A DNA stretch of 61,627 nucleotides, filler included, from Hausera hauseri (lineage: Eukaryota), in assembly GCA_046269625.1 (NCBI GenBank). It is 10 parts of 10 records of this genome, joined end to end, with 100 filler letters (N's around TTAATTAATTAA, not from the genome) between each part and the next. Parts side by side here need not be neighbours in the genome. Positions count along the whole stretch, not along the records: positions 34,530 to 44,752 come from JBJURY010219964.1; 9 more parts are not named here. One strand, written 5' to 3'. Below, in pieces: positions 1 to 61,627 of the stretch. Each line of letters starts with the position of its first letter. The stretch's first letter is position 1. The position numbers and the translations under genes were made by a program. The notes beneath the pieces were generated by a model. That model saw nothing but the letters and a program-made list of their open reading frames with translations, was not told the origin of the DNA and did not search any database.

Positions 1-13
1 GTATAAGTCAGGT

Positions 14-985
14 TTGGGTAAGGATGATCCGGTCAGAAAAGCGCTAGATAAGATAGAGACTATGGTAACAAAGGTGGGCATAAACAACAGACATCAGAAT
101 ATCAGAACCTTTGTACAGCCATTCAGCGGAAGGGAAGCTAAAACATTTAAGACATGGTTGTCACAGACAGAAAAATATGCATATTTGGTGAAAGCCACGG
201 AGGAAGAACGAAAGGAATTGGCTTACATGACTTCGGACGGCTTAGCGAATGATTTCATTCGGCGAAGATTCACAGCGTACCCGGATGAAACCTGGGAAGA
301 ATTTAAAAAGACGCTTGCTAACAGATACGCCGAAGTTAGTGATGCACACTACGCGGTGGCAGCGCTAAGGAAGATCAGACAAGAAAAGGAAGAAGCGGTC
401 CAACTGTACGGGGATCGAATGTTAAACATGGCAGAGGAAGCGTACACTGGACAAAACATCATGTCTGAGGAAATAGGGAAATTATTAATCCCAATCTTTA
501 TCGATGGCTTAAGAAATACGAGAATCAAGATCAAATTGATGAAAGATGAGCCGAAAACTATACAAGCCACGATACAAACGGCAGTCGAAGAAGAAAACTT
601 CAATAAGAGAATCAACATGAGGTTAGGAAAGGAAAGATACGATGATCAAACCGAAGAACAAATGGACATAGATCACTACAGACCAAAGTGGCATAGAAGA
701 CAGTATGAACATGAACACCACAGAGGAAAATGGTACGACAACCGGAAGCTCATTCAGGAAGTGGAAACAGAAAGGAAGTGCTTTAGTTGTGGAAAACCGG
801 GACATTTTGCGAAGGTATGTCGGAATAGAATGACAAAACCGAGCAATGACAGACCGAAAGCAAGAAATAATGGAAGTTGTTACAGATGTGGAAAACCAGG
901 GCATTTTGCCAGGGTATGCAGAACAAGCAGTACGGAAGAAACTCGAGCCCCGAGGCAGCATGGAAATGGGAATCCTGCTGTGTAG
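14..985 (+). CDS. gag: Gag with two CCHC zinc knuckles
   Basis: Retrotransposon capsid-like segment (PFSG...W...W.EFK..L..RY; IRQEKEEAVQLY; FIDGL) and knuckles CFSCGKPGHFAKVC and CYRCGKPGHFARVC; true start may lie upstream. Confidence 0.9.
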   Translation: MGKDDPVRKALDKIETMVTKVGINNRHQNIRTFVQPFSGREAKTFKTWLSQTEKYAYLVKATEEERKELAYMTSDGLANDFIRRRFTAYPDETWEEFKKTLANRYAEVSDAHYAVAALRKIRQEKEEAVQLYGDRMLNMAEEAYTGQNIMSEEIGKLLIPIFIDGLRNTRIKIKLMKDEPKTIQATIQTAVEEENFNKRINMRLGKERYDDQTEEQMDIDHYRPKWHRRQYEHEHHRGKWYDNRKLIQEVETERKCFSCGKPGHFAKVCRNRMTKPSNDRPKARNNGSCYRCGKPGHFARVCRTSSTEETRAPRQHGNGNPAV

Positions 986-3900
986 AACGGCCGATACAGA
1001 GCAGGAGAACAGTAAGGGCCCACCAGAACGAACAATGGAAAAAATCGAGTTCACGGAACACTGAATATGATGGGCGAGAAAAGTATCCAAGAAAAATTAG
1101 AAATCGAAACATTATACCGATACAAGAAAGAGAAGAGAGATATAAGACTAGAATTATGAAGCGAGAGGAACCGTATGGGAACTATAGAGAAAAGTTACCG
1201 GGAAGAGATAATAAAAGGGAAAGTATGAGAAAAGATCAGCATGAAACATACTATGGAAGAAGTAGTGGAAGTTATGACAATACAAGAAGAGCGGTGAAGT
1301 TAAAAAGCAATAAGGTGGTTGAAACTCCAATTAGAAGGAACGGTTACCGAGAATATACTAGGATGAAAGGCAAAGAAACTGATAAAGGCAAGGAAACAGG
1401 AAATCGTAGAAACTGGTTGAAGACCAATAAACAGTGTGAGGAAACTAACTCGGAAGCAAGAAGTGAAGCAGTGAAAAAAGGCCGAGATGGAACAGGAAAT
1501 AAGCATAGTGAACCAAAACATAGTGAACCAGAGCCTATGGAGGTAGATGAGACCAGAAGCAAAGGGCATAGAAGAAAGAAAATAACCCCAAAGCAAATCT
1601 CACCCAGTCCCAAACGCAAGAAAGCCGTTAACATCCACGCCCCGATTCCAAAAGAACAACGTCCCCGGCCCGAACAACTAGAGATGGAGAGTATGAGAAC
1701 TGAAAGTAACAGAAGCGTGAACCAGAAGCAGAGATACGAAGTAAATGTTATTGAGGACCCAAGTTCATGCATTATATATTTCGGAAAAGTTAGGGTCAGA
1801 TGTTTAGTTGACACCGGTGCGCAAGTCAGCATCCTGAGCGAATGAGTATATCGAATGCTGAAAACCAAAGTGAAATTAACAAGGCAAGACGTCGACTTAA
1901 GATTCGTCTCCGGAAGTACCCTGAAAGTTTTGGGAAAGACCATGCTGGAATTTTATATTGGAGGGAAAATGATGAAACACGGTTTCCTAATAGTACGCAA
2001 TATGTGCAGAAGTGCTATCATTGGAAGGGATTTTCTCAAGAAGCATCAAGTACGAATTTATTTTGATTTAAAGAAAATAAAGGTAGGAGACCAATACGTA
2101 GACCTAGAAGACGACATACATATCGCTTCTATAGTTCGAGTCGGAAAGAAAATAACCATGAAACCAAACTCAGTAAATATTGTGGTGGCATCACTAAAAA
2201 GAAGCAGTTACTGGCAAGAAGGGGAGAATGTAACTAACACCACTAGAGGAGAAGGAGATAATCGAAGAGTCAGGTTTACAACCAGTGTGTGGGATTGTTA
2301 AACTAAACAAAAAAAGAGAAGTACCCGTGATGATTGTGAACTACACCGGAAAGACGATAACATTACAAAAGGAATGTATAGTAGCAAAAATAGATAAAAT
2401 GGACACGTTCACCTGTGCAGCAGTAAACATAACCAAGCAAACTAAGAAAGAGACTGCCCAAGAGAAACTGGACAAATATTGGGAAGAAAAGTTGAAAAGA
2501 AAGGTCCACCGAGACAGAGTGTTGGCAGAAATAAAAGAAGGGTTATGGAGACGAAGACAAGGACAATTAATAGCCGAAATTTAACAAGACGATGAAAGAA
2601 CCAAGAAGTTGTTGGAAACATTAAAAGTAGAGGAAAAACATAAAGCGTGCATCGAAAACTTCGTAAGGAAACATGCAGACGTCTTCGCGATCTTGGATAT
2701 GGAACTGGGAAGGACGCAGACAGTTACTATGAAGATAGAAATGGGAGACCATGCTCCTATAAGTTTGAAACCCTACCGCACCCCACTAGGAAACAGAGAA
2801 ATAGTTGAGAAAGCAGTGGAAGAGATGCTGCGTGCGGGCATTATCGAAAGGACGAGGTCTGAATGGTCATTTCCAGTGGTCATCGTATCAAAGAAAGATG
2901 GCAGCCACCGATTTTGCGTTGATTATCGGGCATTAAATGCCATCACGAGCAATGTCAGCTATCCGATGCCATTGATTGATGATATCTTAGGACTGTTAGA
3001 TGGCATGACCTATTTTACAACACTAGATGCCAGGTCGGGCTTTTGGTGTATTCCTATGTCGCCGGAGGCGAAAGAGAAAAGTGCTTTTTGCACGCACACA
3101 GGGCTTTATGCATGGAATGTGATGCCCTTCGGACTCAAAGGATCACCAGCAACATATATGTCCTTGATGAATGTTGTACTCGAAGGGATGCAAGCATACG
3201 CACTGGCTTACATCGACGACATTTTGATTTTTACCAAGAGCGATATAAAAGATCATTTGGAACACGTGGAGAGGGTATTTAATCGACTGAGAGAACATAA
3301 GGTAAAACTGAAGTTGAACAAATGTGAATTTTTAAAAGAAGAGACAAAATATTTGGGTTTTGTAATCACCCAACAGGGAGTGAAAGTAGATAATGAAAAA
3401 GTGGTAGCGATTAGATCTATGGCAGCACCAAGAAACACCAAAGAAGTACGTGGATTCTTAGGTACTTGCGGATACTATCGGAGGTTCATTCCAAACTTCT
3501 CCGTAATTGCCGAGCCGTTAGTAGCACTAACAAGGAAGTTTGCTCGTTTCCGCTGGGATGAAAACTGCCAGAAAGCGTTTGAATATCTAAAGGAAAGCTT
3601 AACAGTTGTACTTCTACTGACGTATCCAAATACGAACAAGGAATATGTATTATTTACAGATGCTTCCGATTTTGCTGTAGGAGCAGTACTGGCACAGAAG
3701 GATGGTGAAGAGATGGTACAAGGAAAAAAGGTAGATAAGGAAAAGCCAATATACTTCTTGTCCCACCGATTAACCAAATTTCAACGAAAGTGGTCAGTTA
3801 CAGAAAAAGAAGCATATGCGATACATTATGCCTTACAGAAACTAAACTTTTATTTGCACAATAGCAAATTTACAATTAGAACGGATCATACGCCATTGAA

Positions 3901-5308
3901 GGCTATGATGAAAGCGGTTGTGCAAAATAAGAGAATACAGACATGGATTTTAAACCTACAAGGTTACAATATGAACATCGAATATATTCCCGGACTGCAG
4001 AATACCATCGCAGATTTATTGTCAAGAATTCCAGAAGAACCACATGAAGAGAATAAGGAAAAAGGCACCCCAGAGATAGATGAACATACACTGCAAATTT
4101 CAGCAGTTAGCACGACTGAAACAAAAGTGGACAAGATAAGAGAACCAGAAGTAGAATCCGGTGAGGGAGACGAGAAAGAAATAAATATGAAGTTAGAACA
4201 GTTGAAAGATGAAGAGTTGAAGAACATCATTGAAGATTTACACTCAGGGGTGGAAGAAAAGTTAAAAAAGTAGAAAAGGTTTATACTAGATGATGAAGAA
4301 TTATATCGAGTAGGTAGCGAGGAAAAAAGAAATTTCCAATTGTGCATACCACAGCATCTGAAGAAGTGGGTGATACGAGAACACCATGACAAAATAGGAC
4401 ATTTGGGCAGAGATAGGACAGCAGAGTTGATTAGCCGGAAATATTATTGGAGAAATATGCTGCAGGAAATAGGGAATTATGTCAAGAACTGTGAACCCTG
4501 CAAGCTACGAAATATGGAAGTGTTAAAACATCCTATTCAGGAACCCGAATATGCAAGTTTTCCCATGGAGAAAGTAAGTCTCGATTTGTCTGGACCCCAC
4601 CCATTAAGAGCTTCAGGGAACAAACACATCCTGCATACAGTGGATATTTATAGTGGATGGCCCGAGCTATATGCGTTGCCTGATAAAACAGCGGAAAATG
4701 TAGTTGACATTCTAGTAGGAAAATTCATAACCAGATATGGATGCCCCAAAATAATTGTAACGGATAATGGCAGAGAATTCGTCAACCAGGTGATGAGAAA
4801 CACGCTAAAAGCGCTAAACATCAAACACATACGAACATCCGTGTATAATCCAGGCGCGAATGGAGTTAACGAAAGACAGCATTCCACACTATATGATGTT
4901 ATCGCAAAATATACCCAAGACCAGCCAAAGGAGTGGGACATGCACCTGAGTCAGGCAGCAATGGTGGTCCGAGTTATGGAAAACGGTAGTCGAAAATATT
5001 CTCCATACGAAATGTTATTCGGTAGAGAACCGACCCTCCCTATCGATAACTTGTTAAGACCAAGGCCTAAATATCAGGGTGAAGAGTTTTACAAATACCA
5101 ACTTCAGAAATTGCATGAAATCATGGTGAAAGTTAGTAGGAATGTGAGAGAAGCTTTTCTGAAGAGAAAAAATATAACGAACCGAAGACAGTACAACAAG
5201 ATTTTGAAGTCGGTGAAAAAGTATACTACCGCAAGAATAAGAAAAGTTCAAAACTTGAAAATAACTGGATACCGGGATACAAGATCCTTGAGAAGACAGG
5301 ACCCATAA
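877..5308 (+). pseudogene. pol: Pol polyprotein (protease, RT, RNase H, integrase), disrupted
   Basis: LVDTGA protease; RT FCVDYRALN, MPFGL, YIDD; RNase H TDASD, EKEAYA, TDH, ADLLSR; integrase HHDKIGH..CEPC, DLSGP, TDNGREF, NGVNER. Stops at ~1843, ~2582, ~4271 and frameshifts near ~2240 and ~5190. Pol frame is -1 relative to gag. Confidence 0.93.
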
Positions 5309-5316
5309 CATATGTA

Positions 5317-6573
5317 GTGGTTAACCAACAAACAGGACACGAAGCAACGACTACCACCACCCAACTCAGAAAAGATGATCAAACATTCCCAGAGGAACCC
5401 AAAGTAGAAAACAAGAGTGACATGTGTAAATCAAGATACGTGGTTCCCCCACTCAGTGGAAGCGAATCAGAAACATCGGTAGAAACAAGCCAAAGTGACG
5501 AAGAAACATCCGAAGAAGAGAGCGAAAGCGAGACGCGGTATGCAATAGCAGGTCCATATCGAACCGGAAAAGAAACACGAGCGAGAAATGAAACTGAACC
5601 AAGAACAGATAAAGAAACGAACACGTATGCACCTTATATGAATACCAGAGCAGCAGCGAGGAGAAGATTCGAAGAAGCTCGCAATCAGCAGTTGAAGAGG
5701 AGAAGAACTATAAGAAGCAATTCATCCGATGATAGTGATATACCGTACCTAGAAAGGAAACGACGTTTAGAAGACAGAGAAAGAAGAGAGAGGCAAGAAG
5801 CTCAAGAAACGCATGGAGATGATGAAGAAAATCAGAGCGACTTAGAAGATAGCAGTTCAGAAACTTTGGTAGACGACACTGATACAGAAACGTCAGAGTT
5901 AGACCAAATGGTGAAAAGATTAAAAAGGTTACGGGATTCGAGCACATCAACAGAAGACGAACCAAAAGCTAAAATTACTCGACAAGCAGAATTGAGAAGG
6001 AAACATATAAAGAAAGCAGAAGAGATTAAGAAGAAGCAAGAAAGGGAAAGGAGACAAGCAGAAGCTCGTATAGAGGAAATACACCGAACAGCAGATGGAA
6101 AAGATAGGGAAGTTCAAGACATAAGGAAAACTATCGAAAAGTTAAACGACGACAAAATGAAAGTGGATATGAAAGTTGAATTGCAAGACAAGGTAAGGGA
6201 AGTAGAAAGCCGTTTGGCCCAACTAGAAGAAGAAAATGCCGAAAAGATAGACATTATAAAAAAGCTAAGAAAGCAGTTGACGGAATTAGTCAGTCAAAAA
6301 GAACCACCATGCACAGTAAGGAAGAAAAAGGTGAGACGCGTGAAACAGAAAACAGGAGAAAGTATGGAAAGCGAAGACGCAGAAGAAAGTACACAGGGTA
6401 AAAGTCGACCAAAAGAAATAGCCGAAGTAGAAGATAAATCGCTGAGTAAAGGGCAAACTGCCATTCATTCAGTAGTAAGCGAGGTAGTAGTCAGCAAGGA
6501 TAAAAGGGAAAGAGAGTCAGAGAATATCGCTAAACTATTTGATGTTATGCAAATGATGATGAAGTTAGCATAA
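5317..6573 (+). CDS. Acidic/coiled-coil extension downstream of integrase (probably the frameshifted Pol C-terminal tail)
   Basis: 418-aa open frame that continues the post-integrase frame (..NWIPGYKILEKTGPITYVV..); Ser/Glu-rich then heptad-like K/E/Q-rich. Confidence 0.55.
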   Translation: MVNQQTGHEATTTTTQLRKDDQTFPEEPKVENKSDMCKSRYVVPPLSGSESETSVETSQSDEETSEEESESETRYAIAGPYRTGKETRARNETEPRTDKETNTYAPYMNTRAAARRRFEEARNQQLKRRRTIRSNSSDDSDIPYLERKRRLEDRERRERQEAQETHGDDEENQSDLEDSSSETLVDDTDTETSELDQMVKRLKRLRDSSTSTEDEPKAKITRQAELRRKHIKKAEEIKKKQERERRQAEARIEEIHRTADGKDREVQDIRKTIEKLNDDKMKVDMKVELQDKVREVESRLAQLEEENAEKIDIIKKLRKQLTELVSQKEPPCTVRKKKVRRVKQKTGESMESEDAEESTQGKSRPKEIAEVEDKSLSKGQTAIHSVVSEVVVSKDKRERESENIAKLFDVMQMMMKLA

Positions 6574-6650
6574 CGGTAATAAGGAATGTATAATTCCACA
6601 GATAACAATGAACACGCATCAATTGATGATCACAGTCCTTGTAAGCTGGA

Positions 6651-6750
6651 NNNNNNNNNNNNNNNNNNNNNNNNNNNNNNNNNNNNNNNNNNNNTTAATT
6701 AATTAANNNNNNNNNNNNNNNNNNNNNNNNNNNNNNNNNNNNNNNNNNNN
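6651..6750. other. Artificial contig-joining spacer; identical spacers at 10725-10824, 17398-17497, 22211-22310, 26652-26751, 34430-34529, 44753-44852, 50510-50609, 57353-57452
   Basis: Exactly 44 N + TTAATTAATTAA (stops in all six frames) + 44 N, nine times. Confidence 0.98.
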
Positions 6751-9700
6751 CAATTTCATTTACAATGGCTTAAAGCCAATCATATTACCGATTCTTTCTT
6801 GCGCGCCAACAGCTTGTTACTTCTTCTACCAACAAATATCAAGCACCAAATCAATAATCTTGCTGATATCCTTACTTTTTCAACACCATATTACATTTTT
6901 ATCAGTCTGTTCTTAATATTACCTATCTATAGATTGATAATGTGATACAGAAGTACTTTAAGGAACATGCTATAGGCAATCAAAAGTCTTCTGACTTTCT
7001 GCAGACCTCTGTTTCACGCATAAGTGCTCATGACGTTACTTCCACCAACAATGCAGACTTGCTTCGTTGTTATTTCCTCTCCTCCTTGTCCACTTCCATC
7101 AGAGCTCTCCTTAGTGTCGTTGACGACTCGAGGGCGATTGAAAAACCCTCACTATTGGCTTATAAAAGTTTCTAAATTTTACAAACTAAAAAACTCAAAA
7201 CTCGCAGCTTCAGCCACCACGCTTACTCCATCGCACATAGACACGACTGTTTTCGCACAGCAACAACAATTAATGCAGAAACAACACGATACTCTACAAC
7301 ACTCAATTTCAGCAATCACGGTCAAACTAAGTAATCTATCTATGTCTCGGCGAGATGAGACCCGTGCATCGCATGAGCGTAGCCTCTCCAGGAACTCATT
7401 TCGTTTTAAATCCCTGGGTGGAAGAATGACTTGTTTTATCACAATAAATTTCTCAAAAACGCAGAGAAATGTCCCTTAGGCTGTAAATTTTATGACAAGC
7501 GTTTTGCGTTGGACGCCCTATTTGCATTTAACACACAAAATTTCACTCTCTAACCAGATCGTGTGTTCCGAGATGTAAATATAACAAAAACAACTTTAGT
7601 TTTTCTTCATCATCTTCTCTTCCAACTTCTTCTTATCATTCATTTTCTATTCCTCCATAATCTTCAAAAAACTAAAAACGCCGCCAGATGTCACGGCATA
7701 TTCGGACATAGGCAGTACCGCTCGGTCGTCTGGCCGTCTTAACACCGCCTCCGCAGTTTTTCTGTTAAAAACTACACTGTTTTCTAGCAATATCCCACAT
7801 ATCGATTTTCTTATCGATTCAGGAAGTGCCTTTTCACTCCTTCCTTTGTTTTTCGCCCCTACATCCACTGCAATTTCTTCTCCCCCTCTTTTGGCTGCCA
7901 GTGGTCAACCTTTGCGGATCACAGGTACCGCAGAACTGGTTTTTACATTTTCAAACTTACCAGGCAAGTTTGTCTGGAAATTCAACGTGGTCAATATTAA
8001 ATCGTCAATAATCGGCTCGGATTTTTTGGCCGCAAACGACCTGCTAGTTGACTGCAAGTATGGCTGTTTGCTACGTAGGGACTCCGTCGTAAATGTTAAC
8101 AATTGTCTACAAGACAGCTCAACAGGCATTTCGTCTGCGAACTCACATGTAAATTTGGAAAATTGCTCGTCGGTTGATAACGATACATTTAGCAGTTTAT
8201 CTATTTTCTCAATTACATCTCAAATATCGAAGTCGATTTTAAAGCAGTCGGTTTAACCGAATGTTGCTGGAGGCGATGTCGTTCGTTCTTTGCCAATTAG
8301 AGTCACCGTCTCTTCTGCTAATATGCCTCTATCATTTTTATCACTAGATCCCAATCTCAAATCCTACATCATTTCTTCTTGTTCTCGCATACCAAAAAAG
8401 GACTCTAGTTTTAAGCCCCCATCAACAACTTATCACCACATTGTCACCCAATACCAAAGACCTATCAGACAAAAGATGAGATCATTATCGCCTGGTAGAC
8501 GAAAAACCGTGCAATTAGAGTTCAACGAACTCGAAAAATCTAGTATCATTCAGAGGTCAAAATCACCATGGGCTTCACCATTACAAGTAGTATCAAAAAA
8601 AATGGTATCTTTCGACAATGTGGCGACTACCGTCAAGTAAACTATCTAACCATTATGGATTCTTATCCATAACCGCTCATAAAAGACATCCTGCACAGCG
8701 CTTAACAGCACCAATACGTATTCCACAATAGATTTGCACAAAGCCTACCATCAAATTCCCGTTGCACCCTATGACATTCCAAAGACTGCTGTCACCACTC
8801 CATTTGGCCTGTACGAATACGTCTTTATGCCATTCGGTTTACGTAATGCAGCCAAAACCTTTTAACGCCACATCGACACCGTTTTCTCAGGCCTTTATTT
8901 TGATCAACCGTACATTGATGACATGTTAGTTACCTTCAACTCCGTCAAACAACACCATGAACATCTCCAAATTATTTTTCACAGACTACATCATAGCAAG
9001 TTACAAGTTAACTTCTCCAAGTGCAGTTTTTTTCAGAAACTCCTCACGGCTACTTGCCACAACCTGATTGACTACAGCAATTGAAAAATGTAACACTACA
9101 GATATAAGGAGTTTTCTTGACACATAACATTTCGTCAATAAATACGTAATGCATTGCTCTAAGCTTACATCACCTTTCGCACACCTCTCATCTGGAAAGA
9201 AAAGATAGTTAATCCAGTGGACTCCCCATTTAGTCTCCAAATTCGATCGCTTACTTGAAGGCCTAAAAAGCGTTGAAATACTGGCCTATCCAAAACCTGA
9301 CGCAGCTGATACTTACCACCGATGCCTCTACTACAGCTGCTGGTGCAATACTACCAACAGATTTCCAACGGCGTCAATGAACCTTTAGAATTTTACTTTC
9401 GAAAACTCACACAACCAGAAAGCCGATATTCAACATTCGATCGCCAGATACTAGCCATAGTTCTGGCAGTAAAACATTTCAAACATCTCCTACTCCCTCG
9501 TACATTTGTCATCCAAATCGAACACAAGCCTCTGCTGCACATAATGTCACTAAAACAGCCATAATCGCGGCAGAAACGACAGATATCGTACCTATCTACA
9601 TTTAGTTTTATCATAAAGTATATTTCAGGTACCGAGAATTTAGTCGCGGATTTTCTATTGCGGTCGGTCGGTTCAATTACGGTGGAACCAATATTTTCTG

Positions 9701-10490
9701 CCGAAATTTTAAAGCTCAATCAGCCGTCTGCTGATATTCTTAGCTCTTTTAAATCCTTTGAAATCATTGATGGCATTGCATACGACACATTTATTTCCGG
9801 TAATAAAAAAATTATTCTTGCTCCTTCTTTGCAGAAACCATCTTTCCTTCACACGCATTCACTTCATCATCCAGGCTCAAAAGCCACGTTTCGCTTGCTC
9901 CAACGTCATATAGTTTGACCAAAAATGCGCAAAGATGTACAGGTCTGGATTAAGGAATGCGTAGCCTGTCAAAAATACAAAATTAGCAAAGACCTTAAAC
10001 CGTAGCGTTTCCATTTCCCCTGTACATTACGTTTTCATACCTCTCATCTTGATCTGGTTGGCCCTTTATCTTTTGACAACAGCCATCAATATATTCTTAC
10101 TATGATGGATCGTGCTTCTCGCTGGTCTGAAGCCGTTTCTCTGCGTTCAACGAACACTGATTCAGTAGCCAATGCCTTCATAAAAATCTAGATCAGTCGT
10201 TTCGGTTCCCCACATTATATAATAACGGATCAAGGTTCGCAATTTGAGTCGGAACTTTTCAAATCACTTGTTAAACGCTTGAGGATATCCCATTTCTATA
10301 CAACAACATATTATTCTCAAGCAAATGGCCTCCTTGAAAGGTTCCATCGAACAATGAAAATTGGACGTCCATTCTACCATTTGTTCTACTAGAGTGGAGC
10401 AACACACCTTCAACTACCACCGGTTGTCTTCCAGCCGAGGCACATTTTGGGATGCCAATACGGGCTCTGTTTGAACTTTCCGACCTCGGC
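6751..10490 (+). mobile_element. Degenerate Ty3/Gypsy element, family B copy 1 (gag-pol remnant)
   Basis: FLIDSGS protease (~7805), IIGSDFL, SPWASPL, MPFGLRNA, YIDD, YSTFDR, HSLHHPG, DLVGP, TDQGSQFES, ANGLLERFHR; many stops and frameshifts; gag homologous to 31720-32600 and 15480-16040. Confidence 0.9.
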
Positions 10491-10649
10491 GAAATGTAAC
10501 ATAAAATGTATGTACATAATGTGCGTCCAAATGTAATATTACTGTCATTACTGTTAACTATATTAAATGTGCATGTACAAATGTAACATTACTTGTGCAA
10601 TTTTTTTGTCACCGTGTCATTTGTAGTGTAATAGATTTGCCATTGTGCG

Positions 10650-10724
<75 letters not shown>
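10650..10724. repeat. (TATC)n microsatellite at contig end
   Basis: About 18-19 perfect tetranucleotide units. Confidence 0.97.
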
Positions 10725-11883
10725 NNNNNNNNNNNNNNNNNNNNNNNNNNNNNNNNNNNNNNNNNNNNTTAATTAATTAANNNNNNNNNNNNNNNNNNNN
10801 NNNNNNNNNNNNNNNNNNNNNNNNTGCCGCAGCTTTTGTAGACTTTTTAATCTGGACACACCTGATGAAAACTGAGTGCTAAACATGACTGGTGATCAAT
10901 TTTACGGCTAGTGACAAGCGAGGATACTGGAATATGCTAAAACTGTTTTGCTAAAGTTGCTAACGTGCCAAGCTACAAGCTAAACAAGCAAATGCATTAC
11001 CATATTCATAACACTGATCAGACTTCAGTAAGAAAAGACTATAAAGTCAGAAAGGAATAAGACGGCATGTTATGATCGAGACTGAAAACCTCAAAATTGA
11101 CGAATATGGATGGCTGTGAGTGTATAAATTGTTTTAATGTTTCAATGTGCATAATTACAATTTTCTGACAAAAAAATTACACTGAGTATTCAAATTCTGA
11201 ATGGAAAGAAGTTATTTTGTATTTAAAATTGTTGTGTACGTCAGAATTTTGTTCGATTCAAATCCGTTATGTATCATAAAAAGAATTGGTTACGTCAGGC
11301 GGCATTTTACCGCAGTTTTATTTCAATAAATTTGATACTGAAAAGAACTCAACTTACAATAAGTGTGTAAAGGTAAGAAAATTTTACCATGGTAGTGATC
11401 TGAAATTACTCATTCTACAAGCTGTTTGTTTTTCTGATCAAGTTCTGTATATTTTCAGCATTGAACATTTAATTAACGATGTTATTTGTGAAAAAACATT
11501 ATCGGTTATGACTCAGAAAGATTTCCATGTTAAAGAAGGGACCGTCCTGTATTTGGGAGACATAAAACGCAGTTTTAAAAAAGATGACTATATGATGTTT
11601 GTGGTACCCACATTGGTTCACCTAAAATTCGAAAATTTATGTAGATAAAATTTTTTGTTTTAATATTCGGAACGAGTTAAAAATGTAGTCTAAAAAATTT
11701 TCAAATACAAGTTTTTCAATCTTTAGTCTACAATTCTTGTTTTTAATTTGACATTCCTTTATTCGATTTCGTGATGTCATGAAACATTTTAATGTAAAAT
11801 CAGATGACTCTACTTTATACGAGAGAGTATTTTAGTTTATTTGTTCAACACAATTTCTAGAAAATTTTTTCTCTCATTTCGAC

Positions 11884-12425
11884 TGTTATAGAAAAGGCCA
11901 GTCGATCGATATCGACTGTAGCCAAGCCCAGGAGGAAGAAGCTAATGATAAATGTAAATAAATAGATTAGGTTTCTGTAAATGCCATACGGCAGATTATT
12001 CTGTGTATTCATATTAGAAATTGATTAGCAAATAAATGCCAATAAATGCCGTTAACCCGAATAAAATGTGTGGCAGTAGATTTAGTTGGTAGAAAATGTA
12101 AATTAAAATAACGCCCACATGGAACGGCATTATATAAACCGGTGTTTCTGATAGCAAGGAAGAACATTTTGTATCGACTTAGGAGTCGGTTATAAAAGTA
12201 AAAACAAATAGAAAATTCCTGTTGGTGAAGCTATTAGTGTGACGAAGTAAAAGATCGTTGAACTTTGAAATCTATTGGCAATTCAGTATTCGAATTTATC
12301 TGACGTTATTATTTATTCGTGTTACTTATTACGTGTATCGGAAAATTATACTGTAAGTATTAATTTCTTCTGGTTTTAAAATTCCCTATAGTTTTTCACC
12401 GGCCCTTAAGGCTGGTTTGACAACA
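11884..12425 (+). repeat. Possible solo LTR
   Basis: TGTT...AACA termini and an internal TATATAAA; no target-site duplication or second copy seen. Confidence 0.3.
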
Positions 12426-12649
12426 TTAAGGATAAAATCTTACTCAAACTTAAATAGGTACAAGACTATTAATTAAAATCGTGCACAGGATACGGCAAGC
12501 AGTACACGCATTATTAAAATCATCACATATTGGCACATTCATTTAACGAGAACGTTAAATCGAATCTGCGTAAGCTATTCAAATTTAAGAGTAAACTACT
12601 GTTATATAGTGGGAGATCGTTAAGGGCCACCCCAATATATAACAAAACT

Positions 12650-15600
12650 TTGCTGAGTATAAATCTTCGGATATGTAAGATTTTTCATTGTGTACAAGCC
12701 TGCAAAACGAATCTTTGTTGATTGTAACAAAATGATCCTGTGCTGCTCGTATCCTCTCATCTGTAGGAGTCTCCTCTAAAGCGGTTAATTCGAACAATGA
12801 CCGTACAAGGGTTCCGAATAATGCTTCCGTTGGTGAACATCCTGTGGAAGTGGACGGAGTGTTCCGCCAACCAAGCAGGACGAATGGTAGAAGTGTAGTC
12901 AAATTGGTGTTTGACTGCGCAAGGATTCGAAGTGATGTTTTAAAGGTTCGGCGGAAACGTTCGAGGAGGCCATGTGATTTGGGATGATAGGGTATAGTAT
13001 GAATATGACTTATACTTAATCGGTTGACTAGAGATTTGAACAGATTTGATTCGAATTGACAGCCTTGCTCCGAGATTATATAACGAGGGAATCCGAATCT
13101 ACAAATCCACGTACGGATGAAAGTATCGGCTATTGTGTCAGTGTTTGTGCTCCGCAGTGGAATGGCTTCCGGCCGTCGTTAGGCACGGTCCATCATGGTC
13201 AGAATAAATTGGTAGCCGTTGTCTATTGGAAGAGGACCGACGATATCAATATGTACAGTTTCTAAACGTGATGTGCATGGAAAGTGGTATAATGGAGGTT
13301 TTAGATGTTTTAGTGTTTTATATTTCTGACAAGGCACGCACTCTAACCCATGCTTGCACATTGGAGTGCATGGTCGGCCACACTACTTGTCTTTGAAGTA
13401 AACGAAAAGTTGTTTTGGCACCAGGATGATGTAACGAATGAACATTATGACATGCTTGTTTATGTAAAGGTGGAGCAAGAATTATTTTGTATTGTCCTGG
13501 TTTGGAAGTGTCTAGGGCCACGCCGTCGATTATCTGATGATATTTGAACGATTTGAGAATATATTGCGATGGCCGATTTTCCTGGAGCTTTGTCTGAGTG
13601 AAGACTGGCGAAAAATTGATCGAACCGACTGATCTGGATAGGAAATCGGCAAATAGATTGTCAACACTTTCGATATGTTTGATGTCAAAGTTGAATCAGA
13701 TAAATATGAAATTTGCCGTTCTTGTCGAGTTGAAGGGTATTTCATTGCCATTATATTAATCAACGGCTTGTGATCTGTCTGTATAACAAAATGGCGGGCT
13801 GTAAGTAAATGAGAAAAATATCTTAAAGTGAGAACTATTGGCAACAGTTCCCGATCGAAAGTTGAATATCTACTTTCTGGTGGCGTTAATTTTCGGGAAA
13901 AAATTCTAGAGGTTGATTTTCTCCTTTGCACAACTGGTGTAATACAGCACCTACTAAGATGTTTGATCATCTGTAGTTAAAATTTACCCGGTGTCTGGTT
14001 TAGGAAATGCTAGAATTTCGACAGTCTTTAGTCCTTCTCGTAGTCTATCAAATTTATTGACTAGTTGTGGTGTACACACAATTTTATGGTGTTTTTTCCT
14101 CCACTTAAATGTTCAAAAGGTGCCTTGAGTTCCGAACAATATGGTATATATTTGTAGACGAAATGCAGGGTACCAAGAAAACTGCGCATTTCTGTTGTTG
14201 TCTTACGTAGTTGGACATTTTTAAGAGATTCGACTTGATCAGGTTGAGGTGAATGGCCGTTTGAAGAGATAATATGTCCGAGGAAATTATCGCGCTTTTG
14301 AAAGAAGTTACATTTCGCGAAATTGATCTGTAGGTTGAAATGGTTAAGTCGTTTGAAAATGGATCGTAGGTGTTCCTCGTGTTGTTTAACTGACGAACAG
14401 GCAACTAAGATATCGTCAATATATGGATACGCAAAGGTGACATCTGAAAGTATTGAATCGATGTGTCACTGGAAAGTATGCGCGGCATTCCGGAGACCTA
14501 AAGGCATATACAAGAAGCGAAGACCATGCTGATTTATATCTGCGGACGATACCTGATTGTTCGAGTACTATAAATTCAGCTTCTACTGCTTGACTACGAT
14601 GCGGTGACAATGGACGGATCTTTTGTCGAATTGGTCTTCGATGTCTTGTAATTATGTGGTGGTAAATGCCGTTTACTGGGGTGAAATTCCTATCTTTCTG
14701 AAGTATACGAGGATAAGAAGTATGGACGAATTGTTGTAGACTTGCTGGTAGTTACTGGAATGTTGTAACTGACTATGAACCGAGGTTGCTAGCAGTACTT
14801 GGTATATGGTGATTAGTTGTTGATGAGGAATCAAGTGGAGTTTGGAGTATGATGGTCAGGTCTGGAACCGTGTTTGAGTAAGTGTTATTGTTCAATGATT
14901 TTCGGAAAATACCAGATTGTCGGTGTCGACATTGTCCTTTAGAAGCTTACGGTGTAAAACGTGATAGTTATTGGAATTAGAACAAGGTACTGGCTGTTTT
15001 AAAATAGATTTATTACTTACTGTTGACTGTGGCGTCGTTGGGATGCTGTCTATACATGTGCTACGGTCTACAGGTGTATTCGCTTTCAGGCAGCGTCGGT
15101 TACAATCGACTAGCAAATTATAGTGCGAAAGGAAATCTGAGCCGTCTGGACGTTAGTGACTGTAAACGTCCAATAAAATGAAGAGGAAAAGTTTTGTAAA
15201 GTAAAAGATAATTTCCAAGTTCCGGCAATACGAAGAGATTGACCAGATGCAGTGTATAAAGATTTTATTTTAGATGAAGAATGTTGAACCGGAAAAGAAA
15301 GTGGGAGTAGTGAGGTCGCTGCGCCAGTATCGATGAGAAAATCTATGGATTGAATGTTAGGATCAGAGATAGCAGCTTTTAATGTAAAAACTGCAAATGA
15401 AGTGTGTCGGCAAAAGGAATTAAATAAGTTGCCTTTGCCAGGATCTGCCGAGAATACTGGTGGCGAAATAAGTTTTTTGAAAACGGGGAACCTGAGCGAC
15501 TGTTAGAAACGAAAGTTGTGCGTTCGTCATTTTCATGGTGGGATTTGTTTTTAAACGTGCAACCTGGAGTGCATTTGCGTGCATTATGTCTGAATTTTCC

Positions 15601-16040
15601 ATGATATATGCAAATGACATTGTCCGTATGGTATTTTTTATCATAAAATTTGCACCCTAGGTGGCATTTTTGTGTATTACTATCAAACCTACTGTGGTAA
15701 TAGAAAATCAGTGATCGTCCAGGTGAAGGTGAACGACCACGAGATACTGAACGGTTACGGTCATGTATGAAACCCTCACGTCGAGTCAATGAAATCTCGT
15801 TCAGTTTATTGTTGATGGTGTTGATTATGTGTTGTAGTGCCGCATTTTCGGCACGTAATTGATTCAGTTGGTGCTCAATAGAAGTATGTTGTTGATTGCC
15901 ATCGGTCCTAATAGCGGCAGATATGATGGGTTGTGGTTGGATTTGTAAGACTTCGTGTGCTTTATCTGCCAATTCAGCCAGTTTATTTAAGGCTGTAGAA
16001 TCTTCAACAACGGTAAGTAAAGCCCTAATTTGAATGAGTA
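12650..16040 (-). mobile_element. Degenerate Ty3/Gypsy element, family B copy 2
   Basis: Minus-strand gag (KLAELADK, YYHSRF..KC...C), FLIDTGA, internally deleted RT, YSTFDREL, TDHKPL, HSLHHPG, HIDIVGPLP, LGWRNTP. Confidence 0.9.
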
Positions 16041-16139
16041 GGTAGATGTGAGGGCACTGGGCCAATACCCCCACCCCCATATTATGAAAATTGATGCGTT
16101 TAAACAAAAGTGAATTTCACGAATTGATGAACCGGTACT

Positions 16140-16312
16140 TATATGTTATCCCCGATGGGGTGAATCCCTGATTGGGTGAATTCATGATTGGGCGAATCCG
16201 TGATTGGGTGTATATGTACTCATATTTTATCCCCCGATTGGCTGAGTTCGTCATTATATAGTATTAGGTGAATATGTACTTATATTTTATCCCCTATTGG
16301 GTGAATCCGAAA
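16140..16312. repeat. Cluster of short GATTGGGTGAAT-like repeats (possible DNA-transposon subterminal array)
   Basis: About 7 degenerate copies plus repeated ATATGTACT(C/T)ATATTTTATCCCC. Confidence 0.5.
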
Positions 16313-18354
16313 TTACTACTAATAATTTTTTTTGGTAATCGGGTATAAATATATGTGTGTAAATCGCATGGCGTTGTTTCAAGAATTGTACGACAAATGG
16401 TATGACTTTAAATCTGTTATCCGAAATAATTTATATACTTAGAATTACAAAATAGATTTACAAAAACAGTATAAATGTTCCCAAAACAATGAAACGTATT
16501 TAAAAACCTTAATAATAAAACACAGTAAAGAATGAAATATTGATTATTATTGTTCATTAAGAAACCATTCATGAATGCTTTAAAAATTTACCCGAATTGT
16601 TGTATATTTGGTTTTTTCGGATGTTTGCAATGAATGACCGAGACACATTGGAATGATTGCCTGGACGACAATTGTGTTATTCAATTTGTGGTTATCGTCA
16701 ATCGATTCTATTGTTTTATTTAGTAATAACTATGTCCCTGTAAAATTATCGACGAAAATAATAATGGATAATATGGATCTTTACCTATTGCATGTACCGT
16801 TTTTGGGTTAAGGTTTTCTAATCGAATACTATATTGATAAATGTCAGCCGCCGAAAGACAGCTAAATGAAGCTAATTCCTGTCTCCGGTAGTGGCGCCAC
16901 AAGTTTAAAATACTTAATGTACTTGGTCCAATCACCATATATATATATATATAGTTGACTAAAACGAAATAGACAGAAATAAAAGATTTTTGTGTGTGAT
17001 TAAATTTTTGATCTGTTTTGTTGAATAAAATGAGTAAGTGGTATTTCGATTTTTTACGCGAGTGGTCATCTGTTATAATATAGATTATACCAAATTAGAA
17101 TTCTCTACATATATTGACAATGGGGGCTTGTAAAATTGTTTAGTATAATGGTTTTGTCCTAGCGGCATTACCTACCAAAATCAATAATAAATTTTTACGA
17201 TAAGGGTTTTGTTCTTGTATCATTACCCATTAAATTTCGATTTGTAGTTTAGATTTCCGTATTTGAAATAGAGTAGCCCCGATCGTCAGATTACGTCTGT
17301 GAAATAAATAAATAAAATTTCTGATTCTCAGGCTTTATCCTTGTGATACTACCTGAAGACGGGTTGTTAAGTCGATTCTTAACGACTCACCAAAATCNNN
17401 NNNNNNNNNNNNNNNNNNNNNNNNNNNNNNNNNNNNNNNNNTTAATTAATTAANNNNNNNNNNNNNNNNNNNNNNNNNNNNNNNNNNNNNNNNNNNNTTT
17501 ACTAAGTTTATATATAATTTTAACAAAAACCCTCATTGGCTATTTTCCAGCGCGCACACGTGTGTAATAAACAAAACAGTTTCAATCAACGTGACATGTT
17601 TATATAGAGGTGTAAATTTCATTTCACTCCGTCTCTCTTTCTCTGCCTCTACAAAACAACAATAATGAAGTCTCGTGAAGCATCCAAGTTCAATGATGCT
17701 GCTGCTGCTGCAAGTCAACCACGACACAATAAATATTCAGTAGGCTGTCTCGGTTGTACAATGGCTACAAATTGAACTACCTACGAACGCCCATTAAATT
17801 GTCATTGGTACAACCGGTCAAACTTAAACAACTTTGTTGGCAAAGAAAATCAGTGACAGTGATTTGGACACGATGGAACGTACGCTGAAAATCGTCGACA
17901 CTGATTTGGTGTTGTCCAATGATATTCGGGACACATCATCTCTTTTTCTCTAAGGACAATATGAAAAAGATTATCCGTTCAAGTGGTAACGAAATAGCAA
18001 CAACAACAGAAGCGACGACGTTGACATCCGAAGGTGCTAAATGCTGCCTGACGCTGATATTGAAAGGCTGCAAAGAACTGTGTGGCGTTAAATCGCCAAT
18101 GTGGAAACTGGGAAAATTTAGTTTGATTTGACTTGCCTTTTGTGTTTTATGATTAATAAATTATTGATTTTCCTTTTTTCTTAATTCATTATTTTTATTA
18201 AATACCTTACACAGTAATACGTTAAATTAAAAAGACAAAACAAAATACTTGGAACAAATATATATTATTTACAAAAATCAAATAATAGCGAGTGTAATAG
18301 TTTATAAATTGTACTTGTCTGACTGTCTTTGTCTGAGCTGTCTAACTGGGCATG

Positions 18355-21300
18355 TGTTTTACTTCAACTCTTATTTCGCCCCACCCACTTTCGCTTGTCA
18401 TCGTTGCATGACAAAGCAACCTTTTTATTTGTGATGGTATACAACTGGTGTTCAATCGATCGTATGGTCGTTTGAGACACAACAGACTTTCCTTCTTCTT
18501 CTTCTTGTCCATTATAGACACGCCGATAATCACCGTGATTTATTTCAGTCCGTTTCAGCTGGATGCCTTTTGCCCGCATTTTCGGCCCACAGTCTGCCAG
18601 AAGACTGTAGCACTTTGGGAGCAAAAATATCCATTTCCTGTATCGAACCCGGCTTTCACTTTCGTCCTTAATCAGCCGATTTTGTTTATTATTGCGCTGC
18701 TGTATAGAGGATGAATCTGCGAGTAGCTGGACGTGTCCAGTAGTCCATTTGACATTATTTGTTGGAGCAGCTGGTCTTGACTGATGTTTTTTAGCTCAAG
18801 GAAAAAGCTGTCTGTGTCACTGGCAACGATACTGATCTCATAGCCGCCAAAAATTTTCAGGTAACGTGCCAAGTCACGATACTGTAGCTCCAACATTCGC
18901 AACTTGCTAAGATCCAATACCACTTGTCCTATATAGCATGGTCGGCCCAGTACGACTTATTCTCTGTTTAGAAGCACGGAAATGTGCATTGATCGCCTGA
19001 ACTGAGCCTTGCTGGTGTACGTTACCTGTCGTTTTTCGTTGTTGCACAGGCGCACATTGAGCCGCTTCTTCAAATTCTCCACTGTTTTCCCGTAGAGTGT
19101 ATTGTTTTGAGCATGTAATAGTCCTTTTTGAACTTTGTACAAGCTGCGGCTCGTTTTTCTGAATTTCCATCAATGTACGCCTTGAATATCGGCGCCTAAT
19201 TGAAGCGGATTGCACTATGCAGCAGTGTGACGCGTACACCGAGCTGCATGTAAAGATGCAGTAGACGCCAATGAACCACGTAATTCAATTTGGGATCATG
19301 CGTCATGAGCAGTTTTTACTTTTGAGCCGGGCAGATAGTGAATGATTGGTGCCACGGATAATTAGTCCAGAACGTCATGCAGCTCATCTGGTACTAAAAA
19401 ATCTACTTTCATTAGGTAGCTAACTGAGCTAATTTCTGTCGTGTTTTCTGCGGCTGGCAGACTGTCCAGCAATGTATCGAGTTTTTGTTTGTCAATTATC
19501 CATTCAAATGAACCGTACGGCAAGGGTTGTGAAAGCGCCCAGCCGTACAGATTATTAATATCGATGTAAAACATTGACGTTATATCATTGTCATCACTGG
19601 TTACGTGATGCTTGTTGACAAATATCATGCCGCCACAAATACCAACATCAAATAGTCGGTACATTTCCGGGTCTTGCAACAACTCAATTTCCCTGTCCAG
19701 CAACATTAGTGCCGATGTCCAACCCATCCCCGATATGGAGTAAAGGTGTAGCAGCTGCAGCCTATCTTCTGCCAACGCTTTAGTCTGAAATACATCGGCT
19801 AACAAGTAAACGTCCAGTTTCAGGTACTGGGGCATGTACGCCAACATGTTTCTGCAGCTGAGTTCTGTCCACGCTTCCTGTGCTCTGTGGTACTCGTCCT
19901 CAGTGATTCCGGTCCATTGTGGCGGCAGTTCATCTGTTGTCTGAAGCCGCTCGTACGACACAGCAAAATCATATGGGATTATGCCTTTGTTGCATGCAAT
20001 ATGCGCAGGGAACTGCGTCAGCGTTATGGACACATCCGGCAAGACACTTACGAACTTTCCTATAGTCTCATTGAGGAACTGAAATGAGTCAAGAAACCGT
20101 ACCTGGAACTAGTTTATGTGTGTCGATAGGGACAGGTACTTCTCCATCGTTGTTGGGATTATGGATAGCTCCCAGTGCGGAAATCCATTTATGGCTCATT
20201 TCAGAATATGGTGACTGTCATAACCTCGAAAGTTATGAAATATCACTAGTAGGAATGGCCGAACACGCCTTGCCAAATTGCATGCATTATATGCTGCTCC
20301 AAGGTATCCTCCGGTAAAGTGGTCGTGATCAGGTACGAGCCGTTCCTGTACATCGAACGGCAATATTTTGTGGCACAGGTAGCGTTCGTCAGTGGAAGCG
20401 AAAAGAAACGGTTTATATTCGTCTGCCTAGACCAATTGCTTCATGCTGTTATTCCGATACCACGGAGCGATTTACGCTTCCACTATTGTCTCCAACTGAT
20501 GCAGAAATCGCGGACACAGTTTCATCCGTGGAAAACGTAGTATTGTGGTTATCCGTCGGCTTCAATTGACACAACCAGCACGCTTATGGCGATTGGGACA
20601 TGCTTTTGTCGTAGATGTTGTGCCGTGGTAAAATTGCCTCGATATTAGCAGATACCGCCTATGCCGGATTGCCTGTTGTTGACAAATCACTGAATCTCAG
20701 TTCCTTTTTCACTGGCATGACATACATTGTTGTTTCTGCTGCATTTTTCCTGCATAGCACCACATGCTTTTCCCACGTCGCTTCTGATCTAAAGCCATTT
20801 GCAGCGTATGCGTTTTTGGACAAACTGATCATGGTCCATGTTTATTAGTCTATCCAAATTTGTTTCTGCCACATAATAAAAGTTTTCTGCATTTTCCAAC
20901 AGCAGCAAATTTACTGAGCGTCTATTTGAGTTCCGAATGAGGTAGATTATGTCTACATGGGAATTTTTGTATATTTCTTCATCTGCCGGTATCTTTATGA
21001 TTGTGTTGTACCGAAACACGTTTATTGACAATGTTGGATTGCGCCATTCAAATGCCGGGATGGTTTTGAGTTTCATCGACATCCAGTTTTCGTCGTAGAT
21101 CAATTCGGAGAAATAATTACTGTATTGCTTTGGACAATTTGCTTGATGTCTGGACACTTAGTCATATTTTAATACGGCCAGAATACTGTAAAGAAAACAG
21201 TATTTATTGTTCGTATTTTGAACATTTACTATCTCCGGAGACTGCTTTAATGCCGCACGTGTCGGTATAAATGACCGTCCGGACAGGTATATCATGTCAC

Positions 21301-21780
21301 TCGGCTTTGTTATAATGAAACCTAGAGTGACAATCTTTACAATTAGTCAGAAGCTGCCTTTTTCCGTATAGTTGGCGATTTTCTCGTCGAGCTTTTCGCC
21401 AATGTCCTCAACGAAATCTTCGGTATATGGTATAGCTTGATGTGACAGGTACCATTGTTTCCTGTCACCTTGCACGTTTCCGAATTCTATAGGTGCATAA
21501 TACTGCACTTTGCAGTGTTTGAATTTCCGCACTTCAACTTTCAGTCGGCTTTGCACACCGAACGGGATATGTCTGAGTTGCATTGTTGTTGTTGTTGTTG
21601 TTGTTGTCGTTGCCGCTGACATGTCCACCTTTATGTCCACGTACGATCTGTTTAGATCGTAATTGACGGTAAAGTGTGGTTTCTGCTGGTCCTGTTGCTG
21701 CTGCTTATTGTTGCTGCTTTGCAAGTATTCGAGAAGGCTTGTGGATGCTTGACGTTTCCTACTGGTTCTTGTTGTTGTTG
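18355..21780 (-). pseudogene. Protein-primed family-B DNA polymerase of Polinton/Maverick-adintovirus type, near full-length relic
   Basis: Exo motifs YADIE, FHNFRGYDSH, KGIIPYD, YLKLDVYLLADVF; Pol motifs YIDINNLYGWALSQPLP, NNTLYGKTVEN, SDTDSF; C-terminal ALSCNDDKR; N-terminal CFLYSILA block; many stops and frameshifts. Confidence 0.88.
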
Positions 21781-22964
21781 TTGTCGGGGGAATGCTTCTT
21801 TTTGTTCAGTCCATGACTAGTTGCTTTTTGGACTACTTAAACAGGTTTAAGTTGTCCTTGTGCAAATTATAGAATTATTCATAGTTGATTTGATCATCAA
21901 CTATAGAACAACCGGGACAAACATAGGTCCGTTTATTGTGCAGCGTTGTTGTGCCATAGTACTGCTCCATTGCAGTATGACAATCATCCGCGTTATGCAC
22001 CCTACTAGTACAGTATTGCGGCTATGTGGGGCAATTCTCACGCATCATCTTCTTGGACCACGTAAACGGCCCGAGATGATGCTTGTGCATCGCATAAAAG
22101 TCAGCGTGTGGACATTGCGTTGAAGTACTGCATGTTGGACATAGATATGTCAGTCCCAATAATGTAATACTTCTCTACTAGCTGATGGCACTGCTCCTGA
22201 TCTATGTGTANNNNNNNNNNNNNNNNNNNNNNNNNNNNNNNNNNNNNNNNNNNNTTAATTAATTAANNNNNNNNNNNNNNNNNNNNNNNNNNNNNNNNNN
22301 NNNNNNNNNNATTTTTAACATTTATTTACTTAAATTTCTTTTCAGATTGCCAATGCCAGCATCAAGGTATGCTATTAATTTACAACGGGTGTACAAATAT
22401 TTATCACATGGTGTAAAATAAATAAGTACTCGATTGATTTCAGTAATGCAGACGGATGATTCTAGTTAACGATATAGATTTTTCGCTCATGTTCGTCGTT
22501 ACTACATCGATTATATAAGATAGCAAGAACAGATTGTAAAAATCCATGGATAAAGACAAGTAAGAAATTGTTGAAATCCGGTAAGAATCGTCGACTTCCA
22601 ATGATCTAACTTCAATTTTGCAATTTGTCTGACAATAACAAAAGAAAGACTCAATGCCAGACGAGGTATTTATGCTTTATAATGCCCATTGACTATACAT
22701 ACCTATTACAACTTTCTTCAAAAGTGTCACATAACAATCGGAAAGTTCAAAACCGGCATCAATTTATTGGAGTTACTACTAATTATATGCCATGAATGTA
22801 ATATCCTAATTATTATGAAGTCTATCTAATTCACCTAATGGAACAATTCCGCAATGCTAAAGTTATATACACTATAAGACATAAGCTAAATTTTCAATAC
22901 GGAAAATTTCCTATTTGACTTTTCAATTGAGTGTAGTATGACATGCAAAACAAAACGAGCTTAC

Positions 22965-23390
22965 CTCAAAATCTTTAATGTGACTGTCCACAATATTGGC
23001 CTTATTCAACACTAAAACAACACGACCAGTTGTATCCAAATACGTTTTCATAACTTCACGGGGTCCTTCACGAATCGGATATGGTGCCTTCACACTAACA
23101 TCACTAACACCCTCCGGCAGCACAACACGCACTGTCGCATGGTCGATCAACTGATCATCATAAATATGATCAATAAATCGAATTTTCAGTGCAAATCGAT
23201 TGTCTTTTGAATAGAGAAATTCATAACTGGGAACATTATATCCAAGAGTATATTGAGTTTTCCATATGCCAAATAAAAGAAATCTCGGGCGCAATTCAAC
23301 CTCGACCGAATCCGACAATTCTTTGAAATGACTCATGCTAATATTGTCAATTTCATTACGGTAGAACACAATACGAGTACTGGCGTGCAA
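22965..23390 (-). pseudogene. RPN1: Ribophorin I (OST subunit 1) exon fragment, diverged
   Basis: YRNEIDNISMSH..ELRPRFLLFGIWKT..GYN.P..LPEG..TYLDTTGR match RPN1 with substitutions at conserved sites; GT donor at 22964; truncated by a transposon at 23391. Confidence 0.85.
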
Positions 23391-23392
23391 TA

Positions 23393-24322
23393 CAGTTGTT
23401 TCAGACTTTTCACCGATGAAATTTCATCTTGCGTTCGTTGTTAATCGTATTGTGAAAATGGACCTTTCAATTTTGCACCACTGTGTTAAAGGTCAACTGT
23501 TTCTTCAATTACAATGTTTCCGCAGAGAAATTTCGGTCAGACGATTCAATGAAGTAACGTAAGTCAATAATATTTGATTTTCCCAAGCAGAACCGAACAT
23601 TGATTTTCTGGGAATGAGCATGGTGCTCATAAATTTCATCAGACTTGACTGTTGCCCACGATTTCGTGTTTTGACTATTCCCATGGCTGGACATATGGAA
23701 TATTTCTTCATCGTCGAAGTACAAATTATCGGGAAACAATGGGTTTGTCAAATTTGCGTTGCTGAAATATGTGCAGAGGAAAATTCTTGAAAAGTAATCT
23801 TTCTCCTTGAGCATCTGATGGGTCTGCAGCTTGTATGACTTCATTTCAAAAATTTTCTGTACCGTAGAATATGGAATGTTTAATTCCTGTAAAGCTTGTC
23901 GAACTGATTTACAAGGGCTTTTTTCGAATGCTTCTTTCATCATTTGTATTGTGCGCTCATCAGTTTGAGAATGTCCACTTCGATGTTTGTCATGGATCCT
24001 GTTTCTTTGAATTTTTCAATCATTCTTTAATTGGTTTTGAGTCGAAAGCATCTTTCTTATACTTTTTCCTGTATTTCTTCTGCGCACTGGCAATTTCATC
24101 CGATTTATTGTATTAGAGTACACAATCCACTTTCTCTTGAAAGGCTTATTTGTTCTGCTTAGACATTTTCAAAAAGGTTTAAGTAAAGGTGATAAGAAAA
24201 CGGTTAATTTCACTATTTTATACTCTATAAACAGTTGACAACTGATATATACGAATTACTTAAATTCTGTGCAAAACTCTATGGTAGAATATTGAATTTC
24301 CGTGCATAATTTGTGAAATCTG
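23393..24322 (-). mobile_element. Tc1/mariner-superfamily element with 3'-deleted transposase
   Basis: HRSGH, SPCKSVRQ..ELNIPYSTVQKI (HTH), FDDEEIFH..GNSQNTKSW, HSQKINV; flanked by TA|CAG...CTG|TA; TIR similarity weak. Confidence 0.75.
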
Positions 24323-24827
24323 TATATATCACTCATGAGTTGATAGCATTGTACTCAAATTGTATCGACTTTTTTGTATAAGCTATTGCATAGGAAAATT
24401 ATGCAAGAGCTGCATAAAAATTACGTCCATGATTTGTATTTTTATTTTGTATACGTTATTATTAATATTCTTAAAAGTTGAACTTGGTTAAAAATCTTTA
24501 TTATGACATGTTTCGGCTTCAAGGGGCATCATCCGATAATATATTGAAAGTGAAATGAAATCGCAATTTTAATTATGCGAAGAGACTGTTACGTAACATG
24601 CTCACTATGGTGGTCCTTATTATAATAATAGAAAAGAATTTAATAATTTTATTTCTCCCAACCCTGCAAACGATGACCGACACCACAAGTAACATTACTG
24701 CAAATTTTTATTAAAATTATAGAATATTTACAGGTAGTGCAAGATCGTCTGAAATTTCCACTATGTCCAACGTTGTCCATTCATAATACAAGTCCACGCT
24801 TTCAAGTAGCAGGAAGAAAACTGTCAT

Positions 24828-26651
24828 TTAAGTATCATCAGTAACTGTTGTCTTCTTAGCATTGGGAAGCCTTCGCATGTGTTCTTCTAGCACTCTCAGG
24901 AGGCACTGCAACTGGTCTTCTTTCTTTGTTATATTACCAGAGAAGCATTGAAGAAGAGTTATAGCACTTTCAGCATTGTCATTAGTGACTGGAATGTTCT
25001 TGAAAATCTCTAACACCGTGGTCAAGTTTCAAAGCTGTAAAAATTCATTGAATTCTTTGTAACCAAGCTGGTCAAGGTAGACTGGAATGTAAGAAATAAT
25101 CCTCTGTTGGTGAGTACTTGTTGTCCTTCAACAGTATTAATTGCCTCAACCATCATTAGTTTCTCTTGAAGGATGATCTCGAAGTCAAAAAAGCAGAAGG
25201 GAAGTAAATTGTCTGAAAGATACCACATGTGTAAACTTGCCTTTCCCAGCACAGCTTCAGAAACACCAGTGTGATCGTAACTACGTACTCGATCAATTAA
25301 CTGCATATCCATGCGAGGTGAATTAACTGGATTGGAAGCTGTAAACCATGGGTCCATATAAAGCAGTATAGCAAATCGTGACATCTCTCTTATTTCTTCC
25401 TCCTCCTCCCCAGCTAACTGAAACTGACGTCTAAAAAGGCGATCTTCAATGAATATATGATCTTACTAATCCACCTTGCTTGAAGCATAGGTCCTGGAAC
25501 TTTAAACTCGCACGTTTCCTTACGGCTGAGATAAATAATGATCAGATCCAGATATTCTTTGTAGTCATCCCTTGGCATTCCGTCTTGAAGAAAGCGAAGA
25601 GCCAAGGATGTCAAATGAGATCTCTCCCTTTCTTCTATCCTCAGATCGATGACCTCCCACGAGTTTTCATCTATGGTACTCCACTTTCCTTAAAATGCTT
25701 GAACAGAGATACATCAGAACCCGAACTTTCACTCAACTTGCCAATACATGCGGCAAACGTTGCACCTGCATATAGCTCGAGAACGTGGCGTCTGCAGGCG
25801 AAATTCAGTAGATTCCTATTTAACTTCTGCTCGATGAGTGTACACGCACCAGTTCGTTTTCCAGTGTTAGCGGCTACGGTATCAAAATCAATACCAATAC
25901 CCCAGTCGTTTATCGTCTCGATGATAGCGTTACACTGTTCCTTGCTTCATACTCGTGAAATCTTTGGCACTGCAAGAAGCTGGTTAATATTCACCCCAGT
26001 CACTAGTATTGTAAGACGATCGGTTATCTCACCGCGAATCAAATCAGAAATAATTTTCCCGTCCCTGTGCACCACAATAGGATATCCTACACTGTTGAAT
26101 GAATCTTTAGTTTTAGTAGCTGCATTCTGCATGTTTTTCTCGGTGTCTTTTGATTCTTGATCAGTTGAGAGCCAACTCTCCGAGGTCGTGTCCAACAGTA
26201 CGGGCCGTCTTTGAAATGATAAACATGACACTTCTGTCGGTGACTCTTGCTAGGTCTAGAACTGTTGCCAGTACAAAAGAGAGTACCAACTTCCTACCTC
26301 TGGCTCTTTTACGCGGTGGTGACTGACAAGTTAACCGTAGATTCTTATTCCTGGGATCTCCTTCATTTGAAGAAACTAACAAGTCGGATGATGTAGGAAT
26401 TGTAGGATCTTTACTTGCTGATGGTGCAAAAGAACAGTATGTTTGTGATTCGAGGTTTCTCTTGTAAGCTTCTGCATATTCTTTGCCTTGTAGGGCTTTT
26501 TTCGTTAACTTCTTGTTTTCCATCTATGCATGCCATTGATCCACGACGTCCTGGTTCGCGTTGTGCTTTAAGAAACTCTGCATCTTCGAGAATTTTTATC
26601 ATGGCAAGAGCATGTTCATATGCGATATCGAAGAGGTCATTTAAAACTCCT
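24828..26651 (-). pseudogene. hAT-like (hATm-type) DDE transposase remnant
   Basis: FLKAQREPGRRG, VHRDGK, FDTVAANTG..TGAC, ACRRHVLEL (CxxH), PRDDYKE, PGP..ARWISKIIYSLKI, HMWYLS, VTNDNAESAI; fragmented. Confidence 0.7.
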
Positions 26652-26751
26652 NNNNNNNNNNNNNNNNNNNNNNNNNNNNNNNNNNNNNNNNNNNNTTAAT
26701 TAATTAANNNNNNNNNNNNNNNNNNNNNNNNNNNNNNNNNNNNNNNNNNNN

Positions 26752-27270
26752 GCTGGTTTCAAAATATCTGGGATTGAACACACTCACCCACTCTTGTTGA
26801 AACGAAAGTTATACGACATGAAATTGACTTTGGAAAAGATACCCTCGAAAAGTACACTAGATTTAATCGACAAGAAAGAAAGACTAAAAGAAGCAAGTCG
26901 AAGAGCATTTAACTCAGGATTTCTCCACAAAGAACCAATAAGATTACAAACCGAAATGACTTTCTCCTGCTTCAGATATGTGTCTTATATGTATGTATCT
27001 GTGCAACTTTATGGATGTGAAGCACTGGAAGTTAACATCAGCTCACAAAACTCATCTAATCATCATCATCATCAAGTGCCTTGCCTATTGGCGTTGGATA
27101 TAATGTCTCTCCGCATCTCCCTATCTTTTGTGCTAGATATAAAACCTGTAAATGACTTCTGACCATGAAATGCCAAACCCTTTATAAATCCTGCCTCTGT
27201 CTTCCCCTGGCTCTCTTTCCTTCTGTTTCGCCTGTTGGTATTGCGTTTTCTATTCTCCCCTTTCTAATTA
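26752..27270. mobile_element. Non-LTR (LINE, RTE/L2-like) 3' fragments
   Basis: Plus strand ..VQLYGCEA..; minus strand GKRARGRQR followed by an (ATG)n tail. Confidence 0.45.
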
Positions 27271-27327
27271 CATGTCCACACAATGCTGAGTGTTATTATT
27301 TATTATATTTCAAACATTAAATTAAAC

Positions 27328-28460
27328 ACATGGAAATTAGCGCATTGTGCAGATTGTCATCAAAATCCGCGATGTCCTAAAGATGCAGAAGATTATGAAA
27401 AAGTATAACTGATTACGATGAATACAATATTAATTGTTAAATGAACGAAATTTTACAGGCAGTCAGGTACAATTACAGTTGTGATGAACAATTTGCATTA
27501 ATTGAAGTTATTGGTATGGTGAAATCAGTACAGAGTCAGTTGATAAAATTAGATGCGAGTTATTCTGAAGGAATCCGTAATGCCATTTATGTAGAATTGC
27601 AGTCATTTGTGCAATGTACACTGAATGAACCATATAGAAAGGCACAGAAGAATAAGAAGACAATTATTTCATGGCTTATTGATAGTATTCGTGCAGCATG
27701 TCAGGATAAAATTGCGTCATCATCATCGTCATCGTGTATAGGAACTGGAACAGGAGATGGGAATAATGAAGGTGGATTAGCAAAGAGTACAAGTAGTAGT
27801 ACATTAGGATCAGCAGGGACAACATCACAACAAGGTACTGGAGGAGGAGGAGGAGGAAAGAAACAATCGATAATTAGTGGTAGTGAACAACAAGCAGCAA
27901 CAGAATCAATAAGACAACGAATGAAATGTCGAGATGTAGGTCCATCATCCACACAATTGTATTTAGTACGAACAACAGTAGAATCGATGGTAGCTGTTCG
28001 TGCCGGTGGTAAAAATTCATTACGAAAAGATCTCGATCCATCGAGTATTGCTGCATTGGAACAATTCCATCGACAATCATTCTATTGGCCATATCTACTT
28101 AATTTGAGTGAAACTGTCTTTCATTGTTGTGATATGAGTCAGTTCTGGTTTCGGGAATTCTTCCTCGAATTAACAAATGGTCAACGAGTACAATTTCCCA
28201 TTGAAATGTCAATTCCATGGATACTCACTGATCATATCTTGGAAACTCAGAATCCCGCATTTACCGAATTACTTCTTTATCCTCTCGATCTTTACAATGA
28301 CAGTGCTCGATCTGCTTTATTGACATTTCAGCGACGATATCTTTATGATGAAATTGAGGCTGAGGCTAATTTGGCATTTGATCAACTCGTTTTCAAATTA
28401 GCTGGACAAATATTCGTTCACTATAAACAATATGCAGCATCTATTTTACTGGACATATAA
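27328..28460 (+). pseudogene. CYFIP: CYFIP/Sra-1 internal fragment (exon 27328-27402, 56-bp intron 27403-27458, exon 27459-28460)
   Basis: WKLAH..CP..AEDYEK|AVRYNYS, VGPSSTQLY.VRT, CCDMSQFWFREFFLE, QFPIEMSIPWILTDHIL, LYPLDLYNDSA, LYDEIEAE.NL.FDQLVFKL; GT-AG intron; homology starts and ends abruptly. Confidence 0.88.
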
Positions 28461-28631
28461 CATACCGATGTCCCTCTTGTACATTAACATATCAGAATGC
28501 CAACGCCTTTACAAAGCATATGAGAGAAACATTTTGTAAAAGTATTTACTTTTCGTCAACGCGAACAGTCCTTTGAAAATTTAAGTTATTTATTTTTACA
28601 TGCCCGACGAACCCATGTCAATCCGAAGAAA

Positions 28632-30720
28632 ATGAAGTTAATTTTAATCTCAACGACTTATTTCGTCTTAACAATCGGAATTTTGGTCTTTCTGTCGGGA
28701 TTTTTGATGAAAAGATCTGAAATTCATGATGTGGCAACTTGCGAACAGAATTTCGAATTCTGCCAATATTCCCCATACAAGCAAATTGTAATTCTGTTGG
28801 TCGATACACTGAAATTCGAATTCATGGATCCCGCACTTCTAAAATCCAGTTCCAATTATTTCCACGGTCGACTCAACGTTATTCATTCATTAACAGCCCA
28901 GTCTAATTTGTCTATGTACATCGCTTATTTCACATCAGACCCACCGACGACTACTCTTCAAAGAATCAAAGGTTTGACGACATGTTCATTGCCGACGTTC
29001 ATCGACATCAGTAGCAATTTTGGTAGTACCAAATTGCAAGAGAACAATCTCATGAGTCAGTGGGCCAATTCGAAATGTAACTTGAAATTTGTCGGTGACC
29101 AAACATGACCGGATTTGTTCCCGTCACAATTTAACACGTCACAGCCCCATCCGTCGTTCAAGGTCAAGGACCTGGACACTGTCGATCGGCACGTTGAACA
29201 ATTTATTCTGAATTCTTTTGTCGACAAATCCGGCACGAATGTAGCACCAGAAATAATTGTCGAACACACGCTCGGTATCGATCATTGCGGTCATACGTTC
29301 GGTAGGAATCATGCGCAGATGCAAAGGAAATTGGAGGAATTGAATGGTTTTCTGAAGCAGTTGGTGGATCATGTCGATAACGAAACCCTACTCGTCGTAT
29401 TCGGTGATCACGGAATGACGTCAAATGGAGATAATGGCGGTGATTCTGAAGAAGAAACTGATTCTGGTTTATTGATTGTATCGGGAAAACAGTTAAATTA
29501 TCACAAAAAACACAAAGCCATTCCAAATCCATGGCAGTAGAAACACTAAATCAAATTGACTGGGTTCCACCGTCAGCTGCTATGACCGGTGTTGCGATAC
29601 CGTTTTCCAATTTAGGTGTATTAAAAACGGATTTGATGGTGTCCAATAAGCGTGAGGAACTTTCTATTAGCCAAAATGTAAAGCAGATTGCCAAGTACGT
29701 AAATGAATACAAAAACCGATTTGGAAATCTTAACCTGCTTTCCGAATTGAAACGATTTCTTAGTCATGTATTAAACGAGTCTTTGTTTAAAACTGAGCAA
29801 TCTCTTCGAAATTTACGTGATATTCGGGACTTCTTCAAAACAAAATGGGCACGATTTAACATCCCACCGATAGTTGGTGCTATTTTCTGTTGCATACCGC
29901 ATGTAGTGGTGTGCTCAATATCATCATCCAGGTCAAAATCAATGAACGAATACCCACCATTCGAATGTTAACTTACTCCGTTTATCTGATCGTTTCAATA
30001 CTTTTGTTAGTTTCCCACAGGGGACACGTTTTCTGGATTATTCGGAATGCTACTTGTTGTCGAATTAACTCGAACTAAAGTCCAGAATGTTAAATATAAT
30101 TTGTCGTTTGACTACATGACTTATTTTGTGATACTTATCGGTCTCCTGAGCAATCTGCTTTGCTTTAGCAACAGTTTCATCGTATCTGAGGACCGAATTG
30201 TACAGTTTTTCTTGCAGACCATTTTAGGAGACAAGTTTGTCCAATGTTTATGTCCCTTGACAAAAAATTTCTCACAAAAAAGTTAAACAAAAACCGAACA
30301 TTTACGAATCTCTTTGGAAAATTCGCGAATTCAAGACAGTTTTGGTTCAGTTTCCTTTTTGCTTGTTTTGGAATGTTCAGCTTATTTTTGGGTTTAAGTT
30401 ATAAAATAGGTCGTGAGGAACAGAAAGGCTGGTATGAAACAATGAATTTCAACGACCTGAATATCAGATGGCTGGTTATCTTACCCCCTGTTCTTGTGAT
30501 CGTTTATACACTTTGGCTTGGACACAGTGAAAATAACTGCTCAACTACATTTAACGTGCTTTTTGCCAAGTATTTTATACCCCTATCCACAGTCTTTTTA
30601 TTTTTTCATCTCTCGTTACAATTGGTGAGCGATTCTCGTTATGAACATATGTCAAACATTTCGAATTTTCCCCAAGGCGCCATTTTCTATTTCATTATTC
30701 GTTCTCGTTGTCCTCTTTGC
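28632..30720 (+). pseudogene. PIGO: GPI ethanolamine-phosphate transferase 3 (PIG-O/Gpi13), disrupted
   Basis: GFLMKR, DPPTTTLQRIKGLTT.SLPTFID, PSFKVKDLDTVD, LGIDHCGH, GDHGMT..GD.GG, IPFSNLG, FSNSFIVSE; Trp-to-TGA at ~29106, frameshifts, 3' truncation. Confidence 0.88.
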
Positions 30721-31198
30721 AAATCCTTTAATGATGGTCGAACATTATTGAAACCGAACATTTCTATTCTAGCGACCTATCAACTGTTGAGGGAGTACCA
30801 GTCTTCAAATAGATCGATCGTTGTTCGAGGACATCCTGATCCCCTAGTTCAAGCTAAATCAGTCTCTTGCCTTCAGCAACTTCAAACGTTTGCTCAGTTT
30901 TTTTTTCACACGGCGCAGAGCCCTCTAACTATCCCGTGTTCTACAGCCGTCATGGACCAAGGACTAAGAAAAAGGTCGGTGAATTTGTTACATTGCTATT
31001 TAATCATTGCTATTTAACCAGCAGTTGCCGCTATAATTGACGGTCCCAAAATTATGTATGACCCTGTTGTTAAAATAGAACTCGGTCGTCATAACCCTTC
31101 TATTTTATGCCCAAGGGACTTTAGAAAACTAGATGCAGGCAAACGTCAACTATGCCGGAGACGCAGAATGCCCTTTCTACCGTTAACCACCCTACATT

Positions 31199-34100
31199 TT
31201 GGTGCCCGCCTCACAGGGGCGGGAATCCCGACCGCCAACCCTGCGCCGGTCGGTCGGACGGCGCCTTCGGCGTTGGTCCGACATCACGCCCCCAGGCGCA
31301 CCACTGCTTTGACTTCCATTTTCTTTTTCAACAATACACATATCTATACTCTCAATACATCATACCCACACATTCCAAACCTTCGTACCTCTATTTCTCT
31401 TTTACTCAATTCTTCCGACTTTTATTTCATTCATAACGGCGCTATCATACCTCTCACCGGAACCTTACCTTCTCTCTCAAACCACACTTGCCTCCATATA
31501 CATCCCCGTATCCGTGGTGGCATGAACTCTCCGCCAATTATTGACACCACGGATGCAACCACCACAAAAAAGGCAATACCCATTCTCTACTACTCCAGAC
31601 CAAACCATCCACCTACTTCAGCCGATGCAAATTCTTCTCACAAAAATCCTTTCAGTACTTCTCCACATTGTCCTGAATACTTCATAGATAATGAAAAGTC
31701 CAGCAAAACTTGGCTCCATTTCCATCAACTCTTGTTAGAGTCCAACGGTATCACAGACTAGTTATCCAAAGCCTATAACCTACTTTATCTTCTACCAAAG
31801 TCTATAAAGGCCTCAATCCATAACTTAATGGACATCTTTCAACACTCTGACCTTATACCCAATTGTTCGATGCTGTATTAAAACAGACAGAACCATCAAT
31901 TGGTTGAATAATGCAACGCTTCTTTAATGAAAACGCAATGGGGACACAAAAATTTAGTGATTTCGTACGCACCTCGTTGGCTCACTTACGTACTCTTGGC
32001 GTAACCAAGGAATATAATCCAGACCTCCTACGCCATTATTTTCTCAACGTGTTACCTATTCAAATCCGGACCCTATTTACCGTGGTGGGGGACTCCGCGC
32101 CGCTTGAAAAGTTGCCCGAATTAGCCGATAGGACATACGAAGTCCTACACGTAAATTCTCCACCAGTCGTTTTTGCAGCAGTTGCCGCTAACGATAATGC
32201 ATCCATAGAACAACAACTTAACCAGCTACGTTCTGAAAACATAGCACTACATGCAACAATTAATAACATCAATAATAAATTAAACGAATTGTCTCTGTCC
32301 CGCCGAGAGGGTTTTGCCGCCAACCGCACCCGTTCTGCGTCTAGAAACCGCTCACCATCACCTGCGCGTTCGTCGATCTGCTATTACCACAGCAGATTTA
32401 ACACTAATGCTCAGAAGTGCTGCCTAAGATGCAAGTTTTACAACAAGAATTTTTCCTCGGACACCTTTGTTTGCATCGACCATGCTAGGTTCAAAAATCA
32501 AGCTGGTAAATGTATTCTAGGCTGCACTTTCAAATCTAACACGAATGATGGACGTACTGCCTTTCCTTCTAATATTCGTCCTAATTCACCATTTCAAAAA
32601 ACTAAGTTCCCCGCCAGAAGTCACGGCAAACTTTGGCAAAGGCACTACTTCACATTCTGAACACCGACACGTCTCTTCTGCTGTCTTTACTCTAAAGGCT
32701 GCAATCACTGCTTCTACAACGCAATCTGTTGACTTCCTCATTGATACAGGTGCAGCGATTTCTCTATTACCACAAACCTTGCCTGCACAAAATGCTCCAT
32801 TCAAACTTAATCCCTTATATACTGCTTCAGGCCAACCGCTGCACATTTCTGGTATGGCTATACTGTCTTTCACTTTACCAAACTTTCTTTCACCCTTCCA
32901 CTAGACGTTCACAGTCGCTAACGTCCAGACAGCAATTCTAGGATCAGACTTTCACTCATAGTATAATTTACTGGTTGACTGCAGTCAACAATGTTTTAGG
33001 AACGGTACCACTGGCGACATTTCTAGACATATAAATAGCGTTTCGACTACCGCGCAGTCGACCGGAATGCGGAAGCCAATATTAAAAAAGTCAATTCATA
33101 ATTCGATTTTTTCTAACAATAATTCCAAACGTAAAATTTTAAATAATAATATTGAACGAATCGTCTCTGTCCCGCCGAAGGAGTTTTGTCGCTGCCACTA
33201 ACGTTAACTTATTCTACAACATTACTTCATCCAACACCATTTTCAATTCAACCATCTTACACCAAATACCACTTGGCTGCACATCAACAAACAACTCACA
33301 TATTGCATCTGCTACTACTCAAGCCGTTTCATCACTTTCACCGAATCTCTCATAGTTACCTACAACTTTACAACAGTTCGTCAACACATCATGTCCACGC
33401 GTACTTAAAAAAGACCGTACCCTTACTTCCGCAAACAGCACTTTACACCACATAGTCACGCAGCACCAACGTCAAATACGACAAAAAGTACGGCCTCTGT
33501 CGCCTCGTAGTAGATAGGCCGTAGAAGCCGAATTTCTTGAGATAGAACGTTCCGGCATAGTACGCCGTTTTAAATCTCCTTGGTCATCACCTCTACACGT
33601 TGTACAAGAAAGGACGGTACTTTTAGACCATGCGGTGACTACCGACAGCTGAACAACTTGACTATTATGGATGCATACCCTTTACCATTCATCAAGGATA
33701 TCCTGTATCGACTTAATTCAACCACCATCTATTCGACCATTGATTTAGCTAAAGCATGCCATCAAATACCTGTAGCACCCGAAGACATAGAAAAAACTGC
33801 TGTAACTACTCCTTTTTGTCTCTACGAATACATGTTTATGCTATTCGGTTTGAGGAATGCCGCACAAACTTTTCAGCGGCACATCGATTCAATTCTTTCA
33901 GATTTCCCGTTTGCACACCCTTATATCGATGATATTCTTGTTGTTTCATCGTTGGCCAAACAACACGAAGAACACCTTCGTAAAATTTTTCAACGTCTTA
34001 ACTACTATAATCTCCAAGTCAATTTCGACAAATGCCAATTTTTCAAAAAGCGCATTAACTTTATAGGCCATGTTATTACACCAGACGGTCATTTTCCCCA

Positions 34101-34429
34101 ATCAGACCGAGTCGAAGCTCTTAGAAACATCCGGCTGCCATATACGACCACCGAAATGCGTACCTTCCTTGTCACACTACACTTTGTACATAAATATGTA
34201 CCATATTGCTTGGAATTAACAGCACCATTCGCACACCTATGCGGCAGCAAAAACATCAGCCAATCCAGTGGACACCTGAATTGGTTGACAAATTTGACAA
34301 ACTACGTGACGGAATCAAAACTGTAGATATCCTCGCTTTTCCGAAGCCTGATGCAGAGCTCATCCTCACCACTGACGCGTCAACCACTGCTGTAGGCGCT
34401 GTACTCCACCAAATTCACAAGGGAGAAAA
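31199..34429 (+). mobile_element. Ty3/Gypsy element, family B copy 3, from PBS-like site through gag to RT and the start of RNase H
   Basis: ..CTACA-TTT-TGGTGCCCG PBS-like junction; gag; FLIDTGA; RPCGDYRQLN, FGLRNAAQTFQR, YIDD, LTTDAS; cut by contig end. Confidence 0.9.
31309..31521 (+). CDS. Ubiquitin-like domain fused in frame N-terminal to Gag
   Basis: 71 codons: LTSIFFFNNTHIYTL..IPNLRTSI..DFYFIHNG...TCLHIHPRIRGG then ATG; compare ubiquitin STLHLVLRLRGG. Confidence 0.65.
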
Positions 34430-34800
34430 NNNNNNNNNNNNNNNNNNNNNNNNNNNNNNNNNNNNNNNNNNNNTTAATTAATTAANNNNNNNNNNNNNNN
34501 NNNNNNNNNNNNNNNNNNNNNNNNNNNNNAAATATATAAGATGATCGAAGAAACAAACTTTATGCGGAAACGGAATGCGACTTGTGATTTCTATCCAAGA
34601 CTGAGAGATATCCGCCTAAAAGGGATCCAACATTTGACAGCCAATCCCATTGAGGAAGTTACAATTCGAGATCTTAAAACCTTAGACTTTTGTCCCGAAT
34701 ATCGGTCAATTGTTGAAGAAGCGGTGCAGTTCTTACATCGTCCAAGAATGGAGGGATGGAAAGGACCAAAGGCATCATATCGAACTGATTAAAATGAAGA

Positions 34801-36160
34801 ATGACCACCACCTTAGCTTCGAAGAGATTAAATTTATAAAAATTATTAGATGCGATAGATCCAGATTTAAAAAGTATTAACGAGATGTATGAAGTAGCGC
34901 TAATGATGGCAGAAATGGCAGGGATCAGTGACAAGAAATTAAGACACTTGTAGCAACAGATACAGCAAGTCGAAGAAACTTGCATTAAGACCAAATAGAG
35001 AGCGATGAGATTAGACGAACTACCTAGAGAATTCGAAGTCTATAAAAACAAATACGCCCTGACAGAAGCAGAAAAGGCTGACAAGTCGAAATTCGTTCAA
35101 AGGTGGCAAAAAGATGTCACTTCCGAACTAACAAGCTATCAAGAACAAGGACTGATTTTGGCTGAAGAATTATGTTCGTTGTTAACACTGCTATACCAAA
35201 CTTCTACGAATGGGCGCTGTTTCCGAACGACGAAAATGGTCCAATTGCAACAGATCCTACAGGAACTCCGAAAAACCATAGAGATTGCAGGTGTAAGTGG
35301 ACCAACCGATATAACCACAAGGGGCTATCAACTGCCGGACGATGAAACCAAACCAGATTGGGAGACATATTTAGACGCAATGATTGCCGAAAACCCAAAA
35401 ACTCCCATACGATTAAGTGAAATGCAGATATATTCTTCGGACCAAAGATTTAACGTGGGAATGCTTCTGGACCCAGCACAAACCGAAAAAGATTTAATTC
35501 AGTTGACTGAAGTAAACCTCACTGAAATTCAATTAAGACAGTTGGTCCCTATTCTAACTAAATTAGCTAGCGAAGGTACGATTTTTAGTACAGTACCTAA
35601 GCTTTTACTCAAAGAATATGCTAAAATCCTAAAGACAAGGGCCGAGGAAACGATTATTGCAAAGATAGCATCTGACTGGATGAACGAGAAGGAACATGAG
35701 TTCACTACGCGCTCCCTTGTAAAGGATGTATTATTGTGGATAAGGAACAATGGACACGCCCATGAGCTGAGCTATAGACTTTATTTTAGAGGGAGGATAC
35801 TAGATGAATCGGAACTATTAATAAAAGTCGGAATTATTCCAGGTGAAGTAAATCAGGTAGTGGTAACCATTACTACCGACGAAACAAAGGAGGAGGCTAT
35901 AAGGAAGGATAAAGCAGAACAGTGAGTAGGTCGAATAATAGGAGTCCAAGATGAGGCAGTATATTTCGAGCACCTGCAGACGAACGAAGATAATGAGCAA
36001 TACAATAAAAATTTAGTACCCATCAACGGCAGTGTGCCTGCTGTAACAAAACAGAAGCATCCTGTCGGTAGACCACGAAAGACAGGAGAAGAAATCAACT
36101 ATAATGGAGACCTAATCAGAGTTGAGGCAAATGTCTATACCAACTTTCAGTGTGGACAAT
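34801..36160 (+). pseudogene. Accessory protein with ubiquitin-like domain (~35653-35868) and AT-hook (~36058-36081)
   Basis: One frame with a few stops, including ORF 35005-35925; SLVKDVLLWI..YRLYFRGRILDESELL..VGI.PG; HPVGRPRK. Confidence 0.55.
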
Positions 36161-36587
36161 AAAGAACTGAACGAACTTATGAAAAATTTGATACGAATAG
36201 TAAAACACTCTAATCTCGGCGGTGATATATTAGGTGAGAAAGAGAAGGCCATATCTAATGCTGCTAAGGCCATGAAGGGCCTTCGGTGTAAATTAGTTAG
36301 AAGTACCTTAAGCGATGAAGTAATGATTGAGAGAATTATGGGGGAAAATACCATAGAAGAATTAAGAAAAAGTTGCTATATCTGGCTATCAAAACTAACC
36401 CAAACCGAGAGAATAAATTTAACAAGGCCACTAGCTTGGCAAGGAGGGCTTCCAAAAAACTACCTCTGGAAGTGAACTGGTCAAAGTTATTCGAGAAAGA
36501 AGAAGAACATCAAAGTAGATTCCTTTAGGTAACAATAGATTCGAAGATCTGCTACGAAATGTAAACGGGAATCACAGAGGAAATGAA

Positions 36588-38516
36588 TTGAACTGGCTAA
36601 TCCGCTTGCTGACCATTATGATGTTAATAAGACAGTTGGGTGCAGTTACAATATATGATTGTGACAAATTTAGACTTGGCCAAAAATACTCATTAATGGA
36701 CTTAGAAATGTTCGAAGACGCGAGACCACACAAATTAGAAACAAAAGAGAAAAGTTACGTACTATATCAGAAACGCGAACTAATTACATTGGATAGAGTA
36801 AAATGTTTGTTGCGGCGATCTCGCAGCATTTTCTATTGTGGACTGGTACAAGGACACTCGTCAGTAATTAAGCCAACAGCCTCACTAATGCCGATGAATT
36901 TAGAACGTCAGCATTGTAAGCAAACTAGAGAGACGTGAAGAATAAAATGGGACGGCATGAAACTGGAAATGCAACAAGGAAAAATAATCAAAGTGTATAA
37001 AGTGGTGGCAGGAAGACTAGACATGCACACCGGACATTGTCATTGTGCGGAATACGATACCGGGAAAGAATTAGAGTCGAAAATCGTAGTAGTAAATTTT
37101 TATAAAACCGAAATGCGCATACAGGAGGTGATGTTCCATAGCGTTACTAAACTCTACACCGAGAACCACAAGTGCCACATTCAGGATGGCACATGCCCAT
37201 TCCGAAGTTCCGTAGTAATTTTGGAACCGCCGACTAAGGCCGATTGCAAGTTTATTAGAATTAAGGAGCTTAAATTCAATGAGGCGACGGGGAAACGGTA
37301 TTTAAGTAGTACAGAGACTAATTCTAAAACACGAAAAGATGTGGCTGAACAGTCCACACCTACGATACTAATCTTTGATACTCACGGACTAAAGTTTGTG
37401 AAGAAAGATGTACTCACAAGATGTGACGTCATAATGTACGCCACTAGATATGAAGCATTTTTCGTCGCGGAGACGGAAATAAGCGCCAGAACGTTCAAAC
37501 TTGAGACTCGGGACATCCGGATTGAAGATTACTTGAAAAACAGAGATGATTATTTCTACTATAAGGGACAAGCAGGAATAGCCGAGCTTTACCACAAAAT
37601 GATAACGAACGACTGCCAGTTGGATTTGGAATTCATGAGGACTAAGATGCCCCTAATATATGCCAATCCCGAGTTGGCATCACCAATAATTCATATGAAG
37701 GAAGGTGTTTTTGGACGGGTAACCGTAGAGATCTTATTAACATATGAGTGTGAGGAGAAAGATGTACCTATTAATGTGGAAGAGAAGAGGTGTATACAAG
37801 AGCTTCCCGTAATATTTCAGGACGTACCTAGATTAGTAACACAAATTACATGAGTATTGTTGGCAAATTCTACGCAACCGACAGTCTTGAGAGATTGCAA
37901 GACCAGCCTGGGCGAAACGATGTTTAGACGTAGCGAAATCGACTGGGTAAGTTTACCGAACGGCGGTATTATTGCACCGCCTACCAAGTTGACAGGGACA
38001 AATTTAATAAAAGGAATAACCGATGATAAATTTCAAGATACCGCCGCAAAGAGTATTCACCGACCAAAAGAAGTAGAGGCGTTCAGACAATTTCTCGCCT
38101 TTCCTCGTTAGCGTAAGCACGAACTGAATAGAGCAGTGGATACAATATTAGAGGATTCGTGCTACCAAGCGAAATGGGAGTCATTATTCGGTGATGGATA
38201 TTATAAAAAGGTAACTACGGAAATATTACATAAAATCTGGGGAAGATTCCTGATATTCGGACAAGCCGCGTCAGGATTTTTAGCGATATATTTCTTAATT
38301 CAACTGGTAAAAGCTATAATTCAAGCAATCATAAATGGATACGAAATATTCACCTTGACAGGATTCTGGTGCAAAATTTTGACGGCTATTATCACGCCCT
38401 TTGGCAAATTCTTAAGGGCTTGCAAAGAAAGTAGATGGAAAACTAAAATGGAACGGCACATAGGCTATCAAATCGAAATCGTAAAAGAAGGTACCTATTC
38501 AAGCGAGATTTTATAA
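36588..38516 (+). pseudogene. env: Chuvirus-like envelope glycoprotein
   Basis: One frame across ORFs 36588/36957/37857/38136 with three internal stops; hydrophobic leader then IYDC, KC..RSIFYCG..HSS, LY....DCQL, NPE....KEG.FG...E....C, CIQELPV, PP, F.AFP, C-terminal hydrophobic IWGRF..FGQAASG..IY....K.II..IINGY. Confidence 0.78.
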
Positions 38517-38655
38517 ATACTATGAAGAAATAACTCAGACGATGACGAGCCTAAGGAAGGAGACGCTATACCCAAGTCGAACATACATAGAAACCATTCT
38601 ATTGTGAAATTACCACTACCAATACTGCCGTTGACGGTACCTGTATACGAAGACT

Positions 38656-41600
38656 GTGAAAAGCAATCTGAGTTCGTATCAGACAGAAATTTATCGGAAA
38701 CCGTTCAGTCCAGAGGATCCTTACGAAGGAACGAAACACTACAGAGTGTTTTGTAAGGTGGGAAAACCGTCTATATCATGCCGTCGCCCAGCGGTCGACG
38801 ATCGCGGTATAATCTATTCACCTAGAATGCCTAGAACAAACGAAACGCAGTCAAAATTTGCCAGAAACCGTGAGGTACACAATCTCCAGAACCAGGATAT
38901 TCAGAAGCCAGTTAGAAACCAAGGAATAGAAAACACGAATGGTGCAAATAATGAACTATACCCTATTGGAGAACTAAGACTGTTAATCGGCCAGCCCGTG
39001 GGAACTACGGAGGTTACTATTAACGGTTACAAAGTGTCAGCAATCCGACACCCTCGGGTAAAACCAAACTATTACGGTACGATAATGGAAGGAAGGCAAT
39101 TCGCAAAAATTCAATTGGAAGACTGGGAGGTATATGCGCTGATAGACACAGGATCCGAAATATAACTGATTAAATATGATTCAATACCACAATTTTTACG
39201 GAAACAATTGTATCCGCTTCCCATAATGGATCCAGGAAGCGTTGAAGCCTTCGGACAATCATCGAAAAGTAAATTCCGTTGGAAACCGGAAATTCACATA
39301 ATGGGACAATCTTTTCATCATGAATTCTCAGTAATGGAGCAACTAACGGATGATGTAGTGCTAGGATGTGATTTACTATGACAACTACCCAATATAGCAA
39401 TTGATTTCAATGCAGGCAAGTTGATAGAACTTGGCCCAATAAAAGAAGTTAGAACCACCAAAGATAGGAAGTTCGGAGAAGTGTGGATTCCAATAGATGA
39501 AAGCATACCACCCAGAACTGAAGTACTCATATATGCCCAAATACGTCAAGATGACGACCATGCAGTATATTTCGAACCAAAGGAATCGCTTAATCCAAAC
39601 CTTGTACTTAGCAATGTTTTGACAAGAGTATCAACAAGCCGCGTACCAATCAGAGTAGCGAGTAATGCGCCAACTTCAACCAAACTGTACGCTAATACCA
39701 CTTTGAGACACATCTATAGAGTATCGTTAATTACCATCGAAGAGAAACCGTTTAAGGGTGCCGAATTTCCACACTACGTCGAGACTAAATTTTCACCGCA
39801 ATTATATTGTAGATTTTACGAATTACTTTGCCGCTATAGCTCGATTATCTCGAGAGATGAAGAGGATATTGGCCGAGCCAGAACCTTAAGACGCACGATT
39901 CCAATTAAAAAGAAGCCTGGTTCCAACGACAAAATAGTTTTAGAAGATCAAAAAATACCCAAATGGTACCCTTTTCCGTACTCGTTAAGGCCAGAAATAA
40001 CTAAGGAAATTGAACGAATGTTAAAGGTCGACATAATAAGACCAAGCTATAGGTCTTGGTATTCGCCTATACTCATGGTTAAGAAAAAAGGTACCAATAA
40101 GCACCGATTTTGTATCGACTACCGAGTGTTAAACACACTTATGATGAAAGACTCCTTTCCATTACCATCGGTAAAGGAAACCTTGGATATGCTTTCGGGA
40201 GCTAAATGGTTCACCACGCTCGATCTACAATCCAGATATTGGCAAGTAGAGATAGTGGAGGAAGATCGGTATAAAACGGCATTTAAGACACATGATGGTA
40301 TATATGAATTTAAAGTTATGCCATTTGGGATAACTACCGGACCCGCCATTTTTACTCGCATGATGAACAAAATGATAATGGGATTGGAACATGCATTTGC
40401 CTTTTTGGACGACGTCATGATTGCGTCGAAAACAGAAGAGGATCATTTAAAGGATATTGAGGGTACATTTAAGAGACTGGAGCAAGCTGGACTAAAACTG
40501 AATCCCAAGAAGTGCAAATAGGCTTAGAATGCTGTGTCCTACCTTGAACATATAGTTGGAGAAGGAGGATCGAAGCAGAATAAATCACTATTAAGTAAGA
40601 TATTGGACTGCATGGAACCTCAGAATCAGAAGGAATTAAGACACTGATTAGGGTTATATGGGTATTGTGCTACCTACATACCAGATAACGCGAAAATAAA
40701 CGCACTTTTATATCGTTTGCTAAAAAGGGATCAAGTGGAAATTGGCCGATGTCGAACAGAAAGCTTTCGATGAAATGAAAAAGATTCTAACTAGTGAACC
40801 TTTATGAAGATATCCCGACTTCAACCTACCGTTTATAATAAAAACGGATGCCAGTAAGGAAGGTATCGGATATGAACTGGCCCAACAACAAGAATACGAG
40901 GAGCTGGAACACTAGATTGCATATTGATGGCGTTCCCTAAAGATAGTAGAGAAGAACTATTCCGTTACGGAGTTAGAAACGCTGGCAATGAAGGAAGCAC
41001 TACGACACTTTAACGTGTATGTTTATGGGCAAAGGATTGTAATAGTTTCCGATCATAAAGCAGATACGACCTTAAATGGTAGGGCAAATAATCCAACCTG
41101 TAGACTTAACAGATGAATCGAGGAGATCTCACGGTATAATATTGAATTCCAATACAAACCCGGAAATAAACATGTCGATGCCGATGCACTCTCTAAGCTT
41201 AAAACAAAAGCTAGCGCGGTTAAGGTAATTAAGAAAGCCCACCTCGAAGAATTAGTAGAGAGACAACGGACCCTTACTTTAGATAAGGCATTGAAGATTT
41301 CAGTCGAACAAAGAAAGGACAGAATTATACAACAAATTATGGAGTTCGTTGATTCCAACGAAACACCAAAAGGTCAGCAGTTACGGAAACACCTACGAAG
41401 ATATGGTCACAAATACCACTTCACAAGAGACTTGAACCATGAAAGTGTGTTGTACTACGAACGGAAAGGACGAAAATTGGTAGTCATACCAAAGGGATTG
41501 CCAACAGAGGTACAAATGGCCGAGCACGATTTGTATTTAGCCGGACATATGTCGTGGAAAAAGACCTTGGAAAGAATATTAAATAAATATTATTGGCCGA

Positions 41601-42625
41601 GCGTTTACATTGATGTGAGGAATTGGGTGAATGCTTGTGAAGTATGCGCAACTAAACAAAGAAAAGTGAGAAACTACATCGCCGAACTTACACCCATCAG
41701 CGTGCCGGATAGACCGATGCAAGCAACGTCCATGGATATCGTAGGACTATTACCTACGACCCACAAAAAAACAAATATATTTTGACTTGTGTAAATGGAT
41801 TAACTCATTTCGTTGAACTTATAGCATTAATAGACCAAAAGGCCAAGACTCTGGCAGAAGTAGTAGTCCAGAAGATTATTTGCAGATACGGACCGCCCGA
41901 TCAAATTTTGACAGACCGAGGGAGAAATTTTACGAGCGAATTATTTGACAGAATTACCAAAATTTTCGAAATTGAACGACTAACTACGACAGCTTATCAT
42001 CCCCAATTCAATGGAATGGTTGAACGGATGAACGCGACAGTTACACGAACCTTGTCGACAGTAGTTGCAAAGGACCAGAAAGACTGGGACGAGTTCTTGG
42101 AAGGTACACAATTCGTCATTAACACTACCCCGCATCCTGTGACAGGATTCACTCCATTTTTTATTATGTACGGCAGAGAAACTGTACTGCCTACAGATTT
42201 AGGATTGATTCCCTACACAAAAAACGGAAGATTTGGAGAAAAATTTTGTCGAGGAATTACAATTGAAATTACACAAGTGTTGGGAACTAGCCAAGGAATT
42301 ATCTAAAAAATACCAGGAACAATTTAAGAAGCAATACGACAAGAAGGCTAAACCACACGACCTAGAACCAGGAAACTGGGTTTACATACACTATCCAGTG
42401 GCCAAAAAAGGCACATCTCTTAAACTTACCAGAACCGGTAGAGGGCCTTATGAAGTTACCACAACTACACCGACCACAGTTTATATAAATAAAAATGGCA
42501 AGGAAAAGGTTATATCGATTCAGAGAATAGTTAAAACCGAGATAAGACCAAGTAAACGCCACAATCTACGTTCTGGCAAAGCGAAATCGGAGCATACGAA
42601 CAAGGAAAGAAAACATCGTCCATAA
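38656..42625 (+). pseudogene. pol: Pol (protease, RT, RNase H, integrase with GPY motif), disrupted
   Basis: ALIDTGS; FCIDYRVLN, TLDLQSRYWQ, MPFG, FLDD; TDASKEG, YSVTELE, DADALS; H..GH..C..C, MDIVG, TDRGRNF, YHPQFNGMVER, RGPYEV. Confidence 0.93.
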
Positions 42626-42639
42626 CGGTTAGGCCGATA

Positions 42640-44015
42640 ACGTATGTGCAAATAGTCCTCGCCTTATCGTTAATTGCTTCGTATGTACTGAAGGTGAAAT
42701 CGATAACTCAAATCTAAAAATTACAATATGCGGCAAGACGAAAGGATATCCAAAATTTGCAATCACTTAGAGTGTACGATATGGACTAGAGCAAATCGTG
42801 TGCGTGGTTCGAAGCGAGTGAACCTATTCAAAACCATGTGAAATTTCAAATAATATTTGTAACTAGAACCACAATGAGAACATGCGATTTTCCGTATGGA
42901 ATTCATAAGAAGTTTTGCGATTTGGATTTCGGACAAACCTACCTATACAGGTTTCAAATGTTTTACTATAATCCACCTAAAGCCCAAGCCTATATAATTA
43001 CCGATCTATTAATAAGAATGCCTCAACAAAATGGCACAAGCCAAGCCAAAACAGAGGAGATAATCCAAAGTACTGACCCATTTAAACGGCTCTTAGATTA
43101 TAACATTATTGGGATTTCCAAAGACCTAAAGGATCAATGTATTCGAATAAGACCAAAATAGAACTGCCAAGAGACAGGAAAATTTTTGTCCGATTTGTAC
43201 CACTGAATTCCTCGACTCCTATTCCTGAGTACTTCTATCTGGCCCGACGACGACCTACTGTGTGCTATAAACTGCAACTAGGACAGAAGTATCAGTTACA
43301 ACTCGATTTGTACAATACGTATCCCGGAGAACAAAGCACTTATTTAAGGTGATACCGTCCAAAAATCGGAATATGAAAGCTTCCGTTCCCAACCACTACG
43401 AGAAAACCGTCTACTGTTTCAAGTACAACTCCCACTACTATGATCGTCATTTTAGATAAAATGCCCAAAAAGGAACAATGAATCATTCCGGTTAAGATTT
43501 TAGCAAAACGTAATAGAATTCTATTTTACGCTGAAGAAACGTTAACCCAAGATGTCAAAATTGGATGTCGCACCCTGCATACAAATCAAATTATAATACT
43601 GAGAAAGAATAGTCAGGAAACTGAATGCAAATCATTACGACCGCAGCATAATTATATAGTCCGAATTACCGCAAAGGGTGGGAAAACTAGGACTTTTACA
43701 GTACGAACTCCCGACAACAAAACTAATGTAATGCAGTATAAAGATCTTAGTACTCAAAATGCGTTTACCATAAACGGTTCTATTGAGCCAAACAAATTAC
43801 CGATAATAGCTATATTTAATTTGTCAGTTTTTGTTCTTGTCACGTTAACGGCAATAATTTTTCTAGTTTCCAAAAATTGTAATAAACGCGATAGAAATCG
43901 GACCCCAAAAGGGTTGAAATGGGGTTTAGAGGAGAATAGACGGGTTCGGTTATACGCAATGCGGAATCCCAAGGATGCTCGAGCATACCTCCTAAGAGAT
44001 ATGATCCCGTACTAG
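42640..44015 (+). pseudogene. Type I membrane protein with signal peptide, three FN3-like repeats, S/T linker and TM helix
   Basis: YVQIVLALSLIASYVL leader; repeats CDLDFGQTYLYRF, CYKLQLGQKYQLQL, CKSLRPQHNYIVRITA; PTTTRKPSTVSSTTPTT; TM LPIIAIFNLSVFVLVTLTAIIFLV then SKNCNKR; stops and one frameshift. Confidence 0.55.
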
Positions 44016-44324
44016 CCCACCCATCAGCAATTGTACGTACATGTCGCTGATGGGGAAATTTAATACAGGATCGTAGGACAATCCTCGAGTACACAAAAAG
44101 GACAACAATGGAAATTTAGTACCTATGAACTATGTTGCTATAACCTCATGAATTACGCTCTAGAGTTCAGAATTACAGAACTTCCGACCAAAATCATAAT
44201 TGAGATGACTTGGCGAACAGAAGTAATGAAGCCATTACCACCGTTACTATATATACAAAAACCATCGGAAGACGAGATATAGCAAAATGGAGAATCTTAA
44301 AGATTAATTCCAGACGGTAGGAAC

Positions 44325-44752
44325 ACCCGGATATTAGCCGTAAACAATGGAGAGAAGGATGACGGATAGTATATTCCGATCGAGGTTTCTATCAGAAATA
44401 CAAATGCAGAACTTATAAACAAAATAATTGCGCCTTGAGCTAGGGTAAAAGATACCTTCCCCGACGTTACAGGGATTACGAAAGTATAGTTCGAAAAGGG
44501 AAAATATTTCTTAGAGATCCAGGAAGATATAAGCCATTGCTTATATGGATACGTTGTTACCGGATTTTGATTGCACGAAGCGTTAGAACGGCTAGGAATT
44601 AGACAAGAATATATATCCGGAATTCGGGAACTAAGTCGAAGCCCAGCTGTCGTGAGCCAGGTAGAAAACGCATTGATGAGGAAAAGAGGATGCCTACTTC
44701 CGTCAGCATCACGCGAATCACGATTTAAAATGATGCTAGAAGCCATTAATTG
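44325..44752 (+). pseudogene. DEDDh (REX4/ISG20-like) 3'-5' exonuclease-fold domain, degenerate
   Basis: RILAVNN..IPIEVSI.N..LINKIIAP..RVKD..VTGIT..EIQEDI..LYGYVVTG..L..LGI..IREL; same frame as 43137-44015. Confidence 0.55.
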
Positions 44753-44852
44753 NNNNNNNNNNNNNNNNNNNNNNNNNNNNNNNNNNNNNNNNNNNNTTAA
44801 TTAATTAANNNNNNNNNNNNNNNNNNNNNNNNNNNNNNNNNNNNNNNNNNNN

Positions 44853-44937
44853 ACAGTGGTACAGTGGTACAGTGGTACAGTGGTACAGTGGTACAGTGGT
44901 ACAGTGGTACAGTGGTACAGTGGTACAGTGGTACAGT
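44853..44937. repeat. (ACAGTGGT)n tandem repeat
   Basis: About 10 perfect 8-bp units at contig start. Confidence 0.95.
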
Positions 44938-46109
44938 TGTTATTAGTTGTTGAAAGCTGTTGAATTTGCTGCAATTACGTAATTGTTGATTAGAGGTTAT
45001 TGATTAGCAAACGAGTTGAAACACTTTAGCTGTTTCAATGCATTGATTCGGAAACATATTTCCAGATAAACAGATACCGCTGATTGATTTTTGAAGTACG
45101 ATTTATTTGTTGAAATATTTTTTCGTAAAATCCATTATAGTTGTTCGTCTACCTTTAAAGGTGGTTAGACTGAAGTAGGGTTTAAACTGTCATTTAATCT
45201 ATATAGTTAAATCGAGAATTCGTTTAACTGATTTGCACAAGACCCCAAGAGTGTACCTGAATTGCGTGCTGAATTCTTCATATAAGATAAGGCAAATTCT
45301 CTCTAGATGATAACGTTTAGACTTTACCTGCTTAATAGGGATTTAATTTCAAGTGTAACTACTGTTATATAGTGGAAGTTATATAAGGACCACCCAAATA
45401 TACAACACTATTGTTATAAATACGCCAACCACTTTGAATTTTATGCATGGCAATATTAATTGGACGAGGTTTGGTAAATTCACAAATTAACTCCTGATCC
45501 TTCATTGAATCCAAACTGAATCCAATCGTACATAAAACTTATTAATAGCATGCGTTTAGTTACGCCTTAAAGCATTTCTTCTCCATAATTATAGGAAAGG
45601 TTAAATATACAGTTAAAAATAGTTTGTTTAATTTGTGGGATATTCATAAAAATGCGCGAAATTGCTATTTAGATGCATATTACCATACACATATTTAAAC
45701 AATAGCACACTTTCAATTTGTATATTACAAATTCAAATATAAACATACAAAAAAAATTAGTTTACGTAAAGACTAAAAGTCACAATGTAATCTTTATTAG
45801 CTCCATTTTGCTTCACTGCCAATATTTTTTGAGTTAAAATCAGATTAAAACCGTTTGAAAGCCAAACATAAAAATTCTTTAATGTTCACCTGATGACAAA
45901 ATTAACCACAAATTCAGAAATCTGACTTTTCTGATACATGAAACTTATTATGAACGACAAAATCAAAACAGTCGTTAAATATTCAACGCAATAATAATGA
46001 AAATCAATACTCGATTAATGTTTTGTATTTACAAACTAACGTATGTTTAACATAAACCGAAGCTAAACCAAATATTGAACACAAATCCTAATTTGTTAAA
46101 ACATCACAA

Positions 46110-47544
46110 CTACATATCATCTCCATAGTACAACGATTCCATATCCAAACCAACTTCTTCGTAGTCTTTTTCAAGACATTCCAAATTTTCTCTTGCTTCA
46201 GTAAATTCTCCTTCTTCCATTCCTTCGCCAATATACCAATGAACGAAAGCCCGTTTAGAATACATCAGGTCGAATTTGTGGTCTAATCTAGCCCATGCTT
46301 CAGCAATCGCGGTCGTATTGCTTAACATACAGACGGCCTTGTTAACTTTAGCCATTTCGCTACCTACAACGACGGATGGCGGCTGACAATTAACACCAAC
46401 TTTGAAACCAGTCGGACACCAATCAACAAATTGTATGGCCTTTCTTGCTTTAATAGAACTAATTGCTGCATTTACGTCTTTCGGAAAAACATCGCCACGA
46501 TAGAGAAGGCAACATGCCATGTATTTTCCATGTCTTGGATCACATTTTACCATTTGATTAAATGGTTCAAAACAGGAATTTGTGATTTCTTGCACAGTGA
46601 ATTGTTCGTGATGGGCCTTTGCAGAGGATATAACAGGAGCATATGAAGCTAATGGAAAATGGACTCTCGGATATGGTACCAAATTTGTCTGGAATTCTGT
46701 AAGGTCCACGTTTAAAGCCCCACTGAATCTCAACGATGCAGTTATTGAGCTTACAATTTGACTAATAAGTCTATTCAAATTTTTATAAGTCGGTCTCTCC
46801 ACACAAAGATTACGCTGACAAATATCATAAATGGCTTCGTTGTCAACCATAAACACACAATCACTGAATTCTAATGTCGAGTGCGTCGTTAAAATGGAAT
46901 TGTACGGCTCAACAACAGCCGTCGAAACTCTTGGTGCAGGATACACTGCAAATTCAAGTCTTAACTTTTTCCCGTATTCAACACTCAGTTTCTCCATCAA
47001 TAACGACGTAAATCCCGATCCAGTTCCTCCTCCGAATGAGTGGAATAAAAGAAACCCTTGCAAGCCTGAACAGATGTCGGCAACTTTTCGTAGTCTGTTG
47101 ATAACTTTATCAATTATTTCTTTACCGATTGTATAATGGCCTCTCGCGTAATTATTAGCTGCATCCTCCTTACCAGTGATCAGTTGCTCTGGATGATACA
47201 ATTGCCGATATGGTCCTGTTCGAACTTCATCTGAATAATTTCAATACCAAAGTCAATCAATATGATTAACATATTACCGATAACATTCGGTTCTAAGTCA
47301 ATGAACAGAGCTCTTGGAACAAATTTTCCAAATCCCGTTTCACTAAAAAACGTATTGAAACAGTCTTCATTTCCTAGAGTTGGTCTCGTATCAGCCATCT
47401 GCCCATCGGGACTAATACCATGTTCGATACAATACAACTCCCAACAAGCATTTCCCATTTGGACTCCAGCTTGTCCAATATGAATATTTATTACTTCACG
47501 CTACGATAAATTATATACAAAAATGAACTAAACTACCTTACCAT
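46110..47544 (-). CDS. TUBA: Alpha-tubulin, intact; exons 47544-47542, 47500-47278, 47230-46110 (448 aa)
   Basis: [47 protein letters not shown]; GT-AG introns of 41 and 47 bp after codon 1 and within codon 76; spliced length 1347 nt, open. Confidence 0.96.
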
Positions 47545-48004
47545 GATTTGAAATTAGAAAATTGTGACCTATAGAAAAACTGTGGCACTATTTATATGAA
47601 CAATACGTACGTGTATTACTCATGCTTTTAAGGCTTACAAATGACAAAGCAATTGATTTTAAATTTATCCACTGCTGTACCTGTTGCATATTACGCAATA
47701 ACCTCACTCATGAAATTACTCATAAATGCTTTGTCTGGTTGGTTAAATTTCATAGTTGGTTGTTTTAAGTTAAAAGTGCACATTATTTGCAGTTTATTTG
47801 AATACAATAAAGTCAATTTAAAAATACTCCATTATTTATTATTCATCATTAGTTTTCCAAAGTTAATGAATTATTGTGCATAAATATTTTACTTGAAACT
47901 TTACTAAGTGTTAATCGAAATTGTGTTCTAGAGAAAGCTTATATATTACAATTTATTAACCGATTTCTTCAAATTAACATATAGTCAAAAGTATAAAGTG
48001 CTGT

Positions 48005-49180
48005 TATACAACCCTAATTATACAATCTCCTCGATCATAAGGATCATGTCACAGTCCTTAATGATCTGCAGGCTAATACCGGTATATCTCAGCATTGCTA
48101 CCCAACTCATCCCAGGAGCCGTGAAGAAATGAGGTGGATCCAATGCATGGCTCTTCATCGTAACATCCCTGAAGCTTTCAAAGATCCGTCAAGAGAAGCT
48201 CATCCGTCTTAAGGTATATGTGGCTGTACTCCTCAATTGTTCTTCATTGGAATGCATGTCAGACATTTTGGACATGCTGATAGTCCTCATCACTAATATG
48301 GCTGCTCGACAACTGGCTATAAAAGCCCTCCTTGTCCGTCAATAAGGTCTCATCCAGTGTTTCCCATGATGTTATATAGTCATAGGGAAGCACTCCTTTC
48401 CTCTTGACTAGGTCAAATGCATTTGGGAAGAACCGCTTCGTCTCCTTGAGTCCTTCTGCAGGGATGTTCTTCACTAAGCTGTCTACAAATCGAAGTTGGA
48501 CTTTTTATACGTGCTCTGTAAAGGTGACGTATTTTTATTCGCTGTTTGGGATCACATCAATGTTTCCCTCAACGTTTCTCAATTCTCGGACTATGAAATA
48601 GGTATTATGGCCACGGAGATTGTGGAACATTCGTGCACATATGTGTATGTTTTGCAGCGTAGATTGCAGTTGTTACACTCTGCGCCTCGATATTTGCCTG
48701 TAAAATGGCAGTGATCTCTGACTTTCCAATTCTCCATGGTGAAGGACTTATCACACAAGTAACATACTGTTGCCTTGCGTCATTTTTCTTCTTGCTTCTT
48801 TGACATGCTCATTTTATCCTTATACTGCTTCAACATATCTCCAATCCTATGAGCCACGTTTCAAGTCGCTTCATAAAATGTTCTGCGCCTGGACCCCTAA
48901 ATAGCTGTGGTTTACTGTCCAGTCCTTTGGGATGCATACAATATGGTGAGCGTTCATGATATTGGTATGCCATTGTGCTGTTATGTTGTGGGTTGGGGCT
49001 GCAACTCTGAACTGGATGCAGAATAGCCTAAAAGTCGCAACTGATGACTATTGGGACCTTGACCTCCTTCTCGAACTCTTTAAATTCAATGTAGTCTTTC
49101 TTTGGAAATTCTGGTCTGACGCAATAATTGTTGTTGCAGTACATCTTGTGCTCTGCAAGCCTGTCAGTAGGGGAAAAAGA
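48005..49180 (-). pseudogene. Polinton/adintovirus-type PolB fragment (exonuclease region)
   Basis: VISCDF, VRDHCHFTGKYRGAECNNCNL, FHNLRG, KRKGVLPYDY, FYSQL..ISDEDY, DPPHFFTAPGMSW. Confidence 0.85.
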
Positions 49181-49289
49181 TGATTCTGGACCAAAGGGGG
49201 AGGTGGGTCCACCCAAGCACCAACTGACCAATCACGTAACGCTCGCATTCTGATTGGTCAATTCGACAAAGGCGCGTTGAATGGTGCGG

Positions 49290-50240
49290 TCGGTTTTTTC
49301 GTGTCGCGAAAGACAATGCCGGGAAATGCAAAAGAAAAAAACGAACTTTTTACAGAAGCTAAATATGAGTAGGGATGGATAAGACAAAGTGTAGAGTAGA
49401 GTATGGGCGTTTTAATGATATGGGAAATATGGGGTTCGCGTGTTTGGGAAAAGTGGGTGTGGTGTCGCGGTCGCGAACCCAAGTCGTCCCCACCGAATTG
49501 CTGATCGTGTGAATGAGGCCATGTGAACGTATATCAGAAGATGCAGCAGCTTACGAAACCTCAATTGTTAAGTCATTTTACACCTCTACGATTTTACTTT
49601 CTAACGATAGAGCTTTATCTCCAAACGTATATCAGAAGATGCAGCAGCTCACGAGGAATTGACAGTTCTAATGTTACATCATTTCGTACCTCTACGATTT
49701 TCCTTTCTAACGATAGAGATTTATCTCTCGTACGACGTGATCTCGTGATCATATTCTATATATAAATTTGTACAGATTACTGTGTTAATAATAATTGAAT
49801 TGATCTTTGTAATTGAGAATTGATTGCCTTTTTGATATAATAAAAGCTTACTGTTCCCTGATATTCTGATATCCTCTAATATTTTCTGACTCACATTATA
49901 TTAGGATCTACTTGAAAGTGGGAAGGTCGGTCAAAGAGACGAAAAGTAGGCGAAAGGAAAAGTGTGAATTTCAATGGAACCACTGATGTTATTGCCGGGA
50001 TATGCACGGTTTGTGGTCAGTTCTGCAACGGCGAGTTCAGTATTGCGGTCTGTCTTTCAGTGTCGCAAAAGACAAAGCCGGGAAATGCAAAAGGAAAATA
50101 TTAACTTTTTCCAGAAGCAAAATTTGAGCAGTAATGTATAAGAGAAAGTGTAGAGTAGAGTACGGGATTTCGAATGATATGTGAAACATGGGGTTCGCAT
50201 GTTTTGGAAGAGTGGGAAAGTCGGTTAGAAAAAGAGGAGA
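49290..50240. repeat. Dispersed ~170-bp direct repeat (49290-49460 and 50050-50220) plus local duplication 49546-49720
   Basis: Shared GTGTCGC.AAAGACAA.GCCGGGAAATGCAAAAG...AAAGTGTAGAGTAGAGTA...ATGGGGTTCGC; duplicated AACGTATATCAGAAGATGCAGCAGCT. Confidence 0.8.
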
Positions 50241-51469
50241 AGTAGGTGAAATGAATCCGGATTTCTAGCACAGAGGTGCAGGGGCTATCCACTTCACGCA
50301 TCATGGGTTACACGCACGCGTCACGTGTGTTACGTCACTGGTTAAGTTATGTGCCTAATCGATCACTTCATCAGTTAAAAGAAAGAAAGAACTTATTAAA
50401 CAACAACAACTGACATATATATTCAGAGGATAATAATAATAATATAGAACACTGAAGTCTTTTTTGTACAATCATTAGTCACAAATCTGTACATCATCAT
50501 CATCATCATNNNNNNNNNNNNNNNNNNNNNNNNNNNNNNNNNNNNNNNNNNNNTTAATTAATTAANNNNNNNNNNNNNNNNNNNNNNNNNNNNNNNNNNN
50601 NNNNNNNNNCCCCCCCGCACGTAGGCCAATAGGTTTCCCTTGCGTTGCCCTGGACTTTAGCGGTAGTTTTGGCTCTGAGTCCTCAACCTGGCAGTGTTTA
50701 AAGAGTGCTGTCTATGAGCTGTCGAAAGCCCCACAGAATCTTGGACTCAATAAGAGCTTGAGTAAAAGAGTCTGAAACTAGGTGCATGATGATTAGGAAA
50801 ATAATGTAATGGAAATATGAACAAAACCATCAACTTCAAGCGATCTTCACAACACCGAGCCTCTTCTGGCTAAGCCCTAAGAAGGGCTGGTGCAACAGTT
50901 GAGCTTTCCTGCGGTCCCGATGGTGTCTAGGAGGTGGACGAAAGTCCTCCAGACTTTAGTGCAATGCTTGGCCTCCTAGAAGTGACCCGCTACTCAAATC
51001 GGGACCATCTCGAACCTCCGCCCATTAGCCGGCAGGTTTCCCTACCGTTGCATGGGGACGACGACGAAGACGTGGGCAGAGGATCTTGACTGACTATGAT
51101 TCGTCAGCCCTGGCACTGTGCATCAGGATCGGCTGTGGGTCGCCGCCCACACAGCACCTCCGTCCCCAATTAATGCGATAAAGCAAGAATACACCGTAAA
51201 GTGTAGATACAATGTTGCAAGAAAATTAAAACAGCAACACCAACACTAGTCAAAATGTGTTGGTGTGATCAAGCTAGAAAACAATGAAATTCCGACTATC
51301 AGTATTTCAAACGCCGATATACTTCAAAATATTAGAAATGCCAGTAATTTAAGGCATTGAGATCTGTCAAGAAATGTCTAAACAAATGGAATTAAAAAAA
51401 CCACTATTATTTCAAAAACCATCAAATCTAAATACATAATTATCTGCTAACAATAACCGATAACTTCCG

Positions 51470-52082
51470 ATGCTTGGTTGTATCACTGTCTTACGCTTCC
51501 AATGGAGACCAATACCAGTGGAAGTACTAATAGCAGATGAAAATAAACTTATTACCTTCCATGCTTACATCAACCCACGAAAAAGAATAGCCAATACGAA
51601 CGAACACTATCACGGATTAACTATGGCAATAATTCAAGAAGACGAAGAATTAGTACGGTACCAAGTAATAAGATATCTTTATGGTTACACAATAATTAGT
51701 GCTAACACAAGCACTATCCCAAAAGCTCTAAAGATACCAATAGACATCTTACATGGAGTATTTAATATTCTTTCTACGCCCAATATTAGAAATCGGTTTA
51801 TCGAAGGTTTAAAAATAAACCTGATCCAATTACCGAAAATGTACAGATTGTCTTATGAGATCCCAAAATCAGCCAAACATCATCCAAGCCATTGTGGATA
51901 TATATATTTCCAATGAAACCTGGGAATGGGACTGGATTCCCCCACCAAATAATTTAATCAATAATGGCTCATTTAGGGAGATTGAAGTCAAATACCATAT
52001 CAATCATAAACTTCAAAAAATCAAAGATAATATACCAACGCCATCGTTCATAATGAAGTTAAAGGATCAAACGGACAAATAA
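51470..52082 (+). pseudogene. DEDDh exonuclease-fold protein, homolog of 44325-44752
   Basis: PIPVEVLIAD..FHAYINP..I.....YHGLT....LYGYTII..LKI; frameshifted C-terminal helix IIQAIVDIY. Confidence 0.55.
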
Positions 52083-53241
52083 AACAAATGGAGAACAGAA
52101 CTAAAACATCGGCAATAGATCTGTCTATCTTAATATTTCGAACTAGCCACCAAATAATCAATGCCCAAGATTTCAATGAACCAGTATCAGTATTCAACCA
52201 GTATAAACAAATTGTACCCAACAATAATTAGGGAAAAGTCATAGGTATAGTGTACAAACACATTAAACATCATACTTTACACCTTGCAGCAATAGGTGCT
52301 CACATAGAGACTGTACAGAATCTCCACCATGAACCGATTTTAACCACTCAGTCAATTCTTACGCAGCTAGATGCTATTCCCATCCCTAAACCAAGATGGG
52401 AAAACATATCAAAATAACATACATGCAGATCAAAATTGAGAATGATCGTCTACTGCAGAAATGAAAATTAAGTAGATAGATATGAAGACATAAGGCCAAC
52501 CCTCCCCCCATGGAAGAAAAGTAACCAATCACAGTTGAACACGTCATCGGTGGTAGGAAAACTGGTCAATGGGAGGACACGTCATCGGGGGCAAGGAAAA
52601 CTGACCAATCCGGCAGCAGTATTCGGTAGCTCCCTAAAGAAATTTTTGGCCTCATTGGGGTTTCGCTATTCCCATCCACGAACAGACTTGCCCCCCCCCC
52701 CCCGAGAAATCGACCCCCCTGCGGAGAACAGAGCATTTGTCGCAAAATCGGTTTTGTCAAAGTAATAACCTACTTATTACCAATATTTCTTCATTTTACA
52801 CAATTATTCAAATATCAAGAAAACACAATTTAACCATGAAATTGTTATTCGTGTTTTATTATAAACTCCTTTTGAACAATGAGGGCAATTGAAATGAATT
52901 TATTTTTTATTATATGGTCAAAATATTATTTCAATTTTCTTTGGAAAGATTCATTTTTCTAAACATGAGATCAAATCTCGTTGAAATGAATAATTCTATA
53001 CATTTTGTAATTGCAATAGAAAATATCAAGCAATTTAACATTTTTATTTAGCATTATTTTTTCAGCTCCACTTCGAATTCCTCTATGTTATTGACTTACA
53101 AGGAACACCATTTTACTTCTAAGTGTAGATTTTGATGAAATTCTGTGTAATTTTGCACGCTGAATTCAAATTTGTAAATTACTTTTGCTCTTATCCAGAA
53201 ATTTCGGACTTCTGAATAATAATATTTGTATAATCGGTATA

Positions 53242-53686
53242 TCTTCCATAAGTAATTCCCTAATTTGAAACCAAACAAACAACATTATGTTTTTAATTAA
53301 GCATATCAATAAAAACCCTAAAGCACAAGCTTTTTTCTATTAGGAAAATACTTTTATTCAATTGCATGGGAATTACAAATAATTTCGAGTTCGATATTGA
53401 AGCAAGAAAAACAAAGTGGTAGATTTGTTCCTCTATGTAAGTAAGTTACTTTATATTACAATAGTATCTTAACAATTGGCATAAGCAAACAAATTTGCAG
53501 CTTAAAAATTATTACAAACTCAAAACGATGTGCAAATAATGTGCTATTGAATAGAAATACTGTTCAAACATAAAACGGTTTGTGCAAAGTTGCATGTACT
53601 ATCTTATGTTGATATGCTCATTATAAATAAAACGTCATGCTTTTGTATATTTCTTGGTTTCAAATTAGGGAATTACTTATGGAAGA
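53242..53686. repeat. Perfect 33-bp inverted repeat pair (MITE-like)
   Basis: TCTTCCATAAGTAATTCCCTAATTTGAAACCAA (53242-53274) and its exact reverse complement (53654-53686). Confidence 0.8.
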
Positions 53687-54093
53687 AGAATTATAAATAA
53701 ATAACTGCATTATTTTTAACTGAAATTAGCTTAAAAATTTACTTTCCTGCAATATACTTATTCTTGATTATTCAAAGCACCTTTCGAAAAAATTGTTGAA
53801 ATATTAAAGATTTAATATAAATATAACTGAAACCATTGCTTAAAACTTGCATAATCTCTTCAAGTTTCATGTTTGTTCTTAGAGTTATTATTGCCAAATC
53901 TTTTGGAAATCCAAAATCTCTTGCTTCTTTAACCAAGTCGTTCTTAATTGCTTTCCACCATGTTACCAACTGAGCAAATGATAATTCGTCAAAATGTTGC
54001 ACTTGTATTAATTGGTCTTGTACATCCATTTTTCATAATGGACATTTTAACATGGGTATTTATACCAGAAATCAGGAAATAGGGTACCCTTGA

Positions 54094-54300
54094 AGGGGCC
54101 AATTTTTGTCTCGAGTGGGGTCAATTTTTATCCCGAAGGGGGTCAATTTTTATGTCCAGGAGGTCAATTTCTATCTCGAGGGCGTCAATTTTCATCCCGA
54201 GGGGGTCAATTTTTATGTCGAGGGGATCTATTTTTATCTCGAGGGGTCAATTTTTATCTCGAGGAGTTCAATTTTTGTATTGAGGGTGGTCAATTTGGGG
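54094..54300. repeat. ~21-bp minisatellite (GAGGGGGTCAATTTTTATCTC-like)
   Basis: About 10 degenerate tandem units. Confidence 0.9.
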
Positions 54301-54821
54301 GTCTTTGTTCTCATTTCTTTGTTCGGGGGTGGGAATAGTGAAATCCAGTGAGGCCCAAAATTTCTTTGTTCTCGGAGGTGGGAATAGTGAAACCCATTTT
54401 GCGCCAGATGTTATTGGGTCTACCGAATACTGCTTTCTGATTGATCAGTTTCCCTTACTCCCTCACCCCCAATGACGTGTCTTCCTCCTATTTGCCAGCT
54501 TTCCTACCCACGATAACGTGTCGCACTGCCATTGGTTACTTTTCTTCCCTGGGGGAGGGGGAGGGGGTTGGCTTCATGTGCTCACATCTATCTACTACCA
54601 GTGATTCCAGTGAAAAACTGTGACCATACCAGCATGATTAGTAGATTGCATCTGTAAGGCTTGAAGATTGCCTTTCTGAATATCAAAACTATCCATAACT
54701 TCATGAAACAGTTTTTTTGTTTATCAGATTATTAAGAATAAGACACAAATAAAATCGACGACAGATGTCCAATCTTACATTCAATACATGCGTGTTCATG
54801 CAACTTGTAATCAAACTCTCT

Positions 54822-55812
54822 TTAACTCCAATCAAATTTGATACTTATGCTAGAAAGAATGTTCAAATACCGAAACCAATCCATTTCTACGACGATATCA
54901 ATATAGACTGGAGTCAATAAGTAAATTAATGCAAGAGATCTCCTAGCTCTATCCAACTCATGGAATACAGTAAGAGCGTCTTCTGGACTAAGACTAGCAC
55001 TTAAGACTGCTCGTCCGAGAGCTGTAGATTGTATCAATCGATTGTTATCATGCAATGTTGATAACATTTCAGAACTTAATACATTATTTTCTGATTTTTC
55101 TTCTATGCAAATCAAGTCACTTTTGACGCAGTCGAGTACCAAATCAGACTTAGAAAAATCAATCATATTGTCACTTATCGTTAAAAATGCCAAAAAATGT
55201 ACTCTGTAAATATGAAACACATTCCCCGACCCTAGTGACAATAGTTTCAAGCAAAGCACGCTTGAGAGCCAATGAATTATTCTGGTCCAAAGCATTTTTA
55301 AGCGGTTTTAATCCGCCTTCAACATCTTTCGTCTTACAAACTAATATGTTTTCCACTTTTAATAATTGAGTATCTAGCCATTGGGCAATGACGTTAAGAT
55401 TGGGAAGTGTAGCACCCATGCCCACCATTTGAATTTTCTTTGCTAAATATTCATCACTATAAAACTTTGAAACAAAGGATATTTTTGTGAACAATAATTT
55501 TAACAAGTACCCTCTGTGACTATCGCCCATTATATGCAGTTCGTCTATTACGACCAAACCCAAATCTCCAAACTTTTTATTATCAATAAGTTTATTAATC
55601 AATCAATTTACCTTTTCTATTGTACAAACGGCAATATCAACAGCATCGAAACCGCCTTTTGGATTTCCATCTCCCATAAAACAACCAATTTTCAGTCCAG
55701 CTCCACCAAAAACTTTTTAAAAATAAATCATCTTTTCTCGTGATACCGACATGTATGGGAGAATGAGCGAAGCCTTTTGTTTAGTTTCCAAAACGCGCTT
55801 AATTAAAATCAA
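54822..55812 (-). pseudogene. POLQ: DNA polymerase theta (POLQ/mus308) helicase-region fragment with internal deletions
   Basis: ILPY.SVSREK, DIAVCTIEK, VVIDELH.MGDSHRGYLL.LL.TK, GM.ATLPNL..A.WL, KRALLE.I, T.LGRAVLSASLSP..AL.VF.EL.RAR, IYLLTP; second RecA domain missing; stops. Confidence 0.8.
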
Positions 55813-57452
55813 TTCAACATCGAGTTTCACCAAAGAGCAGGTTAACAATCTTCGGTTTATTCGACGCACATGTTTTGAGTATCGGGGCAATTAATTCCAT
55901 TTTATTATTTCCAAAACAAATGTCAGTGTAGCCCAAGTATGAACTCAAATGAAGACATGTTTGAACATATAGATCACATAAGTTAGCATCAAGTTTTCGA
56001 AATAGTTTTATTCGTAACTCATCTGTAGCATTTTCTAAGACAGATTGAAACATTTCTGACACCACTGAAATAAATCTGGTATTTGGAAGAAATTGGTGTA
56101 TAGCTAATTCCATTAGAAAAACGAGAAATTAAGAATAACAGGAAACTTTATTTCAACAATTTTTTAAACTGACTAAATCCATTAATTCAATTAACTAAAT
56201 CAATTCCCTTTATACTTTTAGTCTTACAAAAATGAACATGAAATCGACAAAACTAAATCAGAAAGATGATTATGCATATTTAAAATCGGAATTTTCATTC
56301 CAAACTCAATACTGTTGAATTCCAAATGAACATCAGTTTTTTTTAAATCTAACATTTTGTGCTATACTTAATTTTTCTTCTGTAGACGCAAATATACAAA
56401 TTTTTATAAAATACTTTGCACCAAATACAACTTACAACTCGAATAACATTTGATTCAATCATACAAATCTCAATAAAATAGCTGTCTGTTGAGATATATC
56501 ACGTTTATAAAAAATTCAAACGCAAGTAATCAATGAATTGAATGAAGATTTGAATAAGTACCGGAATGTCTCGTTACTGTTGAGTCATTGCAGAAATTGG
56601 TATACTAGTGCAGAAAATCGACTATTTCTAATAAGGACTGTTTTTTTGCCATTTTCCTTAGATAGATTTTGAATTTTTTCGGATGCATTCGATATAATTG
56701 CAGTAAACAATCGTGAGTTTTTTGTCTGGTAGTATTGATTTCAGCGGCAATAGAGCACGACCGCCTTTCACGCGATTGACTATAAGGCGATCACAGTCAA
56801 CTTTGTCAATTGACTAATATTTGTATCATGAAAGTATTGGAAGATTGCCTAGAATCCCAGATTGGAATTCTATATGAATTTCAGGAACAACTATCGATAT
56901 CTTTGTATTTATTGCAGAATTCGGTGCAGTTAGATTGTGGTAGCGCCCGAATCCGCGGCACCACACTACCCCGCGTTACGAAAGTGACACTGTGTTAATG
57001 TAACGAAAGTAAGCAGACAAGGCAGAACGGTGTAAGCGAGCTATTGGGTCTTTGTATGGACAAGACGTTGGATTTTGTCGATATTTTGTTCTCTGCTGTA
57101 TTTGCTGAAAGTGACTGTTTTGCTTTGTTGGACGTGCTGCTTGATTGTATGCTGAGATGATTGTAATGTAGTTGAATTTTGATTTGACATGTCAGCAGAT
57201 TGAGAACTAGTCGGTATGTCACTTTATGTAACTTTTTGAATTGATGCAGGTTTTGAAATAGCAGATTGTTGTGTAGGCGGAATGGAAGAAGAATTGAAGG
57301 AATCAAGAAAGGTTTGTGTAGACTCGGCTGAGGATTCTGGTGTGTCATTAACNNNNNNNNNNNNNNNNNNNNNNNNNNNNNNNNNNNNNNNNNNNNTTAA
57401 TTAATTAANNNNNNNNNNNNNNNNNNNNNNNNNNNNNNNNNNNNNNNNNNNN

Positions 57453-59359
57453 CGTCGAGCTTCATATATACCAACATATAATCCAAAAGACAGCTACAAC
57501 TGTATTTTGACCAAACCAGTTGTGCTTCCTCATAATCTATATCACTAACTGCATCCCATTTCGGTGGTAACTCGTTAATAGACCGCAAGTCACTAAAAGA
57601 TTTGGCTGCAGTATATGAAAAATACCTATTCCCTAAATAATATCAGAAGGAAGAGTCGTTTCTGTCAATGGGTAGCTATCTAATTTGGAGGCTAATGTTT
57701 TGAGTGAAGCGGATAAAAACTGCAACGAGTCGAGATACCGAATAGATACAGACTTTTTGCTGAGCAGCGTATCATTGCTTGCATTGTTAGGAACTTTTCA
57801 GTTGTTTGCGGAATAACACTTAATTCCCAACTTCCGAATTTATTTAATGCGTGTTTTAACATATGATGAACATAATATCCACGCAAAGTATGAAAAATTA
57901 CAGGCAAATTATACCTCATCTTAAGAGCCAAGTTACATTTGTTACAAACTGGACCTAAGCATTTACCCGTAAAATGGCAGCGATCACGATCAAATTTAGT
58001 GCCCTTTTCGTGGCGTAAGTAACATGCTGTAGCATTTTTAAACTGAAACCATTCAGCTGGTGTTAACGGGATCATTGGCTTTTTGGCACTTTCATACCAT
58101 GGGAAAACAAGTTTCTTAACAATTTGCTCTAAAGAGGCGAAAAACGCAACTATGGAATTTTCACACACAAATTGTCTATATTCAACACCTGTTGATAGAA
58201 CTAACAAGAGAACGGCTGCAGCAGGCAAATGAATATGCTTCACTTTATCGTCAGAACACAGAACAAATTCAAAGTCCGCATATACGACAAAAGGCGAATT
58301 TATCGATTTTTTCCAGTTCTTAAACTCACAAAACTTATTTTCTGGCATTATGTACATGCCATGAGCTTGGAAGAAGAATTGTACATTGACAAATGCTTAG
58401 GGTAAGGGGTGTCAAGCCTAAAACTATGTAAACATTTCTCACACACATTTACATTGAATAATAATTTTCTTACTGTCAATATTGAATAAACGCTTAAGGT
58501 TGGGAACAGCAACATAGTGAAAGTGATTATCATTCTCAAAAATTACCAAGTTAACTACGGCTCCATTGGGATTTTTGCTGCTGTACAAAATATCGATTAA
58601 TGATTTTTTTACTATGTCCTCGTCAGAATCCACATCATCTTCCTCATAAAACAAAAAGGCATAAATTGCCAACTGTGGATTCTGCCTCTCATATTTACTT
58701 ATGTTGCATAATTTCATCGGCATGTCATCCAAATAATATTTCAGCTCGCTTAAATAAGGAATGTAATTATTAACTCTATTCCTATGATGATGATAATCAA
58801 AGACAGAATACTTGGTCACTGCCAGAATAAAGTAATAGAAACACAGTTTCCTCGTTTTGTACGTTAATAACGGCCATAGCATTTTTAAAGCTTCAGATGT
58901 TGGAATATAGGACATACCAGACAAGTAGTATAGTGGGCTAGTTTTGACTATATGAAAACACTATTTCAATATTTTAACTACCTTCCACCCTCTACCCATT
59001 TCAGAAAAATTCTCATTTGTCTCCTTTAAACTATCAGCTACAGTTTGTGGAAATGACTGCTCATAAGGAACAGCTCTGTGTACAATATAAGCCTCCTTTG
59101 CATTACACTCAACATTTTCAAACAGAATCTCAAGACCGTATTGAACCTTATAAAACGGCAATTGAGAAGTGCACAAATGTAAAGTAGATAGTATATCATT
59201 AGACGGTCGACGAGAAGTCAGATTGTCAGGTGCAACATCAAAACAAAGCTGGAAATAGTTATTACTAACAACAGATTGTACATCGAGTCTTATTTTCTGT
59301 ATAGGCTTTTTAAACTGTTCGTCAAATTTACGTTTCTTATTTATACTGTGATCCGGCAT
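57453..59359 (-). pseudogene. Polinton/adintovirus-type PolB, N-terminal and exonuclease half
   Basis: GRGWKV, SYIPT, HFHYV, CEKCLHSF, PFVVYADFE, RDRCHFTGK..CNKCNL, FHTLRGY, YMKLD; cut by contig end. Confidence 0.85.
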
Positions 59360-59621
59360 TTTTGTCCCTTTGACTGGTTGTTGTTTATAGATGTAGTTGG
59401 TTGTATTTGCTGATCTGCAACAAATTGTTTGGCCATTTCAATCACTGTGAGGATATAATCGAGAACGGAATATCTAAATTTATATTAAAAACATTTTTGA
59501 ATTTTAAAAATTAGATTTAAAAGTGTAATATTAAAAGCATAATTTAAATTTAGAATTTTTGTTTCCAAGTAAGTATTTTGGATTACAATAAAAATTTTCT
59601 ACAACTCGTGTTTACTTTTCA

Positions 59622-61627
59622 ATGAATAATTTCAAACGATCCAATTCTGATTCTGCAGGCATACCAGAGGGCGGGTATTTTCCATCCCTACCCAAGCTGG
59701 GTGATGACGTGGACGGTGTGGATGCGCACGCTGCCAACGTGGCGACTTACACCACAATGGACATTTTCGCGAACCGATTGTTCCCCAACAAATTCAGGAA
59801 AAGCGAAGACGCTGAGACGTTCATTAAAGGCTGTGAAAAATTCTTTAAATGTATGAACACACAGGCGACGAAACGGGAAATCATGGTTAAATGCATATTG
59901 GAGGAAAATGCATTAGAAAGATACGAGGTAGTTGATGCAGGTATAACGTGTTATCAAAACCAACTACATAAGGCTGTCGCACGACCCTCAACGCTATGAG
60001 AAGATCTAAAAGAAGCGTTAGAGTATAGAATGAATGGAGCGGAACCAGAGGCTTACTTCGAGACAATCGGGACACTTCTGGATAAAGTCATAAAGCACAA
60101 TCTTTCATGCGAGGCTCTGAAAGAAGAACTATTGTTTCAATGTTGTAACAATAGAGAGATGAAAAGAGAAATATGCCTCAGTGACCAACGAGACGCGAAA
60201 ACAATAAAGGAGAAAATACGGAAGATACACGAGGTAAAGATTAAGACAAAATAAGTCAACACGGTTAAGGAGTATCCAGGGATCGGTAGAAGAAGCTACC
60301 AAGAAGTAGCAGCACAAAATGTCAGGAAACCCGTTCCGAGAATCAACGCGACCCCAACTGGAACATCAAATAGTAGATTAAAGTGTTGGACATGCCAGAA
60401 GGAAGTATATACGAGCAGATATTGCACCATACGGAGACCGATAAAATGCTTTGGATGCGGAAAACGACGCATAAGCAGGCAGTGTCCCGAAAGGAAACCA
60501 ATAAGTTGCTACGGATGTGGTAAGGTAGAGCACATCAGACGAAATTGTACCAACCTTAGCTGTGCAATATGTCACCATAAGGGATATTCCGAAAAGGAGT
60601 GCTACACCAGTCTGGAGGGAACAAAAGAACCAGGATGGGATACGTACAGAGCCACAAGTATGGGGATAATGTGAACAGAAGACGGGGAAGTCTCAAACGT
60701 AGAGGAAGAAGAAATAGAATTTGATCAGGAGTCAGTTGCCCCAAATAGGCAGAGCCTTAATAGAAGTGGAGCAAATCGGGGCACTACAATAGATTGAGGC
60801 TCCAAAAATATCGTCATGTATAATGTTAGTAGTATATCAAACAATATAGACGGATCAAGAAAAAGGGAACACGGAGATGTTTTGATGGATAAAAGGACAC
60901 AGGAAAAAGTACGGAAATTTATGAAAGCGGAAAATTTCCAGGAAGTATTCATCAACGGAATGGAGGAAAGTGGGAACTATGCGCAGATCTCCACGCTAGA
61001 CAAACTGTATGTCGAAATATCATACAGGAAGTTTAATCGGCGACCGGAAATTAAATTATAGATACAAGACAGATTGAAAGATTGCTTATTGCACACAGGG
61101 GCCAGGGTAAATGTCATAAGCAAAAAGATCGTGGATAAACTTGCAAACACACATAGAGAAATCAGATACCACACTACCATGAGCGAACAATAGTCCCTTA
61201 GACTGCCTGGGCACACTGACAACAAACGTAGAAATCAAGGGTCTAATGAAACATGTGACATTTCTGGTAGGGTTGGAATTACGCCCAGAAATAATAGGTT
61301 GTGTGGACCTGCAAAAGGCATTCGAAATAGAACCACGATGGAAACGCATTGAAACGGTGAAATTGCAGCAAGATATGCAACTTGGAAGCCAAGTTCGGCC
61401 GTAAGGTAAGTAACCAAGAACGAGTCAACAAGGCAAAGGAAGATTTCAGGTGAGTGACAACAAAGAGATACTCAACATTATACAGAAATACCAAGAGGTA
61501 TTCATGGCCGACAAGTGAGACATAAAATGCACATCTCTCATCAAACACCAAATAGAAACGACAGGAGCGCCGATCAATATCAAACCTCACAGGCAACCAG
61601 TAAACCTAGAAAAAAAGATCGACGAGA
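59622..61627 (+). mobile_element. Degenerate Ty3/Gypsy element (family D): gag, protease, RT start
   Basis: Gag with several Cx2C knuckles (CWTCQKE, CFGCGK, CYGCGKVEHIRRNC, CAICHHKG); CLLHTGARVNVI protease; HQIETTGAPINIKPHRQP. Confidence 0.82.

Follow-up and report, generated by a model that had tools for sequence, protein, structure and literature searches.

The closest described counterparts of the locus analyzed here are elements that carry an envelope gene ahead of pol. The planarian element Burro has an in-frame env between gag and pol and is called the first such case in the account given of it by Arkhipova and Yushenova (2019; PMC6431247). Its polyprotein is listed there as Gag, a Ubi2/SUMO-like domain, BCL-2, env (with matches to mononegavirus glycoproteins), PR, a dUTPase-like domain, RT, RH and IN. 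Burro1 is described as expressed and under PIWI control in the relevant passages of PMC8532177, and an anti-apoptotic role is ascribed to it in PMC13465017, which cites Lee et al. 2026 on this point. Elements of the GAG-ENV-POL type are reported from Nematoda, Bryozoa and Platyhelminthes, with nine in Platyhelminthes, and by the main text of PMC13524379 (Chary and Hayashi, 2026) they are not monophyletic by POL. Finally, the LTR retrotransposons of bdelloid rotifers include ORF3s that encode DEDDy exonucleases, according to the portion of PMC5408684 that treats them.

Here, we analyzed a gap-free contig of 10.2 kb, bounded by N spacers, that occupies positions 34530-44752 of the window (the whole stretch of DNA under study, in which ten contigs are joined, 61,627 nucleotides including filler). 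It had been proposed to hold an undescribed lineage of enveloped retroelement, with a set of separate proteins encoded around pol. Our analysis indicates that the contig very probably derives from the interior of a Burro-like GAG-ENV-POL Ty3/gypsy element, an old and dead member of a high-copy family in the genome of an animal. The lineage claim is not supported, since the gene order is already on record for planarian Burro (PMC6431247) and for flatworms, bryozoans and nematodes (PMC13524379), in the parts of these papers that concern such elements. The other contigs of the window carry the eukaryotic genes CYFIP, alpha-tubulin and ribophorin I together with further Gypsy relics, and the source is therefore taken to be an animal-like genome.

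Module order on the contig and in its relatives

All modules lie on the plus strand of this single contig, as the original prediction had stated, and the contig both starts and ends within coding sequence. The features are as follows.

34530..35469, plus strand: 5' polyprotein relic, a helical segment with stops, the contig beginning inside the element (no Pfam family at the curated cut-off)
35470..35889, plus strand: helical and ubiquitin/SUMO-like (Ubl) module, as usual in Burro-like polyproteins (E 1e-15 with the 13-relative profile)
36067..36081, plus strand: GRPRK AT-hook-like basic motif (from the sequence, labeled by eye)
36116..36516, plus strand: frame-broken segment at the relatives' Bcl-2-like position (no Bcl-2-like profile, Atlas or capsid match)
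36519..38516, plus strand: glycoprotein G of Monjiviricetes/chuvirus type (HSV gB-like, class III; PF24664, E 9.5e-45)
38517..39102, plus strand: G tail and spacer to the protease, frame-broken, no Gag (the relative P0002 is collinear on both sides; another copy spans 38361-38730)
39103..39387, plus strand: aspartic protease with DTGS motif (PF00077, E 3.2e-4)
39352..39723, plus strand: PR-RT linker domain common to the relatives (profile of 10 relatives, E 4e-17)
40078..40545, plus strand: reverse transcriptase with FLDD at the YxDD site (PF00078, E 6e-34)
40817..41137, plus strand: RNase H (PF17917, E 2e-24)
41489..42560, plus strand: integrase with H2C2, DDE core and GPY/F module and two frame changes (PF17921, PF00665)
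42634..44015, plus strand: membrane protein with signal/TM, FN3-like ectodomain, Thr-rich stretch, TM and tail (hydrophobic segments, FN3-like repeat profile, shuffles)
44316..44752, plus strand: ISG20/REX4-like DEDDh exonuclease relic, truncated by the contig end (alignment to ORF2 of the relative L001)

Every module is interrupted by stops or frame changes. The 10.2-kb contig shows no LTR, PBS, PPT or Gag, and an LTR pair was found neither there nor in L001 or L002.

To identify relatives, G was compared with 1.84 billion proteins by HMMER (superseding a word-based search that returned no long G homologs), which gave 447 matches, 18 of them at E<=1e-30. Domains were scanned in 14 of these 18, the remaining four being short fragments: PR follows G in the same protein in 10, no Pfam domain follows G in 4, and RT or IN precedes G in none. 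When further relatives are included, 18 proteins carry G, PR and RT within one ORF, so that the G-before-PR order does recur elsewhere, a check suggested at the outset. Searches for the locus itself gave 0 of 63 candidate stretches in viral contigs, 0 of 48 in prokaryote genomes and, among the matches listed, 2 of 592 in metagenomes.

Capsid and CCHC are located upstream of G in 16 of 25 relatives and downstream of it in 0 of 25, and all 10 relatives having both capsid and Ubl show the order capsid-CCHC-Ubl-G. Intact relatives are single polyproteins that read capsid-CCHC-(Ubl)-(Bcl-2-like)-signal/TM-G-TM-PR(s)-linker-RT-RH-IN-signal/TM-FN3-like ectodomain-TM. The module order of the contig is reproduced by P0002, whose alignment to it is collinear throughout G and pol and has a gap of 14 residues, and by L001, where Ubl through the last TM forms one frame of 3,426 codons followed by an ORF of 496 codons. 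Judging by these intact relatives, the modules of the contig appear to be relics of a single polyprotein rather than separate genes. The original prediction was thus wrong about separate proteins and right in seeing one complex element here, a Ty3/gypsy relic that bears an envelope gene, places G before pol and includes accessory domains and a second membrane protein.

Two events that would undermine this reading had been named beforehand, nested insertion and misjoin, and both are unlikely. Nested or adjacent insertions could by chance have placed an endogenized viral G gene next to a Gypsy without gag and a piece of a host FN3 gene, and the different frames of the modules and the variable depth along the contig would be compatible with this. 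However, the relatives carry the same order as one ORF, no repeat boundaries were found between the modules on the contig, and other copies connect G both to the spacer and to PR, which largely refutes chance juxtaposition and makes it very improbable.

The other copies come from the public run X1, which contains 0.45 of the sampled words. A search for further copies had been recommended, and it revealed a high-copy family: 15,543 contigs of the run match the stretch and cover all 30 bins, mostly at 90-95% likeness (7,060 contigs), with transitions dominating. In one X1 contig the sequence runs on from the end of G into the spacer (38361-38730), and another copy has a deletion that joins G at 37403 to PR at 39318; among the 8 pieces listed, of about 15,600, none bridges integrase and the second membrane protein. 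Several frame changes of the contig copy fall where other copies carry small indels. Depth declines to about 500 over 42714-43395, possibly reflecting fast divergence. These data speak for a high-copy family and are not independent support, as the window may itself have come from X1. RNA data were absent from the matches listed for the sampled words. Loose ends at 38524 were observed in 45 contigs of the run; they could belong to another upstream module, and their resemblance to the G tail (20 of 30 letters agree by eye, and a second comparison gave 13 of 18 with an equal match at another place) suggests diverged forms of this one tail.

Given this copy number, the contig might also be a chimera in which the assembly merged several diverged copies from one repeat family, particularly as no listed X1 contig covers the full stretch and the run contains less than half of the sampled words. 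A mosaic within one family, however, would not generate the module order, which independent contigs show, and we find a chimera scarcely credible. A decayed but genuine piece of a Burro-like element is the reading we retain.

Glycoprotein, upstream modules and pol

The predicted glycoprotein of about 640 codons corresponds to 665 codons at 36519-38516, in one frame with three internal stops that were read as X for the Pfam match. PF24664 is the Monjiviricetes_fusion family, and the assignment of such G proteins to class III follows the text of PMC13524379 that deals with them. Its hydrophobic segments are an internal signal/TM at 36597-36653 and a TM at 38253-38309. G is at most 30% identical to any relative compared, and a sequence search of the PDB with G returned no match. 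On a G tree of 42 rows (quick LG+G4), 22 rows grouped beforehand as env-before-pol are separated from the rest by a single branch (SH-aLRT 100), this group having been picked from the top matches and gene context being known for a minority of the comparison rows. Window G falls within a starred 14-row clade of env-before-pol polyproteins (SH-aLRT 99), and the Aedes BEL/Pao-type protein P0167 lies outside the env-before-pol G clade.

No capsid is recognizable between G and PR, in agreement with the original prediction: a profile built from 15 relatives finds only an unrelated Gag at 119-583 of the window. This is expected, because the capsid and CCHC of the relatives lie upstream of Ubl and G. 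Since the Ubl module is only ~310 codons from the contig start, Gag would be expected outside the contig, its capsid and CCHC most likely lying upstream of the 5' end; the capsid profile likewise has no match in 34530..35469. Two candidates for Gag remnants were rejected. A capsid suspected at 36116-36475 from an IPTFS motif drew no signal from the capsid profile, which does find the control Gag, and a degenerate zinc knuckle suspected by eye near 38750 has no Pfam match, with CCHC following G in 0 of 25 relatives.

Upstream of G, a Ubl/AT-hook protein had been proposed. The Ubl module was recovered by the 13-relative profile (E 1e-15 at 35470-35889, against E 0.45 for the second-best match in the window) and the GRPRK motif is present, its AT-hook label being assigned by eye, but Pfam makes no ubiquitin call for the module of the window. 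Two relatives match Pfam ubiquitin at this position, P0160 (E 4.4e-5) and P0159 (E 0.018), both under the curated cut-off, and all ubiquitin/Rad60-SLD matches in relatives are below threshold. A [PR]GRP[KR] motif precedes G in 5 of the 16 relatives scanned. Between this motif and G, the Bcl-2-like profile of the relatives does not match 36116..36516, even when stops are read through as X, and a Bcl-2-like domain was rejected for the window because its score did not exceed those of nine control regions and no Atlas match was obtained. Among the relatives, two have weak Pfam matches to this domain and several are without it.

The pol order is PR-RT-RH-IN, as in Ty3/gypsy (Metaviridae). The complete pol that had been predicted is present in content, with Pfam matches to PR, RT, RH, H2C2 and rve and with the catalytic motifs DTGS, FLDD, TDAS, HHCC and DDE still readable; it is not intact, being interrupted by stops and three frame changes. 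The linker between PR and RT appears to sit at the position of the dUTPase-like domain of Burro, a label that derives from the Burro description in PMC6431247, and Pfam yields no match to it, dUTPase included.

RT phylogeny, another check that had been advised, gave a mixed outcome. By BLAST against 132 other rows, the seven best matches of the window RT-RH are G-bearing polyproteins, with no more than 46% identity to any relative compared. The careful tree (35 of 79 rows) leaves the window on a long branch (2.2) that it does not place within the G-polyprotein group. Constraining the window to one clade with the 15 G-polyproteins gives a p-AU of 0.48, so that such a clade is not rejected, although the tree does not demonstrate it. 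Among the 120 proteins listed by a word-based homology search with the window PR-RT, none carries PF24664. By eye, the relatives fall into corresponding subgroups in the G and RT trees, which would be expected if the two genes are passed on as a unit.

This placement leads to a third explanation, a recombinant lineage whose Ubl-G front and FN3-like back are Burro-like and whose pol was acquired from a different Ty3/gypsy lineage, and the reported lack of monophyly of GAG-ENV-POL elements by POL is in keeping with it. However, the best RT-RH matches are G-polyproteins, monophyly with them is not rejected, decay lengthens the RT-RH branch, and the PR-RT linker fits the profile of the relatives at E 4e-17, compared with E 0.02 for the window's other Gypsy. 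We therefore judge a swapped pol improbable and continue with a single Burro-like element.

Modules after the integrase

A second membrane protein with FN3-like repeats had been predicted after the integrase. Our analysis identified two hydrophobic segments, at 42634-42690 (signal/TM) and 43803-43859 (TM), and one firm FN3-like repeat at 43494-43694 (E 5e-10; 0 of 200 shuffles); the other two repeat candidates are weak, as 2 and 8 of 200 shuffles score as well. The FN3 label comes from motif likeness and from the Atlas neighbors of the L001 ectodomain, which are FN3 clusters (0.91 with low recognition) and constitute a weak lead. Single-sequence AlphaFold models of the ectodomain and the Bcl-2-like segment of L001 (pLDDT 32 and 42) were too poor for a fold search. 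No env family of Pfam matches the gene 3' of IN. Sixteen relatives were scanned for this protein and two without pol were left out; two hydrophobic segments follow IN in 12 of the 14 integrase-bearing relatives, with one in P0166 and none in P0156. The protein shares the reading frame of the integrase in these 12 relatives (signal/TM-ectodomain-TM), and P0166 carries an Ig domain.

The exonuclease-like domain of the original prediction was recovered through L001, whose 496-codon ORF2 matches RNase_T (E 1.4e-5) and the ISG20 structure 1wlj (E 1e-6). The stretch in the window aligns to this ORF with E 1e-4 and 0 of 500 shuffles, its first acidic motif being lost in the contig copy. Direct searches with the stretch gave no Pfam match and chance-level matches to PDB sequences, and a three-sequence exonuclease profile reached only E 0.075 on the window. 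The downstream DEDDh exonuclease ORF is seen in one contig of a relative (L001) and in the contig copy.

Proposed mechanism and comparison with known systems

From its topology, the polyprotein would make four crossings of the ER membrane. Gag and the accessory domains would remain cytosolic, G and the second ectodomain would be lumenal, and PR-RT-RH-IN would be cytosolic, tethered via the G tail until the protease of the element releases them. Cleavage by signal peptidase and PR would then yield equimolar parts. G probably acts as fusogen on a particle or vesicle that buds from the cell. Binding to cells or matrix is the likeliest role of the FN3-like protein, at about even chances, and the likeliest task of the exonuclease, put forward more tentatively, is to trim element or defense RNAs.

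Paramyxo- and herpesviruses have an attachment protein separate from the fusogen. If the second membrane protein is displayed together with G, attachment and fusion would be divided between two products of one polyprotein, an arrangement that we do not know of, and did not find described, in any LTR retroelement. The conserved post-IN membrane protein is the feature of possible importance here, and it offers a concrete handle on the question whether Burro-like elements form infectious particles in flatworm stem-cell systems. A broader proposal, which we consider possible but rather unlikely, is that Burro-like elements are two-glycoprotein retroelements, with a class III fusogen and, in the same polyprotein, a post-IN type I surface protein whose ectodomain is swapped between lineages (FN3-like, Ig, Cys-rich) and serves as a putative attachment protein or cell mimic. 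The ISG20-like ORF would be a putative counter-defense gene, and the window a deep unnamed family, perhaps in a host that is not a triclad planarian.

Among known systems, Burro/GYPSM1 shares with the contig or its relatives an env between gag and pol of a polyprotein (in the relatives), a mononegavirus-related env, an extra domain between PR and RT, and high copy number, as far as these are given in the published Burro account. The Ubi2/SUMO-like domain before env is also common to both, by the 13-relative profile on the contig and by sub-threshold Pfam matches in the relatives. The single gag-env-pol ORF of Burro is seen in the relatives, whereas the contig copy is broken. Compared with the same account, the contig element is far more compact between Ubl and IN; ankyrin, BIR and MATH were not found on the contig by Pfam, although BIR and MATH could lie upstream; and the Bcl-2-like domain before env, also missing from several relatives, was not detected in the frame-broken segment. 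The Burro giants are described as exceeding 30 kb, with long LTRs and a triclad host; the contig is a 10.2-kb internal piece. No named Burro protein appeared among the matches, and the Burro-like relatives in the RT tree do not bear that name.

The GAG-ENV-POL errantiviruses of PMC13524379 have in common with the contig the gene order and an HSV/gB-type (chuvirus-like) env directly before pol, and gag upstream of env, absent from the contig, is seen in 16 of 25 relatives; the contig copy differs in being decayed. In supplement 2 of that paper, the rows for domain I-II of Schmidtea ENV share motifs, by eye, with the top G matches and window G. Canonical errantiviruses are gag-pol-env with env as a separate ORF 3' of pol, whereas G of the contig lies 5' of PR.

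BEL/Pao elements with a chuvirus-like glycoprotein, reportedly described by Dezordi in 2020, have the same glycoprotein family in a different retroelement superfamily. Bdelloid LTR elements resemble the contig in having a DEDD-family exonuclease ORF 3' of pol, and TM-protein ORF3s as well, in the text of PMC5408684 on ORF3; there the enzyme is an RNase D-like DEDDy in gag-pol-ORF3, whereas the L001 ORF is an ISG20/REX4-like DEDDh behind an env-containing polyprotein.

Section 7 of PMC6431247 does not list a post-IN membrane protein or an exonuclease ORF among the Burro features, and the words fibronectin, exonuclease, Burro, ubiquitin and in-frame do not appear in the main text of PMC13524379. 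We found no description of the post-IN protein and exonuclease for these elements in the literature, although the figures, Repbase, Grohme 2018, Lee 2026 or Sacco 2022 may have them. The contig element works like Burro, but we do not class it as Burro proper, since Bcl-2 and ankyrin were looked for and not found and a match in giant size and RT clade could not be made. Its env-before-pol order is already published, and the chief gain from the contig is one more divergent family for the Burro-like group, in which the less familiar parts are the second surface protein after the integrase and the trailing exonuclease gene.

Membrane-anchored cassettes and other domains of the relatives

The large ORF of L001, a relative of the env-before-pol element, encodes two signal/TM-FN3-like-TM cassettes, including one located after the integrase and an additional one (codons about 1575-1760) sited between protease copies, indicating that this module can be duplicated inside the polyprotein. 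In the relative P0166, an Ig domain (residues 2673-2742; Ig_3, E 1.5e-5) makes up the ectodomain behind the integrase, and the corresponding ectodomain at the C-termini of P0165 and L002 is Cys-rich or unrelated. Based on these differences, the post-integrase ectodomain has been exchanged between lineages.

In the relatives P0152, P0004, P0007, and P0155-P0164, several aspartic protease domains are present, some of them 3' of the integrase, and C2H2 fingers and ankyrin repeats also occur. A further relative, P0002 (HBK71150.1), is a full G-PR-RT-RH-IN polyprotein of a retroelement that is filed as a hypothetical protein of a Flavobacteriaceae MAG; its source is probably eukaryotic DNA within the MAG bin.

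Additional exonuclease-like sequences

A second ISG20-like exonuclease relic was identified on a separate contig of the window (51515-51793, +). This relic matches ORF2 of L001 (E 4.5e-5); no match was found between it and the exonuclease relic of the enveloped element, and a tblastx comparison with the contig of that element, L001, and L002 matched nothing. By eye, exonuclease-like segments were also recognized within two polyproteins, 5' of the glycoprotein G: in the N-terminal half of P0015 and at residues about 110-290 of P0013. Neither segment had a Pfam match at E 0.001.

Host genes and tandem repeats

Four host genes of the window are markers suited to host placement:

22923-23423 (-): ribophorin I
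27441-28460 (+): CYFIP, with a low-complexity insert
46110-47500 (-): alpha-tubulin, divergent
54822-55602 (-): DEAD/HTH_61 helicase piece

Tandem arrays are also present:

10650-10724: 4 bp units
44853-44937: 8 bp units
54095-54296: 21 bp units

Other mobile elements in the window

Another Gypsy element encodes a charged 477-codon ORF 3' of its integrase, and a single Gypsy family is represented by gag-pol relics on three contigs:

2-6573 (+): the Gypsy element with the 477-codon ORF; it also encodes a capsid, two CCHC knuckles, and long pol ORFs
7024-10356 (+): ordinary gag-pol Gypsy relic
12585-16116 (-): ordinary gag-pol Gypsy relic
31908-34429 (+): ordinary gag-pol Gypsy relic

Finally, there are two protein-primed DNA polymerase B relics, which we take to be Polinton-like:

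19362-20108 (-): DNA polymerase B relic (DNA_pol_B_2, E 1.4e-7)
57692-59437 (-): DNA polymerase B relic, recognized by eye

Follow-up and report, generated by a model that had tools for sequence, protein, structure and literature searches.

The window analysed here, a 61,627-nucleotide stretch joined from parts of ten contigs of Hausera hauseri, contains one contig (34530..44752, between N spacers) occupied in its entirety by a dead member of a Ty3/gypsy family with high copy number. All features described below lie on its plus strand. Pfam, tblastn with four gypsy Pols and the match list identify a gypsy-type reverse transcriptase and the order Env-PR-RT-RH-IN along the contig. The contig is cut at both ends and is coding-like up to each, and Gag, LTRs and PBS are absent from it; the ten repeat families listed include no repeat of at least 40 nt within it. 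The family is abundant, with 19,106 contigs aligning to the element. Four other contigs of the window carry different RT-bearing elements, and none of the other contigs of the window holds an Env or the upstream or downstream parts of the Env-bearing family.

The Env ectodomain (36645..38252) is of the gB or chuvirus-like type, with 15 cysteines and three internal stops (36936, 37851 and 38109). Translated with X at these stops, the frame 36519-38516 matches PF24664 (Monjiviricetes_fusion) with 153 bits (E 1.1e-44), the curated cut-off being 27 bits. Residues 28-645 align with profile positions 6-611 of 653, that is, the ectodomain and the anchor, and each of the three stop-free pieces alone scores above the cut-off. 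The membrane anchor region (38253..38402) falls within profile positions 521-611; it comprises a first stretch backed by hydropathy (38253-38309 and following) and a shorter hydrophobic stretch at 38364-38402. By profile match, Env is identified as a chuvirus/mononegavirus-type fusogen, as the sequence-only reading had proposed. The capture from Jingchuvirales that it also envisaged is not established, since PF24664 spans Monjiviricetes and Chary and Hayashi favour an ancient association of env with retrotransposons (PMC13524379). Env homologues were not found among proteins of longer and near lengths, metagenome and viral contigs or PDB sequences. A single-sequence model of Env (pLDDT 29.7) is unusable for the class III fold (five domains, fusion loops, trimer), and the assignment of gB-type Env to this fold comes from PMC13524379.

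Glycoprotein EVEs of Jingchuvirales often have fragmentary gypsy elements on their flanks, according to the available part of one survey (PMC10084718), which speaks for a chuvirus EVE that landed by chance ahead of an unrelated gypsy pol. This origin is largely refuted and very improbable: one run covers 30 of 30 bins of the element deeply and from end to end, the Env and Pol parts have strand, A-rich skew and codon pattern in common, and the domain order is that of the planarian element Burro in the available text of its description (PMC6431247).

Upstream of Env lies a 308-aa stop-free frame (34999..35922), supported by the codon model and predicted to be mostly helical. Pfam gave no Gag or zinc-knuckle match and the PDB no hit, which rules this frame out as a recognisable Gag; its single-sequence model (pLDDT 39.3) is too low for use. 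A weak candidate for a ubiquitin/SUMO-like (Ubl) domain, at 35689..35886, takes the position of the Ubi2/SUMO-like domain of Burro, with three PDB matches (E 0.34-1.3, two named ISG15) and one to Pfam Rad60-SLD_2 (E 0.077), all below significance. It is followed by a basic motif, picked out by eye at 36064..36081, which we take to be AT-hook-like. The next ~160 codons (36116..36593), at the position of the BCL2-like domain of Burro, are interrupted by two frame switches and have no match to BCL2 in PDB or Pfam. The Ubl-to-leader stretch has one stop on its best path, against 9.1 ± 2.0 in shuffled sequence (0 of 500 as low), which agrees with the earlier claim that the frame is coding-like upstream of the leader; its codon-periodicity signal is weak. 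The codon-periodicity model, which classed 43 of 43 training windows correctly, gives a weak coding signal at both Env junctions, calling them non-coding at two of three penalties, and it likewise calls the RNase H region non-coding.

The leader itself is an internal signal-like hydrophobic segment (36594..36644; Kyte-Doolittle 19-mer mean 1.71), with the mature start predicted at 36645. The Env frame is stop-free from 36519, and its first ATGs (36618 and 36621) both lie within the hydrophobic stretch; hence there is no ATG at the leader start, as the earlier reading stated, leaving these two ATGs unmentioned. They stand nine and eight codons ahead of the predicted cleavage. Eight to nine residues are too short for a normal signal peptide, which rules out both ATGs as its start.

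Other copies of the family bear directly on the frame breaks. Three switches precede the leader, at ~36.13, 36.3-36.47 and 36.52 kb, where the earlier reading had counted two, and copies elsewhere are without both of the breaks directly ahead of the leader. Five of the eight tabulated switches hold a copy length variant that matches the switch: the two just before the leader, one inside the integrase, which serves as a positive control, and two downstream. Five of the six variant sites counted (two net-zero sites were left out) fall in intervals that make up 3.6% of the contig, with a P of 4e-7 that is rough because the switches were picked after the variant table was known; the sixth site (~34.74 kb, one contig) matches no tabulated switch. 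The check proposed earlier, whether the shifts are mutational, comes out positive for both breaks just before the leader, while the 12 length-variant rows listed (of 26) include none for the switch at ~36.13 kb. These copies support the joining of the upstream domains and Env in one frame.

Drosophila gypsy expresses its env through a spliced subgenomic RNA. A comparable RNA could here place a start codon ahead of the leader, either alone or alongside a polyprotein. An AG at 36527 is splice-acceptor-like, its 11 of 20 pyrimidines being the highest of the 17 AG sites listed, and the codon signal directly upstream of the leader is weak. We nevertheless regard this route as quite unlikely, since the other copies have no break there, making the upstream frame and Env continuous, and the stretch upstream of the leader is depleted of stops. 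Splicing and polyprotein routes can coexist.

Downstream of Env, an aspartic protease (39103..39387; Pfam RVP E 3.2e-4), with its DTG at ~39145, lies in the +1 frame. The PR-RT spacer (39430..39740) is aligned through by tblastn with natural gypsy Pols and occupies the position of the dUTPase-like domain of Burro; hmmscan gave no PF00692 match to dUTPase here, the published Burro call having used HHpred. The reverse transcriptase and RNase H (40078..41110; RVT_1 E 6e-34) contain stops and, from the tblastn frames, one frame switch at ~40.73 kb, and the integrase (41489..42541), recognised by Pfam and tblastn with its zinc finger, core and C-terminal parts, contains two, at ~41.77 and 42.21 kb. 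Pol has thus accumulated three switches and nine stops in 3.4 kb, though RT to IN must be one frame. No Pol homologues were found in metagenome contigs.

The linker from the Env tail to the protease (38450..39102) is depleted of stops, with two on the best path against 9.8 ± 2.5 in shuffled sequence (1 of 500 as low), and includes one frame switch. As had been read from the sequence, the frame after the transmembrane region stays open past its stops (38514 and 38523), from 38526 to 38753, and overlaps the +1 frame that holds the protease DTG (38635-39162) by 119 nt; the downstream switch, placed differently before, sits within this overlap (38635-38753). At Pol's own rate, one switch and two stops in 0.65 kb are ordinary decay. 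A natural single ORF of 2,499 aa (P0040) carries a weak capsid and a weak CCHC match, a hydrophobic segment at 625-643, PF24664, a transmembrane segment at 1174-1192, a weak PR match, RT, RH and IN. It is distant from the element here, with 30% in PR-RT and an Env-to-Env E of 0.084. PF24664 is carried by one of the 120 Pol matches listed, among which phmmer with Env and with the protein behind IN found nothing convincing. Linker stop depletion, Pol-like decay and P0040 make it likely that the Env frame continues into Pol. The earlier view of a fusogen internal to a larger precursor is thereby upheld by copies on its upstream side, and by these indirect indications on its Pol side, where no copy bridging Env and Pol was seen.

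Alternatively, the upstream domains and Env could form one ORF, with translation passing into Pol by a programmed frameshift or by read-through within the linker; Pol would then be made in small amounts, like that of the majority of gag-pol systems. One-to-one Gag:Env:Pol is an unusual ratio, and none of the 12 length-variant rows listed (of 26) falls in the 119-nt overlap; this absence is uninformative, as two switches of the same kind inside Pol are equally blank. Such a mechanism appears unlikely to us, given that the decay rate of Pol predicts ~0.6 switches over the linker length and that both P0040 and, in the available text, ORF1 of Burro are continuous (PMC6431247).

Past the integrase, its frame seems to continue into a second unit of signal, ectodomain and TM segment, weakly FN3-like, which the sequence-only reading did not include. 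A second signal-like hydrophobic segment (42637..42690; Kyte-Doolittle 1.72) directly follows the integrase, and the break between the two is missing from other copies. The putative ectodomain (42691..43802), with a Thr/Ser/Pro-rich stalk, has three similar Cys-x2-Leu...Tyr motifs that are FN3-like by eye, and five stops against 19.9 ± 3.2 in shuffled sequence; Pfam fn3 matched the third repeat only (E 0.091), and nothing in the PDB was significant. A strong transmembrane segment (43803..43859; Kyte-Doolittle 2.63) leads into a stop-depleted tail (43860..44752; eight stops against 16.2 ± 2.5 shuffled), which the contig end truncates and which has no Pfam match and is negative in the codon model. 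The unit is likely a second protein, bound to the membrane. In the papers available, the text of the Burro paper among them, no description of such a protein behind IN was found.

Among known relatives, nematode NERVs, from a host clade separate from that of the element here, reportedly have a continuous gag-env-pro-pol frame (work attributed to Sacco et al. 2022). As in the element here, ENV precedes POL in these metaviruses, by a citation in the available part of PMC13524379. Chary and Hayashi report gB-type env from GAG-ENV-POL elements of Nematoda, Bryozoa and Platyhelminthes, and find GAG-ENV-POL elements not to be monophyletic (PMC13524379). The C1a errantiviruses of Platyhelminthes (Smed_errantivirus_1-6) likewise have Env before Pol, and their Envs resemble the one here by eye in cysteine order and flanking motifs, most closely in Smed_5 and Smed_6; they are intact, whereas the copy here is dead, and their GAG, ENV and POL are treated as ORFs, with no polyprotein, fusion or single-ORF wording in the preprint and no mention of fibronectin in the eLife text (PMC13524379). 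In the segment of the Smed_errantivirus_5 Env compared, eight of eight cysteines have a partner here, in unchanged order and with similar flanking residues, by eye and unscored. The mosquito element Anakin and the G proteins of Jingchuvirales belong to the same broad glycoprotein family, on the available parts of these papers (PMC7642597, PMC10084718); Anakin is a BEL/Pao element, whereas the one here is Ty3/gypsy by domain order and matches, with Env preceding Pol (PMC7642597).

Closest in layout is Burro (GYPSM1), a giant planarian gypsy element. In the available text of Arkhipova and Yushenova, its env lies between gag and pol and is in frame with them; one ORF of 4,873 aa has the domain order Ubl-BCL2-Env-PR-dUTPase-like-RT (PMC6431247). 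It shares with the element here an Env ahead of PR with mononegavirus-type matches, in frame with Pol as is likely here too, a PR-RT spacer, high copy number and more than 10 kb of continuous coding sequence; its Ubl, which precedes Env, has a weak candidate counterpart here (PMC6431247, same portion). Its BCL2, MATH, BIR, ankyrin, Gag and dUTPase-like domains are undetected here, partly as they would lie off the contig; it exceeds 25 kb, against our 10.2-kb contig, and the portion of text available names no membrane protein after IN, where the element here has a putative one (PMC6431247). The likeness is drawn from that description and not from Burro sequence.

Our main reading, at a probability of about three in four, is a decayed Ty3/gypsy copy in which a gB-type fusion gene precedes pol. 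It likely belongs to the Burro type of flatworm elements, and in its active form Env was likely excised from a single polyprotein. The host is likely an animal, a flatworm; the GC content of the window (~30-45% per kb), compared with more than 70% AT in Schmidtea mediterranea, counts against the flatworm Burro-type reading. In the proposed polyprotein, Gag and the accessory domains (off the contig, then the Ubl and the domain at the BCL2 position) would be made in the cytosol, and the internal hydrophobic segment would thread the Env ectodomain into the ER. Signal peptidase would cut behind the leader, leaving the upstream part anchored in the membrane, and the Env transmembrane segment would halt transfer, so that PR-RT-RH-IN would emerge as a cytosolic tail of Env, to be freed by the element's own protease. 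A further membrane crossing, by 38364-38402, would turn Pol towards the lumen, which counts against this topology. The scheme would apply once more at the internal signal behind IN, giving the second membrane protein, and particles would bud carrying a trimeric class III fusogen.

More tentatively, the element may encode a multi-pass polyprotein in the style of flaviviruses that releases two surface proteins internally: the gB-type fusogen before Pol and, behind IN, a type I membrane protein that combines three FN3-like repeats with a mucin-like stalk, in a separate attachment or host-modulating role. The Env signal would then double as the tail anchor of the domain at the BCL2 position, and Pol would reach the particle as the cytosolic tail of Env.

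The placing of Env inside a polyprotein was already published in 2019 for planarian Burro, in the available text of that paper (PMC6431247), and GAG-ENV-POL elements have been catalogued (PMC13524379). Retroviral env is as a rule spliced separately, and an Env within a Gag-Pol polyprotein departs from this; no test of the processing of a Gag-Env-Pol precursor was found in the literature. Knockdown of smedwi-2 by RNAi strongly derepresses BURRO1 in planarians, according to the available part of PMC8532177, so that processing could be read from natural material. The copy described here adds sequence-level support for release by internal signals. Herpesviruses and paramyxoviruses split binding and fusion between proteins, and a retrotransposon would likewise divide these two functions between two proteins if the unit behind IN served in attachment.

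The window consists of ten contigs with N spacers between them. The one at 34530-44752 (+) is coding-like along its full length and is cut at both ends. The glycoprotein frame described in the sequence-only reading is real: its stop-free start lies at 36519 (+) and is followed by a hydrophobic leader evident from hydropathy (36594-36644, +) and a membrane anchor (38253-38309, +), with three internal stops in the frame and stops downstream of the anchor at 38514 and 38523 (+). The leader was held to have no ATG at its start, and indeed none is present there, although two ATGs, the only ones in the leader, occur 8-9 codons ahead of the predicted cleavage. With X placed at the stops, the Env frame matches PF24664 (Monjiviricetes_fusion) at E 1.1e-44 across profile positions 6-611 of 653, in agreement with the proposed chuviral identity. 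The single-sequence structure model of the Env reached a pLDDT of 29.7, too low for judging a class III fold.

Downstream of the Env lie a gypsy-type protease, RT, RNase H and integrase. From protease to integrase (39112-42541), alignment with four natural gypsy Pols passes through three frame switches. Since the Pol coding frames of this interval also contain nine stops, this copy of the element is dead. Copies of the family are abundant in one public run, which may be the window's own sample (19,106 contigs, most of them <95% alike, with all 30 bins covered). Among the 40 substitution places listed for these copies, beyond which 2,420 more occur, three are coding-frame stops in Pol at which at least 99.7% of the depth reads otherwise; the same 40 places, set against the 2,420 further ones, include none of the Env stops.

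The glycoprotein was also proposed to be an internal part of a polyprotein running into Pol. A codon-periodicity model, for which verified parts served as the training set and which chose the correct frame in all 43 held-out windows, suggested a path with three switches ahead of the leader and one in the linker between Env and protease; its signal is weak at both junctions, which were labelled non-coding at two of three penalties, as was the RNase H region. The stretch from the ubiquitin-like (Ubl) region to the leader holds 1 stop against 9.1 ± 2.0 in shuffles (0 of 500 as low), and the linker holds 2 against 9.8 ± 2.5 (1 of 500 as low). This depletion demonstrates coding, not fusion; the question of fusion rests on the copies. 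Matching length variants of other copies fall within five of the eight tabulated frame switches; both switches just ahead of the leader hold them (3 and 8 contigs), as does, as a positive control, one integrase switch. Five of six length-variant sites lie in intervals making up 3.6% of the contig, with a P of 4e-7 that is rough, since the switches were picked after the table had been seen; two net-zero sites were dropped, and the count draws on 12 of 26 rows.

On the question whether the shifts are mutational, both breaks just before the leader are missing from other copies. The three remaining tabulated switches, all of the opposite kind (near 36.13 kb, in the Env-Pol linker and one in the integrase), have no copy variant among the 12 of 26 rows listed, nor has the switch near 40.73 kb in Pol. 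Because that integrase switch must be mutational, and the 40.73-kb Pol switch equally has no variant row, the copies speak neither for nor against the Env-Pol join. At the decay rate of Pol, the linker would be expected to hold ~0.6 switches and 1.7 stops, and 1 and 2 were seen. A programmed frame shift into Pol appears improbable at this point, and production of Env from a spliced env RNA, in favor of which there is an acceptor-like site near 36527, slightly more so.

A natural precedent for an unbroken polyprotein was provided by a Pol homologue search among long proteins, which returned 267 matches, with PF24664 present in one of the 120 listed. This protein, P0040, is a single 2,499-aa ORF comprising capsid (weak), CCHC (weak), a hydrophobic segment (625-643), PF24664, a TM (1174-1192), protease (weak), RT, RNase H and integrase. 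It is distant from the window element (Env-to-Env E 0.084), and shows that the layout works, not that the window's family has it. A Daphnia magna protein of 2,303 aa, P0073, combines RT and RNase H with PF12259, presumably the baculovirus F-type, in one predicted product that may be a gene-model fusion. Nematode NERVs, which Sacco is said to have described in 2022, reportedly possess a continuous frame.

GAG-ENV-POL elements with a gB-type ENV occur in Nematoda, Bryozoa and Platyhelminthes (PMC13524379), and the window Env resembles by eye, unscored, the Schmidtea C1a Envs presented there, most closely Smed_5 and Smed_6. All eight cysteines of the Smed_5 Env segment have counterparts in the window Env, in the same order and with like flanks (again by eye and unscored). 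In the planarian Burro elements (PMC6431247), a Ubl lies upstream of Env; the window has a ubiquitin-like stretch in the same position, ~240 codons ahead of the leader (35689-35886), with weak matches only (PDB E 0.34-1.3; Rad60-SLD_2 E 0.077). An AT-hook-like basic motif (36064-36081, +), unnamed in the Burro text consulted, lies after the Ubl and ahead of the BCL2-position region. The BCL2 and dUTPase-like domains of Burro were not detected in the window element by Pfam or, for BCL2, by PDB searches. These likenesses make a flatworm host probable. An internal Env within a polyprotein is a supported reading, and one that the literature already describes for the likely family; a chance EVE insertion is highly improbable.

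In such a precursor, the N-terminal part would be cytosolic, the internal signal would direct the Env ectodomain into the lumen, and the Env anchor would act as a stop-transfer, with Pol following as a cytosolic tail from which the element's protease would free it. The signal peptidase cut would leave the upstream domain membrane-anchored, which would suit a domain in the BCL2 position, since Bcl-2 proteins are tail-anchored. The scheme would need a second hydrophobic stretch after the Env anchor (38364-38402, +) not to span the membrane; P0040 has one clear TM at the position matching this region.

The other contigs contain host genes and further repeats. A different gypsy element (1-6650, +) has a Gag with two zinc knuckles, an almost intact Pol, no Env likeness to the studied element and, after its integrase, a long charged frame, likely coiled-coil, without a family match (5140-6573, +). 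Host genes include Cyfip (27441-28460, +; FragX_IP, E 2e-106; 339 codons free of stops, carrying a Ser/Gly-rich insertion), a tubulin gene, alpha-type by eye, with one long exon (46110-47500, -), and ribophorin; they identify the source as a eukaryote, probably an animal. Frames apparently broken by stops at 28524-29971 (+), the first piece without a Pfam match, are by eye what we take to be GPI ethanolamine-phosphate transferase-like. A DNA_pol_B_2 match lies at 19.4-20.1 kb (19362-20108, -), DNA polymerase theta-type helicase pieces at 54822-55602 (-; POLQ_helical and DEAD matches), and frames resembling by eye a Maverick/Polinton-associated protein at 57692-59437 (-). Repeats comprise a 44-53 nt family common to 20278, 48664 and 57933, an 8-nt tandem repeat with which one contig begins (44853-44940) and a satellite-like 21-nt array (54096-54286).

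Behind the integrase of the studied element the sequence is still coding and holds a putative second membrane unit (42637-44752, +), in which a signal-like segment (42637-42690, +) is followed over ~370 codons by three Cys-Leu-Tyr motifs that resemble one another and a stalk rich in Thr, Ser and Pro, then by a strong TM (43803-43859, +), both segments being drawn from hydropathy, and by a tail truncated where the contig ends. This region holds 5 stops against 19.9 ± 3.2 in shuffles, and the codon-periodicity model backs only the first half of the unit. Among other copies, 3 contigs lack the break at ~42.6 kb and 6 lack the one at ~43.1 kb, so the integrase appears continuous with the unit. The FN3 likeness of its repeats was noted by eye, with a Pfam E of just 0.091, and the protein gave no significant match in PDB. 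Our literature search turned up one paper, unrelated, and no description of a signal-FN3-TM unit behind a gypsy integrase; the Burro figure and the Grohme 2018 supplements may already show one. Tentatively, the unit could be a second surface protein, and as such is the part of the element worth following.
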